This document shows, in pieces, positions 1 to 64,000 of a DNA stretch of 64,000 nucleotides (positions within the stretch are counted from its first letter, which is position 1; the number at the start of each line of letters is the position of its first letter). Where the stretch lies: the NCBI GenBank assembly GCA_026004535.1, contig BPJI01000001.1, positions 324,523 through 388,522 of the forward strand, read 5' to 3'. Origin of the DNA: Candidatus Parcubacteria bacterium (lineage in GTDB: Bacteria > Patescibacteriota > Minisyncoccia > UBA6257 > HR35). Under the pieces are notes generated by a model. The model was not told the DNA's origin. It searched no databases and saw nothing but the letters and a program-made list of their open reading frames with translations. The translations under genes were made by a program, and so were the position numbers.

Positions 1-1
1 G

Positions 2-193
2 GGACAAATTTATCTAAATCGAAATTCAATCTTATTCATTGCTCCGATAAGCGAAAATAGTCCATTGATTAACTTGATTGAAGGAAGCCAGATTCTACCC
101 CAGCAGCAACAACAACCACAACAACCACAACAACCACAATTACAATCACAACAACCATTTCAACAACCGTCAACAGCTACACCTCAGAGGTAA
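2..193 (+). CDS. 3' end of an upstream gene (5' partial), Gln/Pro-rich C-terminus (…PQQQQQPQQPQQPQLQSQQPF…), product unknown
   Basis: Frame 2 is open from the window edge to TAA at 191-193. Sequence is low complexity, so function is not inferable. Confidence 0.3.
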   Translation, partial: GQIYLNRNSILFIAPISENSPLINLIEGSQILPQQQQQPQQPQQPQLQSQQPFQQPSTATPQR

Positions 194-211
194 TTTATTC
201 TAGCTTGGGGG

Positions 212-240
212 TTGACAAATAAAATAAATTTGTGTAAAAT
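212..240 (+). promoter_or_regulatory. sigma70-like promoter for 16S rRNA (TTGACA-17nt-TAAAAT)
   Basis: TTGACA at 212-217 and TAAAAT at 235-240 with a 17-nt spacer, about 90 nt upstream of the 16S 5' end. Confidence 0.5.
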
Positions 241-331
241 ATTCATAGAAAGAAAATTTTTTTATTGTTGAGAAGACAAGCATTCTTAAGGATTTTTAAT
301 TGCCTGGGCAAATCCTAGATTCGGGGCAAGA

Positions 332-1858
<1,527 letters not shown>

Positions 1859-1957
1859 GAGAATCTTTAAAATTTAAATTAAGCTGATCTTGCCCCAAGT
1901 CTGTTAAACTTTAAGCCCAGGCAATTAAAAATCTTAATAGGGTAATTAAAAATCTTA

Positions 1958-2335
1958 ATGAAAATACTTTTAGTTGATGATGATAAATTTTTAAGTAGAG
2001 TTTTGGAGAAAAAATTATCTTATGAAGGATTTGAAGTTATTACAGCGATTGATGGAGATGAAGCTTTAGAAAAGGTTATAACTGAAAAACCTGATCTTAT
2101 TTTATTGGATATTATTTTACCTAAGAAAGGAGGATTTGTAATTTTAGAGAATATTAAGAAAGATCCAGAATTGAAACAGTTACCGGTATTAATTATTTCT
2201 AATCTTGGTCAAGAGGAGGATGTTAAAAAAGGTTTATCTTTGGGAGCGGCTGAATATTTTGTTAAAGCCAAAGTTTCAATTGATGATATTATTAAGAAAG
2301 TAAAGGAGTATGCTAAGGATAAAGTAACGAATTAA
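1958..2335 (+). CDS. response regulator receiver-domain protein (CheY-like, stand-alone)
   Basis: MKILLVDDD…LPVLIISNLG…KGLSLGAAEYFVK; acidic pocket DD and the conserved Lys of REC domains. Confidence 0.8.
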   Translation: MKILLVDDDKFLSRVLEKKLSYEGFEVITAIDGDEALEKVITEKPDLILLDIILPKKGGFVILENIKKDPELKQLPVLIISNLGQEEDVKKGLSLGAAEYFVKAKVSIDDIIKKVKEYAKDKVTN

Positions 2336-2412
2336 TGAGTTTAGCGAGTTTTTCGATCGAGTGGCAGTTAGGACAATAAATTGCTCCGTTCATAACCTGT
2401 GTTCATTATTTT

Positions 2413-2497
2413 GCCCGGGTGGCGGAATTGGCAGACGCAACGGACTTAAAATCCGTTGGCTCCCTGAGCCGTGTGGGTTCGAGTCCCACCCCGGGCA
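2413..2497 (+). tRNA. tRNA-Leu (anticodon TAA)
   Basis: Cloverleaf read by eye: acceptor GCCCGGG/CCCGGGC, anticodon loop CTTAAAA, long variable arm, T-arm GTGGGTTCGAGTCCCAC. Confidence 0.85.
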
Positions 2498-2611
2498 CAT
2501 ATCCCGGGGTGGGCGAGAACCCGCATACAACTTAACAATCAAAAAGCACTTTAACGGAGACGAAAGCGTAAACACAAATTTCAGGGGAAAATATTTATTG
2601 AGTTTACCGTT

Positions 2612-2633
2612 TTCGAGTCCTACCCCGGGCACC
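2612..2633 (+). repeat. partial direct duplicate of the tRNA-Leu 3' end (TTCGAGTCCtACCCCGGGCAC)
   Basis: 21/22-nt match to tRNA positions about 2476-2497, lying 115 bp downstream of the tRNA. Pattern of a relic att site. Confidence 0.5.
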
Positions 2634-2690
2634 TTCTTTAATCAATTCATAATTCATAAATTAACGAGTTCACGAGTTAACGAGTTTATT

Positions 2691-3446
2691 ATGAAAAAAT
2701 TATTTATTATAGTTTTTGTTGTTTTTTTTATAATCTTATTGGTTGGAGTTTTTTATTTTCAAAAATCAAAAACAAAAATGTCTGAAGTTCAAAAAGTAAA
2801 TTTTATTACTAAAGATGGAGTAACGATTGTTGCTAATTATTATCCAAACAAGGAGGCCAAATTTGCTGGCATTCTAATTCATATGAGACCAAAAACAAAA
2901 GAAAGCTTTGACGATTTAGCTCAATTTTTACAAAAACATGGTTATGCTCTTTTAGCAATTGATTTAAGAGGACATGGTGAAAGTATTGAATCAATCAAGG
3001 GTAAATTAGACTATAATAAATTTTCTGAAGCTGAAGAAAAAGAATCAATTAAAGATATTGAAGCAGCAAGTTTATTTTTAGAAAAAGAAGGTTATACTAA
3101 AGACAAACAATTTTTAATTGGAGCCAGTATTGGTGCCAATTTAAGTTTTCAATTTTTAAGTGAAAACACAGAAATTTCAGCAGCTGTGCTTCTTTCGCCA
3201 GGACTCAATTATCGAGGAGTTGTCTTGGAAAATTTTAAAAAAGAGGGCATTGGAAGTAAAGTTTTTGTTATTTCAGCTTTAGATGACGAGCCTGCTTATG
3301 TTGCTGGTAGAACTTTAAAATCTTGGTATCCTGATTTAAATTATTTAGAATTGCCTCAAGGAGGGCACGGTACTAATCTTTTTAATACCTATCCAGATCT
3401 TTACGAAAAAATGCTAATTTGGTTAAGAGAAAAACTTGTGATATAA
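2691..3446 (+). CDS. alpha/beta-hydrolase fold protein (dienelactone hydrolase / S9-S33-like), N-terminal TM anchor
   Basis: Start taken at MKKLFII (2691) downstream of the tRNA. Motifs HGYALLAIDLRGHGES, GASIGAN (nucleophile elbow GxSxG) and C-terminal GGHG. Confidence 0.7.
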   Translation: MKKLFIIVFVVFFIILLVGVFYFQKSKTKMSEVQKVNFITKDGVTIVANYYPNKEAKFAGILIHMRPKTKESFDDLAQFLQKHGYALLAIDLRGHGESIESIKGKLDYNKFSEAEEKESIKDIEAASLFLEKEGYTKDKQFLIGASIGANLSFQFLSENTEISAAVLLSPGLNYRGVVLENFKKEGIGSKVFVISALDDEPAYVAGRTLKSWYPDLNYLELPQGGHGTNLFNTYPDLYEKMLIWLREKLVI

Positions 3447-3527
3447 TTTTTAAATGGAGTAACCGATGGGCTTTTCGGTCCTAAGGTTACCCTGGGTTAG
3501 TCGTAGTTAGCCTTAGGATCAGAGCCC

Positions 3528-3701
3528 ATGCAAAAGCCGATGAGAGGCCCAAGAAGAGGGCCAAGAAAAATGTTCAGGCCCCAAGCAGGAGAAAAATGGA
3601 TCTGCGCTAAATGTGGAGGAGAAATTGAAGAACTTCCTTTTATTCCTTCTCCTGATAGGCCAGTCTATCACCGAGAGTGTTTACCTCCAAGAAATATTTA
3701 A
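3528..3701 (+). CDS. small (57 aa) basic zinc-ribbon-like protein
   Basis: MQKPMRGPRRGPRK…ICAKCGG…YHRECL. GC-rich codons atypical for the window. Preceded by hairpin GGTCCTAAGG…CCTTAGGATC (3466-3511). Below the ORF-track length cutoff. Confidence 0.35.
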   Translation: MQKPMRGPRRGPRKMFRPQAGEKWICAKCGGEIEELPFIPSPDRPVYHRECLPPRNI

Positions 3702-3733
3702 GCTAAAAGCTGAAATATCCTGAAAGCTGATAG

Positions 3734-4456
3734 CTATTTAAAATATATTTTCTTGCTGATTCTTAGATCTATTCTTGTGCCTGGAAAATTTTTAGTTAGA
3801 AAGATATGGAGTTTTTTAATTTGTTCTTCAATATCTTTGGCTGGATCAAAAAGAAATTCTCGATTCTGACTATCAATAACACCGATATCAAAATTTGAGT
3901 AAATTTTAATTTCTGTTAAAATTAAGGGTTTCCAGTTGGCATATTCAAATAAAAGAGAAAGTAAATTTTTAATCTCTGGATTTAAAAGAGTATTATTTTC
4001 AATTGGTAAATGAGAATAGATTAATAAATAATGACGTGCGACGTTCTGATATTGATTATTAGTTATTAATATTTTGGACGTCGCACGTCTTATATTTCTC
4101 AGCTCTCCAGGTATAATTATTTCAGCATAATTATCTAAATAAAAACATTTATCTTTATCACAAATTTGAGCAATAATTTGAGAACTTTTAATGTTTAAAA
4201 ATAATTTTTGTTCGAAAATATTACTTCTAATTTCTATTTTTTTGATTTCAGGAAAATCAATCATAATTTTTTTTAAGCTGGAGATAATTTCATAAGGAGA
4301 ATGATTTTGCCAATAAGGTCTTAAATAATTTTCAAAGCTTTCAGGCTCGATTACAATTTCTTTAAATTCAAAAAATAAAACAAAATAAAATATTATAAAA
4401 ACAAAAAGCAATGATAAAATAATCTTATAAGGAAACTCTTTTTTTCTCCTCCTCAT
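3734..4456 (-). CDS. hypothetical membrane-anchored protein
   Basis: 240-aa ORF with an N-terminal hydrophobic segment. Carries an in-frame copy of the GACGT-N3-ACGTC hairpin repeat pair (about 4040-4085). Confidence 0.5.
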   Translation of the reverse strand: MRRRKKEFPYKIILSLLFVFIIFYFVLFFEFKEIVIEPESFENYLRPYWQNHSPYEIISSLKKIMIDFPEIKKIEIRSNIFEQKLFLNIKSSQIIAQICDKDKCFYLDNYAEIIIPGELRNIRRATSKILITNNQYQNVARHYLLIYSHLPIENNTLLNPEIKNLLSLLFEYANWKPLILTEIKIYSNFDIGVIDSQNREFLFDPAKDIEEQIKKLHIFLTKNFPGTRIDLRISKKIYFK

Positions 4457-4485
4457 TTTTTAATTATAACCATATTATAATAATT

Positions 4486-4522
4486 TAAGACGTACGACGT
4501 CTTAAAGACGTACGACGTCTTA
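4486..4522. repeat. tandem pair of the palindromic hairpin repeat TAAGACGTACGACGTCTTA
   Basis: Seen directly: 8-bp inverted arms TAAGACGT/ACGTCTTA around ACG, two overlapping copies, just upstream of serS. Confidence 0.7.
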
Positions 4523-4529
4523 ATTTAAA

Positions 4530-5777
4530 ATGATAGATTTAAAGGATTTGCTAAGAAATCCTGAGATGTATAAACAGAATATGAAAGAAAGAAATTTTGA
4601 TCCGTCATTAGTTGATGAAATTATTGAAATTAAAACACAAATCAATTCTTTGATTAAAGATAAAGATGATATCCGTTCATTCATTAATAAGTATTCAAAA
4701 ACGAAACCCGATGAAAAGATAATTGAAGAAATAAAAAATAAAAAAGAAAAATTAAAAACAATTGAAGCTGAGATCAAAAAACTTGAAAATGAATTAGAAG
4801 AAAGATTAGAATTAGTGCCAAATCTTAAAGCCCCAGAAGTTCCAGTTGGTGAAGATGAAACAGAAAATGTTGTAATTAAAACTTGGGGTGAAATTTCTCA
4901 ATTCAATTTTCAGCCCAAAGATCATGTTGAACTTGGTAAAATTTATGATTTGATTGATATTGAAAGAGCAGGCAAAGTTACTGGTTCGAGATTTTATTAT
5001 TTAAAGAACGAAGCAGTTTTATTAGAATTTGCCTTAATAAATTTTGTTTATGATATTTCACTCAAACAAGGTTTTATTCCAATCATTCCTCCTGTTTTTA
5101 TTAAAGAAAAATATTATCGAGGCATGGGAAGGTTAAATAAAGTTCAAAAAGAAGAAAGATATTATTTGCCTCAAGATGATTTATATTTAGTTGGTAGTGC
5201 CGAACATACGGTTGGTCCTTATTTTGCTGAAGAAATTTTGAATGAAAAAGATTTACCCAAAAGGTTTTTGGGTTTTTCAACATGTTTTCGTCGGGAAGCA
5301 GGGAGCTACGGCAAAGATGTTCGGGGAATCTTAAGAACCCATCAATTTGACAAAGTTGAAATGTTTAGTTTTACTTTACCTGAAAAATCAGAAGAAGAGC
5401 ATCAATTTTTACTTTCGCTTCAAGAAAAAATAATGCAAGAACTAAAATTACCTTATCGAGTTGTTTTGATTTGTTCAGGTGATCTTGGTTTTACTGATTA
5501 TAAACAATATGATATTGAGACTTGGTTTCCTGGTCAAAATAAATACCGCGAAACCCATTCTTGCTCGAATACGACTGATTTTCAAAGTCGAGGGATAAAT
5601 GCTCGTTTTCGTCGCCAAAATGGAAAAATTGAATATCTTCATATGTTAAATGCAACTGCTATTGCTATTGGCAGAATTTTAATTGCTATTTTCGAAAATT
5701 ATCAAAGAAAAAACTACATTGAAATTCCTGAAGTTTTGATAAAATATACTGGCTTTGAAAAAATTATGTTAAAATAA
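4530..5777 (+). CDS. serS: seryl-tRNA synthetase
   Basis: N-terminal coiled-coil arm; class II motifs FSTCFRREAGSYGKDVRGILRTHQFDKVE and …ETHSCSNTTDFQSRG…. Confidence 0.9.
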   Translation: MIDLKDLLRNPEMYKQNMKERNFDPSLVDEIIEIKTQINSLIKDKDDIRSFINKYSKTKPDEKIIEEIKNKKEKLKTIEAEIKKLENELEERLELVPNLKAPEVPVGEDETENVVIKTWGEISQFNFQPKDHVELGKIYDLIDIERAGKVTGSRFYYLKNEAVLLEFALINFVYDISLKQGFIPIIPPVFIKEKYYRGMGRLNKVQKEERYYLPQDDLYLVGSAEHTVGPYFAEEILNEKDLPKRFLGFSTCFRREAGSYGKDVRGILRTHQFDKVEMFSFTLPEKSEEEHQFLLSLQEKIMQELKLPYRVVLICSGDLGFTDYKQYDIETWFPGQNKYRETHSCSNTTDFQSRGINARFRRQNGKIEYLHMLNATAIAIGRILIAIFENYQRKNYIEIPEVLIKYTGFEKIMLK

Positions 5778-5781
5778 AATT

Positions 5782-5964
5782 ATGCCCCGAACAACAAAGC
5801 AAAATAAACAATTAGAACTTTTGGTCAGAGAATTGAGAGATTTGAATAGAAATTTAAGAATGTTGATTTTTAATATTCCCGAAGAAAGTTTAAAAGAATA
5901 TAAAAATCGAAAACAAATTATTGAGGCTTTTAATAAAGCAATAAAATTATATCCTCGAAATTAA
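5782..5964 (+). CDS. putative type II antitoxin (partner of the downstream RelE/ParE toxin)
   Basis: 60-aa charged helical protein 1 nt upstream of the RelE-like ORF. Assignment is by position only. Confidence 0.4.
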   Translation: MPRTTKQNKQLELLVRELRDLNRNLRMLIFNIPEESLKEYKNRKQIIEAFNKAIKLYPRN

Positions 5965-5965
5965 A

Positions 5966-6259
5966 ATGTTGATTATAGAAACCGATGATTTTAAAAAAGA
6001 TTTAGATAAGTTGCCTAAATCAATCAAAAGACTTTATCAGAAACAAAAACAGATTTTTGAAACAAATTGGCTTGATCCTCGATTACATGTTAAAAAACTT
6101 AAAGAGTACCACGGTGTTTATTCTTTCAGGATTACAAGATTATATCGTGTTCTTTTCTATTTTAGTGGTGTAAATGTTATCTTTTTGAAAATTAATCCAC
6201 TGATTACACGGATAATATATATTCCACTGATTACACTGATTAATAATAAATCCGCGTAA
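5966..6259 (+). CDS. RelE/ParE-family type II toxin
   Basis: …LHVKKLKEYHGVYSFRITRLYRVLFYF… matches the RelE/ParE core. C-terminal about 20 codons read into the CACGGAT repeat array. Confidence 0.6.
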   Translation: MLIIETDDFKKDLDKLPKSIKRLYQKQKQIFETNWLDPRLHVKKLKEYHGVYSFRITRLYRVLFYFSGVNVIFLKINPLITRIIYIPLITLINNKSA

Positions 6260-6330
6260 ATCCGTGGCCGAAAATTATCCGTGCAAATCCGTGGATAAAG
6301 AATATCAGTGTAAATCCGTGGCAGAAAATT
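6170..6330. repeat. periodic CACGGAT / ATCCGTG repeat array
   Basis: …tacacggataatatat…aaatccgtggccgaaaattatccgtgcaaatccgtggataaag…aaatccgtggcag; about 10-11-bp phasing with opposite orientations in the two halves. Confidence 0.55.
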
Positions 6331-6331
6331 A

Positions 6332-6703
6332 ATGAAAAAATTTCAATTTTTGCCTCATACAGCTGATATTAAAATCAGAGTTTATGGGAAAAACATCGAA
6401 GAAATTATTAATAATTCTTTATTAGCTTTGAGTTCTTATTTAAAACCAAAATTAACAAAACAAAAAATTGAAAGAAAAATTAAACTAAAGGCCGAAACAG
6501 CTGAAGATTTGATTGATTTTCTTTCTCAAGTTTTAGCCCGAATCCATATTGATAAAGCAATCTTTATAAAATTTAAGCAGGGCAAAATTAGGGGTTATAA
6601 ATTCTCAGAACTTTCTAAAGACATTAAAGCCATCACTTATCACCAAACTCAACTAAAAAAAACAAATAACCGCTATATTTTTGATTTTATTATTGATATC
6701 TAA
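6332..6703 (+). CDS. archease
   Basis: N-terminal MKKFQFLPHTADIKIRVYG matches the archease HTAD signature; about 120 aa. Confidence 0.65.
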   Translation: MKKFQFLPHTADIKIRVYGKNIEEIINNSLLALSSYLKPKLTKQKIERKIKLKAETAEDLIDFLSQVLARIHIDKAIFIKFKQGKIRGYKFSELSKDIKAITYHQTQLKKTNNRYIFDFIIDI

Positions 6704-6709
6704 AAAATC

Positions 6710-6728
6710 TAAGACGTACGACGTCTTA
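6710..6728. repeat. palindromic hairpin repeat TAAGACGTACGACGTCTTA
   Basis: Exact copy. Marks the start of the duplicated promoter plus N-terminal cassette (see 9783). Confidence 0.7.
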
Positions 6729-6752
6729 AATTGTAAATGTGGAAAAATATAA

Positions 6753-6820
6753 TTGACAAAATAAAATAGTTAGGATATAATAAAAATATAATTGACAAAA
6801 TAAAATAGTTAGGATATAAT
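6753..6820 (+). promoter_or_regulatory. two tandem identical sigma70-like promoters (TTGACA-17-TATAAT) upstream of the surface-protein gene
   Basis: TTGACAaaataaaatagttaggaTATAAT at 6753-6781 and again at 6792-6820. Confidence 0.55.
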
Positions 6821-6831
6821 CTAAATTAAAG

Positions 6832-9219
6832 ATGAACAAAAAAATACTTTTATTTACTTTAGTTTTAGGAGGTTTATTGCTCAGTTTTTTCTTTCTCTCT
6901 TTCTTTAAATCTACTTCTGCTCAAGTTTGTCTTCCTCTTAATGGTTATCTTGTTTGGCCAGGAACATGGGAATCAGGCAGAATTCCTATGGCTTCAACAC
7001 AACAATATACCTTATCAAGCTCTCCTTTTTATGTTTCTGGCAATAATGTTGGTTTAGGAACAACCAATCCTGTCTATACTTTTCAAGTTAATGGAGATAT
7101 TTCAGGAACAAGACTTTGTATTGGTAGTGATTGTCGTAATGTTTGGCCTGGTGGAGGAATTGCTGGTTCTGGTTCAGCTGGTCAAGTAGCTTTTTGGACA
7201 GGAACATCAAATATTTCAGGTGACAATGCTCTTTTTTGGGACAATATTAATAAAAGATTAGGAATTGGAACAATATCACCTCAGACATCTTTGCATGTTG
7301 CTGGTAATATCACTGCTAATACTTTTTTAGGTACAATCAATGCAGCTAATATTTCTTCAGGACAATTTGGAGCAAATACAGGAGGAGGAAATTATTACTT
7401 TATGGGTAATGTTGGTATTGGGATGACTACGCCAACAGCTAAGCTTCATGTAAATACAAATGATACAACAATAGTTCCTTTTCAAGTAGATTTTTTAACT
7501 AATCTTTTGCTTTACAGAAAGCCAATAACAATTTCGAATTCTGGTTCAAATTTAACGGATTATCAACTTCTGGTGACAATGAATACTGCCTCTTTAATTT
7601 CAGCTGGTAAAATGAGAAGTGATTGTGGCGATATAAGATTTACTGATTCTGATGGAAGTACTTTTATTGGTTATTGGATTGAATCTGGTTGCAATTCTGC
7701 TTCAACAAAAATTTGGGTAAGAGTTCCTTTAATTCCTGTTGGAACAAAAACAATTTATGTTTATTATGGAAATCCAGAAGCAGCTAGCCAAAGTAAGATC
7801 TGGTACAATGTAAAACACTTGAATATTTATGGCGGAGTTTTCAATTATAAAGCCTCATTAGGAATTAATGGTTATCATTCCAGAGAAATGCAACATAGAT
7901 TAGGAGTTTCTGCTGGAGTGGCTCGTACTTGTATCCTAAAGTCAAATGGTACTGTTGATTGTTTTGGTGATAATCAGTATGGTCAATCAGAAGACTATCT
8001 AGGAGGAGATGCTATAGGAGTTTCTGCTGGATCGTTGCATACTTGCGTTCTAAAGTCAAATGGTAATGTTGATTGTTATGGTAACAATGATTATGGTCAA
8101 TCAGAAGACTATCTAGGAGGAGATGCTATAGGAGTTTCTGCTGGACTTTATCATACTTGTATCCTAAAGTCAAATGGTAATGTTGATTGTTATGGTACTA
8201 ATTATTATGGTCAATCAAATGACTACTTAGGAGGAGATGCTATAGGAGTTTCTGCTGGACTTTATCATACTTGTATCCTAAAGTCAAATGGTAATGTTGA
8301 TTGTTATGGTGATAATCTGTTTGGTAAATCAAATGACTATCTAGGAGGAGATGCTATAGGAGTTTCTGTTGGAATGCATCATACTTGCGTTCTAAAGTCA
8401 AATGGTAATGTTGATTGTTATGGTGATAATTCTGATGGTCAATCAGAAGACTATCTAGGAGGAGATGCTATAGGAGTTTCTGCTGGATCGTCGCATACTT
8501 GCGTTCTAAAGTCAAATGGTAATGTTGATTGTTATGGTAACAATGGTTATGGTCAATCAGAAGACTATCTAGGAGGAGATGCTATAGGAGTTTCTGCTGG
8601 AGGGGCTCATACTTGTATCCTAAAGTCAAATGGTAATGTTGATTGTTATACCCAGGCAAGTGACTATCTAGGAGGAGATGCTATGAATCCATTTAGAAAA
8701 TATGTCTTCCCAACACCAACAACGAATATAGGAGCAGAAGAAAGAGTACAACAACAACAGCCAAAAACAGTCTTTTACATTCAAAATCAAACTGGCAATA
8801 TTGGTATTGGGACAACAGAACCTGAATATAAATTAGATGTTTTTGGAAACATAAGAACAACAGGATGTCTTGTTTATAATGGTGGCACGCTAGGTAGCTG
8901 TATTTCAGATGTTGTTTTAAAGACAAATATTCAAGATTTGAATTTTGAAAATGCATTAAATAAGATTTTATCTCTTCAACCAAAAATTTTTGAGTTCAAA
9001 AACGAACCTGGAAGGATTTACCATGGATTAATTGCTCAAGATGTTGAAAATGTTGCTCCTGAATTAGTAACAGTTGATGAGAAAGGATATAAACAAGTAA
9101 AATATGGAGATATTCAATGGTTATTGCTTGAAGCAATAAAAGAACAACAAGAGATAATGGAAAAGCAGCAAAAAGAAATTGAAGAATTGAAACAACAGGT
9201 TTCAGGGATTAGGGATTAG
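6832..9219 (+). CDS. large exported surface protein: conserved N-terminal domain, 9 RCC1-like repeats, C-terminal peptidase-S74 intramolecular-chaperone (tail-fibre/endosialidase-type) domain
   Basis: Signal/TM MNKKILLFTLVLGGLLLSFFFLSFF. GNVGIG(T/M)T motifs. Nine repeats of about 40 aa (GGDAIGVSAG.HTCVLKSNGNVDCYG.N.YGQS.DYLG). C-terminus …FEFKNEPGRIYHGLIAQDVENVAPELV…YKQVKYGDIQWLLLEAIKEQQE… matches the S74 chaperone domain. Confidence 0.75.
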   Translation: MNKKILLFTLVLGGLLLSFFFLSFFKSTSAQVCLPLNGYLVWPGTWESGRIPMASTQQYTLSSSPFYVSGNNVGLGTTNPVYTFQVNGDISGTRLCIGSDCRNVWPGGGIAGSGSAGQVAFWTGTSNISGDNALFWDNINKRLGIGTISPQTSLHVAGNITANTFLGTINAANISSGQFGANTGGGNYYFMGNVGIGMTTPTAKLHVNTNDTTIVPFQVDFLTNLLLYRKPITISNSGSNLTDYQLLVTMNTASLISAGKMRSDCGDIRFTDSDGSTFIGYWIESGCNSASTKIWVRVPLIPVGTKTIYVYYGNPEAASQSKIWYNVKHLNIYGGVFNYKASLGINGYHSREMQHRLGVSAGVARTCILKSNGTVDCFGDNQYGQSEDYLGGDAIGVSAGSLHTCVLKSNGNVDCYGNNDYGQSEDYLGGDAIGVSAGLYHTCILKSNGNVDCYGTNYYGQSNDYLGGDAIGVSAGLYHTCILKSNGNVDCYGDNLFGKSNDYLGGDAIGVSVGMHHTCVLKSNGNVDCYGDNSDGQSEDYLGGDAIGVSAGSSHTCVLKSNGNVDCYGNNGYGQSEDYLGGDAIGVSAGGAHTCILKSNGNVDCYTQASDYLGGDAMNPFRKYVFPTPTTNIGAEERVQQQQPKTVFYIQNQTGNIGIGTTEPEYKLDVFGNIRTTGCLVYNGGTLGSCISDVVLKTNIQDLNFENALNKILSLQPKIFEFKNEPGRIYHGLIAQDVENVAPELVTVDEKGYKQVKYGDIQWLLLEAIKEQQEIMEKQQKEIEELKQQVSGIRD
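7900..8690. repeat. about 120-bp near-identical tandem DNA repeats (x about 6.5) encoding the RCC1-like blades
   Basis: Repeated tcagaagactatctaggaggagatgctataggagtttctgctgga…cttgcgttctaaagtcaaatggtaatgttgattgttatggt units. Confidence 0.8.
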
Positions 9220-9325
9220 GTTTCAGGGATTAGGGGTTAGCTTTAAGAGCGGAGATCATTTTATTGAGAATTTTCATTATATCTTCTAAAAGTAAATCTA
9301 CTTTAGAGTAATCAAGATCTTTTGT

Positions 9326-9655
9326 TTATTTTAATCTTTTTGCTATTTCTAAATGTGTTTCTAATTCAGCTCCCGAAGCATAAGCAATTCTTAAAAATTG
9401 AATAAAATCTTTTCTTGTTCTTCGCGATCTTCCTTCAGCTATATTGGCCGGGATAGAAACAGCTGCTCTTTTAATTTGACTTACCAATCCATATGTTTCT
9501 TCTTTGGGGAAATATTTGGTTAATTCATAAATTTCCATAACTAATTCAATGGCTTTTTGCCAGACAAGCAGATCTTTATAAGATAGAATTTTTTTATTAC
9601 CAGAGCTTTTTTCATATAATAATTTTACAATATAATTAACCTGACAGCTGACCAC
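9326..9655 (-). CDS. four-helix-bundle protein ('23S rRNA intervening-sequence protein' family), copy 1
   Basis: ILSYKDLLVWQKAIELVMEIYELTKYFPKEETYGLVSQIKRAAVSIPANIAEGRSRRTRKDFIQFLRIAYASGAELETHLEIAKRL. Paralogue of 28995..29378. The N-terminus differs by a 2-nt indel, so there is a possible start or frameshift issue. Confidence 0.6.
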   Translation of the reverse strand: MVSCQVNYIVKLLYEKSSGNKKILSYKDLLVWQKAIELVMEIYELTKYFPKEETYGLVSQIKRAAVSIPANIAEGRSRRTRKDFIQFLRIAYASGAELETHLEIAKRLK

Positions 9656-9674
9656 CTGAAAGCTGACAGCTGAG

Positions 9675-9776
9675 ATGAAAAATCCTGAAGTGGCAAAACT
9701 TTTAAGGATGATGGCAATTTATTTGGAGATGAAAGGAGTTTAGTTTAAACCTCAAGCTTATGAAAAGGCTGCTTAA
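9675..9776 (+). pseudogene. truncated 5' fragment of a DNA polymerase X gene (duplicate of the 29465 start)
   Basis: MKNPEVAKLLRMMAIYLEMKGV*FKPQAYEKAA* is nearly identical to the PolX N-terminus at 29465 and is interrupted by stops. Ends at the palindromic repeat. Confidence 0.6.
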
Positions 9777-9782
9777 AAAATC

Positions 9783-9801
9783 TAAGACGTACGACGTCTT
9801 A
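9783..9801. repeat. palindromic hairpin repeat TAAGACGTACGACGTCTTA
   Basis: Exact copy at the junction between the PolX fragment and the duplicated promoter cassette. Confidence 0.7.
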
Positions 9802-9825
9802 AATTGGGGTTGAGGAAAAGTTGGG

Positions 9826-9854
9826 TTGACAAAATAAAATAGTTAGGATATAAT
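9826..9854 (+). promoter_or_regulatory. sigma70-like promoter (TTGACA-17-TATAAT), identical to those at 6753/6792
   Basis: TTGACAaaataaaatagttaggaTATAAT. Confidence 0.55.
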
Positions 9855-9865
9855 CTAAATTAAAG

Positions 9866-12454
9866 ATGAACAAAAAAATACTTTTATTTACTTTAGTTTT
9901 AGGAGGTTTATTGCTCAGTTTTTTCTTTCTCTCTTTCTTTAAATCTACTTCTGCTCAAGTTTGTCTTCCTCTTAATGGTTATCTTGTTTGGCCAGGAACA
10001 TGGGAATCAGGCAGAATTCCTATGGCTTCAACACAACAATATACCTTATCAAGCTCTCCTTTTTATGTTTCTGGCAATAATGTTGGTTTAGGAACAACCA
10101 ATCCTGTCTATACTTTTCAAGTTAATGGAGATATTTCAGGAACAAGACTTTGTATTGGTAGTGATTGTCGTAATGTTTGGCCTGGTGGAGGAATTGCTGG
10201 TTCTGGTTCAGCTGGTCAAGTAGCTTTTTGGACAGGAACATCAAATATTTCAGGTGACAATGCTCTTTTTTGGGACAATATTAATAAAAGATTAGGAATT
10301 GGAACAATATCACCTCAGACATCTTTGCATGTTGCTGGTAATATCACTGCTAATACTTTTTTAGGTACAATCAATGCAGCTAATATTTCTTCAGGACAAT
10401 TTGGAGCAAATACAGGTGGAGGGAATTATAGTTTTCCTGGCAACGTCGGCATCGGGACGACGAATCCGACTGGAAAGCTACACGTCTATAATGGAAGTAC
10501 AGAATTAATGAAAGTTGTATCTGATGTGGATGTAGTTGGCATCGTGGTAGGACCAGCTATTGGTGGAAGACATTTAATAATTAATGATATTGCTCAAGCA
10601 AGATGGGCATTTGCAACTGGATATTATGATTTATCTATTCAAAATGATTATGGTGGAAGTTGGAATACTAGAATGATAATAACAGAAGACGGCAACGTCG
10701 GCATCGGGACGACGGCGCCCGGGGCGAAGTTGGATGTTGCTGGAAATATAAGCATTAGTGGTGTAGCTGATCTGGGTTTGGATGCAGGTGATGTAGCTGG
10801 CATAGTACCTTGGTATAGAGATATTTTTGCTTTCAAGACCCCAACTAACTTTGAATATTGGGATGGCACATCGTGGGTAGCATTTACTCCTACAAATCCT
10901 CAAGGAATGACTGCATGGGGAGCTGGATCTACAATCATACCGGCAGCAAATAAAGATAAGTTCAGGTTTATAATAGATACTGGTAATAGCGTTGGGTTAA
11001 GGGCAAACTTTCTTGTAGTTAGGGCTAGTGATTGTTGCCCGGGAAGTACTTATAAGGTTGAAGTTGAAGGTAGTAACGATCTAAGCACATGGAGTGGTGT
11101 TTTAACAAGTGGAAGCGGTTTTATGGGAGGCGCTCCAGACGCCCCAACAGTAATACCATTTTCAGGGGGCAACTATAGATATGCTAGGATAACCTTTACC
11201 AAACTTTCAGGTACAAGCACAAATGCATTTAGTATTTATGAATTGCATTTATTTAACAATTGGTCACCAGCTTATGCCAATCTTCCAATAAAATGGGATA
11301 CTAATGGCAACGTCGGCATCGGGACGACGGCGCCTTCTTATAAATTACATGTTCAAGGGGGAGATATTTATGCTTCCTCTTATGTAATAGGAGGGTTAGG
11401 ATTATGTATTGGGTATGATTGTCGAACTTCATGGCCACAAGGATTAACTGGAAGTGGAAGCTCTAACGCAATTGCTGTTTGGACAGGAAGTACAAGTTTG
11501 GGATCATCTATTATTTCTCAATCAGCTGGTAGTGTTAATATAGGTGGATCACTTAGTGTTTCAGGTTCTATTTCAGGTAACAGCGTTAGTGTTTCAGGTT
11601 CTGTTTCAGGTAACAGTGTTAGTGGTAATACATTATGTATTGGGTCTGATTGTCGAACTTCATGGCCACAAGGATTAACTGGGGGTGGAAGCTCTAACGC
11701 AATTGCTGTTTGGACAGGAAGTACAAGTTTGGGATCATCTATTATTTCTCAATCAGCTGGTAGTGTTAATATAGGTGGATCACTTAGTGTTTCAGGTAGT
11801 GGTATTTATACTTCAGGATCTGTTAGTGCATCGGGCGCTGTTAGTGGCAGTATGTTATGTATTGGGTCTGATTGTCGAACTTCATGGCCATCAGGATCAG
11901 GAGGATTAACTGGAAGTGGAAGCTCTACTGCAATTGCTGTTTGGACAGGAAGTACAAGTTTGGGATCATCTATTATTTCTCAATCAGCTGGTAGTGTTAA
12001 TATAGGTGGATCACTTAGTGTTTCAGGTTCTATTTCAGGTAACAGCGTTAGTGTTTCAGGTTCTGTTTCAGGTAACAGTGTTAGTGGTAATACATTATGT
12101 ATTGGGTCTGATTGTCGAACTTCATGGCCATCAGGATCAGGAGGATTAACTGGAAGTGGAAGCTCTAGTGCAATTGCTGTTTGGACAGGAAGTACAAGTT
12201 TGGGATCATCTATTATTTCTCAATCAGCTGGTAGTGTTAATATAAATGGGTCCCTTAGTGTTTCAAATTCTATTTCAGGTGGATCTATATGTATTGGATC
12301 TTCTTGCCGAAGTTCATGGCCCGTAGGATGTAGTTGGCAGGGTGTTAGTTGTAGTAATTATATTTATTTTAGTAACGGCAACGCTAGAGTGTGTATAGAG
12401 TGTCTTAATGGTGTTGTTACTAGTTTTTATATGGAGGGGGGAAGTCTGCCGTAG
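9866..12454 (+). CDS. large exported surface protein, paralogue of 6832 with an identical first about 190 aa; Ser/Gly-rich tandem repeats and a Cys-rich C-terminus
   Basis: The first about 570 nt are identical to 6832. Three copies of the GC-rich motif GGCAACGTCGGCATCGGGACGAC. Four to five tandem copies of about 234 bp (LCIGSDCRTSWP…SLSVSGSISGNSVSVSG). Ends …FYMEGGSLP*, with a frameshifted repeat of the tail downstream. Confidence 0.7.
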   Translation: MNKKILLFTLVLGGLLLSFFFLSFFKSTSAQVCLPLNGYLVWPGTWESGRIPMASTQQYTLSSSPFYVSGNNVGLGTTNPVYTFQVNGDISGTRLCIGSDCRNVWPGGGIAGSGSAGQVAFWTGTSNISGDNALFWDNINKRLGIGTISPQTSLHVAGNITANTFLGTINAANISSGQFGANTGGGNYSFPGNVGIGTTNPTGKLHVYNGSTELMKVVSDVDVVGIVVGPAIGGRHLIINDIAQARWAFATGYYDLSIQNDYGGSWNTRMIITEDGNVGIGTTAPGAKLDVAGNISISGVADLGLDAGDVAGIVPWYRDIFAFKTPTNFEYWDGTSWVAFTPTNPQGMTAWGAGSTIIPAANKDKFRFIIDTGNSVGLRANFLVVRASDCCPGSTYKVEVEGSNDLSTWSGVLTSGSGFMGGAPDAPTVIPFSGGNYRYARITFTKLSGTSTNAFSIYELHLFNNWSPAYANLPIKWDTNGNVGIGTTAPSYKLHVQGGDIYASSYVIGGLGLCIGYDCRTSWPQGLTGSGSSNAIAVWTGSTSLGSSIISQSAGSVNIGGSLSVSGSISGNSVSVSGSVSGNSVSGNTLCIGSDCRTSWPQGLTGGGSSNAIAVWTGSTSLGSSIISQSAGSVNIGGSLSVSGSGIYTSGSVSASGAVSGSMLCIGSDCRTSWPSGSGGLTGSGSSTAIAVWTGSTSLGSSIISQSAGSVNIGGSLSVSGSISGNSVSVSGSVSGNSVSGNTLCIGSDCRTSWPSGSGGLTGSGSSSAIAVWTGSTSLGSSIISQSAGSVNINGSLSVSNSISGGSICIGSSCRSSWPVGCSWQGVSCSNYIYFSNGNARVCIECLNGVVTSFYMEGGSLP
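11395..12330. repeat. about 234-bp near-identical tandem repeats (x about 4.5) inside the 9866 gene
   Basis: ttatgtattgggtctgattgtcgaacttcatggcca… recurs at about 11400, 11637, 11866, 12100 and 12290. Confidence 0.8.
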
Positions 12455-12862
12455 GATGTAATTGGTATGGTGATCTGTGTAGTGTTGATCTTCATATTGA
12501 TACTAATCCTAATGGTCCCGGTGGTGGTTTTAATATTAGAACATGTTTAGTTTGTAACCTTGGTCAAATTACGGATATTTTTATGGAGGGGGGAAGTGAA
12601 AATTAATATTTAAATAAATTATTAAAATCATAAAAAATTTATATTTATAAAAAATCGCGATCTTTCTTTATTGTTTATAAGTTTCAAAAAATTTTAAAAC
12701 AGCAATTTAATTAATTCTTTTTTATAAGATAAATTTTAATATTTTATTGTGATTTTTAAACAAATTTTCGGATTATTGGTTTTGTATATTATAATTATTT
12801 TTGTGAAAAATTTTTATTATTATTTTTTTGTTATTTATTATAATTTTGTTTTTTAGGTTAAA

Positions 12863-13297
12863 ATGAAAGCTTTTACTTTAACCGAAGTTTTAATTGTTTT
12901 TATTATTATTGGTTTTATTATTGGTTTTTCTTCTTATATTCATTCAAAATTTTCTCGAAGCACCTTAATAATTGATGAATCAGCCAGTTTAGTTGTTAAT
13001 GTTTTAAATTTAGCCAGACAGAAAGCAATTATTGGTGAAGAAAATGCTAATTGGGGAGTTTGGTTGATTAATACTTCAACTCAAGATTATTTTTATTTAT
13101 TTAGAGGAACAACGAGTAATTTAAAAGAAAGATATGAACTGCCTCAACAAGTGAGTTTTTTTGATTTTAGTGATAGGACAATAATTTTTCAAAAATTAAC
13201 AGGTGAAACAATCTCAACCACAATTAAGATTGGCTTTTCGCCAAGTTTTTATAAATTAATTAGGGTTTCAACTTCGGGGAGTATTATTGTTGAATAA
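12863..13297 (+). CDS. type IV pilin / pseudopilin (prepilin-type N-terminal cleavage-methylation domain)
   Basis: MKAFTLTEVLIVFIIIGFIIG: class III signal peptide with Glu at the fifth position of the presumed mature N-terminus (FTLTE). Confidence 0.7.
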   Translation: MKAFTLTEVLIVFIIIGFIIGFSSYIHSKFSRSTLIIDESASLVVNVLNLARQKAIIGEENANWGVWLINTSTQDYFYLFRGTTSNLKERYELPQQVSFFDFSDRTIIFQKLTGETISTTIKIGFSPSFYKLIRVSTSGSIIVE

Positions 13298-13299
13298 AT

Positions 13300-13660
13300 C
13301 GCTGAGAGCATTATTTTACCCGGATAAATACCGGATTATTTTACCCGGATAACCAACCGGATAATGTTTACCCGGATGAATACCGGATATTAAAATATCT
13401 ACCCGGATAGTCAACCTGATAGATCACCCGGATTATTACTGTATAAATCTGGTTTAAATCCGGGTAGTTATATCAGGTTAATATCCGGGGGATTATATCT
13501 GATTTAAATCCAGGTAACTTATCCGGTCATAATCCGGGTATTTGTATCCGCTTTGGATCAGGGTAGCTTATCCGGTTTAAATCCGGGTGCTATTATCCGG
13601 TTAATATCCGGGTAATTATATTTTCTCCTGCTGTCCGCGGTGAATAATTCTTCCGTGTTA
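13300..13660. repeat. CCGGAT-type periodic palindromic element (about 21-bp phasing), about 360 bp
   Basis: Left half is …tacccggataaataccggattattttacccggataacc…. Right half carries the reverse complements (…atccgggta…atccggt…). Right terminus is CTGCTGTCCGCGGT. Confidence 0.7.
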
Positions 13661-13671
13661 TAATTTTAATT

Positions 13672-14307
13672 ATGTTTTATTTACAAAAGGTTTCCCAATT
13701 TTTGCAATATGACATTTATTTTTTTATTTCTCTTTTCTTTTTAGTTATCACCACAATTTTAAAATTTAAGACGTACGACGTCTTAAAATTGATTAGGATA
13801 TTGATGGTAGTAACGATTTTAGTCTTTATTTTATGGTCAGGCTTTTTAAGTTATAAACAATATTTGGTTTGGAAAGATCACCCTTTATCTAAATATCTTT
13901 TGCCCCCTTATCAAGAAATAAATTATTATCTAAATTATGCCTATTTTCATTTTTGGCGAGATTTTTTTTATCGTTTAATTGGTGTTTTGATTATTTTTTT
14001 ACTGATGAAATTTATAAGTTTTGTTTTTAAAAGAGATGTTTTTTATGAAGAAGAAAAAATTTTTGTTCCTTATCTTTCTTTATTTTTCTTTTTTCCTTAC
14101 AATCTAATGTTTTTCTTTTTAGGCCTTTTTATGTTAAACTTAATAATAGTAATTTCAGCTTTCAGGGGTCAGGGATCAGGTGTCAAGTTTCAGGTGTCAG
14201 AGACGAGGTTTTCTTTTAAAGATTATTGGATTTGGCTGGCTTGGTTGATATTAATTCTAGCACCACTAATTTTTAATAATTATAAGTTTTTACAATATAA
14301 ACCTTAA
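13672..14307 (+). CDS. hypothetical polytopic membrane protein (in the pilus gene cluster)
   Basis: 211 aa with several hydrophobic helices. Carries an in-frame palindromic repeat at 13767-13785. The C-terminus reads through a GGGTCAGG-type periodic repeat. Confidence 0.45.
   Translation: MFYLQKVSQFLQYDIYFFISLFFLVITTILKFKTYDVLKLIRILMVVTILVFILWSGFLSYKQYLVWKDHPLSKYLLPPYQEINYYLNYAYFHFWRDFFYRLIGVLIIFLLMKFISFVFKRDVFYEEEKIFVPYLSLFFFFPYNLMFFFLGLFMLNLIIVISAFRGQGSGVKFQVSETRFSFKDYWIWLAWLILILAPLIFNNYKFLQYKP
13767..13785. repeat. palindromic hairpin repeat TAAGACGTACGACGTCTTA inside a CDS
   Basis: Exact copy, translated in-frame (…FKTYDVLKL…). Confidence 0.7.
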
Positions 14308-16004
14308 TGATTTTACCAGAAGAGGAAATAAAAAATATTTTAATAAAAAGAGGGTTGATTGATGAAACTGTTTGGGAAGAAGCAAAAAAAGATGCCGAGA
14401 AATTAAATTTAACGACTATTGAAATTCTAATTAATCGTAAGATCATTGACCTAGAATTTTTTTACAACGTTTTAGCCGAAGAACTAAAAGTCCAACGAGC
14501 TCCACTTAAAGGAGTAAATATTCAGCCATCTGTTTTAGCTTTGGTTCCTGAGAAGATTGCCTTTGAAAAAAAACTAATCCCTTTCGCTTTAGAGAATAAT
14601 ATTTTAAAAGTTGCTATGGTGAATCCTCTTGATATCGAGACAATTAATATTTTAGAGGAAATCGCTAGTCATCAAATAGAGCCTTATCTAGCCACACCTC
14701 AAGAAATCCAATATGCTCTAGTTAATTATCAAAAACTCTATAAGGAAGAATATGAAAGATTGCTTAAGTCAGAAATTCCTCAGGTTACTACTTTAGCAAC
14801 TGAAACCAATGTTGTTCGTTTAGTTGATAATATTTTGGGTTACGCAATTAGTACTAATGCTTCAGATATTCATATTGAAGCCTTGGAAGAAGAAACTCTA
14901 ATTCGTTTTCGAATTGATGGTATTTTAAGAGAGATGATGAAATTGCCTAAAAGTTTGTTAGATCCGATTATTGCTAGAATTAAGGTTTTAAGTAATTTGC
15001 CTTTAGATGAACATTTTCGACCTTTAGATGGAAGATTTAAAGCTAAGGTTGGTGATTTTGAATTTGATATGAGGGTAGCAATTATGCCAACAATTTATGG
15101 CGAGAAGGCTGTTTTAAGGGTTTTGGCTGGGGCAATCAAGCCAACATCTTTAGAAGAATTGGGGGTAAATGAAGAAATTGAAAAAATAATTATGGCAGCA
15201 ATCAGAAAAACTTTCGGGATGATTTTGGTTACTGGTCCGACCGGAAGTGGTAAAACAACAACTTTATATACTATTATCAATATCTTAAATAATCCAGGAG
15301 TTAATATAGTTACGATTGAAGATCCAGTTGAATACGCCATTCCAAGAGTTAATCAAACCCAGGTTAATTTAAAAGTTGATTTGAATTTTGCCACTGCTTT
15401 AAGAGCATTTTTAAGGCAGGACCCAGATATTATAATGGTTGGCGAAATTAGAGATAATGAAACTGCTGAAGTTGCGGCTAATGCTGCTCTAACTGGTCAT
15501 TTGGTTCTTTCGACTTTGCACACCAATGATGCACCAACTGCTGTCCCGAGATTGGTTGAATTAGGGGTACTTCCTTATTTAGTTGCTGATAGTGTTATTT
15601 TGACAATGGCTCAAAGATTAGTCAGAAAAATTTGTCTTAATTGCATAGTTTCTGAAGAAATAACTCCAGCTCAAAAGCAAATAATTTTAGAGCAATTAAG
15701 ATACTTAAAAATTCCTGAAGAAGAAATTAGAGCTTACGAAGAAAGATTGCCCCAGTTTATTTATCGAGGCAAGGGTTGTTCAATTTGTGGCAATACTGGT
15801 TATGTAGGTCGAACTGGTATATTTGAAGCAATGATGATGAACGATGAATTAAAATATATGATTGCCAGCAGAGAATTAAATTCAGAAAAAATAAAACAAA
15901 TTGCCAGAAAGTCTGGTTATCGAACAATGTTTGAAGATGCTTTAGATAAAATTTCTGTCGGTATAACAACAATTGAGGAAGCATTAAGAGTTATTAGGGA
16001 ATAA
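14307..16004 (+). CDS. pilB: type IV pilus assembly ATPase (GspE/PilB family)
   Basis: N-terminal GSPII_E_N-like region, Walker A VTGPTGSGKTTTLYTII, motifs …MVGEIRDNETA… and the C-terminal CxxC…CxxC. Confidence 0.9.
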   Translation: MILPEEEIKNILIKRGLIDETVWEEAKKDAEKLNLTTIEILINRKIIDLEFFYNVLAEELKVQRAPLKGVNIQPSVLALVPEKIAFEKKLIPFALENNILKVAMVNPLDIETINILEEIASHQIEPYLATPQEIQYALVNYQKLYKEEYERLLKSEIPQVTTLATETNVVRLVDNILGYAISTNASDIHIEALEEETLIRFRIDGILREMMKLPKSLLDPIIARIKVLSNLPLDEHFRPLDGRFKAKVGDFEFDMRVAIMPTIYGEKAVLRVLAGAIKPTSLEELGVNEEIEKIIMAAIRKTFGMILVTGPTGSGKTTTLYTIINILNNPGVNIVTIEDPVEYAIPRVNQTQVNLKVDLNFATALRAFLRQDPDIIMVGEIRDNETAEVAANAALTGHLVLSTLHTNDAPTAVPRLVELGVLPYLVADSVILTMAQRLVRKICLNCIVSEEITPAQKQIILEQLRYLKIPEEEIRAYEERLPQFIYRGKGCSICGNTGYVGRTGIFEAMMMNDELKYMIASRELNSEKIKQIARKSGYRTMFEDALDKISVGITTIEEALRVIRE

Positions 16005-16013
16005 GAGATTAAA

Positions 16014-17261
16014 ATGACTGTTTATCATTATAAAGCTTATGATTATAAAGGTAAGTTACATACTGGTAATTTATTTGTTCCATCCGAAGAAGAAGCAATT
16101 GCTTTTTTGCTGAGAAATAATTTGACACCAATTGAAGTTAAATTAGTGCCACAAAGTCTGTTTAGGCAGTTTTTATTAAAATTATTTTTTCGTATAACTT
16201 TTTCTCAAAAATTATATTTACTCAGAAGCTTATATTTAATTTTAAAATCAGGGCTTACCTTAGATAAGGGTTTAGAGGTTTTAATCAGAGAAGCAAAGGG
16301 TGGAGTCAAAGATTTTCTTTTTTATTTAGATTACAATTTGCAAAGAGGTGAGCCAGTTTATCGAACTTTTGCTGCTTTCCCTCAATTTTTTTCTCAAGTT
16401 GAAGTTGAGACGATTAGGGCTGGTGAGATTTCTGGTAATTTAGTTGGTAACTTAGAGAAATTGGCCGAAAATTTAGAAAGGCAAAGAGAGATTAAAAATG
16501 AAATAATTTCTAATATTATCTATCCAGCCATTGTTTTGGGTTTAGCTTTTGGTGTTATTATTCTTTTGATCACCTTTGTTATGCCACGAATTAGTGTTTT
16601 ACTTACTCAATTAACATCAAAACCTCCTTTGCTTACCCGCATTTTAATTGGCGCCAGTACCTTTGTTAATAATAATCTTTCTTTAGTTACTACAATATTG
16701 ATTTTAATTATTTTGACTTTTATTTTTGTGGTTTCGCTCAAAAAAACTCGAAAAATATTATTTAAATTTTTAATAAGACTTCCGGTTCTATCTAATCTTT
16801 ATTATGCCTTAGCTTTGAGTCAATCATTTTTTATTTTAAGATCTTTATTGAGTTCTGGTTTAAATCTAACTCAATCTTTAAAATTGGCTGCTGATGCTAG
16901 TTTTCATCCATATATTCGCGAAAGTTTTTATGATGTTGAAAAAGAATTAAGGGCAGGGAAAAAATTAGGTGATGCCCTTTTGTTACAGGAAAAAATTCCT
17001 GTTTTTGTCAGTAGTATTTTAAGTGTTGCTTCAGAAGCTGGATTTTTGGAAGAAACATTAAGAATAATGGAAAATTATTATCTAGAAGAATTTCGAGCAA
17101 CAGTTAGAAACTTTTTGAATTTACTTCAGCCAGCACTTTTAATTTTTGTCGGCGGTATTGTTGGTTTTGTGGCGATTGCTGTTTTGGTTCCTATTTATCA
17201 ACAAATTTCTCAACAGCTTCAGTTTCAAGAAGGTCGCGGTCAAATACCCGGAGAATTATAA
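16014..17261 (+). CDS. pilC: type IV pilus inner-membrane platform protein (GspF/PilC family)
   Basis: 415 aa with two repeated GspF-like domains and three TM segments; canonical position after pilB. Confidence 0.85.
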   Translation: MTVYHYKAYDYKGKLHTGNLFVPSEEEAIAFLLRNNLTPIEVKLVPQSLFRQFLLKLFFRITFSQKLYLLRSLYLILKSGLTLDKGLEVLIREAKGGVKDFLFYLDYNLQRGEPVYRTFAAFPQFFSQVEVETIRAGEISGNLVGNLEKLAENLERQREIKNEIISNIIYPAIVLGLAFGVIILLITFVMPRISVLLTQLTSKPPLLTRILIGASTFVNNNLSLVTTILILIILTFIFVVSLKKTRKILFKFLIRLPVLSNLYYALALSQSFFILRSLLSSGLNLTQSLKLAADASFHPYIRESFYDVEKELRAGKKLGDALLLQEKIPVFVSSILSVASEAGFLEETLRIMENYYLEEFRATVRNFLNLLQPALLIFVGGIVGFVAIAVLVPIYQQISQQLQFQEGRGQIPGEL

Positions 17262-18670
17262 TGAATTTTTATCCTGAAAAAGTTCCAGCCAAAACTAATA
17301 TTGATTTTTTTATCAATAATTTTTCTAAATTTTTAAAAAATAAAAAAAGGGTTTGGCTAATTGGTCGAATAATGGCTGTCCGTGAGCATGGAAAAATAAC
17401 TTTCTTAAAACTTCAGGATTTTTATGGTTCAATTCAGATTATTTTAAAAGAAAATGCCGTTAAAGATTATCAAGGGTTTTTGGATTTAGTTAAAATTGGC
17501 GATTTTTTTGCCTTTTATGGTTACGCTTTTTTGCCTCGGACTAAAGAGAAAAGTTTGTTAGCGGAAAAGTGGCTTTTAGCAGCAAAATCAATTAAAAATT
17601 TTCCTAAAGAATACTACAAAGTCAGAGACGAAGAACTTTTGGTGCGCGAACCATATTTAAAAACAATTTTTTATCCTGAAGAAAAAGAAACTTTTTATTT
17701 AAGATTTAAATTGATTGAGGAATTAAGAAAAATTTTATGGAGCGAAGGATTTTTAGAAGTTGAAACTCCAATTTTACAAACTCATTATGGTGGTGCTTTG
17801 GCTCGTCCGTTTGTGACTTATTTAGAGGCAATGAAAGAGCCATTGTATTTAAGAATTGCTCCAGAGATTTATTTGAAGAAAATGTTAGTTGGTGGTTTTG
17901 AGAAAATTTTTGAAATTGGCAAAGATTTCAGAAATGAAGGGATCGATAAAGAACATAATCCTGAATTTACAATGATGGAACTTTATTGGGCTTATCAAGA
18001 TAGGGAAGGCTTGATGAAGTTTACTGAAAGAATTATTAAAGAGCTAGTGAAAAGATATAAAAGTTTAAAAGGTGAAAAGGGTTTGAAAATTATTTTTCAA
18101 GATAAAGTAATTGATTTGAGTAAAAAATGGCAAGCTTATAAATACATTGAGCTTTTAAAAAAGGAAACTGGTTTAGATTATTTTGGAAATAGTTTAGATG
18201 ACTTTTTGAAATTAGCCAAGGAGAAAAATATTGAATTTAATCCCAAAATAATTACTAAAGGTAAAATTGTTGATGAAATTTTTAAGAAATTAATTCGACC
18301 AAAATTAATTCAGCCAACATTTTTAATTGATCATCCTAAAGAGATTTCTCCTTTGGCTAAATCACACCCAGACGATCCGAGGTTGACTTTAAGATTTCAA
18401 ATTTATTTAGCTGGTTTTGAAATTGCTAACGCTTTTGCCGAATTAAATGATCCTGTTGATCAAAAACAAAGATTTGAAGAATCAGTTAAGGAATTAAAAA
18501 AAGGAGATGTTGAAGCTCACCCCTATGATGAGACTTTTATTTCTGCTTTAGAATATGGTATGCCTCCAACTGCTGGTTTAGGCATAGGCATTGACAGACT
18601 TTTGACAATAATTTTAAATAAAAGATCAATTCAGGATATAATCTATTTTCCATTCGTCAAGAGAAAATAA
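17261..18670 (+). CDS. lysS: lysyl-tRNA synthetase (class II)
   Basis: FRNEGIDKEHNPEFTMMELYWAY, FEIANAFAELNDPVDQ and GMPPTAGLGIGIDRL. Confidence 0.85.
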   Translation: MNFYPEKVPAKTNIDFFINNFSKFLKNKKRVWLIGRIMAVREHGKITFLKLQDFYGSIQIILKENAVKDYQGFLDLVKIGDFFAFYGYAFLPRTKEKSLLAEKWLLAAKSIKNFPKEYYKVRDEELLVREPYLKTIFYPEEKETFYLRFKLIEELRKILWSEGFLEVETPILQTHYGGALARPFVTYLEAMKEPLYLRIAPEIYLKKMLVGGFEKIFEIGKDFRNEGIDKEHNPEFTMMELYWAYQDREGLMKFTERIIKELVKRYKSLKGEKGLKIIFQDKVIDLSKKWQAYKYIELLKKETGLDYFGNSLDDFLKLAKEKNIEFNPKIITKGKIVDEIFKKLIRPKLIQPTFLIDHPKEISPLAKSHPDDPRLTLRFQIYLAGFEIANAFAELNDPVDQKQRFEESVKELKKGDVEAHPYDETFISALEYGMPPTAGLGIGIDRLLTIILNKRSIQDIIYFPFVKRK

Positions 18671-18700
18671 AAGTAAAAATTATAATAAAATTAAAATTAG

Positions 18701-19996
18701 ATGATGAAATCAGAGGAGATAAGAAAATTATTTTTAGATTATTTTAAAGCAAGAGGACATAAAATTTTGCCTTCATCGTCATTAATTCCAATTGATGATC
18801 ATTCAGTTTTATTAACTACTGCTGGAATGCAACAGTTTAAAAAATATTATACTCGCGAAAAAGATCCGATTAAAGATTTTGGTACTCAAAGAACAGCAAC
18901 AATTCAAAAATGTTTTCGTACCACCGACATTGAGGAAATTGGTGACGAAACTCATTTAACTTTTTTCGAAATGCTAGGTAATTTTTCTTTTGGTCCTGTT
19001 GGCAAAGATGATCCTCAAAATTTTGGCAGTGATGGTTATTTTAAACGAGCAGCAATCTATTGGGCTTATGAATTTATTAAAAATTTAGATTTGGAAATTG
19101 ATTATGTAACTGTTTTTGGTGGAGAGAGAGATGTACCTTTTGATGAAGAAAGCTATAAGATTTGGAAAGAAGTTGGTTTCTCTGAAGAAAAAATTTTAAA
19201 AAAGGGCAGGGAAGATAATTTTTGGGGGCCAACAGGAGACGAAGGTCCTTGCGGTCCGACAACTGAAATTTATGTGAATAATGTCGAAATTTGGAACTTA
19301 GTTTTTAATGAATATTATCAAGATAAAAATGGAAATTTAAAAAAATTAGAATTTCCTGGAGTTGATACGGGGATGGGATTTGAAAGATTGATGAAAGTTT
19401 CGCAAAATGTACCAACAATTTTTGAAACTGATTTTTTTCAACCGTTAAAAGAAGTTTTGGATCAATTAACAAACAAAGATGATATTCGAAGAAAAAGAAT
19501 AGTTTTAGATCATATTCGGGGGAGTGTTTTTTTGATTGCTGATGGTCTTTATCCCTCAAATTTAGAGAGAGGCTATGTTTTAAGAAGAATTTTAAGAAGA
19601 TTAACTTTGAATTTAAAATTTTTAGATATCAAGATTGAAAAGATTGAAAATATGATTAAAGCAGTTATTGAAAAATATTCTCCTTTTTATCCAGAACTAA
19701 AAAATTATGATAAAATAAAAACAGTAATTTTTGAAGAAATTATAAATTTTGAAAGGACTTTAAACATTGGCTTGAGAGAATTTGAAAAAACAATTAAGGG
19801 AAATGAAAATGATGAAATTTTAGCTGAAAAATTGTTTTTGCTTTATACGTCTTATGGTTTGCCATTAGAAATTAGTAAAGAACTATTAAAAGATAATGGT
19901 CTTGGTTGGACTGAGAAATCTCAGCAAGTTTTTGATGAATTATTTAAAAAACACCAAGAAATATCAAAGGGTAGAATTAGCGAGTTAGCGAGTTAA
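18701..19996 (+). CDS. alaS: alanyl-tRNA synthetase, catalytic N-terminal domain only (431 aa; no editing or C-Ala domains in this ORF)
   Basis: …SSSLIPIDDHSVLLTTAGMQQFK…, …CFRTTDIEEIGDETHLTFFEMLGNFSFG…, …WGPTGDEGPCGPTTEIY…. Confidence 0.75.
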   Translation: MMKSEEIRKLFLDYFKARGHKILPSSSLIPIDDHSVLLTTAGMQQFKKYYTREKDPIKDFGTQRTATIQKCFRTTDIEEIGDETHLTFFEMLGNFSFGPVGKDDPQNFGSDGYFKRAAIYWAYEFIKNLDLEIDYVTVFGGERDVPFDEESYKIWKEVGFSEEKILKKGREDNFWGPTGDEGPCGPTTEIYVNNVEIWNLVFNEYYQDKNGNLKKLEFPGVDTGMGFERLMKVSQNVPTIFETDFFQPLKEVLDQLTNKDDIRRKRIVLDHIRGSVFLIADGLYPSNLERGYVLRRILRRLTLNLKFLDIKIEKIENMIKAVIEKYSPFYPELKNYDKIKTVIFEEIINFERTLNIGLREFEKTIKGNENDEILAEKLFLLYTSYGLPLEISKELLKDNGLGWTEKSQQVFDELFKKHQEISKGRISELAS

Positions 19997-20006
19997 CGAG
20001 TTAATA

Positions 20007-21512
20007 ATGAATAAATTTTATTTATATCTTAACAAAGAGGATGAATTGGGAGAAATAATTGAAAAGATTAAAAGAGTGAAAGATAAAGAGATTATTTTAG
20101 TTGTTCCGGAAAAAACAAAAGCCTTATCTCATTCTACTAATTTTGAACTTTTTAAAAAAGAGATTCAAAGTTTAGATAAAAAAATTTATTTTAATACTGA
20201 TGACGAAAAGATAAAAAATTTAGCTAGACAAAATAAATTTCCAATCTTTTTAGAAGAAACAGAAGAAAGAATTTTTGATATTAAGCCACCTAAAAAAAAG
20301 AAAGAGTCCGAAGGAGAAATAACTTTTCAACCAACGAAGCCTAAATTAATATTTAATCTCAAAAAATTTTTCATCTATTTTTTAACATTATTTAGCTTAT
20401 CGATTTTAGGTTTTGTTGGTTTTCGACTTTTTCAAACACAAGCAGAAATAACGATTGAAACTCAAAAAACTCTTTATGATTTAAATGAAGTCATAACCTT
20501 AAAACAAGACCAGACTTTGCCGGATTATGAAAATAAGATTTTGCCTGCTAAATATTTTGAAGTAGATCTAATTAAAACAGAAACAATCAAAACAACTGGT
20601 CGAGTTTTTACTGATGAAAAACCTTATTTAAAAGTTATTTTTCTAAATTATTTAGAAAGAGAAATCCCATTAGTTGCTGGAACTAGGCTTAGTTTTGAGG
20701 GTAATCTCTTTAAAACAACAGAAAGAATAACTATTCCTTCGGCTAAAGATAATCAGCCTGGACAAAAATCTGTTTTAGCTTTACCAGTTAACTTAAAAGA
20801 TGAGACTTTGAAAATTAATAAGGGCGCTGATTTGAAAATTGTTGCCTGGGAAGAAAGTAGAGTAAAAACAGAGGATGGTAGTTTATTTATTGATGTTATT
20901 AAAGCTAAAGTCGAAGAAGATTATGATTATGGTGCTGTTACTAAAATTGGTTCAGTTGCGCCTCAGGATATAACTAATGTTAAATTAGCCCTAGAGGATT
21001 CATTGAAAAAAGCAGTTGCTAGTGATTTAGCCTTAAAAAATCCAGAGACATTTTATCTTTTCGAGCCAGATTTAGTTAACATAGAAATTACTAACATTTC
21101 ACATAATGTTGGAGATAAAACTGATCAGATTTCGGCAACTGGTAAAGCGACTTATGAGACAATGAAGACAAACAAAAAAGACTTTGATGATTTTGTTAAA
21201 AATTTGATTAATCAAGAAATTTTACGTCAAGAAAAAAAATTAATCATCAGTCAGTTAAGGATTGATAAAATTGAACTTTTAGATTTTGATGCTAAGAGAA
21301 AAATAATGACAATAGGTGTTAAGGGGCAAGCGATTTTGGTTCCTGATCTTGTTCCTGAGACTCTTAAAACAGCACTTCAAGGAAAAACAATTGAGGAAAC
21401 GAGGGATTATTTTAAGATTCCTGGTGTTGATAAAGTGACAATTAAAATTTTTCCTAATTGGAAAGAAAAATTACCCTCAGATCCTCAAAAAATTAAGATT
21501 GTCATAAAATAG
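20007..21512 (+). CDS. hypothetical protein (501 aa, one internal TM segment)
   Basis: Long uninterrupted ORF with ordinary codon usage. No motif recognised. Confidence 0.5.
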   Translation: MNKFYLYLNKEDELGEIIEKIKRVKDKEIILVVPEKTKALSHSTNFELFKKEIQSLDKKIYFNTDDEKIKNLARQNKFPIFLEETEERIFDIKPPKKKKESEGEITFQPTKPKLIFNLKKFFIYFLTLFSLSILGFVGFRLFQTQAEITIETQKTLYDLNEVITLKQDQTLPDYENKILPAKYFEVDLIKTETIKTTGRVFTDEKPYLKVIFLNYLEREIPLVAGTRLSFEGNLFKTTERITIPSAKDNQPGQKSVLALPVNLKDETLKINKGADLKIVAWEESRVKTEDGSLFIDVIKAKVEEDYDYGAVTKIGSVAPQDITNVKLALEDSLKKAVASDLALKNPETFYLFEPDLVNIEITNISHNVGDKTDQISATGKATYETMKTNKKDFDDFVKNLINQEILRQEKKLIISQLRIDKIELLDFDAKRKIMTIGVKGQAILVPDLVPETLKTALQGKTIEETRDYFKIPGVDKVTIKIFPNWKEKLPSDPQKIKIVIK

Positions 21513-21593
21513 AAATTGTGCTATAATTATAACAGCTTCATAGCTAACCAGCTTCGTAGCTTCTTTAGAATTTTTGGTCGGAGTTAGAAAAGA

Positions 21594-21929
21594 ATGAAAA
21601 AAATGGAAAAGCCTGTTTATCAAGTTGTTTTAGAAAACATTTTGTCAAGCTTAGTTAATAATCCTCAAGAAGTAAAGGTCCAAAGAATTATTGATGAGAT
21701 GGGCGTTCTTTTAAAAATTAAACTCCATCCTCAAGATATGGGCCTTGTTATTGGTCGTAATGGTGAAACAATTAAGGCTGTTAAAACAATTATTAAAGCG
21801 ATTGGAACCAAAAATCACGCTCGCGTTAATATCAAAATTGAAGAACCAACTCCTCTTGATCGAGCCGTCGCCCAAAAAACTCTTAAAAGTGGAGAAATAA
21901 TTGAAGAGCTCAAAAAAGAAATTTCATGA
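21594..21929 (+). CDS. KH-domain RNA-binding protein (KhpA/YlqC-like)
   Basis: …DMGLVIGRNGETIKAVKTIIKAI…; GxxG loop of a type II KH domain. Confidence 0.65.
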   Translation: MKKMEKPVYQVVLENILSSLVNNPQEVKVQRIIDEMGVLLKIKLHPQDMGLVIGRNGETIKAVKTIIKAIGTKNHARVNIKIEEPTPLDRAVAQKTLKSGEIIEELKKEIS

Positions 21930-23893
21930 CAGATTATCGAGCTGAGCATATTCAAGTTTTAGAAGGCATTGAAGCGGTCAGAAAAAGACCAGGAATGTAC
22001 ATTGGTGGTACAGGTCTTGATGGATTGCATCATTTAATTTGGGAAATTGTTGCTAATAGTGTTGATGAAGCTTTGGCCGGTTATGCTAAAAATATCGAGG
22101 TAGTAATTGAAAGCGAAAATCGAATTAGGATCAGCGATGATGGTCGAGGTATTCCTGTTGAGATTCACCCTAAAACAAAAAAATCTGCCCTAGAGACAGT
22201 CTTAACCATACTTCACGCTGGCGGAAAATTTGATCAGAAAATTTATAAATCAGCTGGCGGTCTTCATGGTGTTGGCGTTAGTGTTGTTAATGCTTTATCA
22301 AAATATTTAAAAGCAATTGTTAAAAGAGATGGCTATGTTTGGACGCAAGAATATAAACAGGGAAGAGCAATAACTGAACTCAAAAAAGGAAAACCAAGCA
22401 AAGAAACAGGAACAACAATAATTTTTGAACCTGACCCACAGATCTTTCCTGAAATTAAATGGGAAACAAAAAGAATTTTAGATTATCTTCGTCATCAAGC
22501 CTATTTAACCCCGGGTTTGAGAATTAATTTTATTGATGAAAGAAATAACTTTCGTTATAGTTTTTATTTTGAAAAGGGCTTACAATCATTTTTTGAACAT
22601 TTAATTTTAAATAAAAATCCAGTAATTCAAGATTATATTTACTTTAATGAAAAAGGAGAAAATTTTCAATTAGAAGTGGCTTTTACCTATTTAGAAAATA
22701 ATGAGATCAATGAATACTTTTTTACTAATAATATCTTAAACGCTGAGGGAGGGACTCACCAATTGGGTTTTCGTTCGGCGTTGGTGAAAATATTTAATAA
22801 AGTTGGTAGCGAGTTGGGATTGATTAAAGAAACAAGTGGTCTAACAATTAATAGTGAAGATATTCGTGGTGGTTTGATTGTGATTTTATCTTTGAAAATT
22901 CCTGAGCCTCAATTTGAAGGTCAAACAAAAGCTAAACTTGGCAATCCTGAAGCAAAAAACATAGTCGAAGATGTAGTGAGTAGAAATTTAGAAGAATATT
23001 TACATAAGAATCCTGATAAAGCAAAAACAATTTTAAATCGTGTACTTTTAAACACTCAGGCGAGAAAAGCTGCTAAAGCTGCTCGTGAGACAATTTTTAA
23101 AAAAAGAATTCAAGCTGGTCTTACCTTATCTGGTAAATTAGCAGATTGTTCTTCTCGTGATCCAGAAAAAAGAGAGTTATTTGTGGTTGAGGGTGATTCT
23201 GCTGGTGGTTCAGCTAAACAAGGCAGAAATAGAATTTTTCAAGCGGTTTTGCCCTTACGAGGAAAAATTTTGAATGTTGAAAAAGCTAATTTGGAAAAAA
23301 TTTTAAAATCTCAAGAAATAAAAAATTTAATTATTGCTTTGGGCACAGGTTTTGGTAAAGATTTTAATTTAGAAGGTTTAAGATATTCAAAAATAATTAT
23401 AGCCACTGATGCTGATTCTGATGGTAATCATATACGAACATTGCTTTTAACTTTATTTTATAGATATATGAGGCCATTAATTGAGCAAGGTTTTATTTAT
23501 ATTGCCCAACCACCATTATATAAAATTCAAGTTGGCAAAGAAATTTACTATGCTTATTCTGATGCTGAAAAAGACAAAATAATCGCAGACTTGACGCAGA
23601 CCAAACGCAGAACTTCGCAGACCAAACGCAAACAATTACAAACCTTAGAAACTCAGGCTGAAAATAAATCTATTAATATTGATGTTCAAAGATATAAAGG
23701 TTTAGGTGAAATGAATCCTGAAGAACTTTGGGAGACAACCTTAAATCCTGAAAAAAGGGTCTTAAAGAAAGTGACAATTGAAGATGCTGAGGAGGCGGAT
23801 AGATTATTTACAATTTTGATGGGTCAGGAAGTCGAACCACGAAAATTATTTATTGAAACTTATGCTCAGGAAGTTAAGAATCTTGATATATGA
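21926..23893 (+). CDS. gyrB: DNA gyrase subunit B
   Basis: GHKL ATPase (…EVVIESENRIRISDDGRGIPV…), TOPRIM …VEGDSAGGSAKQGR…, …LPLRGKILNVEKA…, C-terminal …KNLDI. Contains an in-frame repeat insertion at about 23584-23640. Confidence 0.9.
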   Translation: MTDYRAEHIQVLEGIEAVRKRPGMYIGGTGLDGLHHLIWEIVANSVDEALAGYAKNIEVVIESENRIRISDDGRGIPVEIHPKTKKSALETVLTILHAGGKFDQKIYKSAGGLHGVGVSVVNALSKYLKAIVKRDGYVWTQEYKQGRAITELKKGKPSKETGTTIIFEPDPQIFPEIKWETKRILDYLRHQAYLTPGLRINFIDERNNFRYSFYFEKGLQSFFEHLILNKNPVIQDYIYFNEKGENFQLEVAFTYLENNEINEYFFTNNILNAEGGTHQLGFRSALVKIFNKVGSELGLIKETSGLTINSEDIRGGLIVILSLKIPEPQFEGQTKAKLGNPEAKNIVEDVVSRNLEEYLHKNPDKAKTILNRVLLNTQARKAAKAARETIFKKRIQAGLTLSGKLADCSSRDPEKRELFVVEGDSAGGSAKQGRNRIFQAVLPLRGKILNVEKANLEKILKSQEIKNLIIALGTGFGKDFNLEGLRYSKIIIATDADSDGNHIRTLLLTLFYRYMRPLIEQGFIYIAQPPLYKIQVGKEIYYAYSDAEKDKIIADLTQTKRRTSQTKRKQLQTLETQAENKSINIDVQRYKGLGEMNPEELWETTLNPEKRVLKKVTIEDAEEADRLFTILMGQEVEPRKLFIETYAQEVKNLDI

Positions 23894-24425
23894 AAATTGG
23901 TTTGCGTTTGTTTTTTCGATCTTGATCACTTTTTTATTTTTTAAAAATATTTATCTAGCTTCATTTCTTTATTTTTTAGTTTTAACTTATTTTCTTGGTT
24001 CCTTGCCTCAAAGTTTATTTTTCAGCTTTGTCTTTCTACCTTTGATTTTTATCTTTAATCAACAAATTTCTTTGCCGTTAATTTCAACTTTAATTTTATT
24101 TCTGCTTATTTTTGGCTCGTTTAAAAAAACCAAATTTTTACCTTGGTTAATTGTAATTCTAATAACGCTTTTTCTTTTTTATTTTAATTTTTTAGAAAAA
24201 ATTAATTTACCCTTAACAATCTTTCTTTTTGTTCTGATTACTTTTTATTTTTCTCTTGTCTTTTTGCGCCTAGATGTTTTTACGGCCCTTATTTCTGCCC
24301 TCATTCTTTTAGAAGCTTCATTTTTGTTGCAATTTTTACCGGCATCTTTTTTTGTTAGAATTTTTATTATTTTACTTTTCTTGCTTCTGCTTTTAAAATT
24401 TGATATAATTAAAAAACTCCAATGA
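23853..24425 (+). CDS. hypothetical polytopic membrane protein
   Basis: 190-aa ORF of very hydrophobic, Phe/Leu-rich helices. Overlaps the gyrB 3' end by 41 nt. Confidence 0.4.
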
Positions 24426-25012
24426 CAAATTTAGTACCAATAGTAATTGAAAAAACACAATATGGCGAGAGAGCCTATGATATTTATTCAAGACTTTTGA
24501 AAGAAAGAATTATTTTCTTAGGCACTCCAATTAATGACATTGTTGCCAATAGTATTATTGCTCAGCTTTTATATTTGGAGCATGAAGATCCAGGTAAAGA
24601 TATTCATTTTTACATTCATAGTCCTGGCGGTGAACTGCCGGCTGCTTTAGCGATTTATGATACAATGCAATTTATTAAATGTGAGATTCGAACAATTGGT
24701 ATTGGTTTAGTTGCTTCGGCTGCCTCAATTTTGTTAGCCGCCGGAACAAAGGGAAAAAGATTTGCTTTACCTAATACAGAGATTTTGCTTCATCAGGTAA
24801 TGGCTGGTCCAATTGGTGGTCAGGCAGTTGAAATTGAAATTGCTGCTAAGGAAATTGTTAAGTTAAAAGAAAAAGTTAATAAAATTTTAGCTGAGCATAC
24901 TGGTCAACCTTTAGAAAGAATTGAAAAAGATACAGATAGGGATTTTTGGCTTTCAGCTGAAGAAGCAAAAAATTATGGTTTGATTGATAAAATTTTAGTT
25001 AAGCGGGCGTAG
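24422..25012 (+). CDS. clpP: ATP-dependent Clp protease proteolytic subunit
   Basis: …[26 protein letters not shown]…HSPGG…[16 protein letters not shown]…. Confidence 0.9.
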
Positions 25013-25077
25013 TTCAGCCAGGTTAGAACGCTGCCCTGTCACGGCAGAGGTCGCCGGTTCAAATCCGGTCGCCCGCG
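25003..25077 (+). tRNA. tRNA-Asp (anticodon GTC)
   Basis: GCGGGCG…CTGTCAC…GCCGGTTCAAATCCGGTCGCCCGC; overlaps the clpP stop codon by about 10 nt. Confidence 0.85.
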
Positions 25078-25758
25078 CTAAATAATTCTTTTTGATTGTT
25101 TTTTCCTCCACTCATCAATTAATTTATGATTTCCGGAAAGCAAAACTTTCGGCACTCTTAAAATCATTTCTTTTTTCTTGAATCTTGAATCATGTATCTT
25201 GATTCTTACTTCCTCCGGTCTTGTATAAACAGAATAAGAATACAATCCCTTGTCCCATCTTTTTTCTTCTAATGATAATGGATGATGCAATACTCCAGGT
25301 AAATGGCGGGAAACAGCATCAACAATGACCATTGCTGGCAATTCACCTCCAGTTAAAACATATTTGCCAATTGAAATTTTTAAATCAACAAATTTTTCAA
25401 TTCGAGCATCAATGCCTTCATAATGACCGCAAATAATAATCAATTGTTTTTCTTGGGCTAATTTCCGAGCTAAGTTTTGATTAAAAATTTCCCCAGCTGG
25501 ATGGGTTAAAATAATTTTTCTTTTCTTAGTTTTAGTTGCTTTTTTAGCTGCTTCTAAAGCTTTATAAACGGGTTCAAATTTAATCACCATTCCTGGCCCA
25601 CCACCATAGGGCTTATCATCCAGTCCATGAGGTTGGGAAAATTTTTTTAAATCAAAAAAGCTTATCTTGATAAGCTTTTTTTCTTGTGCCTTTTTTAAAA
25701 TTGATGTTTCTAAATAAGAGAAAGCTTCAGGAAAAAGAGTAATAATATCAAAAAACAT
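25078..25758 (-). CDS. trmD: tRNA (guanine37-N1)-methyltransferase
   Basis: MFFDIITLFPEAF…GGGPGMV… SPOUT core. Start taken at the internal Met; the longer ORF would overlap a tRNA-derived repeat. Confidence 0.85.
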   Translation of the reverse strand: MFFDIITLFPEAFSYLETSILKKAQEKKLIKISFFDLKKFSQPHGLDDKPYGGGPGMVIKFEPVYKALEAAKKATKTKKRKIILTHPAGEIFNQNLARKLAQEKQLIIICGHYEGIDARIEKFVDLKISIGKYVLTGGELPAMVIVDAVSRHLPGVLHHPLSLEEKRWDKGLYSYSVYTRPEEVRIKIHDSRFKKKEMILRVPKVLLSGNHKLIDEWRKKQSKRII

Positions 25759-25762
25759 CTTC

Positions 25763-25785
25763 TGCCGGGAGTGGGATTCGAATAC
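25763..25785. repeat. partial duplicate of the tRNA-Met 3' end (TGCCGGGAGTGGGATTCGAA)
   Basis: 20-nt exact match to 25888-25907, lying about 100 bp beyond the 3' end of the minus-strand tRNA-Met. Confidence 0.5.
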
Positions 25786-25886
25786 GGTAAACTCCACGCT
25801 TGTGGTAAGACATCGTTCTCTCGCTCTCGTTAATATTAAGTGCTATTTGTTCGCTGGTTTGTAGTGGGTTCTCATCCCACTCCACT

Positions 25887-25959
25887 TGCCGGGAGTGGGA
25901 TTCGAACCCACGACCTGGCGCTTATGAGACGCCCGCTCTAACCCCTGAGCTATCCCGGC
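25887..25959 (-). tRNA. tRNA-Met (anticodon CAT; elongator-type, could be tRNA-Ile2/lysidine)
   Basis: Reverse complement GCCGGGATAGCTCAGGGGTTAGAGCGGGCGTCTCATAAGCGCCAGGTCGTGGGTTCGAATCCCACTCCCGGCA. Confidence 0.85.
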
Positions 25960-26199
25960 TATTATATCTAATTATAACTTAAAAGTTTTTTAGTTAAATA
26001 TTTTCAAGTTAAAGAGCTCACAAGAACATAAAGTAAGACATACGATGTCTTACTATTAATAGATTAGTAAATTATAAATTATATTTTATAATAATAATAA
26101 TTTTATAATAATAATAAATTAAATAATAATGAATCAGGAAAAGTCGAGGTTAATAAATTTAATAAATATTTCGAACATAAGATGTCCGAATATTAAAAG

Positions 26200-27819
26200 A
26201 TGAAACTTCATAATTTTTACTTCCTACTTATTACTTCTTTTTTCGTCGCTATTCTTTTTTCTTCTTACTTTATAATTTTTCAACCATCTTATGCTTGGAT
26301 AAATCCATCCCAAAATCCACCCTTAGGAGGCGGAGTATTACAAACAGACACTTCTGGTTTAAAAATTGTCACCACAACTCAGATCACTTCAGGAAATTTT
26401 ACAGTCAACACCGGCAACGTCGGCATCGGGACGGCAAACCCAAATAGTAAACTTCAAATTGATGATCAATCTGCTTCTCATTATATTGGTCGTTATGATC
26501 CAACTTGTTGTGGATCTTCACAAATCCCAGCGAATCAATTTAGAGGTTTTACAGTATTTTGGAATACAGATTTAGCAATGTTTGGGTTAAGAGATTATGG
26601 AGGCGACAGAAAAGATGTGGTAATAAATAATGAACAAGGAGGGGATAATATTAGATTTCAAATCGCAGGTTCTGATGTAATGTTTATAAGAGGAAGTGAC
26701 GGCAACGTCGGCATCGGGACGACAGCACCAGGGGCAACTGCACGTAGCTTCAGGACTAATTGAAACTGGCACTAGAAGCGTAAAACAGTAATTAAATGTA
26801 GATTCTTGCGGAACAACAAGAGTTACAAGCGTTCTAATGGAATCTGGGCGCTGATTTAGTGGTGGATCGGGATGAATGGTTTATTGGTCGCAAGATAGAG
26901 ATGGCGGAGAAGCAAGCTTAGTTTAGAATGTCGGAACGATGCCAATGATCATATAGCTCTAATGCCTCCGGCAACGTCGGCATCGGGACGACGCATCCGT
27001 GAACAAAGTTGGATGTAGTAGGCTCGATCTAGAACTTAGCAGCTAGTCTCACTCTCTCAGCTATGGTTTGATTGGACAAACTCAAAGCTACGATTTACTT
27101 CGCTCAAGCAGATTACAATCCTGAGCAGTATTACTGGGTTGGTAGCTGAGTTAAATCAAATATGGCACAATAGGGTTATCTGGTGCAAGGAAGCTCTAGT
27201 GGACTTTTGACTTATAGACAGTGGTCTTCAGGAAAGATTGGACTCGGCAGGTGGATACATCAGTTAGCGTTCATGGTTCAAGTGGATAACTTATCTGGCA
27301 TGGATATAGCCAACTACTGGTTCTTGGAGGGAATTGGGCAAGATCTCTTCGATACAGCAAATGTAGGTAAAACATCTAGTTTCTGCAGAATAGATGGAAC
27401 TGGCGATTCCTATATTATGCGGCAACGTCGGCATCGGGACGACAGCACCAGGGTATAAATTAGATGTTGCTGGAGATGTGCATGGAACAAGTTTTCCTGT
27501 TTCTTCTGATATAAGATTTAAGACTAATCTTGAGAAATTAGATAATGTTTTAGCTAAATTAGAAAATATTAATGCTTATAAATTTGATTGGAATGAGTTG
27601 TATCAGAAATTGGGAAGAAGTGATAATCGCAGACATATTGGAGTAATTGCTCAAGAAATTGAAAAGGAATTTCCTGAATTAGTGAGTGAATGGGAGCAAG
27701 ATGGAGTAAAATATAAAGCAGTTGATTATTCAAGATTGACGGTAGTTTTGCTTGAAGCAATCAAAGAACAGCAAAAACAGATTGAGGAATTAAAAAGACA
27801 GCTTTCAGTTTTCAGGTAG
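26200..27819 (+). pseudogene. degenerate tail-fibre-like surface-protein gene: intact N-terminal fragment (26200-26763), frameshifted/stop-interrupted middle, intact S74-chaperone-domain tail (27394-27819)
   Basis: N-terminal signal plus GNVGIGT motifs. Four more copies of the GGCAACGTCGGCATCGGGACG 21-mer at 26413, 26701, 26970 and 27421. Stops between 26763 and 27394. C-terminus …IGVIAQEIEKEFPELV…YKAVDYSRLTVVLLEAIKEQQKQIEELKRQL. Confidence 0.5.
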
Positions 27820-27865
27820 TCGGGTTTCAGCTTCACGGCTTTTTAGGTTATAATTGAGGTGATGA

Positions 27866-28280
27866 AAAAGATAGAGCAGAAATTGAAGAAAAATATTTTA
27901 AGAATAATTGGTAAATATTTGGATTTAAAAAAATATAAAGTTTTCTTTTTTGGTTCAAGGGTGAGTGGGAATTTATAAGCTTGATATTGTTGATTTTAAA
28001 AGCGTGAGTAAAGATTTTTATAAAGTAGCAAAACAGAAAATTGAATTTATTAATAAATGACAAAGATTGATTCTTTAAAAAAACAATTTGAAAAATCTTT
28101 AAATCAGTTTGAAAAAGTTTTAAAGAAAAAGAAAACAGAATTTATTTGTGATTCAGCAATTAAAAGGTTTAAGAAATTTTTCAGTTCATCTTTATGACTA
28201 AAAATTTGCTGATGATTTGTATAAAAGATTGCCAAAAATTTTAGAGATGTTTAAAAAATTACAAAAAAGTTTAGAATAAT
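27866..28280 (+). pseudogene. remnants of a minimal nucleotidyltransferase / HEPN (HI0074-like) pair
   Basis: MKKIEQKLKKNILRIIGKYLDLKKYKVFFFGSRVSGNL* then MTKIDSLKKQFEKSLNQFEKVLKKKKTEFICDSAIKRFKK…*; multiple stops. Confidence 0.3.
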
Positions 28281-28289
28281 TAAATTGGT

Positions 28290-28440
28290 CAGGGTTAATT
28301 TGAAATACCGGATATTAGTTAACCAGATATTAACCAGATAATATTTATCTACCCTGATGTTAACCGGATAAGTTACCCGGATTATAACCAGATAATATCT
28401 GGTAGACATCAGGGTAATTCATCTGGTAGTAATCTGGGTA
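28290..28440. repeat. CCGGAT/CCAGAT-type periodic palindromic element
   Basis: …ataccggatattagttaaccagatattaaccagataat…; right half …atctggtagacatcagggtaattcatctggtagtaatctgggtag…. Confidence 0.6.
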
Positions 28441-28447
28441 GTACATA

Positions 28448-28969
28448 ATGAATCAGATAAATTGGAAGAGGGTTTGGGCCACGGTCGGAGTAGCTATGGG
28501 AGTATTAATTATCGGTTTTTTGGTTTGGTATTTATTTTCCAAGCCTTCACCAGTCGTTCAAAAACAAGAACAAAAATTACCCGGAGGATTGACAGCCGAA
28601 GATTTGAAAAAAATTCCAGTCCCTGAACCAGGAGAAAAAGTTGAACAAAAAGTTGCTGTTCCCAAAGAAGCTGTAAAAGCAGGCCCAGAAACTGAAAGTA
28701 AATTAAGAATTTTTGAAATTAAAGGAGAAAATGGAACAATTTCACCAGTAATGTTTCGTGCTTATCAAAATGATATTATTAATATAAAATTAACTGCAGT
28801 TGATAAGGATTATGAGTTAAGATTGGAAGGTTATAATCTTGAGGTTAAAGCACAAAAAGGAGAAACAAAAACAATTGAATTTCAAGTTCTCAATCCAGGA
28901 GTTTTTAATTTATATTGTTCGGAATGTAGAACAGAGAAAGTGGGAAATGTGATTGTGGTTCCGAGATAG
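28448..28969 (+). CDS. membrane-anchored exported protein, possible cupredoxin-like beta-sandwich C-terminal domain
   Basis: N-terminal TM (VWATVGVAMGVLIIGFLVWYLF). C-terminal …TIEFQVLNPGVFNLYCSECRTEKVGNVIVVP resembles a cupredoxin-like strand arrangement. Fold call is weak. Confidence 0.4.
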   Translation: MNQINWKRVWATVGVAMGVLIIGFLVWYLFSKPSPVVQKQEQKLPGGLTAEDLKKIPVPEPGEKVEQKVAVPKEAVKAGPETESKLRIFEIKGENGTISPVMFRAYQNDIINIKLTAVDKDYELRLEGYNLEVKAQKGETKTIEFQVLNPGVFNLYCSECRTEKVGNVIVVPR

Positions 28970-28994
28970 CTTTCAGGTAGTCAGCTTTCAGCTT

Positions 28995-29378
28995 TCAGGT
29001 TTCAGCTTTCAATTTTGAGATCATTTTATTTAGCATTTTCATTACATCTTTTAAAAGTAAATCCACCTTAGAGTAATCGATATTTTTTGTTTCTTTCAAT
29101 CTTTTGGCTATTTCTAAATGTGTTTCTAATTCAGCAGACGAGGCATAAGCAATTTTTAAAAATTGGACAAAGTCTCTTCTTGTTCTTCGAGATCGTCCTT
29201 CAGCTATATTGGCTGGAATAGAAACAGCCGCTCTCTTGATTTGGCTTACCAATCCATATATTTCTTCTTTAGGAAAATGTTTAGTTAGTTCATAAATTGC
29301 AATGACTAATTCAATAGCTTTTTGCCATACAAGTAAATCACGATAAGATAGAATTTGCCTGTCAGGAGTTTTTCTCAT
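28995..29378 (-). CDS. four-helix-bundle protein ('23S rRNA IVS protein' family), copy 2
   Basis: MRKTPDRQILSYRDLLVWQKAIELVIAIYELTKHFPKEEIYGLVSQIKRAAVSIPANIAEGRSRRTRRDF…. Confidence 0.7.
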   Translation of the reverse strand: MRKTPDRQILSYRDLLVWQKAIELVIAIYELTKHFPKEEIYGLVSQIKRAAVSIPANIAEGRSRRTRRDFVQFLKIAYASSAELETHLEIAKRLKETKNIDYSKVDLLLKDVMKMLNKMISKLKAET

Positions 29379-29464
29379 ATAATAATTTTATCAAAAATAT
29401 TTCACTGAAAGCTGACAGCTAATTAATTATATGAAAGCTGACAGCTAATTCCCTGAAAGCTAGG

Positions 29465-31183
29465 ATGAAAAATCCTGAAATTGCAAAATTATTAAGGATG
29501 ATGGGAATTTATTTGCAGATGAAGGGAGTTCAGTTTAAGCCGCAGGCTTATGAGAAAGCTGCTTATTCGATTGAGGCTTTGGATGAGGATATTGAAGAAT
29601 TTATTAAAAAAAATGGCAAAGAAGGATTGAAAAATTTACCCGGAGTAGGGGAGTCAATTGCAGAAAAAATAATTGAATATTTAAAAACAGGAAAAATTAA
29701 AGAACTGGAAGAATTAAAAAAAGAAGTACCAGTTGATGTTGAGACCTTAACTTCAATTGAAGGAGTTGGGCCAAAGATTGTTTATAAACTTTATAAAGCT
29801 TTGGGAATAAAAACAATTGAAGATTTAGAAAAAGCTTGTCGGGAGCATAAAATAAGAAGATTGCCTGGATTTGGAGAAAAAAGTGAAGAAAAAATTTTAA
29901 AAGGAATTGAATTTTTCAAACAAGGTGGAGGAAGAGTAATTTTGGGTTTTATTATTCCCGTGGTTGAAGAATTAGTAAGTTATTTAAAAGAAAGTGGGTT
30001 GGCCAAAGAAGTTGTGCCTGCTGGTTCTTATCGTCGAAAAAAAGAAACAATTGGTGATATTGATATTTTGGCTGTTTCTGATAAACCTGAAAAATTAATG
30101 GATTATTTTGTCAAGTTTCCTGAAGTAAGTAATATTTATGCTCAAGGACCAACTAAAACTATGGTTAGACTAAAAATTGGGCTTGATGCTGATTTAAGAG
30201 TTGTACCCGAAGAAAGTTTTGGTGCTGCGCTGGCTTATTTTACTGGCTCAAAGGATCATAATATTAAAATGAGGGAATTGGCAATTAAGAAAGGATGGAA
30301 ATTGAATGAATATGGACTTTTTGATAAACAGGAAAAAATGATAGCTGGCAGAACTGAAGAAGAAATTTATGAAAAACTTGGTTTAGATTGGATACCACCT
30401 GAGATGAGAGAAAATCGAGGTGAGATTGAATTAGCAATGGAGGGGAAATTACCAAAATTGATTGAATATGGTTCAATTAAGGGTGATTTGCAAGTTCAGA
30501 CAAATTGGACTGATGGCCAAAATTCAATTGAGGAAATGGTTGAGGAAGCAATTAAATTAGGTTTGGAATATATTTGCATTACTGATCATACTAAATCTTT
30601 GGCAATGACTGGTGGTTTGGATGAGGAAAAATTATTAAAGCAGATGGCTGAGATTGATAAATTAAATCAAAAATATAAAGGCAAGATAAAAATTCTAAAA
30701 GGAGCGGAAGTTAATATTTTAAAAGATGGTAGTTTGGATATCAAAGATGAAGTTTTGGCAAAATTAGATTTTGTTGGCGCTGCTATTCATAGTCATTTTA
30801 ATTTACCTCGAAATGTTCAAACTGAAAGAATTAAAAAAGCAATGGCTAACCCTAATGTTGATTGTATTTTTCATCCAACTGGCAGAGTGATTAACAAAAG
30901 ACCTGCTTATGAAGTTGATATTGATGAAATTATTGATTATGCTAAAAAGACTAAGACTATTTTAGAAATTGATGCTTATCCTGATAGACTTGATTTGAAA
31001 GATGAACATATAAGAAAGTGTGTTGAAAAAGGAGTAAAGATGGTAATTGATAGTGATGCTCATTCAGTTTTACATTTAGGTTTTTTAGATTTAGGAGTGA
31101 GCCAAGCACGTCGTGGATGGGCAACGCCGTCCGATATTATTAATACTTTAGCATATGATAAATTCAATTCATTAATTCATTAG
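29465..31183 (+). CDS. DNA polymerase X family protein (Pol-beta-like core plus C-terminal PHP phosphoesterase domain)
   Basis: HhH motifs (GVGESIAEKI, GVGPKIVYKL), palm …GSYRRKKETIGDIDIL…, PHP …ITDHTKSLAMTGG…HSHF…DSDAHS…. Confidence 0.85.
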   Translation: MKNPEIAKLLRMMGIYLQMKGVQFKPQAYEKAAYSIEALDEDIEEFIKKNGKEGLKNLPGVGESIAEKIIEYLKTGKIKELEELKKEVPVDVETLTSIEGVGPKIVYKLYKALGIKTIEDLEKACREHKIRRLPGFGEKSEEKILKGIEFFKQGGGRVILGFIIPVVEELVSYLKESGLAKEVVPAGSYRRKKETIGDIDILAVSDKPEKLMDYFVKFPEVSNIYAQGPTKTMVRLKIGLDADLRVVPEESFGAALAYFTGSKDHNIKMRELAIKKGWKLNEYGLFDKQEKMIAGRTEEEIYEKLGLDWIPPEMRENRGEIELAMEGKLPKLIEYGSIKGDLQVQTNWTDGQNSIEEMVEEAIKLGLEYICITDHTKSLAMTGGLDEEKLLKQMAEIDKLNQKYKGKIKILKGAEVNILKDGSLDIKDEVLAKLDFVGAAIHSHFNLPRNVQTERIKKAMANPNVDCIFHPTGRVINKRPAYEVDIDEIIDYAKKTKTILEIDAYPDRLDLKDEHIRKCVEKGVKMVIDSDAHSVLHLGFLDLGVSQARRGWATPSDIINTLAYDKFNSLIH

Positions 31184-31247
31184 TTCACTAGTTCCGAGCT
31201 CACGGGTTCGATTATAAAAATTAAAAAATTTGAAGATTTAAATATTG
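31166..31247. repeat. about 80-bp direct repeat, copy A (ATTAATTCATTAGTTCACTAGTTCCGAGCTCACGGGTTCGATTATAAAAATTAAAAAATTTGAAGATTTAAATATT)
   Basis: Exact second copy at 31817-31896. The two copies bracket the RelE/ParE cassette. Confidence 0.8.
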
Positions 31248-31317
31248 ACGAATTTTAGAAATATGGTATAATATATAAAACTGAAAAGCTTTGAAGCTTG
31301 GAAGCTGAAAAGCCATT

Positions 31318-31524
31318 TTGAAAATGCCTTTAATTGCTAAAAATAAAAATTTAGAAAGGATCGGTACTTTAGAAGTGATGGGTAAAAAATTTGTTGTTAT
31401 GAGCAAAGAACATTTTGATGAATTGTTGATTCTATTTAAAAGTGTGATAGATGGTGAAAAATTACTGAAGAGGAAAAAAACGAGAAGTTTCGATGAGTTC
31501 CTAAAGAGTATGTCTAAAAAATGA
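31318..31524 (+). CDS. putative type II antitoxin
   Basis: 68 aa, overlaps the downstream toxin by 4 nt. Assigned by position. Confidence 0.45.
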   Translation: MKMPLIAKNKNLERIGTLEVMGKKFVVMSKEHFDELLILFKSVIDGEKLLKRKKTRSFDEFLKSMSKK

Positions 31525-31805
31525 GAATCTTGCGTTCTCATACCACGCCTCAATTTGAAAAAGATTTTTTGTCTTTGCCAAAAGATATTCGTTTAAAAGC
31601 AGAAAGAAAGATAAAACTTTTTGAAGCTAATTGCTTCCATCCATCTTTAAGGGCTCATAAACTTAAAGGTATTCTTCGAGATTTCTGGTCATTTTCTATT
31701 AATAGAACTTACCGAGTAATTTTTAAATTTTTAGAAAATAATGAAGTAATTTATTATCGTATAGGTAGACACGATATTTATCAGCAATTAGAAAAATTAG
31801 TTTAA
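31521..31805 (+). CDS. RelE/ParE-family type II toxin
   Basis: …HPSLRAHKLKGILRDFWSFSINRTYRVIFKFLENNEVIYYRIGRHDIY…. Confidence 0.65.
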   Translation: MRILRSHTTPQFEKDFLSLPKDIRLKAERKIKLFEANCFHPSLRAHKLKGILRDFWSFSINRTYRVIFKFLENNEVIYYRIGRHDIYQQLEKLV

Positions 31806-31816
31806 TAATTAGTTAA

Positions 31817-31896
31817 TTAATTCATTAGTTCACTAGTTCCGAGCTCACGGGTTCGATTATAAAAATTAAAAAATTTGAAGATTTAAATATTTGGAA
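31817..31896. repeat. about 80-bp direct repeat, copy B
   Basis: Identical to 31166-31247. Confidence 0.8.
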
Positions 31897-32230
31897 ATTA
31901 AGTCTTAAAATTACAAAAGAAATTTATGATTTAACCTCTAAAAAAGAATTTTCTAAAGATTTTGCCTTAAAAGATTAACTAAGAAGAGCAATCATTTCTG
32001 TAAGTTCAAATATTGTTGAAGGCTTTGAGAAAAACAATAATAATGAATTTATCAGATTTTTAAAGATTGCTAAAGGTTCTGTTGCTGAAGTTAGAAATCA
32101 ACTTTATATTGCTTTAGCAGTAAATTATATTTCTCAACAAGAATTTGATAGAATAAATAAAAAATTTAGAAGATTTAGCAAGCCAAATTGAAGGCTTTAT
32201 AACTTATTTAGAGAAAGATAGAGAGAATAG
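31880..32230 (+). pseudogene. four-helix-bundle protein remnant (interrupted by stops)
   Basis: IWKLSLKITKEIYDLTSKKEFSKDFALKD*…RAIISVSSNIVEGFEKNNNNEFIRFLKIAKGSVAEVRNQLYIALAVNYISQQEFDRINKKF…; same family as 9326 and 28995, plus strand. Confidence 0.5.
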
Positions 32231-32297
32231 AAAAAGAACTCGTAATTCGTAATTCGGAATTGATAAATTTTGAATTTATGATATAATATAAATAGGA

Positions 32298-34913
32298 ATG
32301 TTTCCAATTAATCGTTTTACATTTAAGGCTCAGGAGGCATTGCAAGAGGCTCATAATAAGTGTTTTGATTTACATCATTCTGAAGTAAAAGGAATCCACA
32401 TTTTGTGGGGTATTTTAAATGTGAGCGAGACAATCGTTGGCGATATTTTAAAAGAACTTAAGGTTAATAATCAGCTCTTACTTCATACAATTGAAGAAGA
32501 ACTTAATCGACTGCCGAAAATTTTTACTGGTGGTAATATTGCTCAAGTTTATCTTTCTCAAGAAGCGTATCAAATTTTAGATCAGGCTGGCTATTATGCC
32601 CGAAAGATGGGAGATGAATTTATCTCTTTAGAACATATTTTACTTTCTTTAACAGAAATAAGATCAACTGCTAAATATATTTTAGAAAGATATGGTATAA
32701 CTTTTGATCGAGTTCAAAAAGTTTTAGCTATTTTAAGAAAAGGAGAAAAAGTCACTGATGAATTGCCAGAAACAAAATATAAATCTTTAGAAAGATATAG
32801 TCTTAATTTAACTCAGTTAGCTCGAGAAAAGAAATTGGATCCAATTATTGGTCGTGATCGAGAAATAAGAAGGATTATTGAAATTTTATCAAGAAGAACA
32901 AAAAATAATCCTGTTTTAATTGGTGAAGCCGGAGTTGGTAAAACAGCCATTGTTGAAGGTTTGGCACAAAGAATTGTTAGTGGTGATGTGCCTGAATCAA
33001 TTAAGAAAAAAGAAATTTTAGCCCTAGATATCGGTGCTTTAATTGCTGGGACAAAATATCGTGGTGAGTTTGAAGATAGATTAAAAGCAATTATTAAAGA
33101 GATAAAAATTAACGTTGGAAGATATATTTTGTTTATTGATGAGATGCATACTTTAGTTGGTGCTGGAGCAGCCGAAGGAGCAATTGACGCTTCAAATTTA
33201 TTGAAACCTGCTTTAACTAAGGGTGATTTTCAAGTAATTGGTGCAACAACATTTAGAGATTATAAACTTTATATTGAAAAAGATCCTGCTTTTGCTCGGC
33301 GTTTTCAACCAGTTATCGTTGAAGAACCATCAATTGATGATACTATTGCTATTTTAAGAGGTCTGAAGGAAAAATATGAACTTCATCATGGAGTTAAAAT
33401 TCTAGACTCGGCTATTGTGGCCGCAGTTAAACTTTCAGCTCGTTATATTACTAATAGATTTTTGCCTGATAAAGCAATCGATGTTATTGATGAAGCAGCA
33501 GCTTCAGTCAGACTTCAATTAGAAACAATGCCAGCAGAAATTGAAGATTTAGAAAAAGAAATTAGGAAATTAGAGATTGAACGAGAAGTTTTAATCAAAG
33601 AGGAAGGAACAAGAAATGAATTAAAACAAATTGAGGCAAAATTGGAAAAATTAAGAAAGGAAAAAGAAAAATTGATGGAAAAATGGTCGGTTGAGAAAAA
33701 AGCAAGTGAAAGATATTTAGAATTAAAGAAAAAATTAGAAAATTTGAAAATTGAAGCTGAAGATGCTGAAAGAAATAGTGATTTTACTAGAGTAGCAGAA
33801 ATAATTTATGGTGAAATTCCTCAAATTGAAAAAGAGCTCCAAGATATTGAGGTTAAATTAAAGAAAGTAAAAAATAGTTTTATCAAGGATTCAGTTACTG
33901 AAGAAGATGTGGCCGAAGTTGTTTCTCGCTGGACAAAGATTCCCGTTAAAAAGATGATGGAAAATGAAATGGAGAAATTATTGAAAGCTGAAGAAATTTT
34001 AGGTCAAAGAGTAGTTGGTCAAGAAGAAGCAATAAAAGCAGTTGCTAACGCTTTAAGAAGAGCCAGAGCAGGTTTAGCTGAAGAGAATAAACCAATTGCT
34101 AGTTTTCTCTTTTTAGGGCCAACGGGTGTTGGTAAAACCGAAATGGCTAGAACCTTGGCTGAATTTATGTTTAATGATGAAAAAGCAATGATTCGAATTG
34201 ATATGTCAGAATATATGGAGCCTCATTCGGTTGCTAAATTGATTGGTTCGCCTCCTGGTTATGTTGGTTATGAAGAAGGTGGGCAATTAACTGAAGCTGT
34301 TAAATATAGACCCTATAGTTTGATTTTGTTTGACGAGATAGAAAAAGCCCATCCTGAAGTTTTCAATATTTTACTTCAAATTTTAGATGAAGGTAGATTG
34401 ACTGACGGCAAGGGAACAACTGTTAATTTTAAAAATACAATCATTATTATGACTTCTAATATTGGTAGCTATTTGTTTAGAAAAATGGGTTCAATTGGTT
34501 TTTCCGATGAAACTAAAGAACCAATGGAGGATTATAAAGATAAAATTCAAAAAGCCTTAAGAGATTTCTTTAAGCCAGAATTTTTAAATCGTATTGATGA
34601 AATTATTATCTTCAGACCATTAAACAAAGAAGACTTAAGAAAAATTGTTGAGATTCAACTTAATAAAGTTAAGCAAAGATTGGCTGAGAGAGGAATTGAA
34701 GTTGGGTTTAGCGATGAAGTAAAGGAGGTTTTGGTAGAAAGAGGTTTTGACGAAGTTTACGGGGCCAGACCACTTCAGCGCGCAATTCAGAAATATATTC
34801 TTAATCCATTGTCAGAAAGTATTATCGCCAAGAAAATTCAGGAAGGTCAAAAAATTATTTTAGGCATAAGACACGGAGAATTAGTGATTAATAATAGTAA
34901 GAAGAACAAATAA
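32298..34913 (+). CDS. clpB: ATP-dependent chaperone ClpB
   Basis: Two AAA+ modules (GEAGVGKTAIVEGLA; GPTGVGKTEMARTLA), a long middle coiled coil, Clp_N repeats. 871 aa. Confidence 0.9.
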   Translation: MFPINRFTFKAQEALQEAHNKCFDLHHSEVKGIHILWGILNVSETIVGDILKELKVNNQLLLHTIEEELNRLPKIFTGGNIAQVYLSQEAYQILDQAGYYARKMGDEFISLEHILLSLTEIRSTAKYILERYGITFDRVQKVLAILRKGEKVTDELPETKYKSLERYSLNLTQLAREKKLDPIIGRDREIRRIIEILSRRTKNNPVLIGEAGVGKTAIVEGLAQRIVSGDVPESIKKKEILALDIGALIAGTKYRGEFEDRLKAIIKEIKINVGRYILFIDEMHTLVGAGAAEGAIDASNLLKPALTKGDFQVIGATTFRDYKLYIEKDPAFARRFQPVIVEEPSIDDTIAILRGLKEKYELHHGVKILDSAIVAAVKLSARYITNRFLPDKAIDVIDEAAASVRLQLETMPAEIEDLEKEIRKLEIEREVLIKEEGTRNELKQIEAKLEKLRKEKEKLMEKWSVEKKASERYLELKKKLENLKIEAEDAERNSDFTRVAEIIYGEIPQIEKELQDIEVKLKKVKNSFIKDSVTEEDVAEVVSRWTKIPVKKMMENEMEKLLKAEEILGQRVVGQEEAIKAVANALRRARAGLAEENKPIASFLFLGPTGVGKTEMARTLAEFMFNDEKAMIRIDMSEYMEPHSVAKLIGSPPGYVGYEEGGQLTEAVKYRPYSLILFDEIEKAHPEVFNILLQILDEGRLTDGKGTTVNFKNTIIIMTSNIGSYLFRKMGSIGFSDETKEPMEDYKDKIQKALRDFFKPEFLNRIDEIIIFRPLNKEDLRKIVEIQLNKVKQRLAERGIEVGFSDEVKEVLVERGFDEVYGARPLQRAIQKYILNPLSESIIAKKIQEGQKIILGIRHGELVINNSKKNK

Positions 34914-34915
34914 AA

Positions 34916-35098
34916 ATGTTAGTAAAGATCCAAAATTACTTAAAAGAATCATTTTTGGAATTGAAAAAAGTAAAGTGGCTAACAAGAGAAGAGACATTTA
35001 ATTTAACTTTAGAAGTAATTATTTTTTCATTAATTTTTGTCGTGATTTATGGTGTTTTTGATTCAGTTTTAGTTAGAATTTTGTTTTTGTTAAAATAA
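34916..35098 (+). CDS. secE: preprotein translocase subunit SecE
   Basis: …ELKKVKWLTREETFNLTLEVIIFSLIFVVIYGVFD…; 60 aa immediately upstream of nusG. Confidence 0.6.
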   Translation: MLVKIQNYLKESFLELKKVKWLTREETFNLTLEVIIFSLIFVVIYGVFDSVLVRILFLLK

Positions 35099-35099
35099 A

Positions 35100-35645
35100 A
35101 TGGTTAAACAGGTTTTAAATTTAGGTAGGGCTTGGTATGCAGTTCATACAATTGTTGGTTTTGAGGATATTGTTGCTGAAGCAATTATGAAAAGAGCTGA
35201 AGCGTTTGATTTGCAGGATAAAATTTTTAATGCTATTGTGCCTAAAGAAAAAGTTTGGGTGATTAAAGGAGGGAAAAGAGAATTGGTTGAACAAAAAATT
35301 TATCCTGGTTATGTTTTAGTTGATATGATTGTAACTGATGATTCTTGGTATGTTGTTAGAAATACTCCTAAAGTTACTGGTTTTGTTGGAGTTGGGACAA
35401 CGCCGATTCCCGTTGATGAAAAGGAACTAAAGGAAATTTTTGAAAGAATGAAAAAAGAAGAACCAGAAGTTGAGAGTGAATTTAAAATTGGTGATTTAGT
35501 TGAAGTTTTACAGGGCTTATTTAAAGGTTTAAAAGGTAAGGTTGTTGAAATTGATGGAGAAAGACAAAGGTTAAAAGTTTTAGTGCCAGTGATGAATCGA
35601 GAAACACCAGTTGAAGTCGATTTTTTACAAGTGAGAAGATTATAG
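35100..35645 (+). CDS. nusG: transcription termination/antitermination factor NusG
   Basis: NGN domain (WYAVHTIVGFEDIV…) and KOW (GDLVEVLQGLFKGLKGKVVEID). Confidence 0.85.
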   Translation: MVKQVLNLGRAWYAVHTIVGFEDIVAEAIMKRAEAFDLQDKIFNAIVPKEKVWVIKGGKRELVEQKIYPGYVLVDMIVTDDSWYVVRNTPKVTGFVGVGTTPIPVDEKELKEIFERMKKEEPEVESEFKIGDLVEVLQGLFKGLKGKVVEIDGERQRLKVLVPVMNRETPVEVDFLQVRRL

Positions 35646-35652
35646 TAATAAA

Positions 35653-36075
35653 ATGAAACAAATTAAAAAAATTTTGAAATTAATTATTGAGGGAGGGAAA
35701 GCAACTCCAGCTCCACCATTGGGGCCAAGTCTGGCTCAGTATGGAATTAATATTGGTGAATTTTGTAATCAATTTAATCAAGCGACCAAAGATATACAAG
35801 GAGTTCAGATCCCAGTTGAAGTAACTATTTATGAAGACAGAACATTTTCTTTTGTCTTGAAAAAGCCTCCGATTAGTTATTTAATTAAAAAAGAATTAGG
35901 GATCGAAAAAGGAGCCAAAGAAACGGGTAGAGAAATTATTGGTACTTTAACAAAGGAACAAGTGAGAAAAATTGCTGAAGAAAAATTACCCGATTTAAAT
36001 ACTCGAGACGTTGAAAAAGCAATGAAAATTGTCGAGGGAGTTGCTAAATCAATGGGAGTGAAGATAGCTTCATAG
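35653..36075 (+). CDS. rplK: 50S ribosomal protein L11
   Basis: …GGKATPAPPLGPSLAQYGINIGEFCNQFN…. Confidence 0.9.
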   Translation: MKQIKKILKLIIEGGKATPAPPLGPSLAQYGINIGEFCNQFNQATKDIQGVQIPVEVTIYEDRTFSFVLKKPPISYLIKKELGIEKGAKETGREIIGTLTKEQVRKIAEEKLPDLNTRDVEKAMKIVEGVAKSMGVKIAS

Positions 36076-36129
36076 CTTGTCAGCTTCTTAGTTCTCAGCT
36101 TCTTAGCTTTTCAGCCTCGCAGCTTCTTA

Positions 36130-36250
36130 ACATATTGACGTGCGATGTCAAAATATTAATATCTGGATGTGCGACGTCCCGATATTAACAAGATAATATT
36201 TAGGACGTCGCACATCCGTATATTAAAACATCGCACGTCCCGATATTAAT
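36130..36250. repeat. array of about 5 alternating-orientation GACGTGCGATGTC/GGACGTCGCACATCC hairpin repeats separated by ATATTAA
   Basis: tattgacgtgcgatgtcaaaatattaatatctggatgtgcgacgtcccgatattaacaagataatatttaggacgtcgcacatccgtatattaaaacatcgcacgtcccgatattaa. Confidence 0.7.
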
Positions 36251-36252
36251 TA

Positions 36253-36984
36253 ATGAGATTATTTATTGTTCCAACGCCGATAGGTAATCTAAAAGATATC
36301 ACTTTGAGAGGAATTGAGGTTTTAAAACAAGTTGATTATATTTTTTGTGAAGATACAAGAAGAACAAAAATTTTGCTTGATCATTATGAAATTAAAGACA
36401 AAAAATTAATTTCTTATTTTGCTCCTTTTGAAGCAAAGAAAATTCCACAACTTTTAGAAATTTTAAAAAGAAATGAGGCTGCTTTAGTTGTTGATTCTGG
36501 AATGCCAGTTATTTCTGATCCTGGTTATAAATTGATTAAAGCTTGTTTGGAAAATAGTATTGAAATTGAAGTTTTACCAGGGCCAACTGCTTTTTTGACT
36601 GCTTTGATTGGTTCAGGTTTGCCTTTAGATAAATTTTTATTTTTAGGCTTTTTACCTAAAAAAGGATTGGAAAATTATTTTCGAAAAATAAAAGACTTAG
36701 AAGTAACAATTGCTTTTTATGAATCACCAAAAAGAATATCGAAAACTTTAGAAGTTATTAGAAAGGTTTTTGGTAATTGTCAAGTTGTTATTGCTCGAGA
36801 GGTTTCTAAAATTTATGAAGAATATTTAAGAGGAGATATTGAAGAAATAATTGAAAAATTAAAAGATAAAAAATTAAAAGGAGAGATAACCGTTATAATA
36901 CGCAGAACTACGCATAACGAACGCAGAACTAATAAAAATAGCTTCATAGCTTCCTATCAGCTTCAAAGCTTCTCAGCTTCATAG
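36253..36984 (+). CDS. rsmI: 16S rRNA (cytidine1402-2'-O)-methyltransferase
   Basis: MRLFIVPTPIGNLKDITLRGIEVLKQVDYIFCEDTRRTKILLDHYEI… The C-terminal about 30 codons read through CGCAGAACT and GAAGCT periodic repeats. Confidence 0.8.
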   Translation: MRLFIVPTPIGNLKDITLRGIEVLKQVDYIFCEDTRRTKILLDHYEIKDKKLISYFAPFEAKKIPQLLEILKRNEAALVVDSGMPVISDPGYKLIKACLENSIEIEVLPGPTAFLTALIGSGLPLDKFLFLGFLPKKGLENYFRKIKDLEVTIAFYESPKRISKTLEVIRKVFGNCQVVIAREVSKIYEEYLRGDIEEIIEKLKDKKLKGEITVIIRRTTHNERRTNKNSFIASYQLQSFSAS

Positions 36985-37047
36985 CCTCTTTTTATGTATC
37001 TGCTTAATTGTATTTCGCCTTTAAATTTTAGCACAATTTTCCACATC

Positions 37048-37075
37048 TTGACATCATATTTTTTCTATTTATAAT
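37048..37075 (+). promoter_or_regulatory. sigma70-like promoter (TTGACA-16-TATAAT) for the pilin-adhesin gene
   Basis: TTGACAtcatattttttctatTTATAAT. Identical copy at 57789-57817. Confidence 0.5.
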
Positions 37076-37081
37076 TAAATT

Positions 37082-37402
37082 ATGAATAAAAAAATGAATA
37101 AATCCTTCACTTTAGTTGAACTCTTAGTTGTCTTAGCTCTAATAGCTATCTTAGCTACTGTCTTAATTGTTGTCATTAAGCCAGCAGATATCTTTAAAAG
37201 AGGTAGAGATAGTCAAAGAACTTCAGACCTTAAAAATCTTGAAAAAATATTTGACCTTATTCTTTTTGAAACTCAAGGCACCTTTTCTGAACTTCAATAT
37301 GCTTCCTCAAATGTTGTCTATATCTCTCTTCCTGATACTTCATCAACTTGTGGTCAATGGATAAGTCAATTACCACAGCTTCCTTCAGGCTGGTCATATT
37401 GA
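37082..37402 (+). CDS. type IV pilin-like module (prepilin N-terminus), terminated by an in-frame TGA that is followed by 296 further sense codons
   Basis: MNKKMNKSFTLVELLVVLALIAILATVLIVV…; TGA at 37400-37402. Confidence 0.7.
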   Translation: MNKKMNKSFTLVELLVVLALIAILATVLIVVIKPADIFKRGRDSQRTSDLKNLEKIFDLILFETQGTFSELQYASSNVVYISLPDTSSTCGQWISQLPQLPSGWSY

Positions 37403-38290
37403 TGCTCAGCAACTCCAACAAATATTGATGGTACTGGCTGGATTCCTATTCCTTTTAATCAATTTTCAAGCATTAATCTTTCTAGACTTTTCATTGATCC
37501 AATCAATAGACCTCCATATTACTATGCATTTGTTGCTGGAGGAAGTTATGCTCTCTATGCTCAATTAGAAAATCCTCAGTCTCAAGCCTCAAAAACAGAC
37601 AATGATAATTATCCTCATCTATTTTCAGTAGGAACAAATAAAAGACTCATTGATCAAGCTCAAGGACTTGTAGGGTATTGGTCTTTTGATGAAGGAAGTG
37701 GAAATATTGCTAATGATTATTCAGGAAACAATAATAATGGAACACTCTATAATGGTCCTCAATGGGTTGATGGTAAAGTAGGTAAAGCTTTAAGTTTTGA
37801 TGGAGTGGATGATTATGTGAATGCATGGACTGGCCCCGGCTCGCAAATTACCGATAGAGTTACTGTGAGCGCGTGGGCTCGTAATGTGGGAGCTCCTTCA
37901 GCGTTTAATACGATTATTGCTAATTATGCTTCGAATGCGGGATGGGCAATACGCACCGCAGAATCGGGGATTAGTTACCTGCATTTCTTAGGACGATCCG
38001 GCGCAGGCGAAGTGCGAGTTATCATTGCTTCCGAGGCGGAAACATTTAATGGTGCATGGCACCATGTCGCATTTACGGTGTCTGGAGGCGTTGCGAGAAC
38101 ATATCTTGACGGTGGTTTTGTTGCTTCCGCGTCTGGTGTTGTGAATTTGCAACCAGCGACGACTACTTTGATTGGGAAGGGTCATATAGGAGGACTTGGC
38201 TTCTGGAACGGTCTTATCGACGAAGTTCGTATCTACAATCGCGCTTTATCAGATCAAGAAATAAAGGTTCTTTATGAAGCAACTAAATAA
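37403..38290 (+). other. in-frame, stop-free continuation of the pilin ORF after the TGA: LamG/ConA-like lectin (jelly-roll) domain
   Basis: Same frame as 37082. No start codon for about 400 nt. …NGAWHHVAFTVSGGVARTYLDGGFVASAS…GLIDEVRIYNRALSDQEI… is a LamG-type signature. Confidence 0.5.
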
Positions 38291-38488
38291 CCACGGATAT
38301 ACACGGATAATAAATAACCACGGATTTACACGGATAACATAAAGGATAGATACGGATACTAATTAATGTTCGTATAAGTTTGTGTATAGTTCGCATAAAG
38401 GGTACGTATAAAACACTATAGCGTCTGAAACGTCCTTTCTGATTTTAGTGACTTTAATGATATATGATTAATAAAAGAATATGTTTTG

Positions 38489-38560
38489 CGCCCCTAACCG
38501 GATTCGAACCGGTATTTCCAGCCTGAGAAGCTGGTGTCCTAACCATTAGACGATAGGGGC
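38489..38560 (-). tRNA. tRNA-Glu (anticodon CTC)
   Basis: Reverse complement GCCCCTATCGTCTAATGGTTAGGACACCAGCTTCTCAGGCTGGAAATACCGGTTCGAATCCGGTTAGGGGCG. Confidence 0.8.
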
Positions 38561-38569
38561 AATAACTTC

Positions 38570-38800
38570 GCACACACGCCTACGAGCACCGGCACTCAAC
38601 TTGCTCCAGCGGCAAGTTGGTGCCTCGGTTCTCGGCTCGAAAACTTTGCCATCTGCTAAAGCAGACTGGCAAAGACCGAGCTTTTCGAGCCTCCGAAACG
38701 TGCTCTACGGCGTGGTGCTCGGCAAAATTTTTCGCCGAACTCGCTCGCCAACAAACATGGCATGGCGTGGTGCGAGGTAATATCGGGACATACGATGTCA
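38570..38800. ncRNA. GC-rich (about 58%) highly structured island; candidate unidentified structured RNA
   Basis: Nested perfect helices GGCACTCAACTTGC/GCAAGTTGGTGCC and GGCTCGAAAA…TTTGCCA…CTGCTAAAGCAG…TGGCAAA…TTTTCGAGCC. Three mutually overlapping ORFs on both strands argue against coding. Adjacent to tRNA-Glu. Confidence 0.3.
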
Positions 38801-38906
38801 CGATATTTTTTCTTAATATTTAGACACGCACGTCTTAAATTATACAATAAAACTCACAATTCGTTAACTCGTTAATTAATTAAATTCGTTAATTAATTAA
38901 ATTATA

Positions 38907-39527
38907 TTATAAATAAATTTTTCTGATTTCTTTGATTAAAAAATTTTTTATTGTACTTAAATCAACTCTTTTTGAAGGCATAAAATCTATAGGTTCTTCT
39001 TCTATTTCTGAAAAATCAAGGAGTTCTTTAAAAATAAAGTTAATATCAACATCAGAAATTTTTTTATTAAATAAATTAACAATTTGTTTTAATTTTACTT
39101 TTTTTAAACCATAATAAAGATCAACATAATCTTTAAACTCAATTCTTTCAGTAACTACCAAAAGTTTCATACAGAGAATATCTTCTAAACTAGCAATGTT
39201 TAAAAATTTTGTTTTAATTAATGGTTTAATTAAAGGGTACTTGTAAAATAAAAAATTAACATTAACTTCATTATCGAAAACCAAAAATAAAGAACTTTTA
39301 TCAGATAATGATTTAATAACTTTATGGTTTTTAGCTAAAGATAATATCTTTTCAAATAAATTTCTTTCATCAAATTTTTTTTCAGAAAAAAAATCAAAAT
39401 CATAGCTTTTTCGATGGCCTAAAATTAAAGAAAGTCCGGTACCGCCAGCTAGATAAAAATCTTTCTTTAAAAAAGAAAATAAAGGCAATAATTTCTTCCT
39501 TTTTTTATCTAAAACTTTTTCAAACAT
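38907..39527 (-). CDS. Pol-beta-superfamily nucleotidyltransferase (AbiEii/MNT-like)
   Basis: …FYLAGGTGLSLILGHRKSYDFDFF… fits hG[GS]-x(9-13)-DhD. Confidence 0.55.
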   Translation of the reverse strand: MFEKVLDKKRKKLLPLFSFLKKDFYLAGGTGLSLILGHRKSYDFDFFSEKKFDERNLFEKILSLAKNHKVIKSLSDKSSLFLVFDNEVNVNFLFYKYPLIKPLIKTKFLNIASLEDILCMKLLVVTERIEFKDYVDLYYGLKKVKLKQIVNLFNKKISDVDINFIFKELLDFSEIEEEPIDFMPSKRVDLSTIKNFLIKEIRKIYL

Positions 39528-39813
39528 TAAAAATGACCTTCCAAAATTGATAAGACTTCCTCTGCCAATTTTTAAAATTATTATTTTTTAAAAAATTTTT
39601 AATTTCTTTTTTTGGGTAAACTGAAAAAAGCCAGTCAGTTGCTTTTTTAGTGCCGAAATTTAAAATATTAAAAATTATCTTTTCTTTATTTTTATTTAAA
39701 TCAAGTTTGTTTAAATTATAGTACCAAAGGAATGGTTTTAAAAAATCTGGAAATTTTTGTTTTCTCATTATATAATGATTATACAATGAAATTAAAAATA
39801 TTTTTCTTTTCAA
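39520..39813 (-). CDS. hypothetical small protein overlapping the nucleotidyltransferase by 8 nt (possible cognate partner)
   Basis: 97-aa ORF; the true start may be the internal Met near 39768. No motif recognised. Confidence 0.35.
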   Translation of the reverse strand: MKRKIFLISLYNHYIMRKQKFPDFLKPFLWYYNLNKLDLNKNKEKIIFNILNFGTKKATDWLFSVYPKKEIKNFLKNNNFKNWQRKSYQFWKVIFNV

Positions 39814-40919
39814 TAAGTTTGATTCTTTTTTTAGGATTAGTTAAATTTTTTGTTTCCTTGCCGAGAACATATGTGTTTAGTTATCAAAATTTAGGATCAA
39901 AACTAAGTATAGGATTTTCAAAATCTAATTTAGTTCAACCGAAAATTTGCGAAAAAAGAGTTTGGGAAATAAATTTATCCAAGAATCAAATCTATTTTTT
40001 TGAAAATTGTAAATTAAAAACAATAATTTCTATTGCTTATCAATCGCCCTCTGGAGTATGGTATCAAACGCCAACTGGTTATTTTCGAGTTGGGATTAAA
40101 AAAGAAAAACATATTTCTTCTTTGTTACCTGTCTATATGAATTATGCTGTTCAAATGTATGAGGATTTTTTTATTCATGAAATTCCTTATTATTTAGATG
40201 GTCAAAGAGTTGATAGTGATTTTACTGGTGGCTGTATCAGGCTAGAGTCAGAACAGGCTAAAAAATTTTTCGAGATGGCTCGAGCTGGCGATTTAATTAT
40301 TTCTTATTTAGATCTGGATAATATTAAAGTTAAAGATAATTTTGTTTTTCCTGTTAATAAAAATGAGTTTTATTTAAGACAAAGATTTAATAGTCCTTTA
40401 AGAACTGCTTGGTATTCTTTAAAAGATAGAAGAATTGATTATATTCAGCATGCTGGGATTGATTTAGCACCCAATCCCGAAGCTAAAGATTTAAATGTTT
40501 ATAATATTTATGATGGTAAAATTGTTAAAATAGTTAAAAATGGGGAAAATGATCATGGTTTAGGCAATACTGTGATTATTGAACACCCTGATTTAAAAAT
40601 TTATTCTCTTTATGCTCATCTTGAATCAATAAATTCCGAGTTAAAAGAAGATAAGTATGTTCAAAAAGGAAAAATAATTGGTAAAGTTGGGGCAACTGCT
40701 TATGGCTGCAATTGGTGGCACATTGGCGAAGACGGTTGTGATAAAAAAGGGAAATTAGATATTCATCTACATTTTGAGATTAAAACAAAACCTGTTTTAG
40801 AGAGCCCAATTGGAGCAAGGTGTTTAATTAATGGCGAATATAAAACTTGTTATGGTTATGTTCCTGATAATCCAGAAAAATTTGGTTATTTAGACCCAAT
40901 TAAGTTTTTGAGTGAATAA
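39786..40919 (+). CDS. L,D-transpeptidase (YkuD) / M23 peptidase fusion protein, exported
   Basis: N-terminal TM. …DFTGGCIRLESEQAKKFF… (LDT catalytic Cys). …HAGIDLAPN…GNTVIIEHPD…YSLYAHL…DIHLHFEI (M23 HxxxD / HxH). Confidence 0.7.
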   Translation: MKLKIFFFSISLILFLGLVKFFVSLPRTYVFSYQNLGSKLSIGFSKSNLVQPKICEKRVWEINLSKNQIYFFENCKLKTIISIAYQSPSGVWYQTPTGYFRVGIKKEKHISSLLPVYMNYAVQMYEDFFIHEIPYYLDGQRVDSDFTGGCIRLESEQAKKFFEMARAGDLIISYLDLDNIKVKDNFVFPVNKNEFYLRQRFNSPLRTAWYSLKDRRIDYIQHAGIDLAPNPEAKDLNVYNIYDGKIVKIVKNGENDHGLGNTVIIEHPDLKIYSLYAHLESINSELKEDKYVQKGKIIGKVGATAYGCNWWHIGEDGCDKKGKLDIHLHFEIKTKPVLESPIGARCLINGEYKTCYGYVPDNPEKFGYLDPIKFLSE

Positions 40920-40985
40920 ATTGTGTTATAATTTAGACTATGAAGCTATGAAGCTGCGAAGCTTTGAAGCTGAAAAGCTTAATAT

Positions 40986-41058
40986 GCCCCCGTAGCTCAA
41001 TGGGTAGAGCAGGGGCCTCTTAAGCCCAAGGTTGCAGGTTCGACTCCTGCCGGGGGCA
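40986..41058 (+). tRNA. tRNA-Lys (anticodon CTT)
   Basis: GCCCCCGTAGCTCAATGGGTAGAGCAGGGGCCTCTTAAGCCCAAGGTTGCAGGTTCGACTCCTGCCGGGGGCA. Confidence 0.8.
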
Positions 41059-41124
41059 AATTGTCAGGGATTAGGGATTAGGAAGTTAGGGATCAGTTAT
41101 CAGGGATTAGGAAAAAAGAAGAAG

Positions 41125-41556
41125 ATGTATAAAATAGATGCTAAAAAATCTTTATTTGTTTTGATTAAAAATAGTTTGGGGACAAAATTATTTAAGTCAG
41201 TTTATTTTTTTATTGATAAAAAATCTGTGGATATTTATAAAAAAGGGAAATTAAGCTGCGCTTTTTATGTAAGTACAATTTTAAAGATTATTGGTTTAGT
41301 CAAAGATATTCATGCTACGGTTCAGGGATTGATTAGAGATTTAGAGGAGTCAGGCTGGTATAAAATTGATAAACTTAAAAAAGGTGCTATAATTATTTGG
41401 GATAAAGAAAAAAGCGGACATTTACATGTTGGTTTTTACTTAGGCAATAATAAGGCAGCCAGTAATTCATCTTCTAAAAGAATGCCAATTGTTCATTCGC
41501 TGCATTACCAAGGCAGAAAGATTTTAGCTGTTTATTTTCATAATTCATTAGAATAA
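41125..41556 (+). CDS. hypothetical protein with a Cys…His pair suggestive of a papain-like/CHAP-type fold
   Basis: Start moved to MYKID downstream of the tRNA. …KLSCAFYVS… and …SGHLHVGFY…. Weak call. Confidence 0.4.
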   Translation: MYKIDAKKSLFVLIKNSLGTKLFKSVYFFIDKKSVDIYKKGKLSCAFYVSTILKIIGLVKDIHATVQGLIRDLEESGWYKIDKLKKGAIIIWDKEKSGHLHVGFYLGNNKAASNSSSKRMPIVHSLHYQGRKILAVYFHNSLE

Positions 41557-41558
41557 AA

Positions 41559-43319
41559 ATGCCAAAATATATTTTTGTTTGCGGAGGGGTAATGTCAGGA
41601 GTAGGTAAGGGAATCGCTACTGCTTCGATTGCTAAAATTCTATCTTGGCATGGTTATAAAGTAACCTGTCTTAAGATTGATCCTTATGTCAATGTTGATG
41701 CTGGAACGATGAATCCTTTAGAACATGGTGAAGTTTTTGTTTTGAAAGATGGGACTGAATGTGATCAAGATATGGGACATTATGAAAGATTTTTAAATCA
41801 AGAATTGACAAAAGTAAATTATATGACAACCGGAAGTATTTACTTATCATTAATTCAAAAAGAAAGAAGTTTGTTTTTTGATGGAAAGTGTGTTGAAGTT
41901 GTGCCTCATGTTCCCTTAGAAGTTATTGGCAAAATTAATCAAGCGCAAAAATTGACTCAGGCTGAAATTGTGATTACTGAAATTGGTGGTACAGTAGGTG
42001 AATATCAAAATTTACTCTTTCTAGAAGCAGTAAGAATTTTAAAACTTAAAAATCCAAAAGATGTTCTTTTGGTGTTAGTAAGTTATTTGCCTTATCAAGG
42101 AGAAGGAATGGAACTTAAAACAAAACCAACTCAATATTCTATTCGTACACTTAATTCTGCTGGTCTTCAGCCTGATTTTGTTTTAGCCAGAGCTCAATTT
42201 CCTTTAGATGAAAAAAGAAAAGAAAAAATTTCTTTTAATTGCGGAGTACTAAAAGAAAATATAATTTCTGCTCCTGACGAGCATGTTGTTTATAAAATTC
42301 CTTTGAATTTTGAAAAAGAAAAATTGGGCATAAAAATTTTAAATAATTTTGGTTTGAAGCCTAAAAAAGCTCCACCAGATAGTGATTATAAAAAATGGAA
42401 AAATCAAATTGAAAATATTAATCAATTGAAAAAACAAGTAAATATTGGTATTGTAGGTAAATATTTTAAGACTGGAGATTTTGTTTTAGCTGATGCTTAT
42501 ATTTCAGTTATTGAAGCAATTAAACATGCAAGTTGGTTTTTGGGTTATCGGCCAAAAATTGTTTGGTTAAATTCAGAAGAATATGAAAAAGATAAAATAA
42601 AATTAGAGGAATTGAAAAATTATGATGGTATTATTATTCCTGGTGGTTTTGGCTCTCGAGGTATTGAAGGAAAAATTTTAGCGATTAAATATTGTCGGGA
42701 AAATAAAATTCCTTTGTTTGGTTTATGTTATGGTCTTCAACTTATGATTGTTGAATTTGCTAGGAACGTCTGTGGTTTAAAGAATGCTCAGACAACCGAG
42801 GTAAATCCTAGAACAAAATATCCGGTTATTGATATTTTGAAAGAACAAAAGAAATTATTAGAAGAAAAACTTTATGGAGGAACAATGAGATTAGGAGATT
42901 GGGAATGTGAAATAAAAAGAGGTACGATTGCTTGGAGAGCTTATGTAGAACTACGCAGAACTGACACAGAACTTAGCAGAACTGATACAGAACTAGGCAG
43001 AAGATATCAAAAAAATATTTCTGTTAGTTCTGCATTGAGTCAGTTTGTTCCACGCGTCTTAAAAGTTGTAGAAAGACATAGACATCGTTATGAAGTTAAT
43101 CCTAAATATCATAAAATTTTACAAAAGAAAGGTTTTGTTTTTTCGGGTACATCGCAAAAGGATTTATTAGTTGAAATCGGGGAATTGCCACAAAACATTC
43201 ATCCTTTCTTTTTGGGAACCCAATTTCATCCAGAATTGAAATCAAGATTTTTACATCCTCATCCATTATTTGTTGAGTTTATTAAACAGAGTATAATTAG
43301 TAAAAATGAGTATTTATGA
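41559..43319 (+). CDS. pyrG: CTP synthase
   Basis: MPKYIFVCGGVMSGVGKGIATASIAKIL…, GATase …GLCYGLQLM…. In-frame 21-nt x2 repeat insertion at about 42937-43010. Confidence 0.9.
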   Translation: MPKYIFVCGGVMSGVGKGIATASIAKILSWHGYKVTCLKIDPYVNVDAGTMNPLEHGEVFVLKDGTECDQDMGHYERFLNQELTKVNYMTTGSIYLSLIQKERSLFFDGKCVEVVPHVPLEVIGKINQAQKLTQAEIVITEIGGTVGEYQNLLFLEAVRILKLKNPKDVLLVLVSYLPYQGEGMELKTKPTQYSIRTLNSAGLQPDFVLARAQFPLDEKRKEKISFNCGVLKENIISAPDEHVVYKIPLNFEKEKLGIKILNNFGLKPKKAPPDSDYKKWKNQIENINQLKKQVNIGIVGKYFKTGDFVLADAYISVIEAIKHASWFLGYRPKIVWLNSEEYEKDKIKLEELKNYDGIIIPGGFGSRGIEGKILAIKYCRENKIPLFGLCYGLQLMIVEFARNVCGLKNAQTTEVNPRTKYPVIDILKEQKKLLEEKLYGGTMRLGDWECEIKRGTIAWRAYVELRRTDTELSRTDTELGRRYQKNISVSSALSQFVPRVLKVVERHRHRYEVNPKYHKILQKKGFVFSGTSQKDLLVEIGELPQNIHPFFLGTQFHPELKSRFLHPHPLFVEFIKQSIISKNEYL

Positions 43320-43439
43320 AAGAGATTATTATAAAGAAAGAGATAAAAAAATTGAAAAGAAAAGTAAATCTAATTATTTTGTTTGGGCCTTAATTATTAT
43401 TCTAATTTTAAGTATAATATTGAGTTCGTTAAGATTTTA

Positions 43440-44006
43440 ATGGCTGGGATAAAAAACGATGAGTGGATAAAATATATGGCGAGAAAGCATAAAATGATTG
43501 ATCCTTTTGTTGAAAAGCTGGTTAGTAAAGGAAAGGTTTCTTATGGCCTGTCGAGTTATGGTTATGATATGAGAGTTGCTGACGAGTTTTATATTTTTCA
43601 CAATGCCTATCCAACTGAAATTATTGATCCTAAAAATGCTAAAGAAAATTATTTTATCAAACATAAAGGAAAATTTTGTATCATTCCTCCGAATTCTTTT
43701 GCTTTAGCTCGCTCTTTAGAATATTTTCGCATTCCCAGGAATGTCTTAGCCCTTGTTTTAGGTAAATCAACTTATGCTCGTTGCGGAATTATTGTTAATG
43801 TTACACCTGGAGAACCGATGTGGGAAGGTTATTTCACGATAGAAATTTCCAACACAACACCATTGCCAGCAAAAATTTATGCTAATGAAGGAATTGCTCA
43901 AGTTATCTTTTTAGAAGCTGATGAACCTTGTAAAATTTCTTATGCTGATCGTAAGGGCAAATATCAAGGACAAAAAGGAATTGTTTTGCCAAAAATTGAT
44001 AAATGA
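43440..44006 (+). CDS. dcd: dCTP deaminase
   Basis: …[17 protein letters not shown]…; start placed at MAGIKNDEW. Confidence 0.75.
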
Positions 44007-44419
44007 TTATTGAAAAATTAAATCAAAATCAATTTTTATTAAGAATTGAACCAAATGAAGAATTATTTAGTTCTTTATTAAATTTTGCTAAAAAATATAA
44101 AATCAAGTCAGGATTTTTTTATGGAATTGGTGCAAGTAAAAAGTGTTCAATTGAAAGATATAATGAAAAGAAAAAAGATTATGATTGTTTTGAAGTCAAA
44201 AAGCAAATGGAAATCGGAGGTTTGATTGGTAATTTAACTTTAAAAGAAAATCATCTCTATTTACATATTCATGCAACTTTAGGTGATAAAAATCTAAAAG
44301 CAATTTCAGGCCATTTGAAAGAACTTATAGTTTTTCCAACTTGTGAAATAATGTTTTTTGCTTTTAAACAAAGTATTAAAAGAGAATTTAATGAACTTAC
44401 GAATTTATTTTTGATATAA
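44003..44419 (+). CDS. PPC-domain (DUF296) protein
   Basis: …[17 protein letters not shown]…[22 protein letters not shown]…. Confidence 0.5.
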
Positions 44420-44430
44420 TAATTTAATTT

Positions 44431-44865
44431 ATGTTTAGGGCAATTGACGAAAAGATAATTAAATTTTTAAAGAAGGTTTGGCAGCCACTTGCACGTGTTT
44501 CTATTTTTATTGTTTTCTTTTATTTTGGTTTTTTGAAAGTTTTAGGTTTTAGCCCAGCAACACCTTTAGTTGAAGCTTTATTTCAAGAAACTTTAAATTT
44601 CTTTCCTTTTAGCTATTTTATTATTTTCTTTGGTTTATTTGAAATGCTTATTGGTTTAACTTTTATTATTCCTCGTTTAGAAAGATTAGCAATTTTTTTA
44701 TTAATACTTCATATGATAACAACCTTTTTACCTTTAATTTTACTCCCTCAAATAACTTGGCAAAAATTTTTAGTTCCAACTTTAGAGGGTCAATATATTA
44801 TTAAAAATTTAGTTATAATTTCTTTGGCTTTTGTTATTGGCGCTCATTTAAGAAAATTTGAATGA
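44431..44865 (+). CDS. hypothetical small membrane protein (4 TM)
   Basis: Hydrophobicity pattern only. Confidence 0.45.
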   Translation: MFRAIDEKIIKFLKKVWQPLARVSIFIVFFYFGFLKVLGFSPATPLVEALFQETLNFFPFSYFIIFFGLFEMLIGLTFIIPRLERLAIFLLILHMITTFLPLILLPQITWQKFLVPTLEGQYIIKNLVIISLAFVIGAHLRKFE

Positions 44866-45744
44866 ATGTATTTATTAGGAGATGTAGGAGGTACAAAAAC
44901 AAGATTGGCAATTATTGATAAAATCTATATAAATTCAAAGCAAGTTTATAGACATCTTAAACAAAATACAAAAATTTTTAACACTCCTCAAAAATATGAA
45001 GATTTTTTAGAATTAATTAAAAATTATATTCTGCGTAGTTCAGCGTCAGTTCTGCGTAGTTCTGCATTAAAAATTTGTTTTGGATTTGCTGGTCTTTTCG
45101 ATCAAAAGAAAGAAAAATTAATTTACTCTCCAAATTTAAAAGATTATGTTGGCAGAAATTTAAAAAAAGATTTAGAAAAGATTTTACATCCGCGTTTATC
45201 CGTGGTACTCGAGAATGATGCTGCTTTAGCTGGTTTAGGAGAAGCATATTATGGAGCAGGAAAGAATTTTAATGTTTTTGGTTATATTACTTTAAGCACA
45301 GGAGTTGGAGGAGCTAAAATTGTTAATAAAAAAATTGATGATAATGTTTTTGGTTTTGAGCCAGGACATTTATTTATTTTAATTCAAAGTAAGACATACG
45401 ATGTCTTACCATTTGAAGTTGAAGAGATTGTTGGTGGTAAAAGTTTAGAAAGAATTTTTAATAAAAAACCGGAAGAAATAAAAGATAAAAAATTATGGGA
45501 TGATCTGAGTAAAATTTTAGCAATATTTTTAGTGAATGTTTCAATTTTTTGGTCTGTTGATAAAATTATTTTAGGTGGTGGATTAACGAAAAGTTTAAAT
45601 TTTAAAAAATTAAATTTTTATATTAATGAATTTAATCCCTTACCAGTTAAAATTAAAGTGATAAAATCAAAATTAGAAGAATTTTCAGGATTATACGGAG
45701 GATTGAGTTATTTAAGAAATACGGGGCATAGCGCAATTGGTTAG
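44866..45744 (+). CDS. ROK-family sugar kinase (glucokinase-like)
   Basis: MYLLGDVGGTKTRLAII…, …LENDAALAGLGEAYYGAG…. In-frame CGCAGAACT-type and palindromic repeat insertions. The last 8 codons run into a tRNA-derived repeat. Confidence 0.65.
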   Translation: MYLLGDVGGTKTRLAIIDKIYINSKQVYRHLKQNTKIFNTPQKYEDFLELIKNYILRSSASVLRSSALKICFGFAGLFDQKKEKLIYSPNLKDYVGRNLKKDLEKILHPRLSVVLENDAALAGLGEAYYGAGKNFNVFGYITLSTGVGGAKIVNKKIDDNVFGFEPGHLFILIQSKTYDVLPFEVEEIVGGKSLERIFNKKPEEIKDKKLWDDLSKILAIFLVNVSIFWSVDKIILGGGLTKSLNFKKLNFYINEFNPLPVKIKVIKSKLEEFSGLYGGLSYLRNTGHSAIG

Positions 45745-45768
45745 CGCACTGGCTTCGGGTGCCAGAGG
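45723..45768. repeat. partial duplicate (5' acceptor, D and anticodon arms) of tRNA-Pro directly upstream of the intact gene
   Basis: GGGGCATAGCGCAATTGGTTAGCGCACTGGCTTCGGGTGCCAGAGGT has no T-arm or 3' acceptor. Confidence 0.45.
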
Positions 45769-45774
45769 TATTTT

Positions 45775-45846
45775 CGGGATGTAGCGCAGTGGTAGCGCAC
45801 CAGTTTCGGGTACTGGAGGTCGCGGGTTCAAATCCCGCCATCCCGA
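45775..45846 (+). tRNA. tRNA-Pro (anticodon CGG)
   Basis: CGGGATGTAGCGCAGTGGTAGCGCACCAGTTTCGGGTACTGGAGGTCGCGGGTTCAAATCCCGCCATCCCGA. Confidence 0.8.
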
Positions 45847-46021
45847 AATAAACAATAATTAAAACGAAAAATAGGGATGCAATTATTTGCAGCCCTCCTT
45901 TGAACCCAGCAGACAATTAGTAAGAAGCATTAACGAAAACGCAAAAACAAAGTTAAAACAAGGGGTTTATATATTAGCTTTTTCGAGATCCCTGTCTACT
46001 TGCAGTCAGTCACTATCTCAA

Positions 46022-46585
46022 ATGAAAAAACTTATTATTTTTGAGGGGATAGATGGGAGTGGAAAGACGACTCAGGCAAGGTATTTTGCTAAAAAATTAA
46101 AAGCAGTTTATTTATTTGAACCAAAATTTTTTCGTCAGCAAATTTTTTCTTCAATTCAGCCTCTGACAGAGCTTTTTCTTTTTTTAGCTGATCGAAGCGA
46201 AGTTTATGGGCAAATAAAAAATTTTTTATTAAAGAAAAATGTGATTCTAGATCGTTCCTTTCCATCAACTTTAGCCTATCAATTAGAGGGAAGAAATTTA
46301 AAAAAATTAATTTCAATCAATGATTATTTAAAAATTGATTTACTGGCTAGACAGAGCATTCAGCCAGATATAGTAATTATTTTTGATTTGCCAGTAAAGG
46401 TTGCTTTATCAAGACTGAAAAAGAAAACTAAATTTGAAAAATTAAAATTTTTAGAAAAAGTAAGAAAAGCTTATTTAAAATTAGCTAAAAAGTTCGACTG
46501 GTATGTTATTGATGCTAATCAAAGCAGAGAAGAAATTAAATCTCAAATTTTTTTAATTTTACAAACAGAGGGTCTTTTAAAATAA
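46022..46585 (+). CDS. tmk: thymidylate kinase
   Basis: MKKLIIFEGIDGSGKTTQARYFAKKL (P-loop); start moved to this Met. Confidence 0.8.
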   Translation: MKKLIIFEGIDGSGKTTQARYFAKKLKAVYLFEPKFFRQQIFSSIQPLTELFLFLADRSEVYGQIKNFLLKKNVILDRSFPSTLAYQLEGRNLKKLISINDYLKIDLLARQSIQPDIVIIFDLPVKVALSRLKKKTKFEKLKFLEKVRKAYLKLAKKFDWYVIDANQSREEIKSQIFLILQTEGLLK

Positions 46586-47975
46586 ACAGGAAGAGAAAAT
46601 AAAACAAAGCGCCAATAATTACTTTCAAAATTAAATGAACTGGCAAAATATAAATTAAAATCATCATTAAGATCGTGCTTAAGAGATAATTAGAAATTTT
46701 TACTTCTTTTAAAGAAATTGGTGCATATTTTTTTAAAATCAAATAAGCAAAAATTAAAGAAAGAAGAGAAGAAATTGAGGTAATAGCACTAGAAGCAAAA
46801 TAAGAAAATTGAGGCACAAAGATTAAATTTAAAATAAAGTTTAAAACTAAAACAACAAAATCATAAATCAACAATTCTTTTCTTTTGTCTAAAGCAATTA
46901 AAGCATCAACTAAAATTAAAAGAAGGAAATTAAAAGGAATGGCAAAACTAACTAATTGAAGACCAGGATAAGCATCTATATATTTTGAGCCAAAAATAAA
47001 AGCAATTATATCTTTAGCTAAAACGAGAAGACCTCCCAAAATTGGTAAAGAAATAAATAAAGCTAATTGAAAACCAAAAGCAATTGTTTGTTGAAATTCT
47101 TGACTATTTTTTTTAGATAAAATTGGAAAGACAGCCATTGCCAAAGCAGCAGGAAAGAAATATAAAAATTCAATTAATTTCACAACTGAAGAATATAAAC
47201 CAACATCTTTAGCCGGATGAAACCAGCCAACAATTAAACTATCTAAATAAGTAATAATTAAAAATAAAAAATTAGCAATACCAATCGGCCAGCTTTTGTT
47301 TAAAAGATCAAAAACAATTTTTGTTTGAAAAAATTTTAAATAATTAAAAACAATTTCTTTTTTAAGTAAAAAGAAAGTAAAAATAAAACCAATAAAAGAT
47401 GCTAAAAAATAAGCTTGAGCTAAAGAGTAGGGAAGAGGGTTAAGTTTTAAAAGCAAAATTCCAAAAAAGAGAAGAAGAAAATTGGTAAGTAAATGGGAAA
47501 AGGCCTGAAGCTCCATTTTTTCTTTAGCCCTAAATAATGAATAAAGAAATTCTCTTAACGTATCAAAAATAAGAAAAATGCTTAGAATAGAAATTAGAGT
47601 TTGTGCCAAAGGGTCTTTGATAAAGAAAGATTTAGATAAATTAATAATTATTAAAGAAAGAAAAAGTAAAATAAAAACAACTAAAAAAGCATTAGCTAAA
47701 ATTTCTTTCTTTTTTCCTTGATTTTTAATGATTTCTCTAATTAAAACAGCGGTTAGACCAAAATCAGGAATAAAGGAAAAAATTAAAATAAAATTCATTG
47801 CTAAGGAAAAACTTCCTTGAAGTGATGGTCCTAAAATGCGAAAAGCATAAATAATCAAAATTGCTCTTAATAAACTACCACCAAATCTTGCTAAAGCAAT
47901 CCAAAATGAATTTTTAACAATTCTTTGTTCTTCGGAAAAATTTCTTAACAAGTATTGAAAAATTTTTTTAATCAT
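46536..47975 (-). CDS. MOP-superfamily polysaccharide/lipid-linked oligosaccharide flippase (Wzx/MurJ-like)
   Basis: 479 aa, about 12-14 TM helices, N-terminal …IVKNSFWIALARFGGSLLRAIL…. Confidence 0.65.
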   Translation of the reverse strand: MIKKIFQYLLRNFSEEQRIVKNSFWIALARFGGSLLRAILIIYAFRILGPSLQGSFSLAMNFILIFSFIPDFGLTAVLIREIIKNQGKKKEILANAFLVVFILLFLSLIIINLSKSFFIKDPLAQTLISILSIFLIFDTLREFLYSLFRAKEKMELQAFSHLLTNFLLLFFGILLLKLNPLPYSLAQAYFLASFIGFIFTFFLLKKEIVFNYLKFFQTKIVFDLLNKSWPIGIANFLFLIITYLDSLIVGWFHPAKDVGLYSSVVKLIEFLYFFPAALAMAVFPILSKKNSQEFQQTIAFGFQLALFISLPILGGLLVLAKDIIAFIFGSKYIDAYPGLQLVSFAIPFNFLLLILVDALIALDKRKELLIYDFVVLVLNFILNLIFVPQFSYFASSAITSISSLLSLIFAYLILKKYAPISLKEVKISNYLLSTILMMILIYILPVHLILKVIIGALFYFLFLFILKDPLFVKLKKFEI

Positions 47976-47984
47976 TTATAATTT

Positions 47985-48375
47985 GATTAACGCAGACAGC
48001 AACAGAAAAAATATTTTCTGCCCGGATATTAACCGGATAAGTTACCCGGATTCTTACCGGATATACTACCCGGATTCTTACCGGATAATATTTCATTATT
48101 TTACCCGGATATTAACCGGATGATAGCTACCCGGATTTAGACCGGATATACTACCCAGCTATAAACCGGATGATTTATAAAATATTTTTTATCCGGTATT
48201 CATATCCGGGTAAAATAATCCGGGTGGCTATCCGGGTAATCTATTCCGGTAAGTTATCCGGGTAAAACAATCCGGTATTTATCCGGGTAATCCATCCGGT
48301 TGACTATCCGGTTAATATTTTAATATCCGGTAATCATCCGGGTAAATAAATATCCGGTTGATTATCCGGGTTAAA
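47985..48375. repeat. CCGGAT-type periodic palindromic element, about 390 bp
   Basis: Left …cccggatattaaccggataagttacccggattcttaccggatatac…. Right half carries the reverse complements …atccgggtaaaataatccgggtggctatccgggtaatc…. Confidence 0.7.
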
Positions 48376-48380
48376 GATAT

Positions 48381-48905
48381 ATGACCAACATCCTTTTACA
48401 ATATTATCAAAAATATCCATTTATTTTTAATTATTTTGATTTTCTGCGTGATTTATTATTAGCTTTCCAATTAATTTTAATATTTAGTTTTATCTTTGCT
48501 TCAAAAAAATGGAAATATATTTTTTATTATTTGTCTATTTTTTTATTTGCTTTTTTAGTCGCAACATTTTTTAAATCTTATTTTCCTTCACTAAGACCAA
48601 TTTCTTATTTTTGCGAAACTCAAAATTTAATCTGTGATGGTCTGCGTTATGATAGTTTTCCTTCTCGACATACGTTGATTTCTTTTGCTTCATCATTAAC
48701 GTTGATTTTTCAAAATTTCAAGCTCGGTATTTTTTCTTTAGCTTTAACAATATTGATTGCTATTTTGAGTTTGCTCTCTCTTCGGCATTGGTTAATTGAC
48801 GTAATTTTTGGTTTTATTTTTGGTTTTATTGTCTTTTGGATTTTGTTTAAACTTTCAAAGTTTTTTAATTGGTTTGATGTTAATCAAAGACAAAGCAAAG
48901 CCTAA
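48381..48905 (+). CDS. PAP2-family membrane phosphatase
   Basis: KSYFPSLRP (KxxxxxxRP), SFPSRHT (PSGH-like), SLRHWLIDV (SRxxxxxHxxxD). Confidence 0.65.
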   Translation: MTNILLQYYQKYPFIFNYFDFLRDLLLAFQLILIFSFIFASKKWKYIFYYLSIFLFAFLVATFFKSYFPSLRPISYFCETQNLICDGLRYDSFPSRHTLISFASSLTLIFQNFKLGIFSLALTILIAILSLLSLRHWLIDVIFGFIFGFIVFWILFKLSKFFNWFDVNQRQSKA

Positions 48906-50660
48906 AAATTCCCTTAAAAAATAAACAAAAGCAATTTTATACGCCACGGATTCACGCCGATTTTTATAATCCACGGATTTACGCGGATTTAGAACGGATT
49001 TACGTGGATTATTATCATTAGGATTTAGGCGGATGTTGTTTCCGGGTAGTATTCTTTCTTTTTCATAAAAGCTATGAATTTTTTTAGCTAAATCAATTAA
49101 ATAATCAGTGAGAAGATGAGGTCTTTTTTCTTTGTAAATTAAATAAATTAAATCTTGTAATTGATGAACCTTTCTTAAAATTATTTTAGCTGAGTCAATG
49201 TCTTTAATTGATAAGAAAACTTTTTGCGCATCAATTATTCGTGTTAATTCGCTTTTTATTCGTGTTAATTCGCGTCCTTTCTCCAAAATACTATTTAACC
49301 TTGCACAAGCATATTGAATATACCAATAAGGATTTTCCTCTGATTCTTTTTTGGCTAAATCTAAATCAAATTCAATCATAGCCTCAGGAGATTTTTGTAA
49401 AAAGAAAAATCTAACAACTCCTGAGTCAATTTCGTCAATTAAGTCTTGTAAAGTGATAAAAACTCCTCTTCTTTTTGACATTCTTAAATATTCTTGTCCT
49501 TTTTTAAGATGAACAAATTGATAAACTATCGGTAAAAATTGGTAATCTTTAATGCCAAAAATTTTTAAAGCGGCTCTCAATCTGCGAGTGTGATCAAGAT
49601 GGTCACTAGCAACAATTAAAATTTCTATCTTATTTTTCTTAAGAAAAAATTTATGGTAATAGTGTAAAATATCAGAGAAAAAATAAGTTGGTTCACCATT
49701 TTGTTTAATTAAAACTTCATCTTTATCTTCACCCAATTTTGTTAAAAGCAAAAACAAAGCTCCATCTCTATTTTCAATTAATTTTTTTCTTTCAAAAATT
49801 CTTAGAACTCTTTTATCTAAATTTTTTTTATAGAGATCCGTTTCAAAGAAGTACCAATCAAAATTAGTGCCAAAATTTTTTAAGGCTTGTTTAATGAGAT
49901 TCTTTAAAATATAATCAGCTACTTTTTTGCCAATTTTTTCTAATATTACAGACTCATGCTGATTTAGAATTGTTTTTATTTCTTCACTCAACTTTTCAGC
50001 AATCTCTTTTAGATATTCACCTTGATAAAAATTGCTTTCCCAATCAAGATAACCTAAATGAGCCAAGACTGTTTTGGCTAAAATCTCAATTTGATTTCCG
50101 CGATCATTAACGTAATATTCCCTAGTAACTCTAAATCCAGCTAATTTTAAAATGTTTGCCAAAGTATCTCCTAAAACAGCACCTCGAGCATTTCCTAAAG
50201 TTAAAGGCCCAGTAGGATTAGCGGAGACATAATCAATATTTAATTTTTGTTTTCGACCATAATTTTGTTGGAAAAATTTTTCTTTATTTTTATAAATTGC
50301 TCTAAATGTTTTTAAAAGCTGATAATCAGAAAGCCAAAAATTTAAGTAATTATTGACAATCTCGATTTTTTTGAAAACCAAGGATTTTCGCGGATTTAAA
50401 ACGGATTTATGCGGGTTATTATCAGCGTTGATCCTTTTTGAAATCTGTGTAAATCTGTGTTTAATTTTATCAATAATTATTTTTTCTTTTTCCGGAGCAA
50501 ATTGTTTTAAAAGAAAAATTAGATTGGTTGAATAATCACCTAATTTTTCATCATCAATTAAAAATACTTTTAATTTTTGTAAAATTTTCTCTGCTTTTTC
50601 TTTATCGATTTCTTTTCTAATTAAATTTTTCAATTTTTGCTCTAAAAGATAAAGATTCAT
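48855..50660 (-). CDS. argS: arginyl-tRNA synthetase
   Basis: …YVSANPTGPLTLGNARGAVLGD…. In-frame CACGGAT-repeat insertions near both ends (48930-49040 and 50380-50420). Confidence 0.85.
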   Translation of the reverse strand: MNLYLLEQKLKNLIRKEIDKEKAEKILQKLKVFLIDDEKLGDYSTNLIFLLKQFAPEKEKIIIDKIKHRFTQISKRINADNNPHKSVLNPRKSLVFKKIEIVNNYLNFWLSDYQLLKTFRAIYKNKEKFFQQNYGRKQKLNIDYVSANPTGPLTLGNARGAVLGDTLANILKLAGFRVTREYYVNDRGNQIEILAKTVLAHLGYLDWESNFYQGEYLKEIAEKLSEEIKTILNQHESVILEKIGKKVADYILKNLIKQALKNFGTNFDWYFFETDLYKKNLDKRVLRIFERKKLIENRDGALFLLLTKLGEDKDEVLIKQNGEPTYFFSDILHYYHKFFLKKNKIEILIVASDHLDHTRRLRAALKIFGIKDYQFLPIVYQFVHLKKGQEYLRMSKRRGVFITLQDLIDEIDSGVVRFFFLQKSPEAMIEFDLDLAKKESEENPYWYIQYACARLNSILEKGRELTRIKSELTRIIDAQKVFLSIKDIDSAKIILRKVHQLQDLIYLIYKEKRPHLLTDYLIDLAKKIHSFYEKERILPGNNIRLNPNDNNPRKSVLNPRKSVDYKNRRESVAYKIAFVYFLREFLGFALSLINIKPIKKL

Positions 50661-53600
50661 TGAAACACTCTTTTAAAAGTGTCATTTAATATTTTTTGAT
50701 AATCTTTCTTACCTTCAGCAACTAAATCCATTGCCTCTTCTAATTTTATAGTAAATTCTTCAGCAACCAAATCTTTGTGTTTTTTAATCAAATAATTATA
50801 AATCTTTTCTCCTAAAGAAACGGGAATTAAATATCCCGAACGATTGAGAACATATTTTCTATCAATTAAAGTTTGAATAATTGTTGAATAAGTTGATGGT
50901 CTACCTAAGCCTCTTTTTTTCATTTCATCAATAAGCTCACCCTGGGTATAATGATATTCTTTTGGTACTTTTTTAATTTTTAAATTCTCAACTTTAAATT
51001 TATCTTCAATTAAATTAAAAATTTTTATATTTTTAAAGAATTGAAGATGATTGCCTTCAGTAATTTCAACAAAAGCCTCTTGTGTTTGCTTATATAAAAC
51101 AAATTCATGGTTACTTGTTTTAAGGATTATTTCAATTTCTGTTTTTTTGCCTTTGCTTGGTTTCATCTGAGAAGCGATAAATCTATTAAAGATCAATCCG
51201 TAAAGCTGTAAGTGTTTTTTAGTCAAATTTTTTTGTTCTAAAATCATACTTTCAATAAGATCTTGGACATCTAACGGTTTTGTCGGTCTTATTCCTTCAT
51301 GAGTACCAATTTCTCCCCAAGCTCGTTTATAAAACAAATCTTTTAAATTCTTTCTTTCTAAATATTCATAGGCAACATTACGACCGAATTCAGAAACGAA
51401 AACAGAATCAGTTCGATGATAAGTAATTAATCCTTGTTCAAAAAGGTCCTGAGCTAATCTCATTGTTATTGGAGCTTCAAATCTAAAAAAACTATTAGCA
51501 TCTTTTAAAAGATTACTTGTATCATAAGGAGGTAGGGGATTAATTGTTTCTTCTTGGGTTCTGTTAAATTTTATTTCAATTTCTAATTCTTGGTTTTTAA
51601 AGGCTGTTTTTATTTCTTTAATAATGTCTTCATTTTCTAAGTAAAAATAAAGAGGAGTAAGTTTTTGGGAATCATTGGGTTGATTTATGCTAACATTAAC
51701 TAAATAATGCTTATTTTTAATTCTTTTTTCTTTTTCTAAAATCCAACCTAAGACTGGAGTCTGAACTCTGCCGGCAGAAAGATTGAGATTTTTAAAATGT
51801 TGTTGAATTTCTTCACTTAATTTAAAACCAATCCAACGATCAGAAATTCTTCTTAAAAGTTGAGCCTTGACTAAATTAACATCAACATCTCTTGGTTCTT
51901 TTATTTTTTTAATGAATTCAGTTTTGGTAATTTCATGAAGCTCTATTCGTTTGATGTTTTGATTATAGGGATAAAGATAGGCAAATAAATCAAAAGCTAT
52001 TTTTTCGCCTTCGGTATCAGGATCAGTGGCTAAATAAATTTTATCAACCTCAAAAGCAATTTTTTGTAAATTTTTTATTAATTCTTGTTTACTAAGGAAA
52101 TTTTGAGAATTACAAACAGGACATTCATTTTCGTTTAAACTTAAGTGGCGCTTACAATTCTGACAAATTTTTAAGGGTTGAAAAACAGGCACAAATTCCC
52201 CTTTTTCTTTTTTGACACCATAATAACCATCTTGATGAGTTAAATCAGTAAAGTGCCCTAAAGTAGCGCAAATATTTAAATGTAGATTTCCTAAGGAAAC
52301 CTCATAAAAAATAATATTAGCCTTAATTCTCCTAGCTGGCTTGCCAAAAAAGTTAGCGATCGTTTTTGCTTTTGTCGGCGATTCAACTAAAACCAAAGCA
52401 GTTTCAATTGGATCTTTAAGAGTAAACTCTTCGCCAGTTAAGACCCTTTCAACAATTTTGCGATCTTTATCAATTTCTTCTAAAATTTTTGTTAAATTAA
52501 TTTCACTAGCATTTTTAAAATTTGCTTCATAGCCTAAGATTTTCAATTTATCTTTTAAATGATTTAAAACTTTTTCATTTTCAGCTAAAATTAAAGCTAA
52601 TCCTTTGGTAAGACCCAGAGGAAAAAGTCGCGAAGTTCTACCTGATGCTTGAATATAGCCACGAGGATCAGAAACAACTAAATAATAATTTAAATTATTA
52701 CCCGGATCATCACTAGATATATTACCCGGATGATTACCGGATAGATGGTTGTTTTCCTTGGAATTTATATTAGTTTTTACTCCATTATTGTTCGCATTGG
52801 TTCGCGTATAGTTCGCATCAGTCTGCGTCATTAGAGTTATTCTTGGATGTTTTTTAATTTTTTCAATAATTTCTTCATCTTTTAAAAATTCTTCAAAAGT
52901 TCTTTTTATTGGTTCGATTTTTTCCTTTAAATTTTTATCAGCCAGAATTGCTTCTTCTTTGAGAAAAGATATTTTTTTAAGAAAATTCAAATTTCTTTCA
53001 ATTAACGATTTTTCATCGACAGTTTCTCTTAATGTTAGGCCTAAAAGAAAAAGATGTAAAGGAGAATAAGATACTTTTAATGGAATCTTAAATTTTGGCA
53101 CACCCAAAAACAAGGCATATCTTACTTTTTGGGGTAAATCAATTCCTCGAGTTAAGGGATTTCTAATATTACTAAAGCCGACAACAACTTGAATTTCATT
53201 TTCTAAAAAAGCTTTTTGATTTTTGGTATTAAATTTTTCATACGAAACAGCATTTATGCTATTTTCTTTTAAAAAATCAATATAATTATTTAAATCTTCT
53301 TTACGAAAATCATCATTTAAAAAAACAAAACCACCAGGACCTAATTTTTTTAGCCAATAGATTGATCTTTTGATTAACGCGATTTTTTGCGAACTATCGG
53401 AAGGAGCGGAAACGAACGCAGAACTATCGGAATGAGCGGAAGAATTGTTTCCGTTTGTTCCGTTTATAATTTCATACACTTCTTCAATGTTTCTTAAATA
53501 AGTTGTTGCTGAGCCAATTTCAAATCCTAAAAGTTCTCGAAAAAGGGCAATTTTTTTTGTTTTTGGAGTTAAAGTGGCTGAAGCAGCAATAATAAGACCC

Positions 53601-54355
53601 TTCTCATCTTTGTTAATATCCATAACTTCAATTGCAGCATAATCTTCTCTATTTTTGGCTTTTCTTTTTTTGTCAATAATTTGGATTGCTCTTTGGATTT
53701 CTTCATCTTTGAATTTAATTAATTTCAAAACTTTATCAATATTTTTTGGTTGTCTGATTAAAGAATCGGCGTCATCAACAAAAACCAAATCAAAATTTTT
53801 AGGAATAATGTCAAAATTTTTATGAAGAAAGTTGGCCGTAGTAAGCAAAATATCAAAATCTTCATTTTTTAATAATTCTTTATCTTCTTTTTCTTTAATG
53901 ATTAAAATTTTTTTATCAGATTTTATATTTTTTAATTTTTTCTCAATCTCACGCAATAAAATTTTTGAAGGGACTAAATAATAAACTTTGCCTGGAAGAA
54001 AATGAGAAATAATGTTACCAAAAGTTGTTTTACCAATTCCGGTAGGAGCAATTATGGAAAAAGATTCTCTTTTTAAGACTCTTTTTGCCCAATAAAGCTG
54101 AAGTCGAAGTGGTTGATGCCCAGTATTTTCTTTAAAAAAATTTATGAATTCTTTTAATTTCTGTAAAACTATGTAATCTTCATTAAAATTCTCCAAGTCC
54201 TCTTTAAGATCGAGATTCTCAGTTATCTTAAATAGGGTTTTTTTAAATCTTTCATAATCTTTATTACACAAGCCATAATTATAGATTTCCTCAAAATTAG
54301 CATCATTTCTATCTATCGGACAAATTTCTAAATAGCGAACGTTTAATTTTTCCAT
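50657..54355 (-). CDS. rgy: reverse gyrase (N-terminal helicase-like domain fused to a type IA topoisomerase)
   Basis: …LQLYWAKRVLKRESFSIIAPTGIGKTTFG…, …DLVFVDDAD…, …ALVLVESPTKAKTIANFF… (TOPRIM), Zn finger CQNCKRH…CPVC. 1232 aa. In-frame repeat insertions at about 52690-52830 and 53390-53460. Confidence 0.8.
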   Translation of the reverse strand: MEKLNVRYLEICPIDRNDANFEEIYNYGLCNKDYERFKKTLFKITENLDLKEDLENFNEDYIVLQKLKEFINFFKENTGHQPLRLQLYWAKRVLKRESFSIIAPTGIGKTTFGNIISHFLPGKVYYLVPSKILLREIEKKLKNIKSDKKILIIKEKEDKELLKNEDFDILLTTANFLHKNFDIIPKNFDLVFVDDADSLIRQPKNIDKVLKLIKFKDEEIQRAIQIIDKKRKAKNREDYAAIEVMDINKDEKGLIIAASATLTPKTKKIALFRELLGFEIGSATTYLRNIEEVYEIINGTNGNNSSAHSDSSAFVSAPSDSSQKIALIKRSIYWLKKLGPGGFVFLNDDFRKEDLNNYIDFLKENSINAVSYEKFNTKNQKAFLENEIQVVVGFSNIRNPLTRGIDLPQKVRYALFLGVPKFKIPLKVSYSPLHLFLLGLTLRETVDEKSLIERNLNFLKKISFLKEEAILADKNLKEKIEPIKRTFEEFLKDEEIIEKIKKHPRITLMTQTDANYTRTNANNNGVKTNINSKENNHLSGNHPGNISSDDPGNNLNYYLVVSDPRGYIQASGRTSRLFPLGLTKGLALILAENEKVLNHLKDKLKILGYEANFKNASEINLTKILEEIDKDRKIVERVLTGEEFTLKDPIETALVLVESPTKAKTIANFFGKPARRIKANIIFYEVSLGNLHLNICATLGHFTDLTHQDGYYGVKKEKGEFVPVFQPLKICQNCKRHLSLNENECPVCNSQNFLSKQELIKNLQKIAFEVDKIYLATDPDTEGEKIAFDLFAYLYPYNQNIKRIELHEITKTEFIKKIKEPRDVDVNLVKAQLLRRISDRWIGFKLSEEIQQHFKNLNLSAGRVQTPVLGWILEKEKRIKNKHYLVNVSINQPNDSQKLTPLYFYLENEDIIKEIKTAFKNQELEIEIKFNRTQEETINPLPPYDTSNLLKDANSFFRFEAPITMRLAQDLFEQGLITYHRTDSVFVSEFGRNVAYEYLERKNLKDLFYKRAWGEIGTHEGIRPTKPLDVQDLIESMILEQKNLTKKHLQLYGLIFNRFIASQMKPSKGKKTEIEIILKTSNHEFVLYKQTQEAFVEITEGNHLQFFKNIKIFNLIEDKFKVENLKIKKVPKEYHYTQGELIDEMKKRGLGRPSTYSTIIQTLIDRKYVLNRSGYLIPVSLGEKIYNYLIKKHKDLVAEEFTIKLEEAMDLVAEGKKDYQKILNDTFKRVFQ

Positions 54356-54378
54356 TATAATAATATTATAATTAAATT

Positions 54379-55209
54379 ATGCATCTTAAAGAATTGATTT
54401 ATTCATTAAAAACAGGAGAAGCAATTTTACATTATAATGTTGCTACCCTTGAACAAATAAAAGCTGGAATTTTAGCAGTTCAAGAAACAAAAATTCCATT
54501 AATTTTTGGTGTTTCAGAGGGAGAAAGAAATTATTTGAGCCCTGCTTTAGTAAAAGAGATAATTGATTTTTATAAAAAAGATTTGCCAATCTTTTTAAAT
54601 GCTGATCATTCAAAGAGTTTTGAGACAGCAAAACAAGCAATTGATTTAAATTATGATGCAGTTTTGTTTGATGGAAGTGAACTTACTTTAGATGAAAATA
54701 TAAAAATTACAAAAGAATTAATTAACTATCGAGGAGATAAAAATATTTTAATTGAAGGCGAGATTGGTAAAATTGAAGGTAAATCTGAAATTCAAAAAGA
54801 AGTTGAGGTAAAAAAAGAAAATCTAACTAAAGTTGAAGAAGCAATTAAGTTTGTTGAAGAAACAAAAGTTGATTTATTAGCAGTTTCGATCGGTAATATC
54901 CATGGTATTACCGAAAAAGAACCAGAGCTTGATTTTGAAAGGGGCAGGGAAATAGCTCAAGCCGTAAAAATTCCATTGGTTTTACATGGTGCCTCCGGAC
55001 TTTCTTTAGAAAAAATAAAAAAATGTATTGAAATTGGTTTTAAAATAATCCATCTTAACACTGAGTTTAGAAAAATTTGGAAAGAAAAATTAATTGAGGA
55101 ATTGGGGAAAGAAACAGTAACTCCTTATAAAATTTTAGAACCAGTTGTTGAAGAGATTAAAAAGAAAATTGTTTATTATCAGGTTAGGTTTCAGGATTCA
55201 GGAAGTTAG
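54379..55209 (+). CDS. fba: class II fructose-/tagatose-bisphosphate aldolase family protein
   Basis: …ILHYNVATLEQIKAGILAVQETKIPLIFGVSEG…NADHSKS…LHGASG…. The C-terminus reads through a GGTTAGG-type repeat. Confidence 0.75.
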   Translation: MHLKELIYSLKTGEAILHYNVATLEQIKAGILAVQETKIPLIFGVSEGERNYLSPALVKEIIDFYKKDLPIFLNADHSKSFETAKQAIDLNYDAVLFDGSELTLDENIKITKELINYRGDKNILIEGEIGKIEGKSEIQKEVEVKKENLTKVEEAIKFVEETKVDLLAVSIGNIHGITEKEPELDFERGREIAQAVKIPLVLHGASGLSLEKIKKCIEIGFKIIHLNTEFRKIWKEKLIEELGKETVTPYKILEPVVEEIKKKIVYYQVRFQDSGS

Positions 55210-55232
55210 GTTTTAGGAAATTAGGTTTCAGG

Positions 55233-56579
55233 TTAATTGATTCTTTTCAAAATAATTCCTCCGCCTAAAACGATGTCATCTTTATAAAAAACTATTGATT
55301 GACCTGGGGCAACAAATTTTTGAGGTTCGAGAAATTCAATGAACGCAGACCCTCGCAGACTGTGCGCAGACTTTTGCAGACTATACTCAGATTCACGCAG
55401 AATAAGTTTTGCTTTAACTAAGGGTTGTCTATGGCGAAAACGAACATCAATAATTATAGAATTACCCGGATGATTACCTGATAGATTACCCGGATGATTA
55501 CCTGATAGATTACCCGGATGATTACCGGATGAATAGTTATTGTTTATATAGTCTGCGTAAGTCTGCGTGTAGTCTGCGTGGGTCTTCGTTTTATCTGTAT
55601 TAGTCTGAGGAAACAAAATTTCTTTTTCTAAGATATTAATTTCAGTAATTTCAATTTTTTGGCTATAAAGTAAAGGATGACCTTCTTTAGCAACAACAAT
55701 TAAATTTTCTTCAGGAATTTTTTGAGCTACATAATATGGGCCATCACCAACTTTAATATTAAGTCCATGTCTTTGGCCTTCAGTGAAATAAAAATAACCA
55801 GGATGAGTGCCTAGGATCCTTCCTTCAGTATCAATAATTTTACCTTCTTTTGGTTTTAAATATTGACTTAAAAATTCTCTTAATTTTACTTGGCCAACAA
55901 AGCAAATTCCCATACTTTCCTTCTTCTCAGCAACTGGTAAATTATATTTTTTAGCAATTTCTCTAACTTCAGTCTTTAGCAAATCGCCAACAGGGAAAAT
56001 TATTTTTGAGAACTTTTCTTTTTCAATTGACCAAAGAAAATAAGTTTGATCTTTATCCTGATCTTTTGCTTTTAAAAGATGAATTTCAGATGTATTACCC
56101 TGATGTCCACCGGATATATTACCCAGATAATTACCTGATGAATTATTTCTTTTATTAGATTCTATATTAAGATTGTCTTTCTTATTGTTCGCATCAGTTC
56201 GCGTTAAGTTCGCATCGATTTGCGTTCGAGCATAATGTCCTGAAGCAACCATCTCATAACCTAAATTTAAAGCTTTATCAAAAAATACGCCAAATTTTAT
56301 AAACTGATTGCAGTAGACATCTGGATTAGGAGTTAAGCCCTTTTCATAAGTTCGAATCATATAGTTTATAACTTTTTCTTCAAATTCATCGGTTAAATCA
56401 AAAACATAAAAAGGAATATTTAAAATTTCAGCTACTCGACGAGCATCTTCAGCATCTTGAGGATTACAAAAATCAAAACAATGTAAATGAACACCAACGA
56501 GATTATAACCTTTTTCTTTTAAAAGCAAAGCTGAAACTGAAGAATCAACTCCTCCAGAAAGAAGAACAGCTATTTTCAT
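55233..56579 (-). CDS. mnmA: tRNA-specific 2-thiouridylase MnmA
   Basis: MKIAVLLSGGVDSSVSALLL… PP-loop. Two long in-frame insertions of CCGGAT plus GTCTGCGT repeat DNA (55340-55580, 56090-56230). Confidence 0.85.
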   Translation of the reverse strand: MKIAVLLSGGVDSSVSALLLKEKGYNLVGVHLHCFDFCNPQDAEDARRVAEILNIPFYVFDLTDEFEEKVINYMIRTYEKGLTPNPDVYCNQFIKFGVFFDKALNLGYEMVASGHYARTQIDANLTRTDANNKKDNLNIESNKRNNSSGNYLGNISGGHQGNTSEIHLLKAKDQDKDQTYFLWSIEKEKFSKIIFPVGDLLKTEVREIAKKYNLPVAEKKESMGICFVGQVKLREFLSQYLKPKEGKIIDTEGRILGTHPGYFYFTEGQRHGLNIKVGDGPYYVAQKIPEENLIVVAKEGHPLLYSQKIEITEINILEKEILFPQTNTDKTKTHADYTQTYADYINNNYSSGNHPGNLSGNHPGNLSGNHPGNSIIIDVRFRHRQPLVKAKLILRESEYSLQKSAHSLRGSAFIEFLEPQKFVAPGQSIVFYKDDIVLGGGIILKRIN

Positions 56580-57016
56580 TGACCAAGAGTAGTTTTAATT
56601 CTTTTTAAAATCTGATCAAGGCTTTCTGACTTGCTGAAAAAATCTAAAGCACCAAATTTTTTGATTATTTTATTATATTGGTCTCCTATTTCTTCTTTTA
56701 AGTCAAATTTATTTGTCATAATTAAAACTTTAATATTTTTACCATTAGGATGCGTTTTTAACCAAAAGAGAGTATCAACACCATTCATTATTGGCATAAC
56801 AACGTCTAAAAGAATTAAATTAGGTTTATATTGATCTAATAAGCTAATTCCTTCTTTGCCGTTTTCTGCCTCAATTATTTCATAACCCGCAGATTGGAGC
56901 TTTATTCTTAAGATCTCTCGATAATTTTTGTCATCGTCAATAATTAAAATTAATTTTTTATTATTTTGTTGTTGAATTGAATTGTTCATTCTAAGTCTTT
57001 TATATTTTGTGGTCAC
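56576..57016 (-). CDS. response regulator receiver-domain protein (stand-alone)
   Basis: …LILIIDDDKNYREILRIKL…LILLDVVMPIMNGVDT…. Confidence 0.75.
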   Translation of the reverse strand: MTTKYKRLRMNNSIQQQNNKKLILIIDDDKNYREILRIKLQSAGYEIIEAENGKEGISLLDQYKPNLILLDVVMPIMNGVDTLFWLKTHPNGKNIKVLIMTNKFDLKEEIGDQYNKIIKKFGALDFFSKSESLDQILKRIKTTLGQ

Positions 57017-57194
57017 GAAGTGACTTGTCCTGCACCACAGCCTTTGTCACGGTGCCTACCTGCTGGCAGGCAGACAGGTCGCCCTGGACCGAACTATGTT
57101 TTGGTTCAGGGCTAACCCCTAATCCCTAACCCCATAGTAGATTAAATCTCAATACGGGTTATATCTTCCAATTTTTATATATAAAATTTAATAT

Positions 57195-57267
57195 TGGACC
57201 CGAGGGGACTCGAACCCCTGACCTCTGCAGTGCAAATGCAGTGCTCTACCAACTGAGCTACGGGCCC
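57195..57267 (-). tRNA. tRNA-Ala (anticodon TGC)
   Basis: Reverse complement GGGCCCGTAGCTCAGTTGGTAGAGCACTGCATTTGCACTGCAGAGGTCAGGGGTTCGAGTCCCCTCGGGTCCA; G3:U70 present. Confidence 0.85.
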
Positions 57268-57273
57268 TTTTTG

Positions 57274-57345
57274 CGCCCCCAACCGGAGTCGAACCGGTAT
57301 TACCACCTTGAAAGAGTGGTGTCCTAACCGTTAGACGATGGGGGC
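57274..57345 (-). tRNA. tRNA-Glu (anticodon TTC)
   Basis: Reverse complement GCCCCCATCGTCTAACGGTTAGGACACCACTCTTTCAAGGTGGTAATACCGGTTCGACTCCGGTTGGGGGCG; paralogue of the 38489 gene. Confidence 0.85.
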
Positions 57346-57465
57346 CTCATTCAGCTTTACAGCTTCCTAGCTTCACAGCTTATCAGCTTCAAAAAATTAT
57401 AATATAATTATTATATCATAGAAGCTTTAAAGCTATGAAGCTTGGAAGCTGATAAGCTATTTTTT

Positions 57466-57536
57466 GTCCCCATAGCTTAATGGAAGAGCACAGCCCTGCG
57501 GAGGCTGGGATGGAGGTTCGATTCCTCCTGGGGACA
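57466..57536 (+). tRNA. tRNA-Arg (anticodon GCG)
   Basis: GTCCCCATAGCTTAATGGAAGAGCACAGCCCTGCGGAGGCTGGGATGGAGGTTCGATTCCTCCTGGGGACA. Confidence 0.7.
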
Positions 57537-57788
57537 ATTGAGTAATTAACATTTTTACCATTTTAGTTTGTTCCACATCTTCCCTGTCCGTTTCCTTCTG
57601 TTTAGTATATGTCGGAAGGAGCAGAAGCGGACGCAGAACCATCGGAAGGAGCAGAAGAATTATTTCCGCTTGTTCCGTATCCTTTTCTGTTTATTCCGCA
57701 TTTTCCATGTCCGTTTCCGTTCATTTCGTTTTTTCCGTGTCCGCTTCTGTTCATTTCGCCTTTAAATTTTAGCACAATTTTCCACATC

Positions 57789-57817
57789 TTGACATCATAT
57801 TTTTTTCTATTTATAAT
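57789..57817 (+). promoter_or_regulatory. sigma70-like promoter (TTGACA-17-TATAAT), duplicate of 37048
   Basis: Identical upstream 60 bp to the 37082 gene. Confidence 0.5.
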
Positions 57818-57823
57818 TAAATT

Positions 57824-58144
57824 ATGAATAAAAAAATGAATAAATCCTTCACTTTAGTTGAACTCTTAGTTGTCTTAGCTCTAATAGCTATCTTAGCTAC
57901 TGTCTTAATTGTTGTCATTAAGCCAGCAGATATCTTTAAAAGAGGTAGAGATAGTCAAAGAACTTCAGACCTTAAAAATCTTGAAAAAATATTTGACCTT
58001 ATTCTTTTTGAAACTCAAGGCACCTTTTCTGAACTTCAATATGCTTCTTCAAATGTTGTCTATATCTCTCTTCCTGATACTTCATCAACTTGTGGTCAAT
58101 GGATAAGTCAATTACCACAGCTTCCTTCAGGCTGGTCATATTGA
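57824..58144 (+). CDS. type IV pilin-like module (identical to 37082..37402) ending at the same in-frame TGA
   Basis: 100% identical N-terminal module; TGA at 58142-58144. Confidence 0.7.
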   Translation: MNKKMNKSFTLVELLVVLALIAILATVLIVVIKPADIFKRGRDSQRTSDLKNLEKIFDLILFETQGTFSELQYASSNVVYISLPDTSSTCGQWISQLPQLPSGWSY

Positions 58145-58972
58145 TGCTCAGCAACTCCAACAAATATTGATGGTACTGGCTGGATTCCTATTCCTTTTAA
58201 TCAATTTTCAAGCATTAATCTTTCTAGACTTTTCATTGATCCAATCAATAGACCTCCATATTACTATGCATTTGTTGCTGGAGGAAGTTATGAGTTAACA
58301 GCAGCTTTAGAAGTTAAGACGAATAAAGGAGATGGGTCAATTTCTGCTAATGATGGGGGAGATGATGATTATATTTATGAAAAAGGAACTAATTTAAATT
58401 TAACTCCTTTAGTTGTTCAAGGTAGACTTCTCACAAATTCTATTTACGCTGTTAGTGGTAGTTGTGATAACTCTACTTATTGTGGTTATATGGATAATCA
58501 TAGTGAAGCTGATGCTATTAGAAATTTTCCAGCCAACATCTGTAAAAAATATGTTGATAAATTATATTGGGGTTCAGTGTGTGATAATACAAACCCTGAA
58601 AGTGGAGTTAGGAATTATTTTTATTCACGTTTTAGATTTTTGTTTGTTCCTGATGTAAGTGGAACATGGTATTTTGCTGTTGATAGTAATGATGGAGCGG
58701 AATTAATATTAAATAAAGATGATTCTGATAACGACCACACAAAACACACTTTAATTGCTTCATGGTATGGTGTGCATGGTTGGTGTAATTGTCAAAATGC
58801 AAGTGGCACGATTGATATGATTGCAGGTCAAGGATATTGGTTTGATTATATTCAAGAAGAATGGAGCGGAGTTGAAGCGGCCGTTTTATGGGTAAAAAGG
58901 CCAGGAGATGTTTGGAAAGTTTTAAGTGTTACTAATTTTCCTAATCAAATATTTGCAAGGCCTGCATATTAG
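58145..58972 (+). other. in-frame stop-free continuation after the TGA: PA14/GLEYA-like carbohydrate-binding domain
   Basis: Same frame, 276 codons with no stop. …VSGTWYFAVDSNDGAELILNKDD… resembles PA14. Confidence 0.45.
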
Positions 58973-59426
58973 TATAAAAATACAAAATAGCTCATCAGCT
59001 TTATAGCTTCCAAGCTTTTTTAGCTTACCATTTTTTTAGTTTTATAGAAAACATAAAGGTACATATAAAATGCTATAGCATCTAAAACATCCCTACACAT
59101 AAAAAGACAAAAGTCTACTGCTACGTAGCAATAGAGAATTGAACCAGTTTTTATTTCTACTATTTAAATACGATCGTATTAAGTTAGGAGAATTAATAAA
59201 TATAATGACGTGCGATATCCAGATGTTGATTCATCATCGAATATTTGGGACATCGCAGGTCTTAAATTATTTTCCGTATCATCTTCCTTTATTCCGTTTT
59301 TTTCGTATTTATTTCAGTTTGTTCCATATCTTCCATTTTCATTTCTCTCTGTTTGGCTGAGAAATTGACATTTTTTCCAGATTCTAGATTTTTGTTTTTT
59401 AGAAAGCTTTCAGGATAATTAAATTA

Positions 59427-60782
59427 ATGGAACCAGAAATTTTAACCAGTTTATCGATTGAAGAAGTTGAAGAGGCTCTTTTGGGTGCGCTTTTAATTGA
59501 TGATGAAGCTGTAATCCGAATTATTGATATTTTAAAACCAGATGATTTTATTAGGAGAGAGAATCAAATTATTTATCAAGCAATTTTAGATTTATTTGAA
59601 AGAAGAATGGGTATTGATTTGGTAACTGTTGGAAGTAGATTGAAAGAAAAAAAACTTTTAGACGAAATTGGTGGCCAGGATTATTTAGTCTATCTAATTC
59701 ATAAAGCACCAACAATTGGTAATGTTTATGCTTATGCTCGAATAATTAAAACCAATAAAGCTAAGAGAGATTTAACTGAACTTTCAAGAAAAATTCAAGA
59801 GTTAATTCAAGAGGGAGGTAAAGATGCTGCTGAACTGATTGATGAAGTCGAAAAAAGAATCTTTTCAATTGCTGAAAGAGTTTATCCTTATGAATTTACT
59901 CCAGTCAGTTCTTTAATTGAACAAAGCTTGAAAAGAATCGAAGATTTACAAAAAGGGATTGTGATTCGTGGCATACCAACTGGTTTTCCTAAATTAGATC
60001 TTTATTTAGGAGGATTCCAAAAATCTGATTTAATTATTTTAGCTTCGAGGCCATCTCAGGGTAAAACTGCCTTAGCTTTAAATATTGCTCGCTATTTAGG
60101 TGTTCAAGAAAAAATTCCAGTTGGTATTTTTTCTTTAGAGATGTCAAAAGACCAAATTATTGATAGATTAATTGCTTTGGAAGCTGGCGTTAGTTTGTGG
60201 CGTTTAAGAACTGGAAGATTGATTAATGAAGGAGATGTTGATGAGCTAGCTCTGGTTTATGAAGCGAGTGAAAGATTAAAAATTGCACCGATTTTCGTTG
60301 ATGATAGTCCTGCTTTAACTGATTTGCAAATAAGAACAATGTCCAGAAAATTAAAGCATGAGATTGGTGAATTGGGTCTTTTGATAATCGATTATTTACA
60401 ATTAATAAGGGCCAACAAACAAATAGAAAATAGGGTTCAAGAAGTTTCAGAAATTTCTAAAAATCTAAAGGAATTAGCTAGAGAATTAGAGGTTCCTGTT
60501 TTGGCTATCTCTCAACTTTCTCGCGAACCAGAAAAAAGAGTTTCTGCAATTCCAAGATTAAGTGATTTGAGAGAAAGTGGAAGTATTGAACAAGATGCTG
60601 ATGTTGTTTTATTCATTCATCGGCCCAAAGAAGGAGCAGCAGCTTTGCCCTCAAATCAAGTAAACATTATAATTGCTAAGCATCGAAATGGACCAATTGG
60701 AAGTATCGATTTATATTTTGATCCTGATACTGTTTCTTTCTATTCAATTGAAGAAGTTGAGCAAGAATTGGAATATCACTGA
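59427..60782 (+). CDS. dnaB: replicative DNA helicase DnaB
   Basis: …SDLIILASRPSQGKTALALNIA… (Walker A), …LLIIDYLQLI…, RecA-like C-terminal domain. Confidence 0.9.
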   Translation: MEPEILTSLSIEEVEEALLGALLIDDEAVIRIIDILKPDDFIRRENQIIYQAILDLFERRMGIDLVTVGSRLKEKKLLDEIGGQDYLVYLIHKAPTIGNVYAYARIIKTNKAKRDLTELSRKIQELIQEGGKDAAELIDEVEKRIFSIAERVYPYEFTPVSSLIEQSLKRIEDLQKGIVIRGIPTGFPKLDLYLGGFQKSDLIILASRPSQGKTALALNIARYLGVQEKIPVGIFSLEMSKDQIIDRLIALEAGVSLWRLRTGRLINEGDVDELALVYEASERLKIAPIFVDDSPALTDLQIRTMSRKLKHEIGELGLLIIDYLQLIRANKQIENRVQEVSEISKNLKELARELEVPVLAISQLSREPEKRVSAIPRLSDLRESGSIEQDADVVLFIHRPKEGAAALPSNQVNIIIAKHRNGPIGSIDLYFDPDTVSFYSIEEVEQELEYH

Positions 60783-60885
60783 TTTAATTCATCAGTTCCG
60801 AGTTAACGAGTTATGAGTTTAAATTAATATTAATAAAAATAGGAATTCGTAATACGGACCGAGGAATTTATGAATTCATATTATT

Positions 60886-61482
60886 ATGTTAATTCCGTTA
60901 TTTAAAAAAATTATTGAATTTTTTGATTCTTTTCCTGAAATTGGGCCGAGACAGGCAATGAGACTATTTTTTTGGTTGGTTAAGCAAGATAAAGAAACGA
61001 AAAATAAATTTTTGGAAAATTTAAAAGTTTTATTTGAAAATGTAAATTTCTGCCAAAATTGTTTTTTTCCAACAACAGAAAAACTTTGCTTAATTTGTTC
61101 TAATCCTAAAAGGAAAGATGAAATAATTGCTTTAGTCGCTCGAGAAACCGATGTTTTAAGTTTAGAGACAGCTAAAGTTTTTAAAGGTAAATATTTTATT
61201 TTAGGTGGTTTAATTTTGCCTTTTGAGGATAAGGGTTTGATTAAAGAAAGATTAAAAATTCTTGAAAAAAGATTAGAAGATGGAAAAATTGAAGAAGTTA
61301 TTGTTGCCTTACCTTATACGCGCGAGGCTGAACCAACTTTAAAACATTTAGAAATTTTAAGAAAAAAATTCCCCCAAGTTAAATTTAGTTTTTTAGCTAA
61401 AGGAATTCCTCTTGGCGGTGAGATTGAATTTATTGACCCAGAGACATTAAAAGAAGCAATTGAAAAACGAATATCGCCCTGA
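60886..61482 (+). CDS. recR: recombination protein RecR
   Basis: C4 zinc finger FCQNCFFPTTEKLCLIC plus Toprim domain. Confidence 0.85.
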   Translation: MLIPLFKKIIEFFDSFPEIGPRQAMRLFFWLVKQDKETKNKFLENLKVLFENVNFCQNCFFPTTEKLCLICSNPKRKDEIIALVARETDVLSLETAKVFKGKYFILGGLILPFEDKGLIKERLKILEKRLEDGKIEEVIVALPYTREAEPTLKHLEILRKKFPQVKFSFLAKGIPLGGEIEFIDPETLKEAIEKRISP

Positions 61483-61484
61483 TT

Positions 61485-61720
61485 TACATCGGATGAATTT
61501 ACCCGGATTTAAACCGGATATAATTACCCGGATGTAAACCGGATATAACTACCCGGATGTAAATCGGATAATAGCTACCCGGATTTAGACCGGATGATTC
61601 ATAAAATATTTTTAATCCGGTAGTTTATCTGGGTAAAATAAATCCGATATTAATCCGGGTAATATTTTAATCCGGTATTTATCCGGGTAATCTATCCGGT
61701 TGGTTATCCGGGTAGTTAAG
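61485..61720. repeat. CCGGAT-type periodic palindromic element
   Basis: …tttacccggatttaaaccggatataattacccggatgtaaaccggatataactacccggatg…, then reverse-complement half …atccggtagtttatctgggtaaaataaatccg…. Confidence 0.7.
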
Positions 61721-61721
61721 T

Positions 61722-62186
61722 TTAAGAATAAATTTTTTTGATTACATAAACAGTATTGCCTTTAGGAGTTTTAACTAAAACTTCTTGACCAATTTTTTTA
61801 TTTAGGAATGCTTGACCTAAAGGTGATTCAGTTGAAATTTTTCCTTCTAATGGATTACTTTCGCCAAAACCAACTAATGTAAAAGTATATTTTTTGTTTG
61901 ATCCCTTTTCAATAACTTCAAATTTACTTCCAGGCAAGATACGATCGCTTCTTTTCGTGTTTCTTATTATTTTTGCTGTTCTTAGGACATTTTCTATTTC
62001 CATAATTTTTCTTTCTAATCTTTCTTTTTCATTCATAGCAATATCGTATTCAGCATTCTCACTAATATCTCCTAATTCAAAAGCACTTTTTAGTCTCTTA
62101 GCAACTTTTTCCCTCTCAACAGTTTTAAGATATTCTAGTTCCTTTTTTAATTTTTCGTATTGTTCTTTTGAAATATAAGTTATCAT
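61722..62186 (-). CDS. greA: transcription elongation factor GreA
   Basis: …ELGDISENAEYD… coiled-coil, plus the FKBP-like C-terminal domain. Confidence 0.85.
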   Translation of the reverse strand: MITYISKEQYEKLKKELEYLKTVEREKVAKRLKSAFELGDISENAEYDIAMNEKERLERKIMEIENVLRTAKIIRNTKRSDRILPGSKFEVIEKGSNKKYTFTLVGFGESNPLEGKISTESPLGQAFLNKKIGQEVLVKTPKGNTVYVIKKIYS

Positions 62187-62266
62187 TAGAAAAATATTAT
62201 ACTCAAAATTTTTTGTCTGTCAAGTTTTTGAAAATTTTTGAAAATTTTATAAAATGAATGTTATAA

Positions 62267-62707
62267 ATGGACAGAGAAAGACAAATATTTAAAAAAGGAG
62301 AAGAATTTATGATTGTTTTGGGAATCGTTTTAAATAAAAAAGGTGAGGTTTTGATTGTTAAAAGAAAGAAAAAAGAGATTACTGCGAACGGCAAAGAATT
62401 TATTTGGGCTTTTCCTGGAGGTCGACAAGAAAAAGGAGAAACTAGAGAAGATAGAGTAGTTTCAGAGGTTTTGGCTGAAACAGGTTATAAAGTAAAACCA
62501 TTAAGACAAATTCATCTTAGAGTTCATCCTGATACTTTAACTCTGATTGCTTATTTTCTTTGTGAATTAGAAAAGGAAGAGCCTGTTCAAGAGATAGAGG
62601 AAAAAGATGAAGTTGAAGAAGTTCGTTGGGTTAAACCAGAAGAATTAAAAAATTATTTCACAACTGATATTGACCCAGAAGTTAAAAAAATTTTAAATAT
62701 TGATTAA
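62267..62707 (+). CDS. NUDIX hydrolase
   Basis: Nudix box FPGGRQEKGETREDRVVSEVLAETGY. The true start may be the Met at about 62312. Confidence 0.7.
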   Translation: MDRERQIFKKGEEFMIVLGIVLNKKGEVLIVKRKKKEITANGKEFIWAFPGGRQEKGETREDRVVSEVLAETGYKVKPLRQIHLRVHPDTLTLIAYFLCELEKEEPVQEIEEKDEVEEVRWVKPEELKNYFTTDIDPEVKKILNID

Positions 62708-62744
62708 TAATTAAGTATCGCTAACAACTTTAGAAAATTTTCAA

Positions 62745-62955
62745 CCGCTGACAGCTGCGGAAATGTTTTAACCACTAGGATGGTCTATTGGATATAGTTA
62801 CCCGGATAACCAACCGGATATCTATTTACCCGGATAACTTACCGGATTATATTTACCCTGATGATTACCGGATAAATCCGGTTTATATCCGGGCAGTGGT
62901 TATCCGGTTTAAATCCGGGTAGAAAATATTTTTCAGCTGCTGTCCGCGGTAAATA
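62745..62955. repeat. CCGGAT-type periodic palindromic element with inverted flanks (CCGCTGACAGCTGCGGAAA … TTTTCAGCTGCTGTCCGCGGT)
   Basis: Seen directly. Shares the right terminus with 13300-13660. Confidence 0.7.
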
Positions 62956-62962
62956 TATATAA

Positions 62963-64000
62963 ATGAAAATAAAAATTGGTCTTTGTGGATTGCCTAATAG
63001 TGGTAAATCAACTTTTATTAAGCTTGTTAGTCAGGTTGAAGTTTTAATTGCTTCTTATCCATTTACAACCTTAAAAGCCCAAGAATATGCGGTTCCAATT
63101 TTTTCTGATGAATTAAAATTACTCCATTCAATCACTCAAACAAAAGAAGTTATTCCTCCTTATTTATTTTTCGTTGATGTTCCAGGGCTTATTCGTGGTG
63201 CCCATAAAGGCGATGGTTTGGGTAATGAATTTTTAAGTTATTTAAGAGGCTGTGATGTTATTCTAGAAATTGTAAGAAATTTTAAAAGAGAAGAGGTTCC
63301 TCATCCTGAGGGTGATATCAATCCTTTAAGAGATATTAAAATTATTGAAGAAGAGATCTTTTTAGCTGATAAAGAAATAATTGAACGAACAATCAAAAAA
63401 TTAGAAAAAGAAAAAAATAAAGAGGGAGAAGAAAAAATAAAAGCTTTGGAAAATATATTAACTAAAATATACTCAGAACTAAACAGAACTAACTCAGAAC
63501 TAACAGAAACTAATACAGAATTAGTAGAAAGTAAAATAGATAAAATTCAAAGATTTACTGAATTTAATGAACTATTAAAAGAATTTAATCTGCTTTTAAC
63601 TAAAGAATGGTTTTTGTTGATTAACGGAGAGGCTACGGATTTACACGGATTTAATTCATCCACGGATTTACACGGATTGAATTTGCCCACGGATTTAGGC
63701 GGATCGTTTAAGAATGTTTATAATTTAGATTTATTATGGGAAATTGAACTTATAGAAAGTAAAATCCAAGAAAATGAATTTAAACCCAAAGTTTTTGATT
63801 TTTTAAATCAATTTAGAAAAGATCTTGGCCTAATTCAATTTTTTACCTTTACTCGAGATATTACTCAGGGATGGTTTGTTAAGAAAGATAGCTCAATGAT
63901 TGAGGCAGCAACTTTGATTCATACTGATTTTGGTGTAAAATTTAAAATAGCTGAAACAATTTTTCTAGAAGATTTTGTTAAAATTTGTAAGTCACGGATT
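62963..64000 (+). CDS. ychF: ribosome-binding ATPase YchF (Obg-like), 3' end beyond the window
   Basis: MKIKIGLCGLPNSGKSTF…, …FTTLKAQEYAV…, …FFVDVPGLIRGAHKGDGLGNEFLSYLRGCDVILEIVRNF…. No stop before the window end. Two in-frame repeat insertions (63470-63540, 63630-63700). Confidence 0.8.
   Translation, partial: MKIKIGLCGLPNSGKSTFIKLVSQVEVLIASYPFTTLKAQEYAVPIFSDELKLLHSITQTKEVIPPYLFFVDVPGLIRGAHKGDGLGNEFLSYLRGCDVILEIVRNFKREEVPHPEGDINPLRDIKIIEEEIFLADKEIIERTIKKLEKEKNKEGEEKIKALENILTKIYSELNRTNSELTETNTELVESKIDKIQRFTEFNELLKEFNLLLTKEWFLLINGEATDLHGFNSSTDLHGLNLPTDLGGSFKNVYNLDLLWEIELIESKIQENEFKPKVFDFLNQFRKDLGLIQFFTFTRDITQGWFVKKDSSMIEAATLIHTDFGVKFKIAETIFLEDFVKICKSRI

Follow-up and report, generated by a model that had tools for sequence, protein, structure and literature searches.

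A toxin–antitoxin cassette next to polX in a Parcubacteria genome lies between identical 76 bp direct repeats, probably a target duplication

Restriction–modification (RM) units can insert into chromosomes with long target duplication (Nobusato et al. 2000, Gene 259:99; Furuta, Abe & Kobayashi 2010, PMC2853133). The duplications are long and variable, mobility genes are absent and, in many cases, a repeat extends into the end of a neighbouring gene (PMC2853133). Known cases are biased to naturally competent species (PMC2853133). A 2013 review of RM and toxin–antitoxin (TA) mobility describes this mode for RM units only (PMC3874152). Our own literature search, which covered few subscription journals, found no report of it for TA modules.

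Chromosomal integrons typically contain TA cassettes with flanking repeats of ~60–130 bp. Their attC site is a structured imperfect palindrome, common to many cassettes, that needs the IntI integrase. Foreign DNA can also be added non-specifically, with no dedicated recombinase, by homology-facilitated illegitimate recombination or microhomology template switching. The settings are competent bacteria or stalled forks. After template switching, the target may be left in duplicate, while homology-facilitated illegitimate recombination usually deletes recipient DNA and seldom duplicates it.

We focused on a TA locus in Ca. Parcubacteria KatS3mg096, a species that occurs once in the collections searched. 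The window is the whole 64-kb stretch of DNA analysed. Features are as follows, with window coordinates.

29465–31183, + strand: polX, DNA polymerase X with a PHP domain (572 aa; Pfam HHH_8, DNA_pol_B_thumb and PHP)
31171–31246, + strand: repeat copy 1, an exact direct repeat of 76 bp
31245–31272, + strand: predicted TA promoter (TTGACG, 16-nt spacer, TG-extended TATAAT; 11/12 matches)
31247–31815, + strand: putatively inserted cassette of 569 bp, from promoter to 10 nt beyond the toxin stop
31324–31524, + strand: antitoxin candidate (66 aa from ATG; 68 aa from TTG at 31318)
31521–31805, + strand: RelE/StbE-family toxin (ParE/RelE superfamily; 94 aa, intact)
31816–31891, + strand: repeat copy 2, the same 76 bp as copy 1, reading unbroken into the remaining four-helix-bundle (4HB) pseudogene
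31859–32252, + strand: 4HB pseudogene (PF05635/TIGR02436, '23S rRNA IVS protein') with three lesions
32240–32261, + strand: 7-nt tandem repeat (TCGTAAT x3) in the 3' flank of the 4HB pseudogene
32260–32287, + strand: predicted clpB promoter
32298–34913, + strand: clpB

The cassette is a predicted type II TA pair with its own promoter. The original prediction placed only a two-gene TA module of 570 bp between the repeats. This was borne out; the interval is 569 bp and holds a promoter-like site and two ORFs. Its GC content is 27.9%, compared with 31.7% for the window. The −35 hexamer spans the junction between repeat and cassette; its TT belongs to the repeat and its GACG to the cassette. A conserved TG-extended −10 likewise precedes homologous antitoxins. 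The toxin (100% identical to KatS3mg096_362) scores above the cut-offs of TIGR02385 (RelE/StbE; 32.6 bits, cut-off 27.9), PF05015 (29.9, cut-off 27), PF24732 (24.9, cut-off 24.4) and PF05016 (23.9, cut-off 23). Of the 45 positions with at least 90% conservation among 78 homologues, it retains 44. No solved structure was matched by sequence. The stop of the antitoxin candidate overlaps the toxin start (ATGA, 4 nt). A partner ORF lies upstream of the toxin in 11/11 homologous loci searched with tblastn, and is 45–49% identical where measured. The candidate has no Pfam or NCBIfam match at E <= 0.01. The pair resembles RelBE, ParDE and HigBA modules in having a toxin above the TIGR02385 and PF05015 cut-offs, an overlapping upstream partner and a promoter of its own. 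It differs from them in that the antitoxin candidate falls outside described families.

The flanking repeats had been described as perfect over 80 bp, at 31166–31247 and 31817–31896. They are indeed direct repeats, but the perfect identity extends for 76 bp and the positions were a few bases off. With one mismatch, the pair lengthens to 79 bp (31168–31246 and 31813–31891). With one gap, it reaches 86 bp at 96.5% identity (31161–31246 and 31807–31891). Copy 1 contains the polX codons L-I-H-stop, a spacer and a 4HB stub. As predicted, it overlaps the polX stop, beginning at the fourth-last codon. An 8-nt tandem repeat (TTCATTAG-like) occupies 31168–31194, across the end of polX and copy 1. PolX is 93% identical to KatS3mg094 PolX; its C-terminus is NSLIH* in place of the ...FLxxLKKNK tail usual in the clade. 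The 4HB stub in copy 1 consists of a former start codon (ATA at 31214) and 10 further codons, followed by DEF-stop.

The repeat is unique in the DNA searched. Allowing up to 3 mismatches, a search of the window recovered its 43-nt core only in the two copies, and 0 are expected by chance (100 shuffles). The core is absent from 185,579 species genomes. The sole metagenome match (L055) was dismissed as chance similarity to GC-rich coding DNA. The window also has several further recent local duplications.

A decayed 4HB gene had been predicted after the second repeat. The gene is present, and its start lies inside the repeat itself. The first lesion is a change of the start codon from ATG to ATA at 31859, found in both repeat copies. 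The second converts codon 40 from CAA to TAA (31976–31978), and the third is a +1 frameshift near 32162. Once repaired, the protein reaches 112.5 bits with the TIGR02436 model. It has >1100 Patescibacteria homologues at E <= 1e-10; the best identity is 85%, and identities are 73–85% among the 120 matches listed of these >1100. The repaired-protein search gave no usable orthologous context. Reading the in-frame TAA as a recoded codon, an idea considered for two 4HB genes, was rejected: TAA serves as an ordinary stop in other genes here, and the 4HB gene has lost its start and carries a frameshift as well.

Within each repeat copy, the polX stop is followed by a spacer and the 11 initial 4HB codons. 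Hence, a single copy rebuilds an ordinary boundary between the polX stop and the 4HB start, and serves as a surrogate for an empty site. We interpret the locus as the insertion of a self-contained TA cassette with long target duplication, using no transposase, integrase or specific site (probability about 0.6). The repeats would thus be the product of the event and not a recombination site that was there beforehand. This reverses the causal order of the original prediction, in which recombination between the repeats brought the module in. Its other element, addition of the TA to a pre-existing junction of polX and the 4HB gene, agrees with the rebuilt boundary and with the polX loci of relatives, where the TA is missing. 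It also agrees with homologous cassettes elsewhere, which carry a like footprint made from different local sequence.

The evidence from relatives is as follows. The 54 polX loci compared from other species include none with this TA or a 4HB gene (0/54; flanks up to 6 kb per side). The polX loci of the closest relatives lack the TA by tblastn (L001–L005 and L036), as does a 90%-identical lineage (P0224) by called genes. Synteny at polX is not conserved. In relatives, a glycosyltransferase, GH57 and pilB come after polX; the order polX...clpB seen in the window recurs in a single relative (L005). An empty-site junction would read polX end–repeat–TGGAAATTAAG; none was found in the 54 polX loci or the P0224 lineage. 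Hence, the case for insertion is made from the anatomy of the locus together with TA absence in relatives. On these grounds, we infer that the event was an insertion and not another rearrangement.

The main competitor begins with the TA already in place. Local tandem amplification of a unit comprising the TA, spacer and 4HB start could have occurred at an existing polX–TA–4HB arrangement, with later loss of the first TA. Unequal crossing-over or slippage would create the array, and the trailing repeat of the deleted TA would be left by polX. The same toxin family does lie directly 3' of polX, without repeats, in two other distant lineages (L060–L069), so the linkage of polX and TA could be older than the repeat. 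Adjacency of polX and TA is kept in the P0006 and P0017 lineages. The other recent duplications in the window would fit such a history. However, the TA is absent at polX of the closest relatives. Moreover, the window toxin is no nearer to polX-linked toxins (72% and 69% identical) than to one beside ruvA (72%). Because the polX stop lies within the repeat, there is no trace of a first TA between polX and copy 1. Two events would be needed, the second being a precise deletion of 569 bp while the repeats are still 100% identical. We consider this explanation unlikely, even though an intermediate of exactly this kind exists at other loci.

That intermediate emerged when we compared homologous cassettes. 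Cassettes of the same family in two other Patescibacteria lineages are flanked by repeats derived from their own downstream gene starts. At one pair of loci (L056/L057), the repeat is 81 bp, 83% identical and equates to the radC leader with the first ~20 codons. At another locus (L078), it is 65 bp, 78% identical and corresponds to the start of a Mur-ligase gene. Two further loci (L058/L059) have a decayed second TA copy 5' of the repeat, giving the order [TA remnant]-repeat-TA-repeat-radC. Here, the TA copies (~80%) and the repeat copies (~78%) are similarly diverged. As judged by these divergences, tandem amplification of a TA and repeat unit fits L058/L059 better than a single insertion. 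Against extending this to the window, the stop of the upstream gene is inside or abuts copy 1 at L078 and L002 also.

The footprint was not confined to one toxin family. Screening 838 kb of Patescibacteria sequence in an unbiased way, we looked for direct repeats of 40–200 bp spaced 300–2500 bp apart. Intragenic repeats aside, the scan yielded small cassettes only. Three were RelE cassettes; three of the cases come from loci fetched for holding this TA, so the estimate of enrichment is partly biased. The remainder were an AbiEii/DUF6922 cassette with a 59-bp repeat from the gyrA 3' end, a HicB/HicA cassette (57-bp repeat), a cassette of HicA and a partner (47-bp repeat) and an unknown 345-aa gene whose repeat is the 3' end of polX. 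A relaxed scan added a ParE/RelB pair (L002), whose flanking repeat, 38 bp and perfect, duplicates the polX start. Excluded from the count were a duplicated terminator hairpin (L015), pairs enclosing housekeeping genes (L013 and L021) and a pair with masked Ns within it (L027). No empty-site genome was found for these other footprint cases either.

These data also bear on a circular intermediate. A circle with one repeat and the TA could have integrated by Campbell-type homologous recombination at a repeat between polX and the 4HB gene, and may leave likewise. A single crossover would yield exactly repeat–TA–repeat, and 76 bp of perfect identity suffices for recombination by RecA. RM units are known to be amplified when the repeats that flank them recombine (PMC2853133). 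A circle junction would read toxin end–repeat–GACGAATT without flanks; a tandem-copy or circle junction would read toxin end–repeat–GACGAATTTTAG. The difficulty is that a circle needs a prior repeat–TA–repeat or TA–repeat locus, so the first insertion is unexplained. So too are the repeats of homologous cassettes, built from radC, Mur-ligase and polX starts. Furthermore, no second copy of the repeat or cassette was found in the window or collections. We therefore regard integration of a circle as improbable, and rather more so than tandem amplification.

Homologous cassettes also bear on assembly error. The source is a metagenome-assembled genome, and its two repeat copies are 100% identical. 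Conceivably, an empty polX–4HB chromosome and a variant or circle formed a cycle that the assembler threaded once. Both novel junctions (repeat to promoter and toxin end to repeat) must nevertheless exist in reads, and the usual reads are longer than a 76-bp repeat. The same architecture occurs in independent assemblies from other sources, with repeat copies 78–92% identical. Since those copies have diverged, those loci cannot be assembly cycles. An artefact in the window is very improbable.

We looked for machinery that could have mobilised the cassette. No integrase or transposase was found among 40 window ORFs scanned with Pfam; these were every ORF of at least 138 aa not already identified or within rRNA. 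The two cassette ends do not pair as terminal inverted repeats. An IS, MITE or transposon was rejected on this basis, and since the duplication is 76 bp compared with the typical 2–14 bp. Neither ARAGORN nor Rfam identified a tRNA or Rfam element at 31100–31900. An integrative island at a tRNA gene was likewise rejected, with the repeat outside tRNA/tmRNA and no recombinase in the window scan. In the AT-rich sequence of the junctions, we saw no convincing microhomology.

These results weigh on the possibility that the repeat is an att or attC-like site, acted upon by a recombinase encoded elsewhere. The GGTTCGATT motif in the repeat recalls a tRNA T-loop, and cassettes of this general kind are typical of chromosomal integrons. 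As a tRNA fragment or att site the motif was rejected, with nothing found there by ARAGORN or Rfam. On either strand, the repeat folds no better than shuffled sequences (z 0.41 and 1.13), so there is no hairpin and an attC-like structure was rejected. It is unique, corresponds to ordinary gene ends and is unrelated to the repeats of homologous cassettes (38–81 bp). No recombinase gene was found in the 64-kb window. A site-specific mobile cassette is already largely refuted. The search for additional copies, proposed with the original prediction, turned up none in the window or species genomes and one chance match in metagenomes. Similarities with chromosomal (super)integron cassettes are a promoter and TA unit of ~0.5–0.6 kb, repeats of tens of bases and a TA that stabilises its neighbourhood. 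Unlike those, the repeat here is unstructured, unique and derived from gene ends, and the window has no integrase.

RM insertions provide the closer parallel. In that class, direct repeats of >30 bp flank a complete addiction unit of <20 kb; the values here are 76 bp and 569 bp. In both, a mobility gene is lacking and the repeat is a duplicated local target, of variable length, that overlaps a gene end. The repeat is unique, in our case within the window and collections, and could support amplification. Natural competence is probable for the host group; Saccharibacteria have it (PMC10633639). There are also differences. The cargo is a type II TA (elsewhere type IV) and not an RM unit, which excludes DNA cutting by the cargo as the cause. 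Repeat length is 38–81 bp, compared with up to ~400 bp, and the hosts are Patescibacteria. RM cases were defined by empty-site comparison, whereas this one is defined by anatomy and TA-free relatives.

In our interpretation, the insertion would have gone as follows. A type II TA cassette enters after codon 11 of the 4HB gene directly 3' of polX, and 76 bp of target would be copied, so that the cassette is left with a copy at either end. Upstream, the copy would keep the polX stop and join an 11-codon remnant of the 4HB gene to the TA promoter. Downstream, the copy would restore the full 5' region of the 4HB gene, its start codon already lost. Because ATG is replaced by ATA in both copies, the duplication would post-date loss of the start. 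The two copies show no divergence, which points to a recent event, but gene conversion is another process that could preserve their identity. Our best guess for the duplication is that two single-strand breaks ~40–80 nt apart, or a gap, captured a DNA fragment and were filled in. Alternatively, a replicative template switch may have returned upstream of its departure point. The AT-rich junctions differ from those of microhomology-mediated processes in having no convincing microhomology. The DNA might have been imported by a naturally transformable cell.

Once in place, the present repeats could mediate deletion or tandem amplification. Inserts flanked by repeats would normally be lost by recombination between them, and would persist mainly as addiction modules. 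The perfect, recent-looking footprint in the window is joined by older ones, from this and other TA families, at unrelated targets. The same footprint at different spots suggests, from the sequences compared, a route for addiction genes to move without a transposon. More tentatively, and with somewhat less confidence than an even chance, Patescibacteria TA modules (RelE/StbE, ParE-RelB, HicAB and AbiE) may be autonomous promoter-to-stop cassettes that insert independently of recombinases and duplicate 38–81 bp.

For this genome alone the implications are modest: one small selfish cassette in a dead gene beside polX. Chromosomal TA loci hop between genomes and positions, and where there is no plasmid, phage, integron or transposon the route had no explanation. 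If this broader reading is correct, Kobayashi's RM insertion mode would extend to addiction modules generally. The common factor would then be post-segregational killing, guarding deletion-prone inserts, and not a DNA-cutting cargo. The footprints, and the position of the family 3' of polX, ligA, ruvA, gyrA and radC, would provide a handle on TA movement. Direct tests would be feasible in the one Patescibacteria group now open to genetics, which is also naturally competent. There would also be a sequence signature by which recently arrived TA and RM units could be recognised in any genome, one that persists through addictive cargo and not through DNA cutting.

Comparing the window with itself identified an exact direct repeat of 76 bp. 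Copy 1 (31171-31246) and copy 2 (31816-31891) lie either side of a toxin-antitoxin (TA) cassette. With one mismatch the repeat extends to 79 bp, and with one gap to 86 bp at 96.5% identity. Hence, the identical flanking repeats of the original prediction are present, but the perfect match is 76 bp rather than 80 bp and the coordinates were a few bases off. In the AT-rich window (31.7% GC), a 43-nt core of the repeat occurs exactly twice with up to 3 mismatches allowed; shuffled sequences are expected to contain none. The core had no match in 185,579 species genomes. Its sole metagenome match, in GC-rich DNA, was attributed to chance.

The repeat copies and the cassette sit among the following features.

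29465-31183, polX, called from Pfam
31245-31272, predicted promoter, near-consensus (TTGACG-16-TATAAT with TG), its -35 hexamer spanning the repeat/cassette junction
31324-31524, antitoxin candidate, a 66-aa ORF of no known family
31521-31805, RelE/StbE toxin of 94 aa, overlapping the 66-aa ORF by ATGA

Copy 1 opens at the fourth-last codon of polX, with L-I-H-stop inside the repeat. From there it passes through an 8-nt tandem repeat (TTCATTAG-like) and a short spacer, and it closes with the initial 11 codons of a four-helix-bundle gene (4HB; PF05635/TIGR02436), intact homologues of which begin MKI(K/Q)(K/R)FEDLxIW. Past copy 1, the 4HB frame reads DEF-stop. Copy 2 starts 10 bases past the toxin stop and runs on into the remaining 4HB gene. 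A single repeat copy is the ordinary boundary between the polX stop and the 4HB start. What separates the copies is a minimal TA unit of 569 bp, running from promoter to stop. The toxin matches KatS3mg096_362 with 100% identity and exceeds the curated thresholds of both TIGR02385 (RelE/StbE) and PF05015. Of 45 positions conserved to at least 90% in 78 homologues, it retains 44 and therefore looks functional. The 4HB gene is a pseudogene. Its start codon is ATA in both repeat copies (31214, 31859), codon 40 is changed from CAA to TAA, and the frame shifts by +1 near 32162. Once repaired, it scores 112.5 bits on TIGR02436; more than 1100 homologues in Patescibacteria match it at E <= 1e-10, the best with 85% identity. 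Such identity is unusually high for a small protein like this; the best homologues are 129 aa. Next comes clpB, with its own predicted promoter.

We considered whether the repeat belongs to a mobile element. On neither strand does it fold better than shuffles, the two ends of the cassette are not paired by an inverted repeat, and ARAGORN and Rfam detected no tRNA or RNA family at the repeat. A Pfam scan of 40 window ORFs (all of at least 138 aa not already identified or lying in rRNA) returned housekeeping, surface-protein and type IV pilus genes, and no integrase or transposase. An att/attC site, an IS end and a dispersed repeat family were ruled out because the repeat is unstructured and has neither a further copy in the window nor a true match in the collections, the cassette has no inverted ends, and the scanned ORFs include no recombinase. 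The same observations contradict a site-specific element, which we consider scarcely credible.

The polX locus was compared with that of relatives. The window PolX shares 93% identity with its KatS3mg094 counterpart; no match in the collections was closer, and none came from a second genome of the species. Among 54 polX loci from other species, none has this TA or a 4HB gene in the flanks covered, which reached up to 6 kb on each side. Neighbourhoods of polX are poorly conserved across species. The order polX...clpB-secE-nusG is common to the window and the close relative L005 only. In the two closest lineages, polX is followed by a glycosyltransferase, GH57 and pilB, so the window locus is rearranged. 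In this clade the PolX C-terminus is hypervariable beyond ...ILNTL, and the window tail, NSLIH*, is encoded by the 8-nt tandem units of the repeat. Therefore, change is frequent at the polX 3' end, which insertions or repeat arrays next to it overwrite again and again. PolX sequences P0219-P0257 agree up to ...ILNTL and diverge completely after it. The end of P0257 is translated 7-nt tandem repeats (QDSRIKNQESRIKN).

Intergenic regions of the window are full of short tandem repeats, with periods of 7-8 nt or multiples, e.g. 25-27 nt. Arrays lie at 28968-29011, 29406-29461, 9197-9244, 9639-9667, 31168-31194, 32240-32261 and 31286-31306, with many more (e.g. 13310-13621, 48021-48341). The window has three 4HB (PF05635) genes.

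9239-9655 (-), 4HB gene
28995-29378 (-), 4HB gene
31859-32252 (+), 4HB pseudogene after copy 2

Of the other two, one is intact and one is ended by GAA to TAA at residue 110/127. All three have tandem arrays on both sides, partly inverted (AGCTGTC/AGCTTTC upstream, CTGAAAG downstream). These resemble the stem-forming flanks of 23S rRNA intervening sequences, which carry the 4HB (PF05635) gene family. A 4HB gene and the first 33 polX codons are also copied 20 kb upstream (9252-9775 versus 29017-29565, 81% identical). This upstream copy lies against a duplication, 99.7% identical, of a promoter and 5' gene end (6701-7395 versus 9774-10429), common to two large surface-protein genes (6832-9219 and 9866-12454). 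Stubs of 5' gene ends fused to the next promoter recur. A 540-bp segment occurs twice, 20 kb apart (37012-37550 and 57753-58292, 99.6% identical). It holds a 106-aa type IV pilin-like gene (N_methyl motif), and its second copy is beside a tRNA cluster. Further features are listed below; the reverse gyrase is consistent with a thermophile.

50657-54355 (-), reverse gyrase, helicase and topoisomerase I, 1232 aa
38907-39813 (-), AbiEii toxin gene with an overlapping upstream 97-aa ORF, a possible antitoxin partner
5966-6259 (+), second, weak ParE-like toxin
333-1858 (+), 16S rRNA gene, overlain by spurious ORFs

Insertion with long target duplication was defined for restriction-modification (RM) units by genome comparison. 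The duplications are long and variable, no mobility gene is present, and the repeats are often at the end of a flanking gene. Cases are mostly in naturally competent species, and amplification of RM units via flanking repeats has been shown (PMC2853133). Our locus matches this pattern. Therefore, we read it, with a probability of roughly 0.6, as a recent insertion of the TA cassette into a 4HB gene beside polX that had already lost its start codon, with duplication of 76 bp of the target. In a later review on how RM and TA units move, this mode is given for RM only (PMC3874152). We found no TA example in the literature, coverage of which was thin for subscription journals. Saccharibacteria have been shown to be naturally competent (PMC10633639), and genes for pilB, pilC and pilins lie in the window.

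Toxins of this family occur widely in Paceibacteria; the next-best match is 76% identical. By lineage, their contexts are as follows.

P0006 and P0017, polX-TA-NUDIX
P0042, ligA-TA-gatC
P0005, ruvA-TA-Mur ligase
P0021, gyrA-(AbiE)-TA
P0011, PD-(D/E)XK-TA-radC
P0024, rpiB-TA-dehydrogenase
P0076, S74 peptidase-TA

Across comparison loci L056-L085 and the window, the TA is mostly directly downstream of a replication/repair gene (polX in 2-3 lineages, ligA, ruvA, gyrA, and a PD-(D/E)XK nuclease beside radC). This adjacency is more than expected by chance, for categories chosen after the fact. Direct repeats of the local target bracket the cassette in two of the listed contexts. In L056/L057, an 81-bp repeat (83% identical) comprises the radC leader and first ~20 codons. 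In L078, a 65-bp repeat (78%) runs from the ruvA stop through the first ~20 Mur-ligase codons. We scanned 86 sequences (838 kb) for direct repeats of 40-200 bp spaced by 300-2500 bp. Every match brackets a small cassette, save intragenic repeats in two large surface proteins.

The three RelE cassettes
AbiEii/DUF6922 pair, between copies of the final 59 nt of gyrA
HicB/HicA pair, with 57 bp from the promoter region of the next gene on each side
HicA pair, flanked by 47 bp from the end of the upstream gene
uncharacterized 345-aa gene, bracketed by the 3' end of polX
ParE/RelB pair in the close relative L002 (relaxed scan), flanked by a perfect 38-bp repeat of the polX start

Three of the cases are from loci chosen for carrying this TA, so that the enrichment is partly biased. 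These footprint repeats are 38-81 bp long, 78-100% identical and mutually unrelated. Each spans a gene boundary, and the neighbouring gene therefore stays whole, as purifying selection would leave it in compact genomes. Upstream of polX, L002 (237-2228) packs four TA-type units into 2 kb, including HicB/HicA (truncated), HEPN/nucleotidyltransferase and RelB/ParE; each of two units lies within a target duplication of its own (57 bp at 88%, 38 bp at 100%). At L047 (7675-8900), a displaced polX 3'-end fragment follows the 345-aa gene (HExxH motif). The left part of this fragment is nearer to the end of polX in L049, a sister species, than to the host's own, which suggests that the polX-attached copy either arrived together with the insert or underwent conversion afterwards. 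In the window, a perfect 34-bp direct repeat encoding GNVGIGTTAPG (26700-26733 and 27420-27453) flanks a 686-bp segment parting ORFs 26200-26763 and 27394-27819, the second with a Peptidase_S74 chaperone domain. The two ORFs may be one tail-fibre-like gene split by insertion with target duplication, or the arrangement may come from recombination between repeated motifs.

Homologous cassettes thus show the same footprint from other targets. Together with the normal boundary held in one copy, this supports the predicted insertion into the polX/4HB junction. Recombination between the repeats as its cause, precise excision and mobility at present remain hypothetical. Campbell-type integration of a circle carrying repeat and TA would account for re-insertion, not for the first arrival or the unlike repeats elsewhere, and we judge it improbable. 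The perfect copies could also signal a cycle in the assembly. However, diverged examples in independent assemblies indicate a real architecture, making an artefact very improbable. The strongest rival, though still unlikely, is tandem amplification of TA plus repeat, then loss of the first TA. At L058/L059 a decayed upstream TA copy has diverged about as far as the repeats, and polX-TA linkage recurs in distant lineages. However, L058 is also readable as later amplification through repeats, and in the window the polX stop lies inside copy 1, there is no TA remnant and the copies are identical.

For the insertion reading, the duplication could arise from capture at a gap or staggered nick with fill-in, or from a template switch returning upstream. 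RelE-type toxins cut mRNA, not DNA; hence, cargo enzymology cannot be the common cause. We suggest that repeat-flanked inserts would normally be deleted when their repeats recombine, and that addictive ones survive. Taken alone, the locus is a dead gene harbouring one small selfish cassette. If our reading is true, a known but little-studied insertion mode reaches TA modules of several families, and this locus is one perfect instance.

Follow-up and report, generated by a model that had tools for sequence, protein, structure and literature searches.

An In-Frame TGA inside the Modular Pilin–LamG Genes of a Hot-Spring Parcubacterium, Probably an Ordinary Nonsense Allele

Within the 64-kb stretch of DNA analyzed here (the window), which comes from the MAG Candidatus Parcubacteria bacterium KatS3mg096, a reading frame that spells out a pilin followed by a lectin-like module is broken by one stop codon. 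The truncated frame (37082–37402, + strand) encodes 106 aa, MNKKMNKSFTLVELLVV..., which take in helix alpha-1 behind a class III signal peptide, then the first of the pilin head's strands and a loop; it ends at an in-frame TGA (37400–37402, +). This TGA stands at codon 107 and reads UAU UGA UGC with its neighbors; it adjoins the invariant Cys108, and in intact paralogues its place is taken by Arg. Past the stop, the same frame goes on, without a start codon, through the rest of the pilin head (37403–37651, +; residues 108–190, placed by alignment, by stand-alone pilin homologues of 184–191 aa, and by the strands of a structural model) and then through a linker and a LamG/ConA-like lectin module (37652–38290, +; recognized by Pfam, the model, and Foldseek) that ends at a TAA. 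The pilin and lectin parts of this gene, which we call copy 1, are separated by the TGA, which lies inside the pilin moiety, and they are not one translated polypeptide.

Each part is recognizable in its own right. The N terminus matches PF07963 N_methyl (Pfam, E 7e-7) and scores above the cut-off of TIGR02532; around the leader cleavage site, it reads KS/FTLVELLVVLALIAILATVLIVVI (the slash marking the cleavage), with Glu5 in an F-T-L-x-E motif, then a hydrophobic helix ~20 residues long, and with Ser at position −1, where Gly is usual. Conceptual translation across the stop gives SGWSY-X-CSATPTN, the residues after X being CSATPTNIDGTGWIPIPF, and residues 240–395 of this conceptual readthrough product match the full Laminin_G_3 profile (Pfam, E 8e-25). 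The frame after the TGA is open for 295 sense codons, up to the TAA at 38288–38290; the chance of so long a stop-free run at the base composition of the window is ~6e-11, and the downstream part of copy 1 is therefore real coding sequence. An earlier, sequence-only reading of this DNA had described a single pilin–LamG frame interrupted by the TGA at 37400–37402, with a LamG-like coding region behind it and about 400 nt without a start codon, and in all of this it was right: the first in-frame ATG, GTG, or TTG after the stop is the GTG at 37805, 134 codons on, and an intact paralogue, KatS3mg096_301, shows the ancestral single gene. Its figure of 296 further codons was correct as to the open frame and takes in the stop as to the count.

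A predicted sigma-70-type promoter (37048–37075, +) lies just upstream: TTGACA-16 nt-TATAAT, a 12/12 match to consensus that recurs, equally perfect, in the second copy described below. It ends 6 nt ahead of the ATG at 37082, so either the mRNA is leaderless or translation begins at the second ATG, at 37094. Prodigal/DFAST calls for several paralogues are of the 102-aa form that starts at this second ATG. Gene callers split these genes into a “hypothetical protein” of 102 or 106 aa and a LamG fragment of ~160 aa; copy 1 is recorded as KatS3mg096_368 (the 102-aa form), with its GTG-started LamG fragment as the neighbor _369. Such splitting conceals the pilin–LamG architecture in databases.

The window holds this arrangement twice. 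A shared 5′ module consisting of the promoter and pilin codons 1–156 occupies 37012–37550 (+) in copy 1 and, near-identically, 57753–58292 (+) in copy 2, which is KatS3mg096_389, as judged from accession spacing. Over 539 nt, the two modules differ at one synonymous site (TCC/TCT) and by the indel of a single T within the promoter spacer (BLAST, which takes in a ragged 5′ edge, gives 98% over 563 nt). The truncated frame of copy 2 (57824–58144, +) likewise encodes 106 aa, identical in protein sequence to that of copy 1, and ends at a TGA (58142–58144). Beyond the shared stretch, the two copies are unrelated: the downstream frame of copy 2 (58145–58972, +; 275 open codons) completes a pilin head belonging to another subtype and then encodes a PA14-like module, the PA14 match being weak (Pfam E 4.3e-5, 23.8 bits vs. 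a cut-off of 24). The pattern of a long ORF, a lone TGA, and then a long startless open frame is found in the window at these two pilin genes only. One other same-frame pair (44431–44865 and 44866–45744) is simply two genes, the second having its own ATG, where a ROK domain begins.

What exactly does the stop remove? An AF2 model of the intact paralogue KatS3mg096_301 (P0123; 54 sequences, pLDDT 84.7, pTM 0.80) places the alpha-1 helix at residues 11–64, the strands of the pilin head at 78–84, 105–109, 148–152, 156–161, and 180–184, and the LamG jelly roll at ~196–394. In this model, codon 107 falls within the second head strand (105–109), one residue ahead of Cys108. Cys90 and Cys108 are both invariant in the alignment, and Cys90 is likely to be the disulfide partner of Cys108. 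Ahead of its TGA, copy 1 retains the alpha-1 helix and first strand only, and four of the five head strands are lost; by the model, the 106-aa product is half a pilin rather than a plain one. The sequence-only reading had ended the prepilin module at the TGA and had imagined a regulated ratio of plain pilin to pilin–adhesin. Neither idea survives: homologues, alignment, and model all carry the pilin domain to about residue 190, and a stop inside strand 105–109 yields the half pilin just described.

The same anatomy bears on the thought that the gene has undergone fission, with the 106-aa product serving as a functional short pilin (compare Geobacter PilA-N) and the downstream part being translated separately. 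Short pilins do exist, and the best PDB matches for the pilin part are indeed Geopilin domain 1 chains. Against this, the break takes away the invariant Cys108 along with those four strands, the intact paralogues point to the unsplit form as the working architecture, and no in-frame start codon follows the stop for 134 codons. The ATG that overlaps the stop (TGATG) is in another frame and closes after 8 codons, and we have rejected internal restart on these last two counts. Fission strikes us as highly improbable.

By fold and by profile, the C-terminal module resembles carbohydrate-binding modules, making glycan binding a putative function; Foldseek likens it to AbnA domain 4, a trans-sialidase lectin domain, clostridial toxin Hc-N, and the PilC of Streptococcus sanguinis (PDB 7oa8). 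PilC is a modular type IV pilin onto which a lectin module has been grafted (PMC9934059, PMC8179133), and modular minor pilins of this sort are few in number and work at the tip of the pilus (PMC9934059). A class III signal peptide, a pilin moiety, and a ConA-like/LamG module are found in one chain in KatS3mg096_301 and in homologues from other genomes, and the window encodes both a type IV pilus assembly ATPase (T2SSE/MshEN; 14307–16004, +) and a pilus platform protein (T2SSF; 16014–17261, +). No prepilin peptidase was seen in the 64-kb window. Unlike PilC, with which there is no detectable sequence relationship past the fold class, the proteins here have a full-sized pilin moiety (~190 aa) and no Ig-like spacer, and the family has been amplified to at least 11 copies, with a stop interrupting the pilin moiety of the two in the window. 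The family is, then, one of modular type IV pilins, an already known kind, here amplified and mostly broken.

If a stop codon interrupts so clear a gene, one must ask whether it is a stop codon at all. In this genome, TGA works as a normal stop. It terminates 13 of the 46 well-supported ORFs in the window; among these 13 are the genes for reverse gyrase, DnaB, CTP synthase, and GyrB, with Pfam matches that reach the expected C termini. Global reassignment of UGA is rejected on these grounds, the conserved genes matching full-length profiles right up to their stops, and the sequence-only reading had judged it unlikely for good reason. The nine tRNAs of the window include neither a tRNA-Sec nor a UGA suppressor.

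One must also ask whether the TGA is really there. The typical error of HiFi data is a homopolymer indel, not a substitution, which tells against a consensus or polishing error in a multicopy repeat or a minority variant left when metaFlye collapsed strains. Such an artefact has something in its favor, since the module is present 11 times with both alleles in the assembly and since a metagenome consensus can mix strains. The stop, however, occurs at six separate loci, and the window copies differ at a neighboring synonymous site and so are not simply collapsed. The MAG was assembled with metaFlye from PacBio HiFi reads of sediment from the Katase hot spring (52 °C, pH 7.2), and those reads (>Q20, N50 10.5 kb) tie every 0.54-kb module to unique sequence on either side (PMC9671151). 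With reads that span the repeat and a substitution being an atypical error, the TGA is therefore very probably genuine, and we regard the artefact as very unlikely.

What do other genomes have at this codon? Species-representative genomes, a set that does not contain KatS3mg096, were scanned; 55 loci were returned, and the motif was located in 29 of them. At the site, those 29 loci carry AGA, CGT, CGC, CAC, CAT, CAA, AAA, AAG, GTA, TCC, GCC, or ACA, and a stop codon in none. The stop is therefore confined to KatS3mg096. When 14 close homologues are aligned, the site is Arg in 11, His in 2, and Lys in 1, always flanked by two invariant residues, Tyr before it and Cys after it; the 29 loci have mostly Arg, His, or Lys there, with Gln, Val, Ser, Ala, and Thr occurring as well, and Cys nowhere. 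Many of these ORFs run for ~400 aa without interruption.

These comparisons leave very little room for selenocysteine. An in-frame UGA beside a Cys could in principle give a selenylsulfide, but the site in homologues holds Arg, His, or Lys and never Cys. RNA folding in three windows around and after the UGA gives a minimum free energy no better than that of shuffled sequence (z about −0.2), with no SECIS-like hairpin following the TGA, and a permissive scan of 36900–38900 found neither a SECIS nor any other Rfam element. Genomes of this group (~0.6–0.9 Mb) are not known to carry Sec machinery. With the lack of tRNA-Sec in the window added to the non-Cys homologues and the missing SECIS, we have rejected selenocysteine and would give it next to no chance.

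Leaky or programmed readthrough deserves more patience. UGA is the leakiest of the bacterial stop codons, and near-cognate decoding (by tRNA-Trp, for example) might yield a little full-length pilin–adhesin from each stop copy; for a minor pilin that is needed at the tip once per filament, a small amount could suffice. At least two stop-bearing copies, and probably a third, still have an intact frame after the stop, and six copies have kept the same stop; the low copy number of modular minor pilins at the tip (PMC9934059) would suit such a trickle. The facts on the other side are, we think, heavier. A stop appears neither in the 29 homologous loci nor in the ~25 close homologous proteins, and otherwise identical paralogues encode Arg at the site. 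No structure lies 3′ of the UGA, and the context of the copy 1 stop, UGA-U, also closes three genuine genes in the window. In E. coli, UGA-U is a context that favors termination. Unrelated lesions break other members of the family, and with the terminated product being half a pilin, the logic of two products from one gene fails. We consider readthrough quite unlikely. Genes with programmed readthrough, and selenoprotein genes, share with this one a single in-frame UGA and an open homologous frame downstream; they differ in that, here, the UGA is unconserved, there is no SECIS or stimulatory structure, homologues carry a basic residue instead of Cys at the site, and the stop context is one typical of genuine gene ends in the window.

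The sequence-only reading had offered readthrough, selenocysteine, or a very recent nonsense mutation, and the sense codons in 29 loci and in the Arg paralogues, together with the missing SECIS or stimulatory structure, set the first two aside. The third is best supported, with the additions that six recombining paralogues share the stop and that its site is inside the pilin head. A pseudogenizing mutation had been expected to show itself by orthologues with a sense codon and no conserved TGA, which is what was found, and also by a reduced coding signal downstream, which was not: the downstream signal has not decayed, and the modules are intact.

The lesions in the relatives are frequent and varied. 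Relative L002 has an in-frame stop at a conserved Trp of LamG (...AITLAA*VRV...), L001 has several frameshifts, and P0017 and P0018 have a frameshift after ...PFSNF. Five homologues are interrupted by a GC-rich double-hairpin insert of ~58 nt that carries a TAA; it lies between ...NIDGT and GWIPIPF..., ten codons past the site of the TGA in the window, and, set against a paralogue from the same genome, it proves to be an insertion. This 58-nt insert is absent from the window, and a metagenome scan with a 20-mer from it found one further instance only. In the hot-spring MAG SKYG90, paralogues share patches that are 92–99% identical. Lesions so frequent and so diverse suit a family of cassettes, or one evolving by birth and death, better than they suit a site dedicated to recoding.

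KatS3mg096 itself tells the most. Its pilin family has at least 11 paralogues with a near-identical N-terminal module. Six of the 11 (_036, _272, _368, _389, _447, and _898) stop after ...SGWSY, and five (KatS3mg096_085, _126, _171, _293, and _301) read Arg, as ...SGWSYRCSATPTN...; _171 is the more divergent of these five, and the other four are otherwise identical in the 5′ module. Identity of the stop codon and integrity of the downstream frame were established at the DNA level for the two window loci, the nine others being read from protein records. Only KatS3mg096_301 is a complete, uninterrupted pilin–LamG protein (394 aa), identical to the conceptual product of copy 1 through ...SFDGVDDYV with two exceptions, Arg107 and a further residue. 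Among the Arg paralogues, the remaining four are truncated elsewhere, at 168, 214, 223, and 304 aa, and the _447/_448 pair keeps its LamG tail (P0135). With _301 intact, the unsplit pilin–LamG protein is therefore the working architecture, and most members are broken in some way.

Judged by their sequences, these paralogues are mosaics, with breakpoints that recur after ...AGGSY and after ...SFDGVDDYV. Residue 40 is Ser or Asn, and residue 107 is stop or Arg; in the protein sequences, all four combinations occur among the paralogues (S-stop in P0125 and P0127; N-stop in P0126; S-Arg in P0122, P0123, and P0001; N-Arg in P0121). Under a single-origin model, the four combinations therefore imply exchange between copies; recurrent mutation, instead of exchange, could also have produced them. 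Taken together, the mosaics, the four combinations, and the near-identity of the 5′ modules lead us to infer concerted evolution of these modules.

The LamG core of copy 1 (37802–38245, +) probably records another such event. Its codon usage is foreign, its GC content is 0.49–0.51 vs. 0.32 for the window, and its GC3 is 0.40 vs. a gene mean of 0.19 (SD 0.036, maximum 0.26), all of which suggest a segment acquired by recombination. Exactly at ...SFDGVDDYV, paralogue _171 ends and _301 diverges from copy 1. The closest outside homologue of the core in a protein search is 38% identical, and no close donor was found. A diversity-generating retroelement acting on the core was rejected, the 64-kb window containing no template-like repeat of 37802–38245.

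How, then, might six copies have come to share one stop? We think that it is probably an ordinary nonsense allele that gene conversion has spread, and we give roughly equal weight to its bearers being decaying pseudogenes and to their being switched-off cassettes. A one-base change would have made TGA out of AGA or CGA, either of which encodes Arg, at position 107 of a modular type IV pilin; of the 653 Arg codons in the window, 381 are AGA, and CGA comes second. Gene conversion would keep the promoter and the first ~156 codons near-identical while the 3′ adhesin modules (LamG variants, PA14-like) differ, and the stop allele would have traveled among the loci with the 5′ module until it reached its present 6 of 11. 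Termination would leave a 106-aa fragment without most of the head and without the disulfide partner Cys108, and the adhesin module of a stop copy would go unmade. Such copies may simply decay, or they may act as off-cassettes that conversion from an Arg copy can reactivate. Both the spread by gene conversion and the loss of function in the stop copies are what we infer from these patterns.

Two findings count against an ordinary nonsense allele, and they should not be hidden. The modules after the stop are open and functional-looking, over 295 codons in copy 1 and 275 in copy 2, and a share of 6 in 11 is high for a null allele that is merely tolerated. The intact modules speak against old pseudogenes, because pseudogenes of long standing would be expected to have gathered more lesions; they fit a recent arrival of the stop by conversion, a reversible off state under selection, or a low level of readthrough.

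This brings us to a bolder idea: that the stop/Arg dimorphism at codon 107 is a recombination-driven on/off switch or, in a weaker form, that low UGA readthrough sets the dose of tip adhesin. Some 11 loci would be transcribed from the same promoter, and only those with an Arg module would translate their adhesin; conversion of 5′ modules would then re-assort which tip adhesin (LamG variants, the PA14-like module, or the LamG core of foreign derivation) is displayed. The bearer would be an ultrasmall, probably host-attached bacterium. We hold the switch to be possible but on the unlikely side.

The natural comparison is with pilE/pilS of Neisseria and with similar cassette families of surface proteins that gene conversion drives. 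There, as here, one finds many copies, conserved segments beside variable ones that determine the adhesin, mosaics, and a majority of copies without a full product, and the four-gamete pattern in our family points to exchange between copies. In contrast to the Neisseria system, the conserved part here is the 5′ end with its promoter match, the silent copies are not promoterless, and silencing comes about through a point stop or other lesions. An expression locus, a recombination-initiating element, and switching belong to pilE/pilS, whereas the present family is known from its sequences. If the stop is indeed shuffled as a switch, we know of no earlier system of cassette-like pilin variation in this group. 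A literature search that combined pilin, LamG, and Patescibacteria found nothing relevant, and the pilin–LamG genes are not discussed in the publication of the MAGs (PMC9671151).

For the question with which the TGA of copy 1 confronts any reader of this DNA, the practical answer is that it should not be cited in support of readthrough or selenocysteine among CPR bacteria. For the organism, at least 11 loci in a genome of <1 Mb are given over to modular pilins whose adhesin modules are interchangeable, one copy only being uninterrupted from start to end. Should it be true that the stop is shuffled among them as a switch, an episymbiont would have in it a simple way to vary its attachment organelle.

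In the TGA-split pilin gene, copy 1 (37082-38290, + strand), the LamG (Laminin_G_3) module has a core (37802-38245) of foreign composition: GC content is about 0.50, where the window as a whole has 0.32; GC3 is 0.40, where genes average 0.19 (sd 0.036); and arginine codons are CGN, not AGA. Composition is native in the flanks of this core, where the conserved ...FDGVDDYV and ...RIYNRA motifs lie, and its closest outside homologue shares only 38% identity. The core looks like a segment recombined in from a higher-GC donor.

In three homologous pilin loci from other genomes (L058 5351-5408, L059 about 5640-5705 and L060 about 1095-1160, each in its own numbering), there is a GC-rich insert of about 58 nt comprising two hairpins, an in-frame TAA and a poly-A tract of 4-6 nt, with a compensatory change at one base pair between loci. 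Its position is constant, between the pilin codons for NIDG(T/E) and GW(I/L)PI, and it truncates five homologous proteins (P0021, P0023, P0025, P0026 and P0028); in L059 and L060 a further hairpin insert lies between DPINQP and PYYY. The hairpin insert is similar to palindromic elements of the Rickettsia type or to a site-specific mini-element, and the ~58-nt form is absent from the window.

Two families of short repeats are dispersed through intergenic parts of the window, and both flank the pilin genes and many others: CCACGGATATACACGGATAA-type hairpins (38291-38337, 6197-6321, 63635-63704, 48929-48988 and 50431-50471), with terminator-like scores on the minus strand, and AGCTTCATAGCTTCC-type repeats (36955-36991, 40942-40973, 57363-57454, 21530-21566 and 58983-59019). 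Repeat elements also appear to have been inserted into coding DNA: short direct repeats of GCAGAACT-type units lie inside the CTP synthase ORF (41559-43319) at 42954-43004, read in frame as RRTDTELSRTDTELGRR, and at the 3' end of the RsmI-like methyltransferase ORF (36253-36984), at about 36901-36984, read as RRTTHNERRTNKNS....

Adjoining tRNA-Glu(CTC) is a GC-rich island (38561-38860; GC 0.55 against 0.32) that is predicted to fold very stably on both strands (MFE z = -8.4 and -10.3) and that has no match in Rfam, even at E <= 10. The island is a candidate for an unknown structured RNA in this AT-rich thermophile.

Alanyl-tRNA synthetase appears to be split over two ORFs, one (18701-19996, 431 aa) matching tRNA-synt_2c positions 1-429 of 552 and the adjacent one, in another frame (20007-21512, 501 aa), having no Pfam match at E <= 1e-4. 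Upstream of the pilus machinery genes, a 795-aa protein (6832-9219) combines RCC1 repeats and DUF2341 with a Peptidase_S74 (endosialidase chaperone) domain at its C-terminus, the architecture of a tail-fibre-like surface protein. The window also encodes a full-length reverse gyrase (50657-54355, minus strand; 1232 aa, with helicase, Toprim and topoisomerase IA domains), unusual among Parcubacteria. The genome comes from a spring at 52 C, and the presence of this enzyme is consistent with thermophily.

Follow-up and report, generated by a model that had tools for sequence, protein, structure and literature searches.

The question raised by this locus is what a compact, GC-rich and strongly folded island next to a tRNA gene represents in an otherwise AT-rich genome. 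The window, that is, the whole 64-kb stretch of Candidatus Parcubacteria DNA analysed here, has a G+C content of 31.7%, against 55.5% at 38565-38800, 57% in the core of the island (38559-38725) and 17-25% in the adjoining 200-nt windows. The original prediction had put the island at about 58%; the high G+C stands, but not the exact figure. The + strand of 38561-38810 folds at -119.7 kcal/mol, compared with -72.8 +/- 4.3 kcal/mol for dinucleotide shuffles (z = -11.0; 0 of 200 shuffles as good), the - strand at -122.6 kcal/mol (z = -9.2 against shuffles), and the 164-nt core folded alone at -84.1 kcal/mol (z = -10.0); the long nested helix noted earlier was located at 38634-38691. Overlapping ORFs on both strands are likewise present, although four in number (59-73 aa) and not three, and none of the four is present in a collection of 15 billion proteins. 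A strongly structured non-coding island is thus real, with its raised G+C, a fold z of about -10 and no credible protein, and the checks of G+C, helix, fold, ORFs and tRNA together confirm the observation with slightly corrected numbers. Moreover, a Logan contig (run DRR290133) is 100% identical to window positions 38236-40193, and so the stretch carrying the island is not a one-off assembly product. A Candidatus Parcubacteria MAG (locus tags KatS3mg096) contains the ORFs on both sides of the island, as GIW67501.1 and GIW67502.1.

The adjoining tRNA gene is tRNA-Glu (anticodon CUC; gene CTC; 38488-38560, - strand; ARAGORN, Rfam tRNA 66.6 bits). It has its 5' end toward the island and is separated from the terminal stem described below by about 5-10 nt. 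In a consensus scan, one promoter-like site, TTAACG-17-TATAAT at 38839-38867 on the - strand (10 of 12 matches), was the sole candidate able to drive tRNA-Glu; it is a candidate only, the count of promoter-like sites in this region being no higher than in shuffles. The same scan gave no promoter-like site on the + strand upstream of the island. Two sets of short repeats lie nearby. Those at 38858-38901, between the AbiEii gene and the island, are 17-nt direct repeats (AATTCGTTAA(C/T)T...TTAATTAATTA) that overlap the - strand promoter-like site. Those at 38284-38337, between a LamG ORF and tRNA-Glu, are two tandem 27-nt repeats (TAAATAACCACGGAT(A/T)TACACGGATAA), each able to fold on the - strand into a weak hairpin resembling a terminator.

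Several other spots in the window are GC-rich as well. A second non-coding island, at 57005-57140, is located between tRNA-Ala (57195-57267, - strand) and the start of a 146-aa receiver-domain ORF (56576-57016, - strand); its - strand carries telomere-like G-runs (GGGGTTAGGGATTAGGGGTTAG), its fold has z = -2.5, no Rfam family matched it at E<=10, and the syntenic contig L089 of a relative lacks anything corresponding to 56580-57195. At 3455-3545, a long GC-rich hairpin (fold z = -3.0; no Rfam match at gathering thresholds) lies just 3' of a promoter-like sequence, TTGTGATATAAT, and upstream of a small ORF. Other G+C spikes are accounted for by a repeated GC-rich motif, GACGGCAACGTCGGCATCGGGACGAC, at 10690-10725, 26700-26735 and 26965-27000 in long AT-rich stretches, where the motif is assumed to be coding.

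The first possibility to consider was a known RNA. A scan of the whole window with Rfam 15 at gathering thresholds returned the 16S rRNA and nine tRNAs only, leaving the island unmatched, and a permissive cmscan (E<=10) of 38300-39000 added nothing beyond tRNA and tRNA-derived noise. No tmRNA was found by ARAGORN. The failure to match RNase P, tmRNA, SRP or 6S RNA by eye, as originally reported, was therefore repeated by Rfam and ARAGORN. A renewed inspection by eye for RNase P, SRP and 6S RNA was equally negative, the P4-type motifs (GGAAAGUC/ACAGAA) and the SRP motifs (GNRA/AGCA) being absent from both strands. It has been reported that diverged RNase P RNAs of CPR bacteria can score below the Rfam noise cut-offs (PMC8172020); nevertheless, a diverged RNase P RNA is excluded here, because homologous copies of the island occur inside ORFs and, in one case, two of them side by side.

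These homologues came from several rounds of searching. Translations of five of the six frames of the island were concatenated into a single query, the sixth frame, the 73-aa ORF, being searched separately; this ORF as a lone query had no protein homologue. The concatenated query recovered two proteins in which TRLRAPALNLLQ(R/Q)QVG...LR(N/H)VL appears mid-way in otherwise ordinary enzymes. A profile built from three copies added two more proteins, bringing the element-containing ORFs to P0003-P0006, and a HMMER search of 1.84 billion representatives contributed one further small ORF, P0007. In total, at least five assemblies or metagenomes supplied seven distinct copies, which occupy six contexts, and the contigs that carry them are all AT-rich (26-36% G+C) and Parcubacteria-like. 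Relative to the window, the copies show 65-93% nucleotide identity, with one diverged copy at about 57%; by blastn the DNA copies are 76-91.5% identical over 137-165 nt. Since the copies were located via protein databases, the sample favours those that are ORF-embedded and free of stop codons.

The places in which the copies sit are unrelated. In contig L083 the element lies in frame within miaA; MiaA sequence flanks it on either side, and relative to solved MiaA structures the protein sequence is longer by about 55 residues. In L084 it lies in frame within a membrane-protein gene (238 aa), and three independent samples, namely an NCBI MAG, a JGI metagenome and an SRA assembly, carry the identical insertion; two strain variants (L090 and L091) have an identical element and thus add no covariation. 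The L082 copy is part of one ORF linking a truncated MGMT-like domain to Sua5. L085 has two copies side by side and inverted (2-163, + strand; 166-333, - strand) upstream of fmt, one of them being the diverged copy at about 57%, which suggests that insertion recurred at a single spot or that there are two subfamilies. In L086-L089 the element forms a 67-aa ORF between ROK and tmk that overlaps both neighbours, including, in L089, the ROK stop codon and the tmk start codon. Three of the seven copies are within continuous host ORFs and a fourth is an ORF of its own overlapping both neighbours. Four copies are sense-oriented within genes or operons; an orientation antisense to the neighbours is seen for the window copy and for one of the two in L085. 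The idea of a housekeeping ncRNA does not agree with copies inside miaA and a membrane-protein ORF, nor with two adjacent ones in L085.

On this basis we propose that the island is one copy of a dispersed family of GC-rich, Y-shaped foldback repeats that is apparently undescribed. The repeat has a core of about 165 nt and reaches about 220 nt with a 3' extension. The copies share a common three-armed fold consisting of a long closing stem with a UAC x UAC internal loop, a hairpin A with the conserved loop UCCAG(C/U)(G/A), i.e. UCCAGYR, and a longer, sequence-variable hairpin B that retains a 3' bulge, ACCRAGC. The covariation analysis supports a fold conserved with compensatory changes in the homologues. 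RNAalifold on a MAFFT alignment of five copies gave 51 pairs, 9 of them with compensatory double changes. In the six-copy comparison, standard pairs fill 96.4% of pair cells, compared with 32-46% when the partners are slid, and double changes occur at 23 of the 51 pairs, a result equalled by 0 of 500 shuffles; these six-copy counts come from an alignment (A7) fitted to the structure model, so that they lean toward the structure and are somewhat inflated. The independent MAFFT/RNAalifold result agrees with them in direction. The covariance model (R1), built from the five-copy result, scores the window copy at 196 bits and the other copies at 144-193 bits, and it assigns the diverged seventh copy, in L085, 83.5 bits against 29 bits from a sequence-only profile. 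The covarying internal helices suggest that it is the fold as a whole, and not the terminal repeats alone, that is under selection. As for the strand, one-sided changes comprise 14 G.U versus 5 A.C on the + strand, which is sense for the host genes, with 5 of the 14 G.U at one loop-closing pair; this may be taken as a weak preference for the + strand, but 14 versus 5 is too weak to decide, and a strand assignment from these changes was dropped.

If the fold is what is conserved, one may ask what the open reading frame through it signifies. The frame reading RLRAPALNLLQRQVGAS is stop-free inside the element in 6 of 6 main-family copies, the two non-genic copies included, and the other five frames mostly contain stops. 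It is in this RLRAPALNLLQ frame that the miaA, membrane-protein and MGMT-like/Sua5 ORFs are predicted to read the element. Nevertheless, the copies carry no codon-position signal of protein selection: variable columns are evenly spread over the three codon positions (28/55, 27/53 and 31/54), and the peptide across hairpin B is wholly different between copies. The constraint is therefore on the nucleic acid and not on the protein, with read-through retained. With one frame lacking stops, an interrupted gene would still be read through.

The window copy itself is the best paired among the copies found, with 50 of 51 model pairs Watson-Crick. Its core spans 38562-38725 on the + strand (nhmmer profile E = 4e-54). 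The closing stem is formed by 38570-38580/38709-38718 and 38584-38589/38700-38705, with the UAC x UAC loop in between; hairpin A occupies 38591-38624, with its conserved loop TCCAGCG at 38605-38611; and hairpin B occupies 38625-38696, with the 3' bulge ACCGAGC. The 3' extension (38719-38763, + strand) consists of a small hairpin, TCGGC...GCCGA at 38719-38738 (-6.8 kcal/mol), followed by AACTCGCTC. It is common to the window and L084 copies and partly to the L082 copy (alignment A3), and tblastx similarity extends to window position 38747. As read by eye in A3, L084 retains the small stem via two double changes (TTAG...CTAA). Beyond the extension the 3' closing strand is repeated as GGCGTGGTGCGAGGTAAT (38764-38782, + strand), and this repeat can pair with the 5' end of the element (38565-38580) and provides the outermost helix in the minimum-free-energy fold of 38561-38810; the window accordingly has two occurrences of the motif GGCGTGGTGC, one at 38709 and one at 38764. 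This second strand belongs to the window copy only, being absent from L084, and is probably a local partial duplication. It runs into a hairpin at 38779-38812 (+ strand), AATATCGGGACAT ACG ATGTCACGATATT and then TTTTTCTT (-10.2 kcal/mol, z = -4.3); with its T-run this hairpin resembles a terminator of the + strand, and a G.A mismatch in the stem kept the consensus scan from calling it.

Whether the element belongs with tRNA-Glu can be judged from relatives. A 30-nt stretch of the window tRNA-Glu, used as query, found two genomes and four metagenome contigs. The island is missing upstream of tRNA-Glu(CUC) at all seven of the relatives' loci compared (L075, L076, L078-L081 and L089), several of which have the gene order tRNA-Glu, tRNA-Lys, NlpC/P60. 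The adjacency is therefore specific to this genome, and the link to the tRNA drawn in the original prediction falls away, the homologues being in unrelated contexts. The integrative element suggested at the same time is not borne out either, since the element is at the 5' side of the tRNA and no integrase is nearby.

The syntenic contig L089 matches window 36785-57345 at 70-83% nucleotide identity (PyrG, 73% aa). Its element lies in the ROK-tmk spacer, where there is no tRNA; the same spot in the window holds tRNA-Pro(CGG) and a partial tRNA-Pro-like copy, and no element. This 5' partial copy (45721-45768) is directly upstream of the complete tRNA-Pro(CGG) gene (45774-45847). An element remnant in the window's ROK-tmk spacer was also sought and rejected, local alignment scores being within the shuffle range. 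Conversely, the tRNA-Glu(CTC) gene of L089 is elsewhere, upstream of tRNA-Lys on the same strand, with no element upstream of it. In L089, rsmI is directly followed by ykuD/M23 (end 155, next start 172), and in the window the two are separated by a lineage-specific rearranged block of 2.75 kb (36985-39731). The block contains a pilin/LamG gene, the inverted tRNA-Glu, the element and an AbiEii/DUF6922 pair. Since the window and L089 differ at both element sites, the element has been gained, lost or moved since the lineages split.

Among the neighbours in the block, the AbiEii nucleotidyltransferase (38907-39527, - strand; Pfam PF08843, E = 8e-13; GIW67502.1) and the DUF6922 protein (39520-39813, - strand; Pfam PF21956, E = 1e-10) make up a toxin-antitoxin-like pair (38907-39813, - strand). 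The LamG-domain ORF (37805-38290, + strand; GC-rich stretch at 37791-38210) has 49.5% G+C in this 31.7% G+C genome; upstream of it and in another frame is an ORF with a pilin-type N terminus (37082-37402), and the two may be a frameshifted or foreign gene. Two kinds of retroelement were considered and set aside. A retron was rejected, as there is no reverse transcriptase among the neighbours, which are tRNA-Glu, LamG/pilin, AbiEii and DUF6922, nor in the gene tables of L084 and L089; a diversity-generating retroelement template for the GC-rich LamG gene was rejected, as the island and the gene share no repeat.

The unrelated loci, the in-frame insertions into ORFs and the different locus in L089 thus indicate a dispersed, probably mobile palindromic element, and it is reasonably probable, in our judgement, that it is a non-autonomous one, selfish in its behaviour, like the Rickettsia palindromic elements. 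Such an element would land in spacers and, when sense-oriented, inside genes. Some enzyme might copy or move it by recognising the conserved loops and the folded single strand, whether DNA or RNA, and the high G+C could keep the fold stable at the growth temperature of the host. The window copy would have no function of its own; read antisense, it would simply make up a roughly 270-nt 5' leader of pre-tRNA-Glu, starting from the promoter-like site at 38867-38839, which RNase P would presumably remove when tRNA-Glu matures. With regard to temperature, the window encodes a reverse gyrase of 1232 aa (50657-54355, - strand; TIGR01054, 1082 bits; ortholog at L089 14208-17672), and the host is therefore of the thermophile type. 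Thermophily would explain a GC-rich fold in an AT-rich genome. A published account of Katase hot-spring sediment gives 52 degC and does not name the MAG of this window.

Looking for the usual marks of mobility yielded less. The terminal stem supplies inverted termini, but no target-site duplication, direct repeat or common target flanking the seven copies could be defined in alignments A3 and A7 as read by eye, and the gene tables of the neighbours list no transposase, integrase or reverse transcriptase encoded next to the copies. Distant-mode blastn against phage and plasmid collections gave chance matches of 27-30 nt only in phages and nothing in plasmids. In viral contigs, 74 matches to GGCGTGGTGC...GGCGTGGTGC were discarded, all being unrelated coding sequence of GC-rich phages, and three element-specific patterns had no match. 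It also speaks against a mobile element that the copy number looks low in the stretches sampled (one in the 64-kb window, one in the 20.7 kb of L084, one in the 20 kb of L089 and two in L085), whereas classical MITEs are multi-copy. Furthermore, the conserved loops, the 23 covarying pairs and the modest excess of G.U over A.C would also fit a functional RNA.

Such an RNA could be free-standing, namely the product of a gene that happens to be mobile or duplicated in thermophilic Parcubacteria, where it would represent a new ncRNA family, the copies in ORFs being secondary. We regard this as unlikely. Strong covariation, conservation of the unpaired motifs UCCAGYR, UAC x UAC and ACCRAGC, the surplus of G.U over A.C on the + strand and the terminator-like hairpin directly 3' of the window copy on that strand all argue for it, as does the absence of any matching Rfam family. 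Nevertheless, it accounts poorly for the copies embedded in continuous host ORFs (three of seven) or overlapping both neighbours as an ORF (the fourth), for the want of a + strand promoter-like site upstream in the window and for the same locus in relatives that lack the element. Nor would a free-standing RNA need the open frame that is kept. There is likewise only a small chance that the element is a new structured RNA module, intron-like, self-processing or a tRNA-surrogate processing signal, that is spreading in thermophilic Parcubacteria with a preference for tRNA-related transcripts. The preferred transcripts would then be pre-tRNA-Glu and those at the tRNA-Pro slot, miaA, sua5/tsaC and fmt, and the open frame would be a safeguard for unprocessed messages.

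A cis-acting RNA module in the carrier transcripts, acting as a heat-stable processing, stability or translation-coupling signal and possibly linked to tRNA, is in our view distinctly unlikely. It would suit the four copies lying sense within genes or operons, and the L089 element, which sits exactly at the window's co-oriented tRNA-Pro slot between ROK and tmk with an ORF overlapping codons of both neighbours. The neighbours are, moreover, often tRNA-related (tRNA-Glu, the tRNA-Pro site, miaA, sua5 and fmt); however, this link was drawn post hoc in genomes rich in translation genes. The host genes are mutually unrelated, the same loci in relatives lack the element, and two copies, in the window and in L085, run antisense to their neighbours.

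Quite improbable is a small intervening sequence that is removed post-transcription or bypassed by the ribosome, so that the host proteins would be without the extra 55 residues. The interruption of a conserved gene, miaA, internally by a highly structured element would be natural for such a sequence. Known group I introns, however, are larger than about 160 nt, and the element, at about 160 nt, falls below that size. A self-splicing intron was rejected, there being no match to Intron_gpI, Intron_gpII or any ribozyme in Rfam at E<=10, and intergenic and antisense copies exist. Keeping the host frame, and that same frame stop-free, would also be needless in a sequence that is removed. It is in favour of this reading that Patescibacteria are known for many group I introns (PMC13011429, PMC8172020). 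Finally, a structured 5' leader or regulator of tRNA-Glu, or an attachment remnant of something integrated there, is largely refuted despite the few nucleotides between element and tRNA 5' end, the promoter-like site beyond the element on the tRNA strand and the lineage-specific 2.75 kb around it, for the tRNA-Glu(CUC) genes of seven relatives have no such leader, in five other contig contexts the element lies nowhere near a tRNA, no integrase is nearby and the element is on the 5' side of the tRNA, integrases usually using the 3' side.

Returning to the proposed palindromic mobile element, we compared it with known systems. The Rickettsia palindromic elements (RPE), reportedly described by Ogata et al. 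in 2000, are close in kind: they are also palindromic repeats of small size (about 100-150 bp) for which stable folds are predicted, they lie in spacers and in frame in unrelated housekeeping genes, always in one frame with the host ORF continuing, and they have no transposase of their own. No sequence relationship between the two is expected. The present element differs in that its host is a thermophile-type Parcubacterium and not an alphaproteobacterium, that it is GC-rich in an AT-rich genome, that it is Y-shaped with conserved loops and not a simple hairpin, and that its copy number appears low, at one per 20-64 kb sampled against dozens of RPE in R. conorii. Insertions in yeast mitochondria offer a second parallel, in which GC clusters of about 30-50 nt and byps of 27-55 nt, the latter reportedly described by Lang et al. 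in 2014 and said to be skipped by the ribosome, are GC-rich palindromes that spread in AT-rich genomes, coding regions included; the element, at about 165 nt, is longer, bacterial and keeps an open frame. A third concerns the high-GC ncRNA islands in AT-rich hyperthermophiles, which Klein, Misulovin and Eddy are said to have described in 2002. There, too, a G+C spike marks a structured nucleic acid, but each of those islands is an RNA gene at a single locus, conserved in position, in contrast to an element that is dispersed and found inside ORFs, and neither Hgc nor any other Rfam family matched the element at E<=10.

For palindromic repeats inside genes, RPE and other in-frame MITEs provide published precedent (PMC10969869). 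The MITEs, such as Coxiella QMITE, ERIC and Correia/NEMIS, are non-autonomous and occasionally fused in frame with host ORFs (PMC10969869, PMC5896051). Our element resembles them in being non-autonomous, in a size range of about 100-300 bp and in terminal inverted repeats that fold back; it differs in that the target-site duplications and matching transposase that define MITEs were not found near its copies. In the literature searched, no MITE-like or in-frame palindromic repeats are reported for Parcubacteria.

The conserved loops and covarying helices imply a partner enzyme that recognises the fold. In practical terms, caution is called for in gene annotation, as the element yields fused or extended ORF calls (P0003 and P0006), and a hunt for ncRNAs by G+C spikes in AT-rich thermophiles can catch elements of this kind. 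More broadly, the genomes of Parcubacteria are tiny and streamlined; in them a hopping element would open a new route of change for genome and proteins alike, and would add about 55 residues to enzymes such as MiaA.

What the first reader, a model, noticed from the sequence alone, without database searches (positions are those of the whole stretch)
50657..54355. Reverse gyrase in an AT-rich CPR-like bacterium, decorated with repeat insertions
A single 1232-aa ORF combines the reverse-gyrase-specific helicase-like domain (…WAKRVL…APTGIGKTTFG…) with a type IA topoisomerase domain (TOPRIM, Zn finger). Reverse gyrase is regarded as a hallmark of hyperthermophiles and thermophiles. Finding it in a roughly 30% GC patescibacterial-type genome implies a high-temperature habitat or horizontal acquisition. 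The gene also carries two in-frame low-complexity insertions, which raises the question of whether it is active.
Basis: partly seen in the sequence, partly recalled or inferred. Interest (0 to 1): 0.65.

Follow-up and report, generated by a model that had tools for sequence, protein, structure and literature searches.

The report
Reverse gyrase carrying selfish repeat inserts
A tiny hot-spring bacterium (Patescibacteria/CPR) encodes an apparently intact reverse gyrase, the DNA-protecting enzyme typical of heat-loving microbes, and its two odd insertions are copies of short repeats that have also landed in frame in several neighbouring essential genes.

Summary
ORF 50657-54355 (-) encodes a 1232-aa reverse gyrase (RG). 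It scores 1082 bits on TIGR01054 (cutoff 472), and all helicase, TOPRIM and catalytic-Tyr motifs are intact. The identical protein is already public (GIW67516.1). It comes from a Paceibacteria MAG (family HR35, most likely KatS3mg096) from Katase hot spring sediment at 52 C. The organism is therefore a moderate thermophile, not a mesophile.

The 54 CPR-type RGs form one clade (60/60 NJ bootstraps). Just outside sit three sequences, one from a co-resident Desulfobacterota_D ('Dadabacteria') MAG. This 57-member clade has C-x2-D...C-x2-D in place of the canonical Cys4 N-terminal zinc finger.

The two inserts (+25 aa, +42 aa) are absent from all 56 relatives. They fall in the H1-H2 linker and in a latch hairpin loop, the only low-confidence parts of a good AlphaFold model. 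They are made of a lineage-restricted family of short GC-richer repeats. The same repeats form long intergenic palindromes and sit in frame in MnmA, ArgRS, CTP synthase and a ROK kinase, much as Rickettsia palindromic elements do.

The RG is an ordinary, already annotated new member of a known family. The in-frame repeat invasion is the more novel part.

The parts
50657..54355 (-). Reverse gyrase ORF, 1232 aa. Its stop overlaps the ArgRS start by 4 nt.
   Evidence: Identical to GIW67516.1. The RG-ArgRS overlap and order are conserved in relatives L001 and L002.
54257..54322 (-). N-terminal Zn1-like knuckle with C12-x2-D15 ... C30-x2-D33 in place of CxxC...CxxC
   Evidence: In the 57-member clade: C12 56/56, D15 51/56, C30 51/56 (H in 2), D33 46/56 (H in 6). 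Outside the clade all four positions are Cys in 31/31. No clade member has a PF17915 hit.
54026..54049 (-). Helicase motif I (Walker A) APTGIGKT, aa 103-110
   Evidence: A103, P104, G106, G108 and K109 are invariant in 89 sequences.
53762..53779 (-). Helicase motif II VDDADS, aa 193-198
   Evidence: D194, D195 and D197 are invariant.
53393..53467 (-). Insert 1, +25 aa (INGTNGNNSSAHSDSSAFVSAPSDS), 45% GC, with an internal 30-nt duplication. It lies in the H1-H2 interdomain linker.
   Evidence: Absent from all aligned relatives. pLDDT is below 50 at residues 300-316, between strand 290-296 and helix 320-338. It contains TCTGCGT and GTTCGC, the reverse complements of the L-module cores. Its peptide signature resembles MnmA site 3 (SAHSLRGSAF).
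52670..53095 (-). Latch region inserted in RecA domain H2 (about aa 421-562)
   Evidence: The region is unaligned to, or expanded relative to, A. fulgidus residues 383-421. Helices 432-502 and the hairpin 507-512/555-562 appear in the model. The latch definition comes from PMC4117796.
52691..52816 (-). Insert 2, +42 aa. The repeat DNA spans about 52694-52828: L module (ACGCAGAC / GATGCGAAC, roughly 10-12-nt spacing), an AT-rich spacer, then R module (TCCGGTAATCATCCGGGTAAT...GATCCGGGTAAT).
   Evidence: pLDDT is below 50 at residues 518-550, in the loop of beta-hairpin 507-512/555-562. The R-module unit matches the pattern found 29 times in the window against 0 expected.
52628..52651 (-). Helicase motif VI QASGRTSR, aa 569-576
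   Evidence: Q569, G572, R573, S575 and R576 are invariant.
51929..52396 (-). TOPRIM domain with E658 (VESPTKA), the Zn2 finger CQNC...CPVC (nt 52112-52165) and DPDTEGE (nt 52004-52024)
50687..51886 (-). Type IA topoisomerase core. The catalytic Tyr979 in GLITYHRTDS lies at nt 51419-51421.
   Evidence: PF01131, 278 bits. Y979, H980, R981, T982, D983 and S984 are invariant.
55233..56579 (-). MnmA-like gene, 448 aa against 352 aa in orthologues, with three in-frame repeat inserts (nt 56091-56207, 55455-55601, 55350-55379). Two have the same L-spacer-R architecture as RG insert 2.
48855..50660 (-). ArgRS gene, 601 aa against 531 aa in the L002 orthologue, with two in-frame inserts of the ATCCGTG/ATCCGCG repeat family (nt 50376-50444, 48939-49034)
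47985..48385 (.). Intergenic palindromic array of the same repeat unit: [TACCCGGAT-n4-ACCGGAT]n, a loop, then [ATCCGGT-n4-ATCCGGGTA]n
   Evidence: It folds as one long DNA hairpin, dG -93.6 kcal/mol, z = -10.5. The same spacer is 17-51 nt in relatives L002, L003 and L004.
13295..13640 (.). A second large intergenic palindromic array of the same family. Further arrays lie at 28320-28450, 61455-61730 and 62780-62940.
42933..43064 (+). In-frame small palindromic repeat insert in CTP synthase (586 aa against 562 aa in the orthologue)
45037..45060 (+). In-frame repeat insert (SSASVLRS) in a ROK-family kinase

Best explanation
This is a genuine and most probably active reverse gyrase of a moderately thermophilic, AT-rich Paceibacteria (CPR) bacterium from a 52 C hot spring.

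Mechanism (inferred from the family, not shown here): the N-terminal SF2 helicase-like module binds ATP and locally unwinds DNA. The latch couples this to the C-terminal type IA topoisomerase, whose Tyr979 cleaves one strand and passes the other, raising the linking number. This overwinding and renaturing activity protects a 30% GC chromosome from heat-induced melting and damage.

Evolution: the gene belongs to a single CPR-specific RG clade. That clade's nearest relatives include the RG of a co-resident Desulfobacterota_D bacterium, so one old inter-phylum transfer followed by vertical descent is the likeliest history. This 57-member clade has replaced two of the four Cys ligands of the N-terminal zinc finger by Asp.

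The two 'decorations' are not part of the enzyme's design. They are copies of a young, lineage-restricted family of short GC-richer periodic repeats (about 12- and 24-nt periods), which I take to be non-autonomous selfish DNA of the MITE/REPIN type, with unit number later changing by slippage. Between genes these repeats build long palindromes. Inside genes only copies that keep the frame, avoid stop codons and fall in surface loops survive. In RG those sites are the H1-H2 linker and a hairpin loop of the naturally hypervariable latch, where they are translated as disordered Gly/Asn/Ser/Pro-rich loops and tolerated.
For: RG identity: TIGR01054 scores 1082 bits against a cutoff of 472. The domain order is DEAD, Toprim, Topoisom_bac. 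PDB sequence hits to RGs reach E about 1e-180. All top 11 Foldseek hits of the helicase-module model are RGs, E 1e-33 to 1e-25, against about 1e-11 for generic SF2 helicases.

Activity: motifs I, II, III and VI, E658, DPDTEGE and Y979 all lie in invariant columns. The gene overlaps the essential ArgRS gene by 4 nt in a conserved arrangement.

Thermophily: provenance is the Katase spring at 52 C, with an exact match of contig length and accession for the sister MAG and a Tome OGT of 53 C. Mean tRNA GC is 61.6% in a 31% GC genome, and IVYWREL is 0.43. Relatives come from springs at 41-51 C and 69.4 C.

Clade: the 57-member clade has 100/100 NJ bootstrap support and the 54 CPR-type sequences have 60/60. 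P0053 lies on BPIS01000004.1, which belongs to KatS3mg078, a Desulfobacterota_D MAG. RG gene GC equals the genome's.

Inserts: they are absent in all relatives at syntenic loci. They are the only pLDDT<50 segments of a model with mean pLDDT 86. The latch naturally ranges from 10 to 120 aa (PMC4117796). The repeat unit occurs 29 times in the window against 0 expected. The same family is inserted in frame in other genes of the window (5 of 12 genes with orthologues) and in different genes of relative L001 (FBP aldolase, MurJ-like), whose sites are empty in the window. Family A is absent from seven other related loci.
Against: No biochemical or expression data exist for any CPR reverse gyrase. 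Zn1 deletion abolishes supercoiling in one studied enzyme (PMC4117796), so the Cys2Asp2 knuckle could mean altered activity. Insert 2 sits close to the base of the latch, which contacts the topoisomerase lid. Low pLDDT in the inserts is partly expected, because no other sequence in the alignment covers them. For the repeats, I found no terminal inverted repeats, no target-site duplication and no transposase or RAYT gene in the window, so 'mobile element' is inferred only from their distribution. The trees are NJ trees with a simple distance correction, not maximum likelihood. Assignment of the window to KatS3mg096 specifically rests on accession order and GC.
Confidence: 0.75

Rival explanations
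1. The enzyme is crippled or neofunctionalised. With a non-canonical Zn1 and a 42-aa insertion in the latch it no longer makes positive supercoils, and acts only as an ATP-independent relaxase or DNA chaperone, or is on its way to becoming a pseudogene.
For: Zn1 and Zn2 deletions abolish supercoiling but not relaxation in the T. tengcongensis enzyme, and latch deletion abolishes supercoiling in the T. maritima enzyme (PMC4117796). Two of the four Zn1 Cys are replaced. Insert 2 lies in the latch.
Against: The ORF is intact over 1232 codons and all catalytic and ATPase motifs are invariant. The C-x2-D...C-x2-D pattern is itself conserved across 57 sequences of 40-71% identity, with His as the main alternative, which points to selection on a still-functional and possibly still metal-binding knuckle. 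Latch length naturally varies from 10 to 120 aa, and its sequence is not conserved. A minimal-latch T. maritima RG has been crystallised (8ofb). The inserts are in a linker and a hairpin loop, not in secondary-structure elements.
Confidence: 0.13
2. The repeats did not arrive by transposition of an element. They arise and spread by local replication slippage together with ectopic recombination or gene conversion among short GC-rich seeds. On this view they are microsatellite or minisatellite-like expansions that happen to be frame-neutral because the period is 12 or 24 nt.
For: Inside genes the period is exactly 24 nt (55460-55533). Unit copy number varies between copies (2-3 units). Insert 1 contains a 30-nt tandem duplication. 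The same protein sites are occupied by different repeat content in the window and in L001 (MnmA sites 2 and 3). No TIR, TSD or transposase was found.
Against: RG insert 2 and the MnmA insert at 56091-56207 share a whole composite architecture, including the non-repetitive AT-rich spacer. That is easier to explain by copying an element than by independent expansion. The family appears at many unlinked loci and in different genes in two genomes, yet is absent from equally close relatives. The two mechanisms are not mutually exclusive.
Confidence: 0.3
3. The inserts are adaptive additions to reverse gyrase, for example flexible DNA- or partner-binding loops in the latch selected for function in this lineage.
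For: All six intragenic R-module copies seen (three in the window, three in L001) are read in the same hydrophilic frame (S-G-x-x-P-G-N), although a second stop-free frame exists. One insert is in a functionally important module, the latch.
Against: Neither insert is present in any of 56 other clade members, including those at 70% identity. The same DNA occurs between genes and in unrelated enzymes such as MnmA, ArgRS, CTP synthase and ROK kinase. The frame bias is equally explained by purging of hydrophobic or stop-containing frames.
Confidence: 0.05
4. Artefact: the RG gene or its inserts result from mis-assembly, mis-binning or sequencing error, and do not belong to a CPR genome.
For: The source is a metagenome-assembled genome, and repeats can cause assembly errors.
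Against: The window carries a 16S rRNA, typical CPR genes and the RG on one contiguous sequence with uniform GC. The public contig is 556,583 nt, from a PacBio assembly. The same MnmA-FBA-RG-ArgRS-PAP2-MurJ synteny recurs in independent assemblies from other springs. All inserts keep the frame. An independent assembly (L001) shows the same repeat family in frame in other genes.
Confidence: 0.02

Closest known systems
Reverse gyrases of Thermotoga maritima (PDB 4ddu/4ddt) and Archaeoglobus fulgidus (1gku/1gl9)
   Same: They share the single-chain architecture: Zn1 region, RecA domain H1, RecA domain H2 with a latch, TOPRIM with Zn2, then the topo IA core. They share the ATPase motifs, the TOPRIM acidic residues and the catalytic Tyr motif GxITYHRTDS.
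   Different: Identity is about 36-42% to the non-clade RGs aligned here. The N-terminal zinc finger has Cys2Asp2 instead of Cys4, and no PF17915 match is on record for any clade member. The latch is long, with two lineage-specific repeat-derived loops. The host is an ultra-small 30% GC CPR bacterium living near 50 C rather than at 80 C or above.
Reverse gyrases of moderate thermophiles (Nautilia profundicola 40 C; Caminibacter, Lebetimonas and Nitratiruptor 55 C; Thermodesulfovibrio aggregans 60 C), as listed by Catchpole & Forterre 2019
   Same: RG is present in organisms whose habitat or optimum is well below 65 C and which live in geothermal settings with temperature excursions.
   Different: Those are cultured Campylobacterota and Nitrospirota. 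That survey does not mention CPR or Parcubacteria at all. Here a whole clade of at least 54 sequences sits in hot-spring Patescibacteria.
Rickettsia palindromic elements (RPEs; Ogata et al. 2000, as summarised in PMC10969869)
   Same: Both are short (about 100-150 bp) repeated elements, many palindromic, inserted at high frequency in frame into unrelated housekeeping genes of a small reduced genome. Both are translated as extra peptide segments compatible with the protein fold, and both show presence/absence differences between related genomes.
   Different: No sequence relationship is expected, and none was tested. These elements are built from about 12- and 24-nt periodic sub-repeats. They occur as several modules (CCGGGTA, CCGTG and CGCAGA types) that combine, and they also form 150-400 nt intergenic palindromic arrays. 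The host is a thermophilic CPR bacterium.
REP / BIME / REPIN elements mobilised by RAYT transposases
   Same: Both are short GC-richer imperfect palindromic units, clustered in alternating orientation, that form hairpins between genes at high copy number and are lineage-specific.
   Different: REPs are by definition extragenic, whereas these also sit inside ORFs. No RAYT (IS200/IS605 Y1 transposase) was seen among the 21 window proteins scanned. The rest of the genome could not be examined.

Membership tests
Reverse gyrase (TIGR01054, rgy) | A single polypeptide fusing an N-terminal SF2 helicase-like module to a C-terminal type IA topoisomerase | tested here: met
   DEAD/ResIII at 86-263, Toprim at 654-809, Topoisom_bac at 824-1223.
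Reverse gyrase (TIGR01054, rgy) | Scores above the curated equivalog cutoff and better than the topoisomerase I/III models | tested here: met
   1082.5 bits against a cutoff of 471.7. topA_bact scores 314.5, below its cutoff of 456.4.
Reverse gyrase (TIGR01054, rgy) | ATPase/helicase motifs I, II, III and VI intact | tested here: met
   APTGIGKT, VDDADS, SAT and QASGRTSR lie in invariant or nearly invariant columns of 19- and 89-sequence alignments.
Reverse gyrase (TIGR01054, rgy) | TOPRIM acidic residues and the catalytic tyrosine of the type IA core | tested here: met
   E658, D778-x-D780-x-E782 and Y979 in GLITYHRTDS are all invariant.
Reverse gyrase (TIGR01054, rgy) | Latch insertion in RecA domain H2 | tested here: met
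   The region aa about 421-562 lies between the conserved VPKF (P420) and SDP. It is helical with a basal hairpin in the model. The definition comes from PMC4117796.
Reverse gyrase (TIGR01054, rgy) | N-terminal Cys4 zinc finger (Zn1, PF17915). This is typical of the family but is not required by the family model. | tested here: not met
   The sequence has C12-x2-D15...C30-x2-D33. No clade member has a precomputed PF17915 hit. The substitution is shared by the 57-member clade, while 31/31 RGs outside it have four Cys. I treat this as a clade-level variant rather than an exclusion, because the curated equivalog model is passed more than two-fold.
Reverse gyrase (TIGR01054, rgy) | Second zinc finger (Zn2) in the TOPRIM domain | tested here: met
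   CQNC-x11-CPVC at aa 731-748. Some bona fide RGs (P0087, P0091) lack it.
Reverse gyrase (TIGR01054, rgy) | Helicase module structurally closest to RG helicase modules rather than to other SF2 helicases | tested here: met
   Foldseek against the PDB: ranks 1-11 are RGs (E 2.8e-33 to 3.6e-25), and the next hits are RecQ/DEAD-box proteins at about 5e-11.
Reverse gyrase (TIGR01054, rgy) | ATP-dependent positive supercoiling activity | not testable with these tools
   This needs purified protein and a plasmid topology assay.
Reverse gyrase (TIGR01054, rgy) | The host is a thermophile or hyperthermophile (an empirical association) | tested here: met
   The source is a 52 C hot spring sediment with Tome OGT 53 C. 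tRNA GC is 61.6% and IVYWREL is 0.43. Relatives come from springs at 41-69 C.
RPE-like in-frame palindromic/selfish repeats (functional analogy only) | A dispersed multi-copy short repeat family, far more frequent than chance | tested here: met
   29 matches against 0 expected for ATCCGGTnnnnATCCGGGTA. ACCCGGA is enriched 30-fold.
RPE-like in-frame palindromic/selfish repeats (functional analogy only) | Copies inserted in frame in unrelated protein-coding genes, leaving the ORF intact | tested here: met
   RG, MnmA (3 sites), ArgRS (2 sites), CTP synthase and ROK kinase in the window. FBP aldolase, a MurJ-like gene, MnmA and ArgRS in L001.
RPE-like in-frame palindromic/selfish repeats (functional analogy only) | Presence/absence polymorphism at orthologous sites in related genomes (empty sites) | tested here: met
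RPE-like in-frame palindromic/selfish repeats (functional analogy only) | Insertions located in surface loops compatible with the fold | tested here: met
   Tested for RG only. Both inserts coincide with the only pLDDT<50 segments, in a linker and a hairpin loop. The caveat is that there is no alignment depth over the inserts.
RPE-like in-frame palindromic/selfish repeats (functional analogy only) | Each element is itself a palindrome | tested here: inconclusive
   The intergenic arrays and the L001 FBA, L001 MnmA and window CTP synthase inserts are palindromic. RG insert 2 and two MnmA inserts are L-spacer-R composites whose ends are not complementary (RNA fold z = -2.07).
RPE-like in-frame palindromic/selfish repeats (functional analogy only) | Sequence homology to the Rickettsia RPE families | not tested
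The claim is therefore 'works like', not 'member of'.
REP/REPIN-RAYT system | A cognate RAYT (Y1 transposase) gene in the genome | tested here: inconclusive
   None was found among the 21 window proteins scanned with Pfam. Most of the roughly 0.84 Mb genome lies outside the window.
REP/REPIN-RAYT system | Strictly extragenic location | tested here: not met
   About 10 intragenic sites in the window.

The most novel reading that the evidence does not exclude
A lineage of thermophilic Paceibacteria (family HR35) is undergoing a recent invasion by modular repeats with about 12- and 24-nt periods. Besides forming 150-400 nt intergenic palindromes, they insert in frame into a large fraction of housekeeping genes: 5 of 12 testable genes here, including reverse gyrase, with a probable further case in gyrase B. 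[quoted passage not shown] Because the 12/24-nt periodicity is frame-neutral, it could make such elements unusually tolerable inside ORFs. A secondary point is that the CPR reverse gyrase clade, shared with a co-resident Desulfobacterota_D bacterium that could be a host or gene donor, works with a Cys2Asp2 knuckle instead of the canonical Cys4 zinc finger.
Probability: 0.45. Interest if true: 0.6.

Novelty: new member of a known kind. Interest (0 to 1): 0.42.

Why it matters
1. Reverse gyrase is used as a presence/absence marker of thermophily, including in reconstructions of ancestral growth temperature. A monophyletic RG clade in hot-spring CPR bacteria living at about 41-69 C is absent from the reference survey (Catchpole & Forterre 2019). 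It extends the marker to an ultra-small, probably symbiotic lineage and to the low end of the temperature range. Its position next to a co-resident Desulfobacterota_D enzyme gives a concrete case of inter-phylum transfer.

2. The conserved Cys2Asp2 replacement of Zn1 is a natural experiment on a zinc finger whose role the field still calls enigmatic.

3. The inserts show that even a large multidomain machine such as RG tolerates selfish repeats in its interdomain linker and latch. They also expose an RPE-like in-frame repeat invasion in a CPR genome. That bears on MAG annotation (inflated protein lengths, spurious low-complexity 'domains'), on how reduced genomes cope with selfish DNA, and on the origin of new protein loops.

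Tried and rejected
- Genome-wide scan for the repeat unit ATCCGGTNNNNATCCGGGTA in genome contigs.
- Exact look-up of the window protein in the contig index found nothing. Provenance was established instead through cluster members and the source paper's Table S3.
- Intein, intron or RNA-level removal of the inserts: rejected. The inserts are 25 and 42 aa, too short for an intein (own knowledge). The Rfam gathering scan found only 16S rRNA and tRNAs in the window.
- Recent HGT of RG into this genome: rejected. GC is 28.4%, like the genome, and synteny is conserved across relatives.
- The first definition of the CPR clade as P0001-P0055 was not monophyletic (14/100 bootstraps), because P0053 groups with P0056 and P0057. 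This led to the finding that P0053 belongs to a Desulfobacterota_D MAG.
- The criterion 'gap in all orthologues' for calling inserts was too strict, because relatives carry their own inserts at the same hot spots. I replaced it with comparison against the shortest orthologue.
- Target-site duplications at the RG insert sites: none recognisable at about 70% protein identity.
- Transposase search: the D6 300-nt exact duplicate is a pilin-like gene, not an IS element.
- Literature searches for reverse gyrase together with Patescibacteria, Parcubacteria or CPR, and for RPE-like repeats in CPR, found no explicit report. The only trace is an implicit count in a Kerguelen hot-spring MAG study.

Full report
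**Observation.** Pfam finds a DEAD/ResIII helicase region (aa 86-263), a Toprim domain (654-809) and the bacterial type IA topoisomerase core (824-1223). The curated NCBIfam equivalog model for reverse gyrase, TIGR01054, scores 1082.5 bits against a cutoff of 471.7. The topoisomerase I model reaches only 314 bits, below its own cutoff. The best solved-structure relatives are the reverse gyrases of A. fulgidus (E about 1e-180) and T. maritima (E about 1e-170), and the isolated T. maritima RG helicase domain also matches (3e-40). The window is 31% GC outside a complete bacterial 16S rRNA at 333-1858.

**Integrity of the enzyme.** I aligned the protein with 18, and then 88, other reverse gyrases. 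Helicase motifs I (APTGIGKT), II (VDDADS), III (SAT) and VI (QASGRTSR) all fall in invariant or nearly invariant columns. So do the TOPRIM glutamate (E658), the DPDTEGE acidic cluster and the catalytic tyrosine (Y979 in GLITYHRTDS). The TOPRIM zinc finger (CQNC...CPVC) is present. The gene's stop codon overlaps the start of the arginyl-tRNA synthetase gene by 4 nt, an arrangement conserved in relatives. This argues for co-expression with an essential gene.

**Whose gene it is, and at what temperature.**
- The identical protein is public as GIW67516.1, 'MAG: reverse gyrase 2 [Candidatus Parcubacteria bacterium]', on a 556,583-nt contig.
- A sister entry, GIW65979.1 (P0051), lies on a contig of 634,165 nt with accession BPJG01000001.1. 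Both values are those listed for MAG KatS3mg094 in Table S3 of Kato et al. 2022 (PMC9671151), a PacBio metagenome of Katase hot spring sediment at 52 C.
- By accession order and GC (0.300), the window most likely belongs to KatS3mg096: Patescibacteria, Paceibacteria, o__UBA6257, f__HR35, 844 kb, Tome-predicted optimum 53 C. This last step is an inference.
- That paper never mentions reverse gyrase.
- Independent proxies from the window agree with thermophily. tRNA genes average 61.6% GC in a 31% GC genome and the 16S is 53.9% GC. The IVYWREL fraction of 54 predicted proteins is 0.43, which gives about 67 C by the Zeldovich et al. 2007 regression. That formula is from my own knowledge and is rough for AT-rich genomes.
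- Relatives whose samples I could trace are all geothermal. P0002 comes from Chocolate Pots hot spring cores at 40.8-50.7 C and P0004 from Yellowstone LCB-024 at 69.4 C. P0025 is 'bacterium HR35'. To my knowledge this bin comes from Kato et al. 2018, which describes cultures at 65-70 C and surfaced, but I did not confirm the link.
- So the gene marks a moderate thermophile, not a mesophile and not a hyperthermophile.

**Phylogenetic position.**
- About 55 sequences of 47-71% identity are the nearest hits. Those that carry names are labelled Parcubacteria, Patescibacteria or Minisyncoccia. The next hits are Aquificota-type enzymes at about 40%.
- I built a neighbour-joining tree of the 120 best hits (1103 columns). 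P0001-P0057 form a clade in 100/100 bootstraps. Within it, the 54 CPR-type sequences are monophyletic in 60/60 replicates.
- The three sequences just outside include P0053, which is encoded on BPIS01000004.1. That contig belongs to KatS3mg078, a Desulfobacterota_D ('Dadabacteria', g__HRBIN37) MAG with 42% GC and a predicted optimum of 68 C, from the same spring.
- The RG gene has the same GC as its genome, and the MnmA-FBA-RG-ArgRS-PAP2-MurJ neighbourhood is conserved in relatives from other springs.
- The likeliest history is one old inter-phylum transfer involving a thermophilic donor or recipient of this kind, followed by vertical descent in hot-spring Paceibacteria. The direction of transfer is not resolved.

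**A clade-wide variant of the N-terminal zinc finger.** No member of the 57-sequence clade has the precomputed PF17915 (reverse gyrase zinc finger) hit that most of the other listed RGs carry. Outside the clade, all 31 aligned RGs have Cys at all four ligand positions. Inside it, position 12 is Cys in 56/56, position 15 is Asp in 51/56, position 30 is Cys in 51/56 (His in 2) and position 33 is Asp in 46/56 (His in 6). Conservation of Asp or His at exactly the two replaced ligand positions suggests a still-structured, possibly still metal-binding Cys2Asp2 knuckle rather than decay. That is an inference. [quoted passage not shown] This remains the main uncertainty about activity.

**The two insertions.**
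- Compared with the syntenic orthologue in L002 (1154 aa), the window protein has +25 aa at 297-321, +42 aa at 514-555, and two small repeat-free extras of +7 and +6 aa. Together these account for the length difference. No other clade member has the two large inserts.
- An AlphaFold2 model of residues 1-650, built on an 89-sequence alignment, is confident overall (mean pLDDT 86, pTM 0.80). Its only segments below pLDDT 50 are 300-316 and 518-550.
- Insert 1 lies between the last strand of RecA domain H1 and the first helix of H2, in the flexible interdomain linker.
- Insert 2 lies in the loop of a beta-hairpin (strands 507-512 and 555-562) at the C-terminal end of the latch.
- Low confidence there is partly expected, because no homologue covers the inserts. 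Their Gly/Asn/Ser/Pro/Asp-rich composition still fits disordered loops.
- The latch is the most variable part of reverse gyrases, ranging from 10 to 120 aa with no sequence conservation. A minimal-latch T. maritima enzyme has been crystallised (8ofb).
- The model's 11 best PDB matches are all reverse gyrases.
- I therefore consider the inserts tolerated passengers.

**What the inserts are made of.**
- At the DNA level, insert 2 is a composite: an L module (ACGCAGAC / GATGCGAAC, cores spaced about 10-12 nt apart), an AT-rich spacer, and an R module (TCCGGTAATCATCCGGGTAAT...). The neighbouring MnmA gene contains the same L-spacer-R architecture twice.
- The R unit, written as ATCCGGTnnnnATCCGGGTA, occurs 29 times in the window with at most one mismatch, against 0 expected. 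ACCCGGA is 30-fold over-represented.
- Most copies lie between genes. There they form long imperfect palindromes: units in one orientation, a loop, then the same units inverted. Examples are at 13295-13640, 28320-28450, 47985-48385, 61455-61730 and 62780-62940.
- The array at 48010-48385 folds as a single DNA hairpin with dG -93.6 kcal/mol and z = -10.5. It fills a spacer that is only 17-51 nt long in relatives.
- A second family (ATCCGTG/ATCCGCG type) forms arrays at 6230-6335, 38270-38380 and 63620-63730, and also sits inside ArgRS.
- Insert 1 carries the reverse complements of the L-module cores (TCTGCGT, GTTCGC) and an internal 30-nt duplication. Its peptide resembles the third MnmA insert. 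I regard it as the same family in the opposite orientation, with less certainty than for insert 2.

**A lineage-wide, in-frame phenomenon.**
- Twelve window genes have orthologues in the fetched related loci. Five of them carry repeat-bearing in-frame inserts at about ten sites: RG (2), MnmA (3), ArgRS (2), CTP synthase (one small palindrome in two pieces) and a ROK kinase (1). The inserts are 36-60% GC against a 31% background.
- Gyrase B also contains such a repeat tract (about 23583-23632), but I had no orthologue to confirm that it is an insertion.
- Relative L001 (Chocolate Pots) has 8 exact copies of the same unit in 9.8 kb, in different genes. Its FBP aldolase carries NLPGFKPDNLPGYQPDSSGKHPGNKSGKHPGNN, which is both arms of the palindrome translated. 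A MurJ-like flippase gene and MnmA carry inserts too. Those sites are empty in the window, and its RG sites are nearly empty.
- Seven other related loci, some equally close in RG identity, have no family-A copies at all.
- All six intragenic R-module copies are read in the same hydrophilic frame (S-G-x-x-P-G-N), although another stop-free frame exists.
- This pattern of empty and filled sites, lineage restriction, frame preservation and loop locations is that of selfish DNA filtered by selection. The closest precedent is the Rickettsia palindromic elements (summarised in PMC10969869).
- I found no terminal inverted repeats, no target-site duplications and no transposase or RAYT gene in the window. 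How the repeats spread, by transposition or by slippage plus recombination, therefore stays open.
- I found no paper describing such elements in Patescibacteria.

**Comparison with what is known, and novelty.**
- As an enzyme this is a new, already annotated member of a known family. Its presence in a hot-spring organism is what the family's biology predicts.
- Three things go beyond the textbook. (a) A monophyletic RG clade exists in CPR bacteria, not covered by the reference RG survey, which lists only five moderate thermophiles and no CPR. Elsewhere it is only implicit in a Kerguelen MAG study. (b) The clade has a Cys2Asp2 Zn1 variant and sits next to a co-resident Desulfobacterota_D enzyme. 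(c) The RPE-like in-frame repeat invasion, of which the RG 'decorations' are one instance.
- None of these is categorically new. Point (c) is the most interesting and deserves a whole-genome census.

**Verdict.** The enzyme is probably active. The inserts are tolerated copies of a lineage-specific repeat family. Overall interest is moderate (0.42). [quoted passage not shown] I give it a probability of about 0.45, and it would merit interest of about 0.6 if true.

Noticed in passing
window 13295-13640, 28320-28450, 47985-48385, 61455-61730, 62780-62940: Long intergenic imperfect palindromes built from sub-repeats with about 12- and 24-nt periods: [TACCCGGAT-n4-ACCGGAT]n, a loop, then [ATCCGGT-n4-ATCCGGGTA]n. 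The array at 48010-48385 folds as one DNA hairpin (dG -93.6 kcal/mol, z -10.5). It fills a spacer between divergent genes that is only 17-51 nt in relatives. Whether it has any function (cruciform, terminator, protein-binding array) is unknown.
   Followed up: partly
window 21926-23893 (GyrB; repeat tract about 23583-23632), 41559-43319 (CTP synthase; 42933-43064), 44866-45744 (ROK kinase; 45037-45060), 36253-36984 (TP_methylase C-terminus): Repeats of the CGCAGA(A/C) family, with about 10-11-nt periods, lie in frame in further housekeeping genes. The CTP synthase copy is a small palindrome. The methylase ORF reads through into repeats at its C-terminus. The GyrB case was not checked against an orthologue.
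   Followed up: partly
window 21926-23893: The genome encodes DNA gyrase subunit B as well as reverse gyrase, so it probably balances negative and positive supercoiling, as Thermotoga and Aquifex are known to do (own knowledge). GyrA was not looked for.
   Followed up: no
window 40919-40984, 57398-57464, 57346-57395 (minus strand), 31254-31314: A TATAAT-like box is followed by about five tandem 8-nt units (nnGAAGCT). This sits directly upstream of tRNA-Lys, tRNA-Arg and the tRNA-Glu/tRNA-Ala pair, and once upstream of an ORF. It could be a repeat-built 5' leader or promoter-proximal element. Unexplained.
   Followed up: partly
L117 3001-6501 (BPIS01000004.1, KatS3mg078): A Desulfobacterota_D ('Dadabacteria', HRBIN37) MAG from the same hot spring carries an RG of the same Zn1-variant clade, branching just outside the CPR sequences. 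Both HR35-type CPR and HRBIN37 carry names from the same Japanese 'HR' bin series. This hints at gene exchange, or at a host-symbiont pair.
   Followed up: partly
window 18701-19996 and 20007-21512: Alanyl-tRNA synthetase appears split. The first ORF (431 aa) covers positions 1-429 of the 552-position catalytic-domain model. It is followed 10 nt later by a 501-aa ORF with no Pfam hit at E<=1e-5. This may be a genuine split gene, a frameshift, or a divergent C-terminal half.
   Followed up: no
window 6832-9219, 9866-12454 and 26200-27819: Large ORFs with long tandem repeats (7 x 114 nt, 4 x about 231 nt) share a GC-rich 58-nt motif (CGGCAACGTCGGCATCGGGACGAC..., encoding GNVGIGTT) present in 9 copies. 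Local GC rises to 40%. They are probably surface or fibre-like proteins and were not characterised.
   Followed up: no
window 37059-37358 and 57801-58100: Two 100% identical segments of at least 300 nt each encode a 106-aa protein with a prokaryotic N-terminal methylation (type IV pilin-like) motif. PilB-like (14307-16004) and PilC-like (16014-17261) genes are also present.
   Followed up: partly
window 38907-39527: An AbiEii-family nucleotidyltransferase toxin (type IV toxin-antitoxin / abortive infection) gene sits next to a repeat array and a tRNA-Glu gene.
   Followed up: no
L116 (CTP synthase at about 11507-13195; MnmA-like ORF of 442 aa found by blastp): A relative that lacks the CCGGGTA repeat family still has its own repeat-like inserts (e.g. 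PRINADNNFSVN in CTP synthase, and a 442-aa MnmA). Different repeat families therefore seem to hit the same protein hot spots in different lineages.
   Followed up: partly
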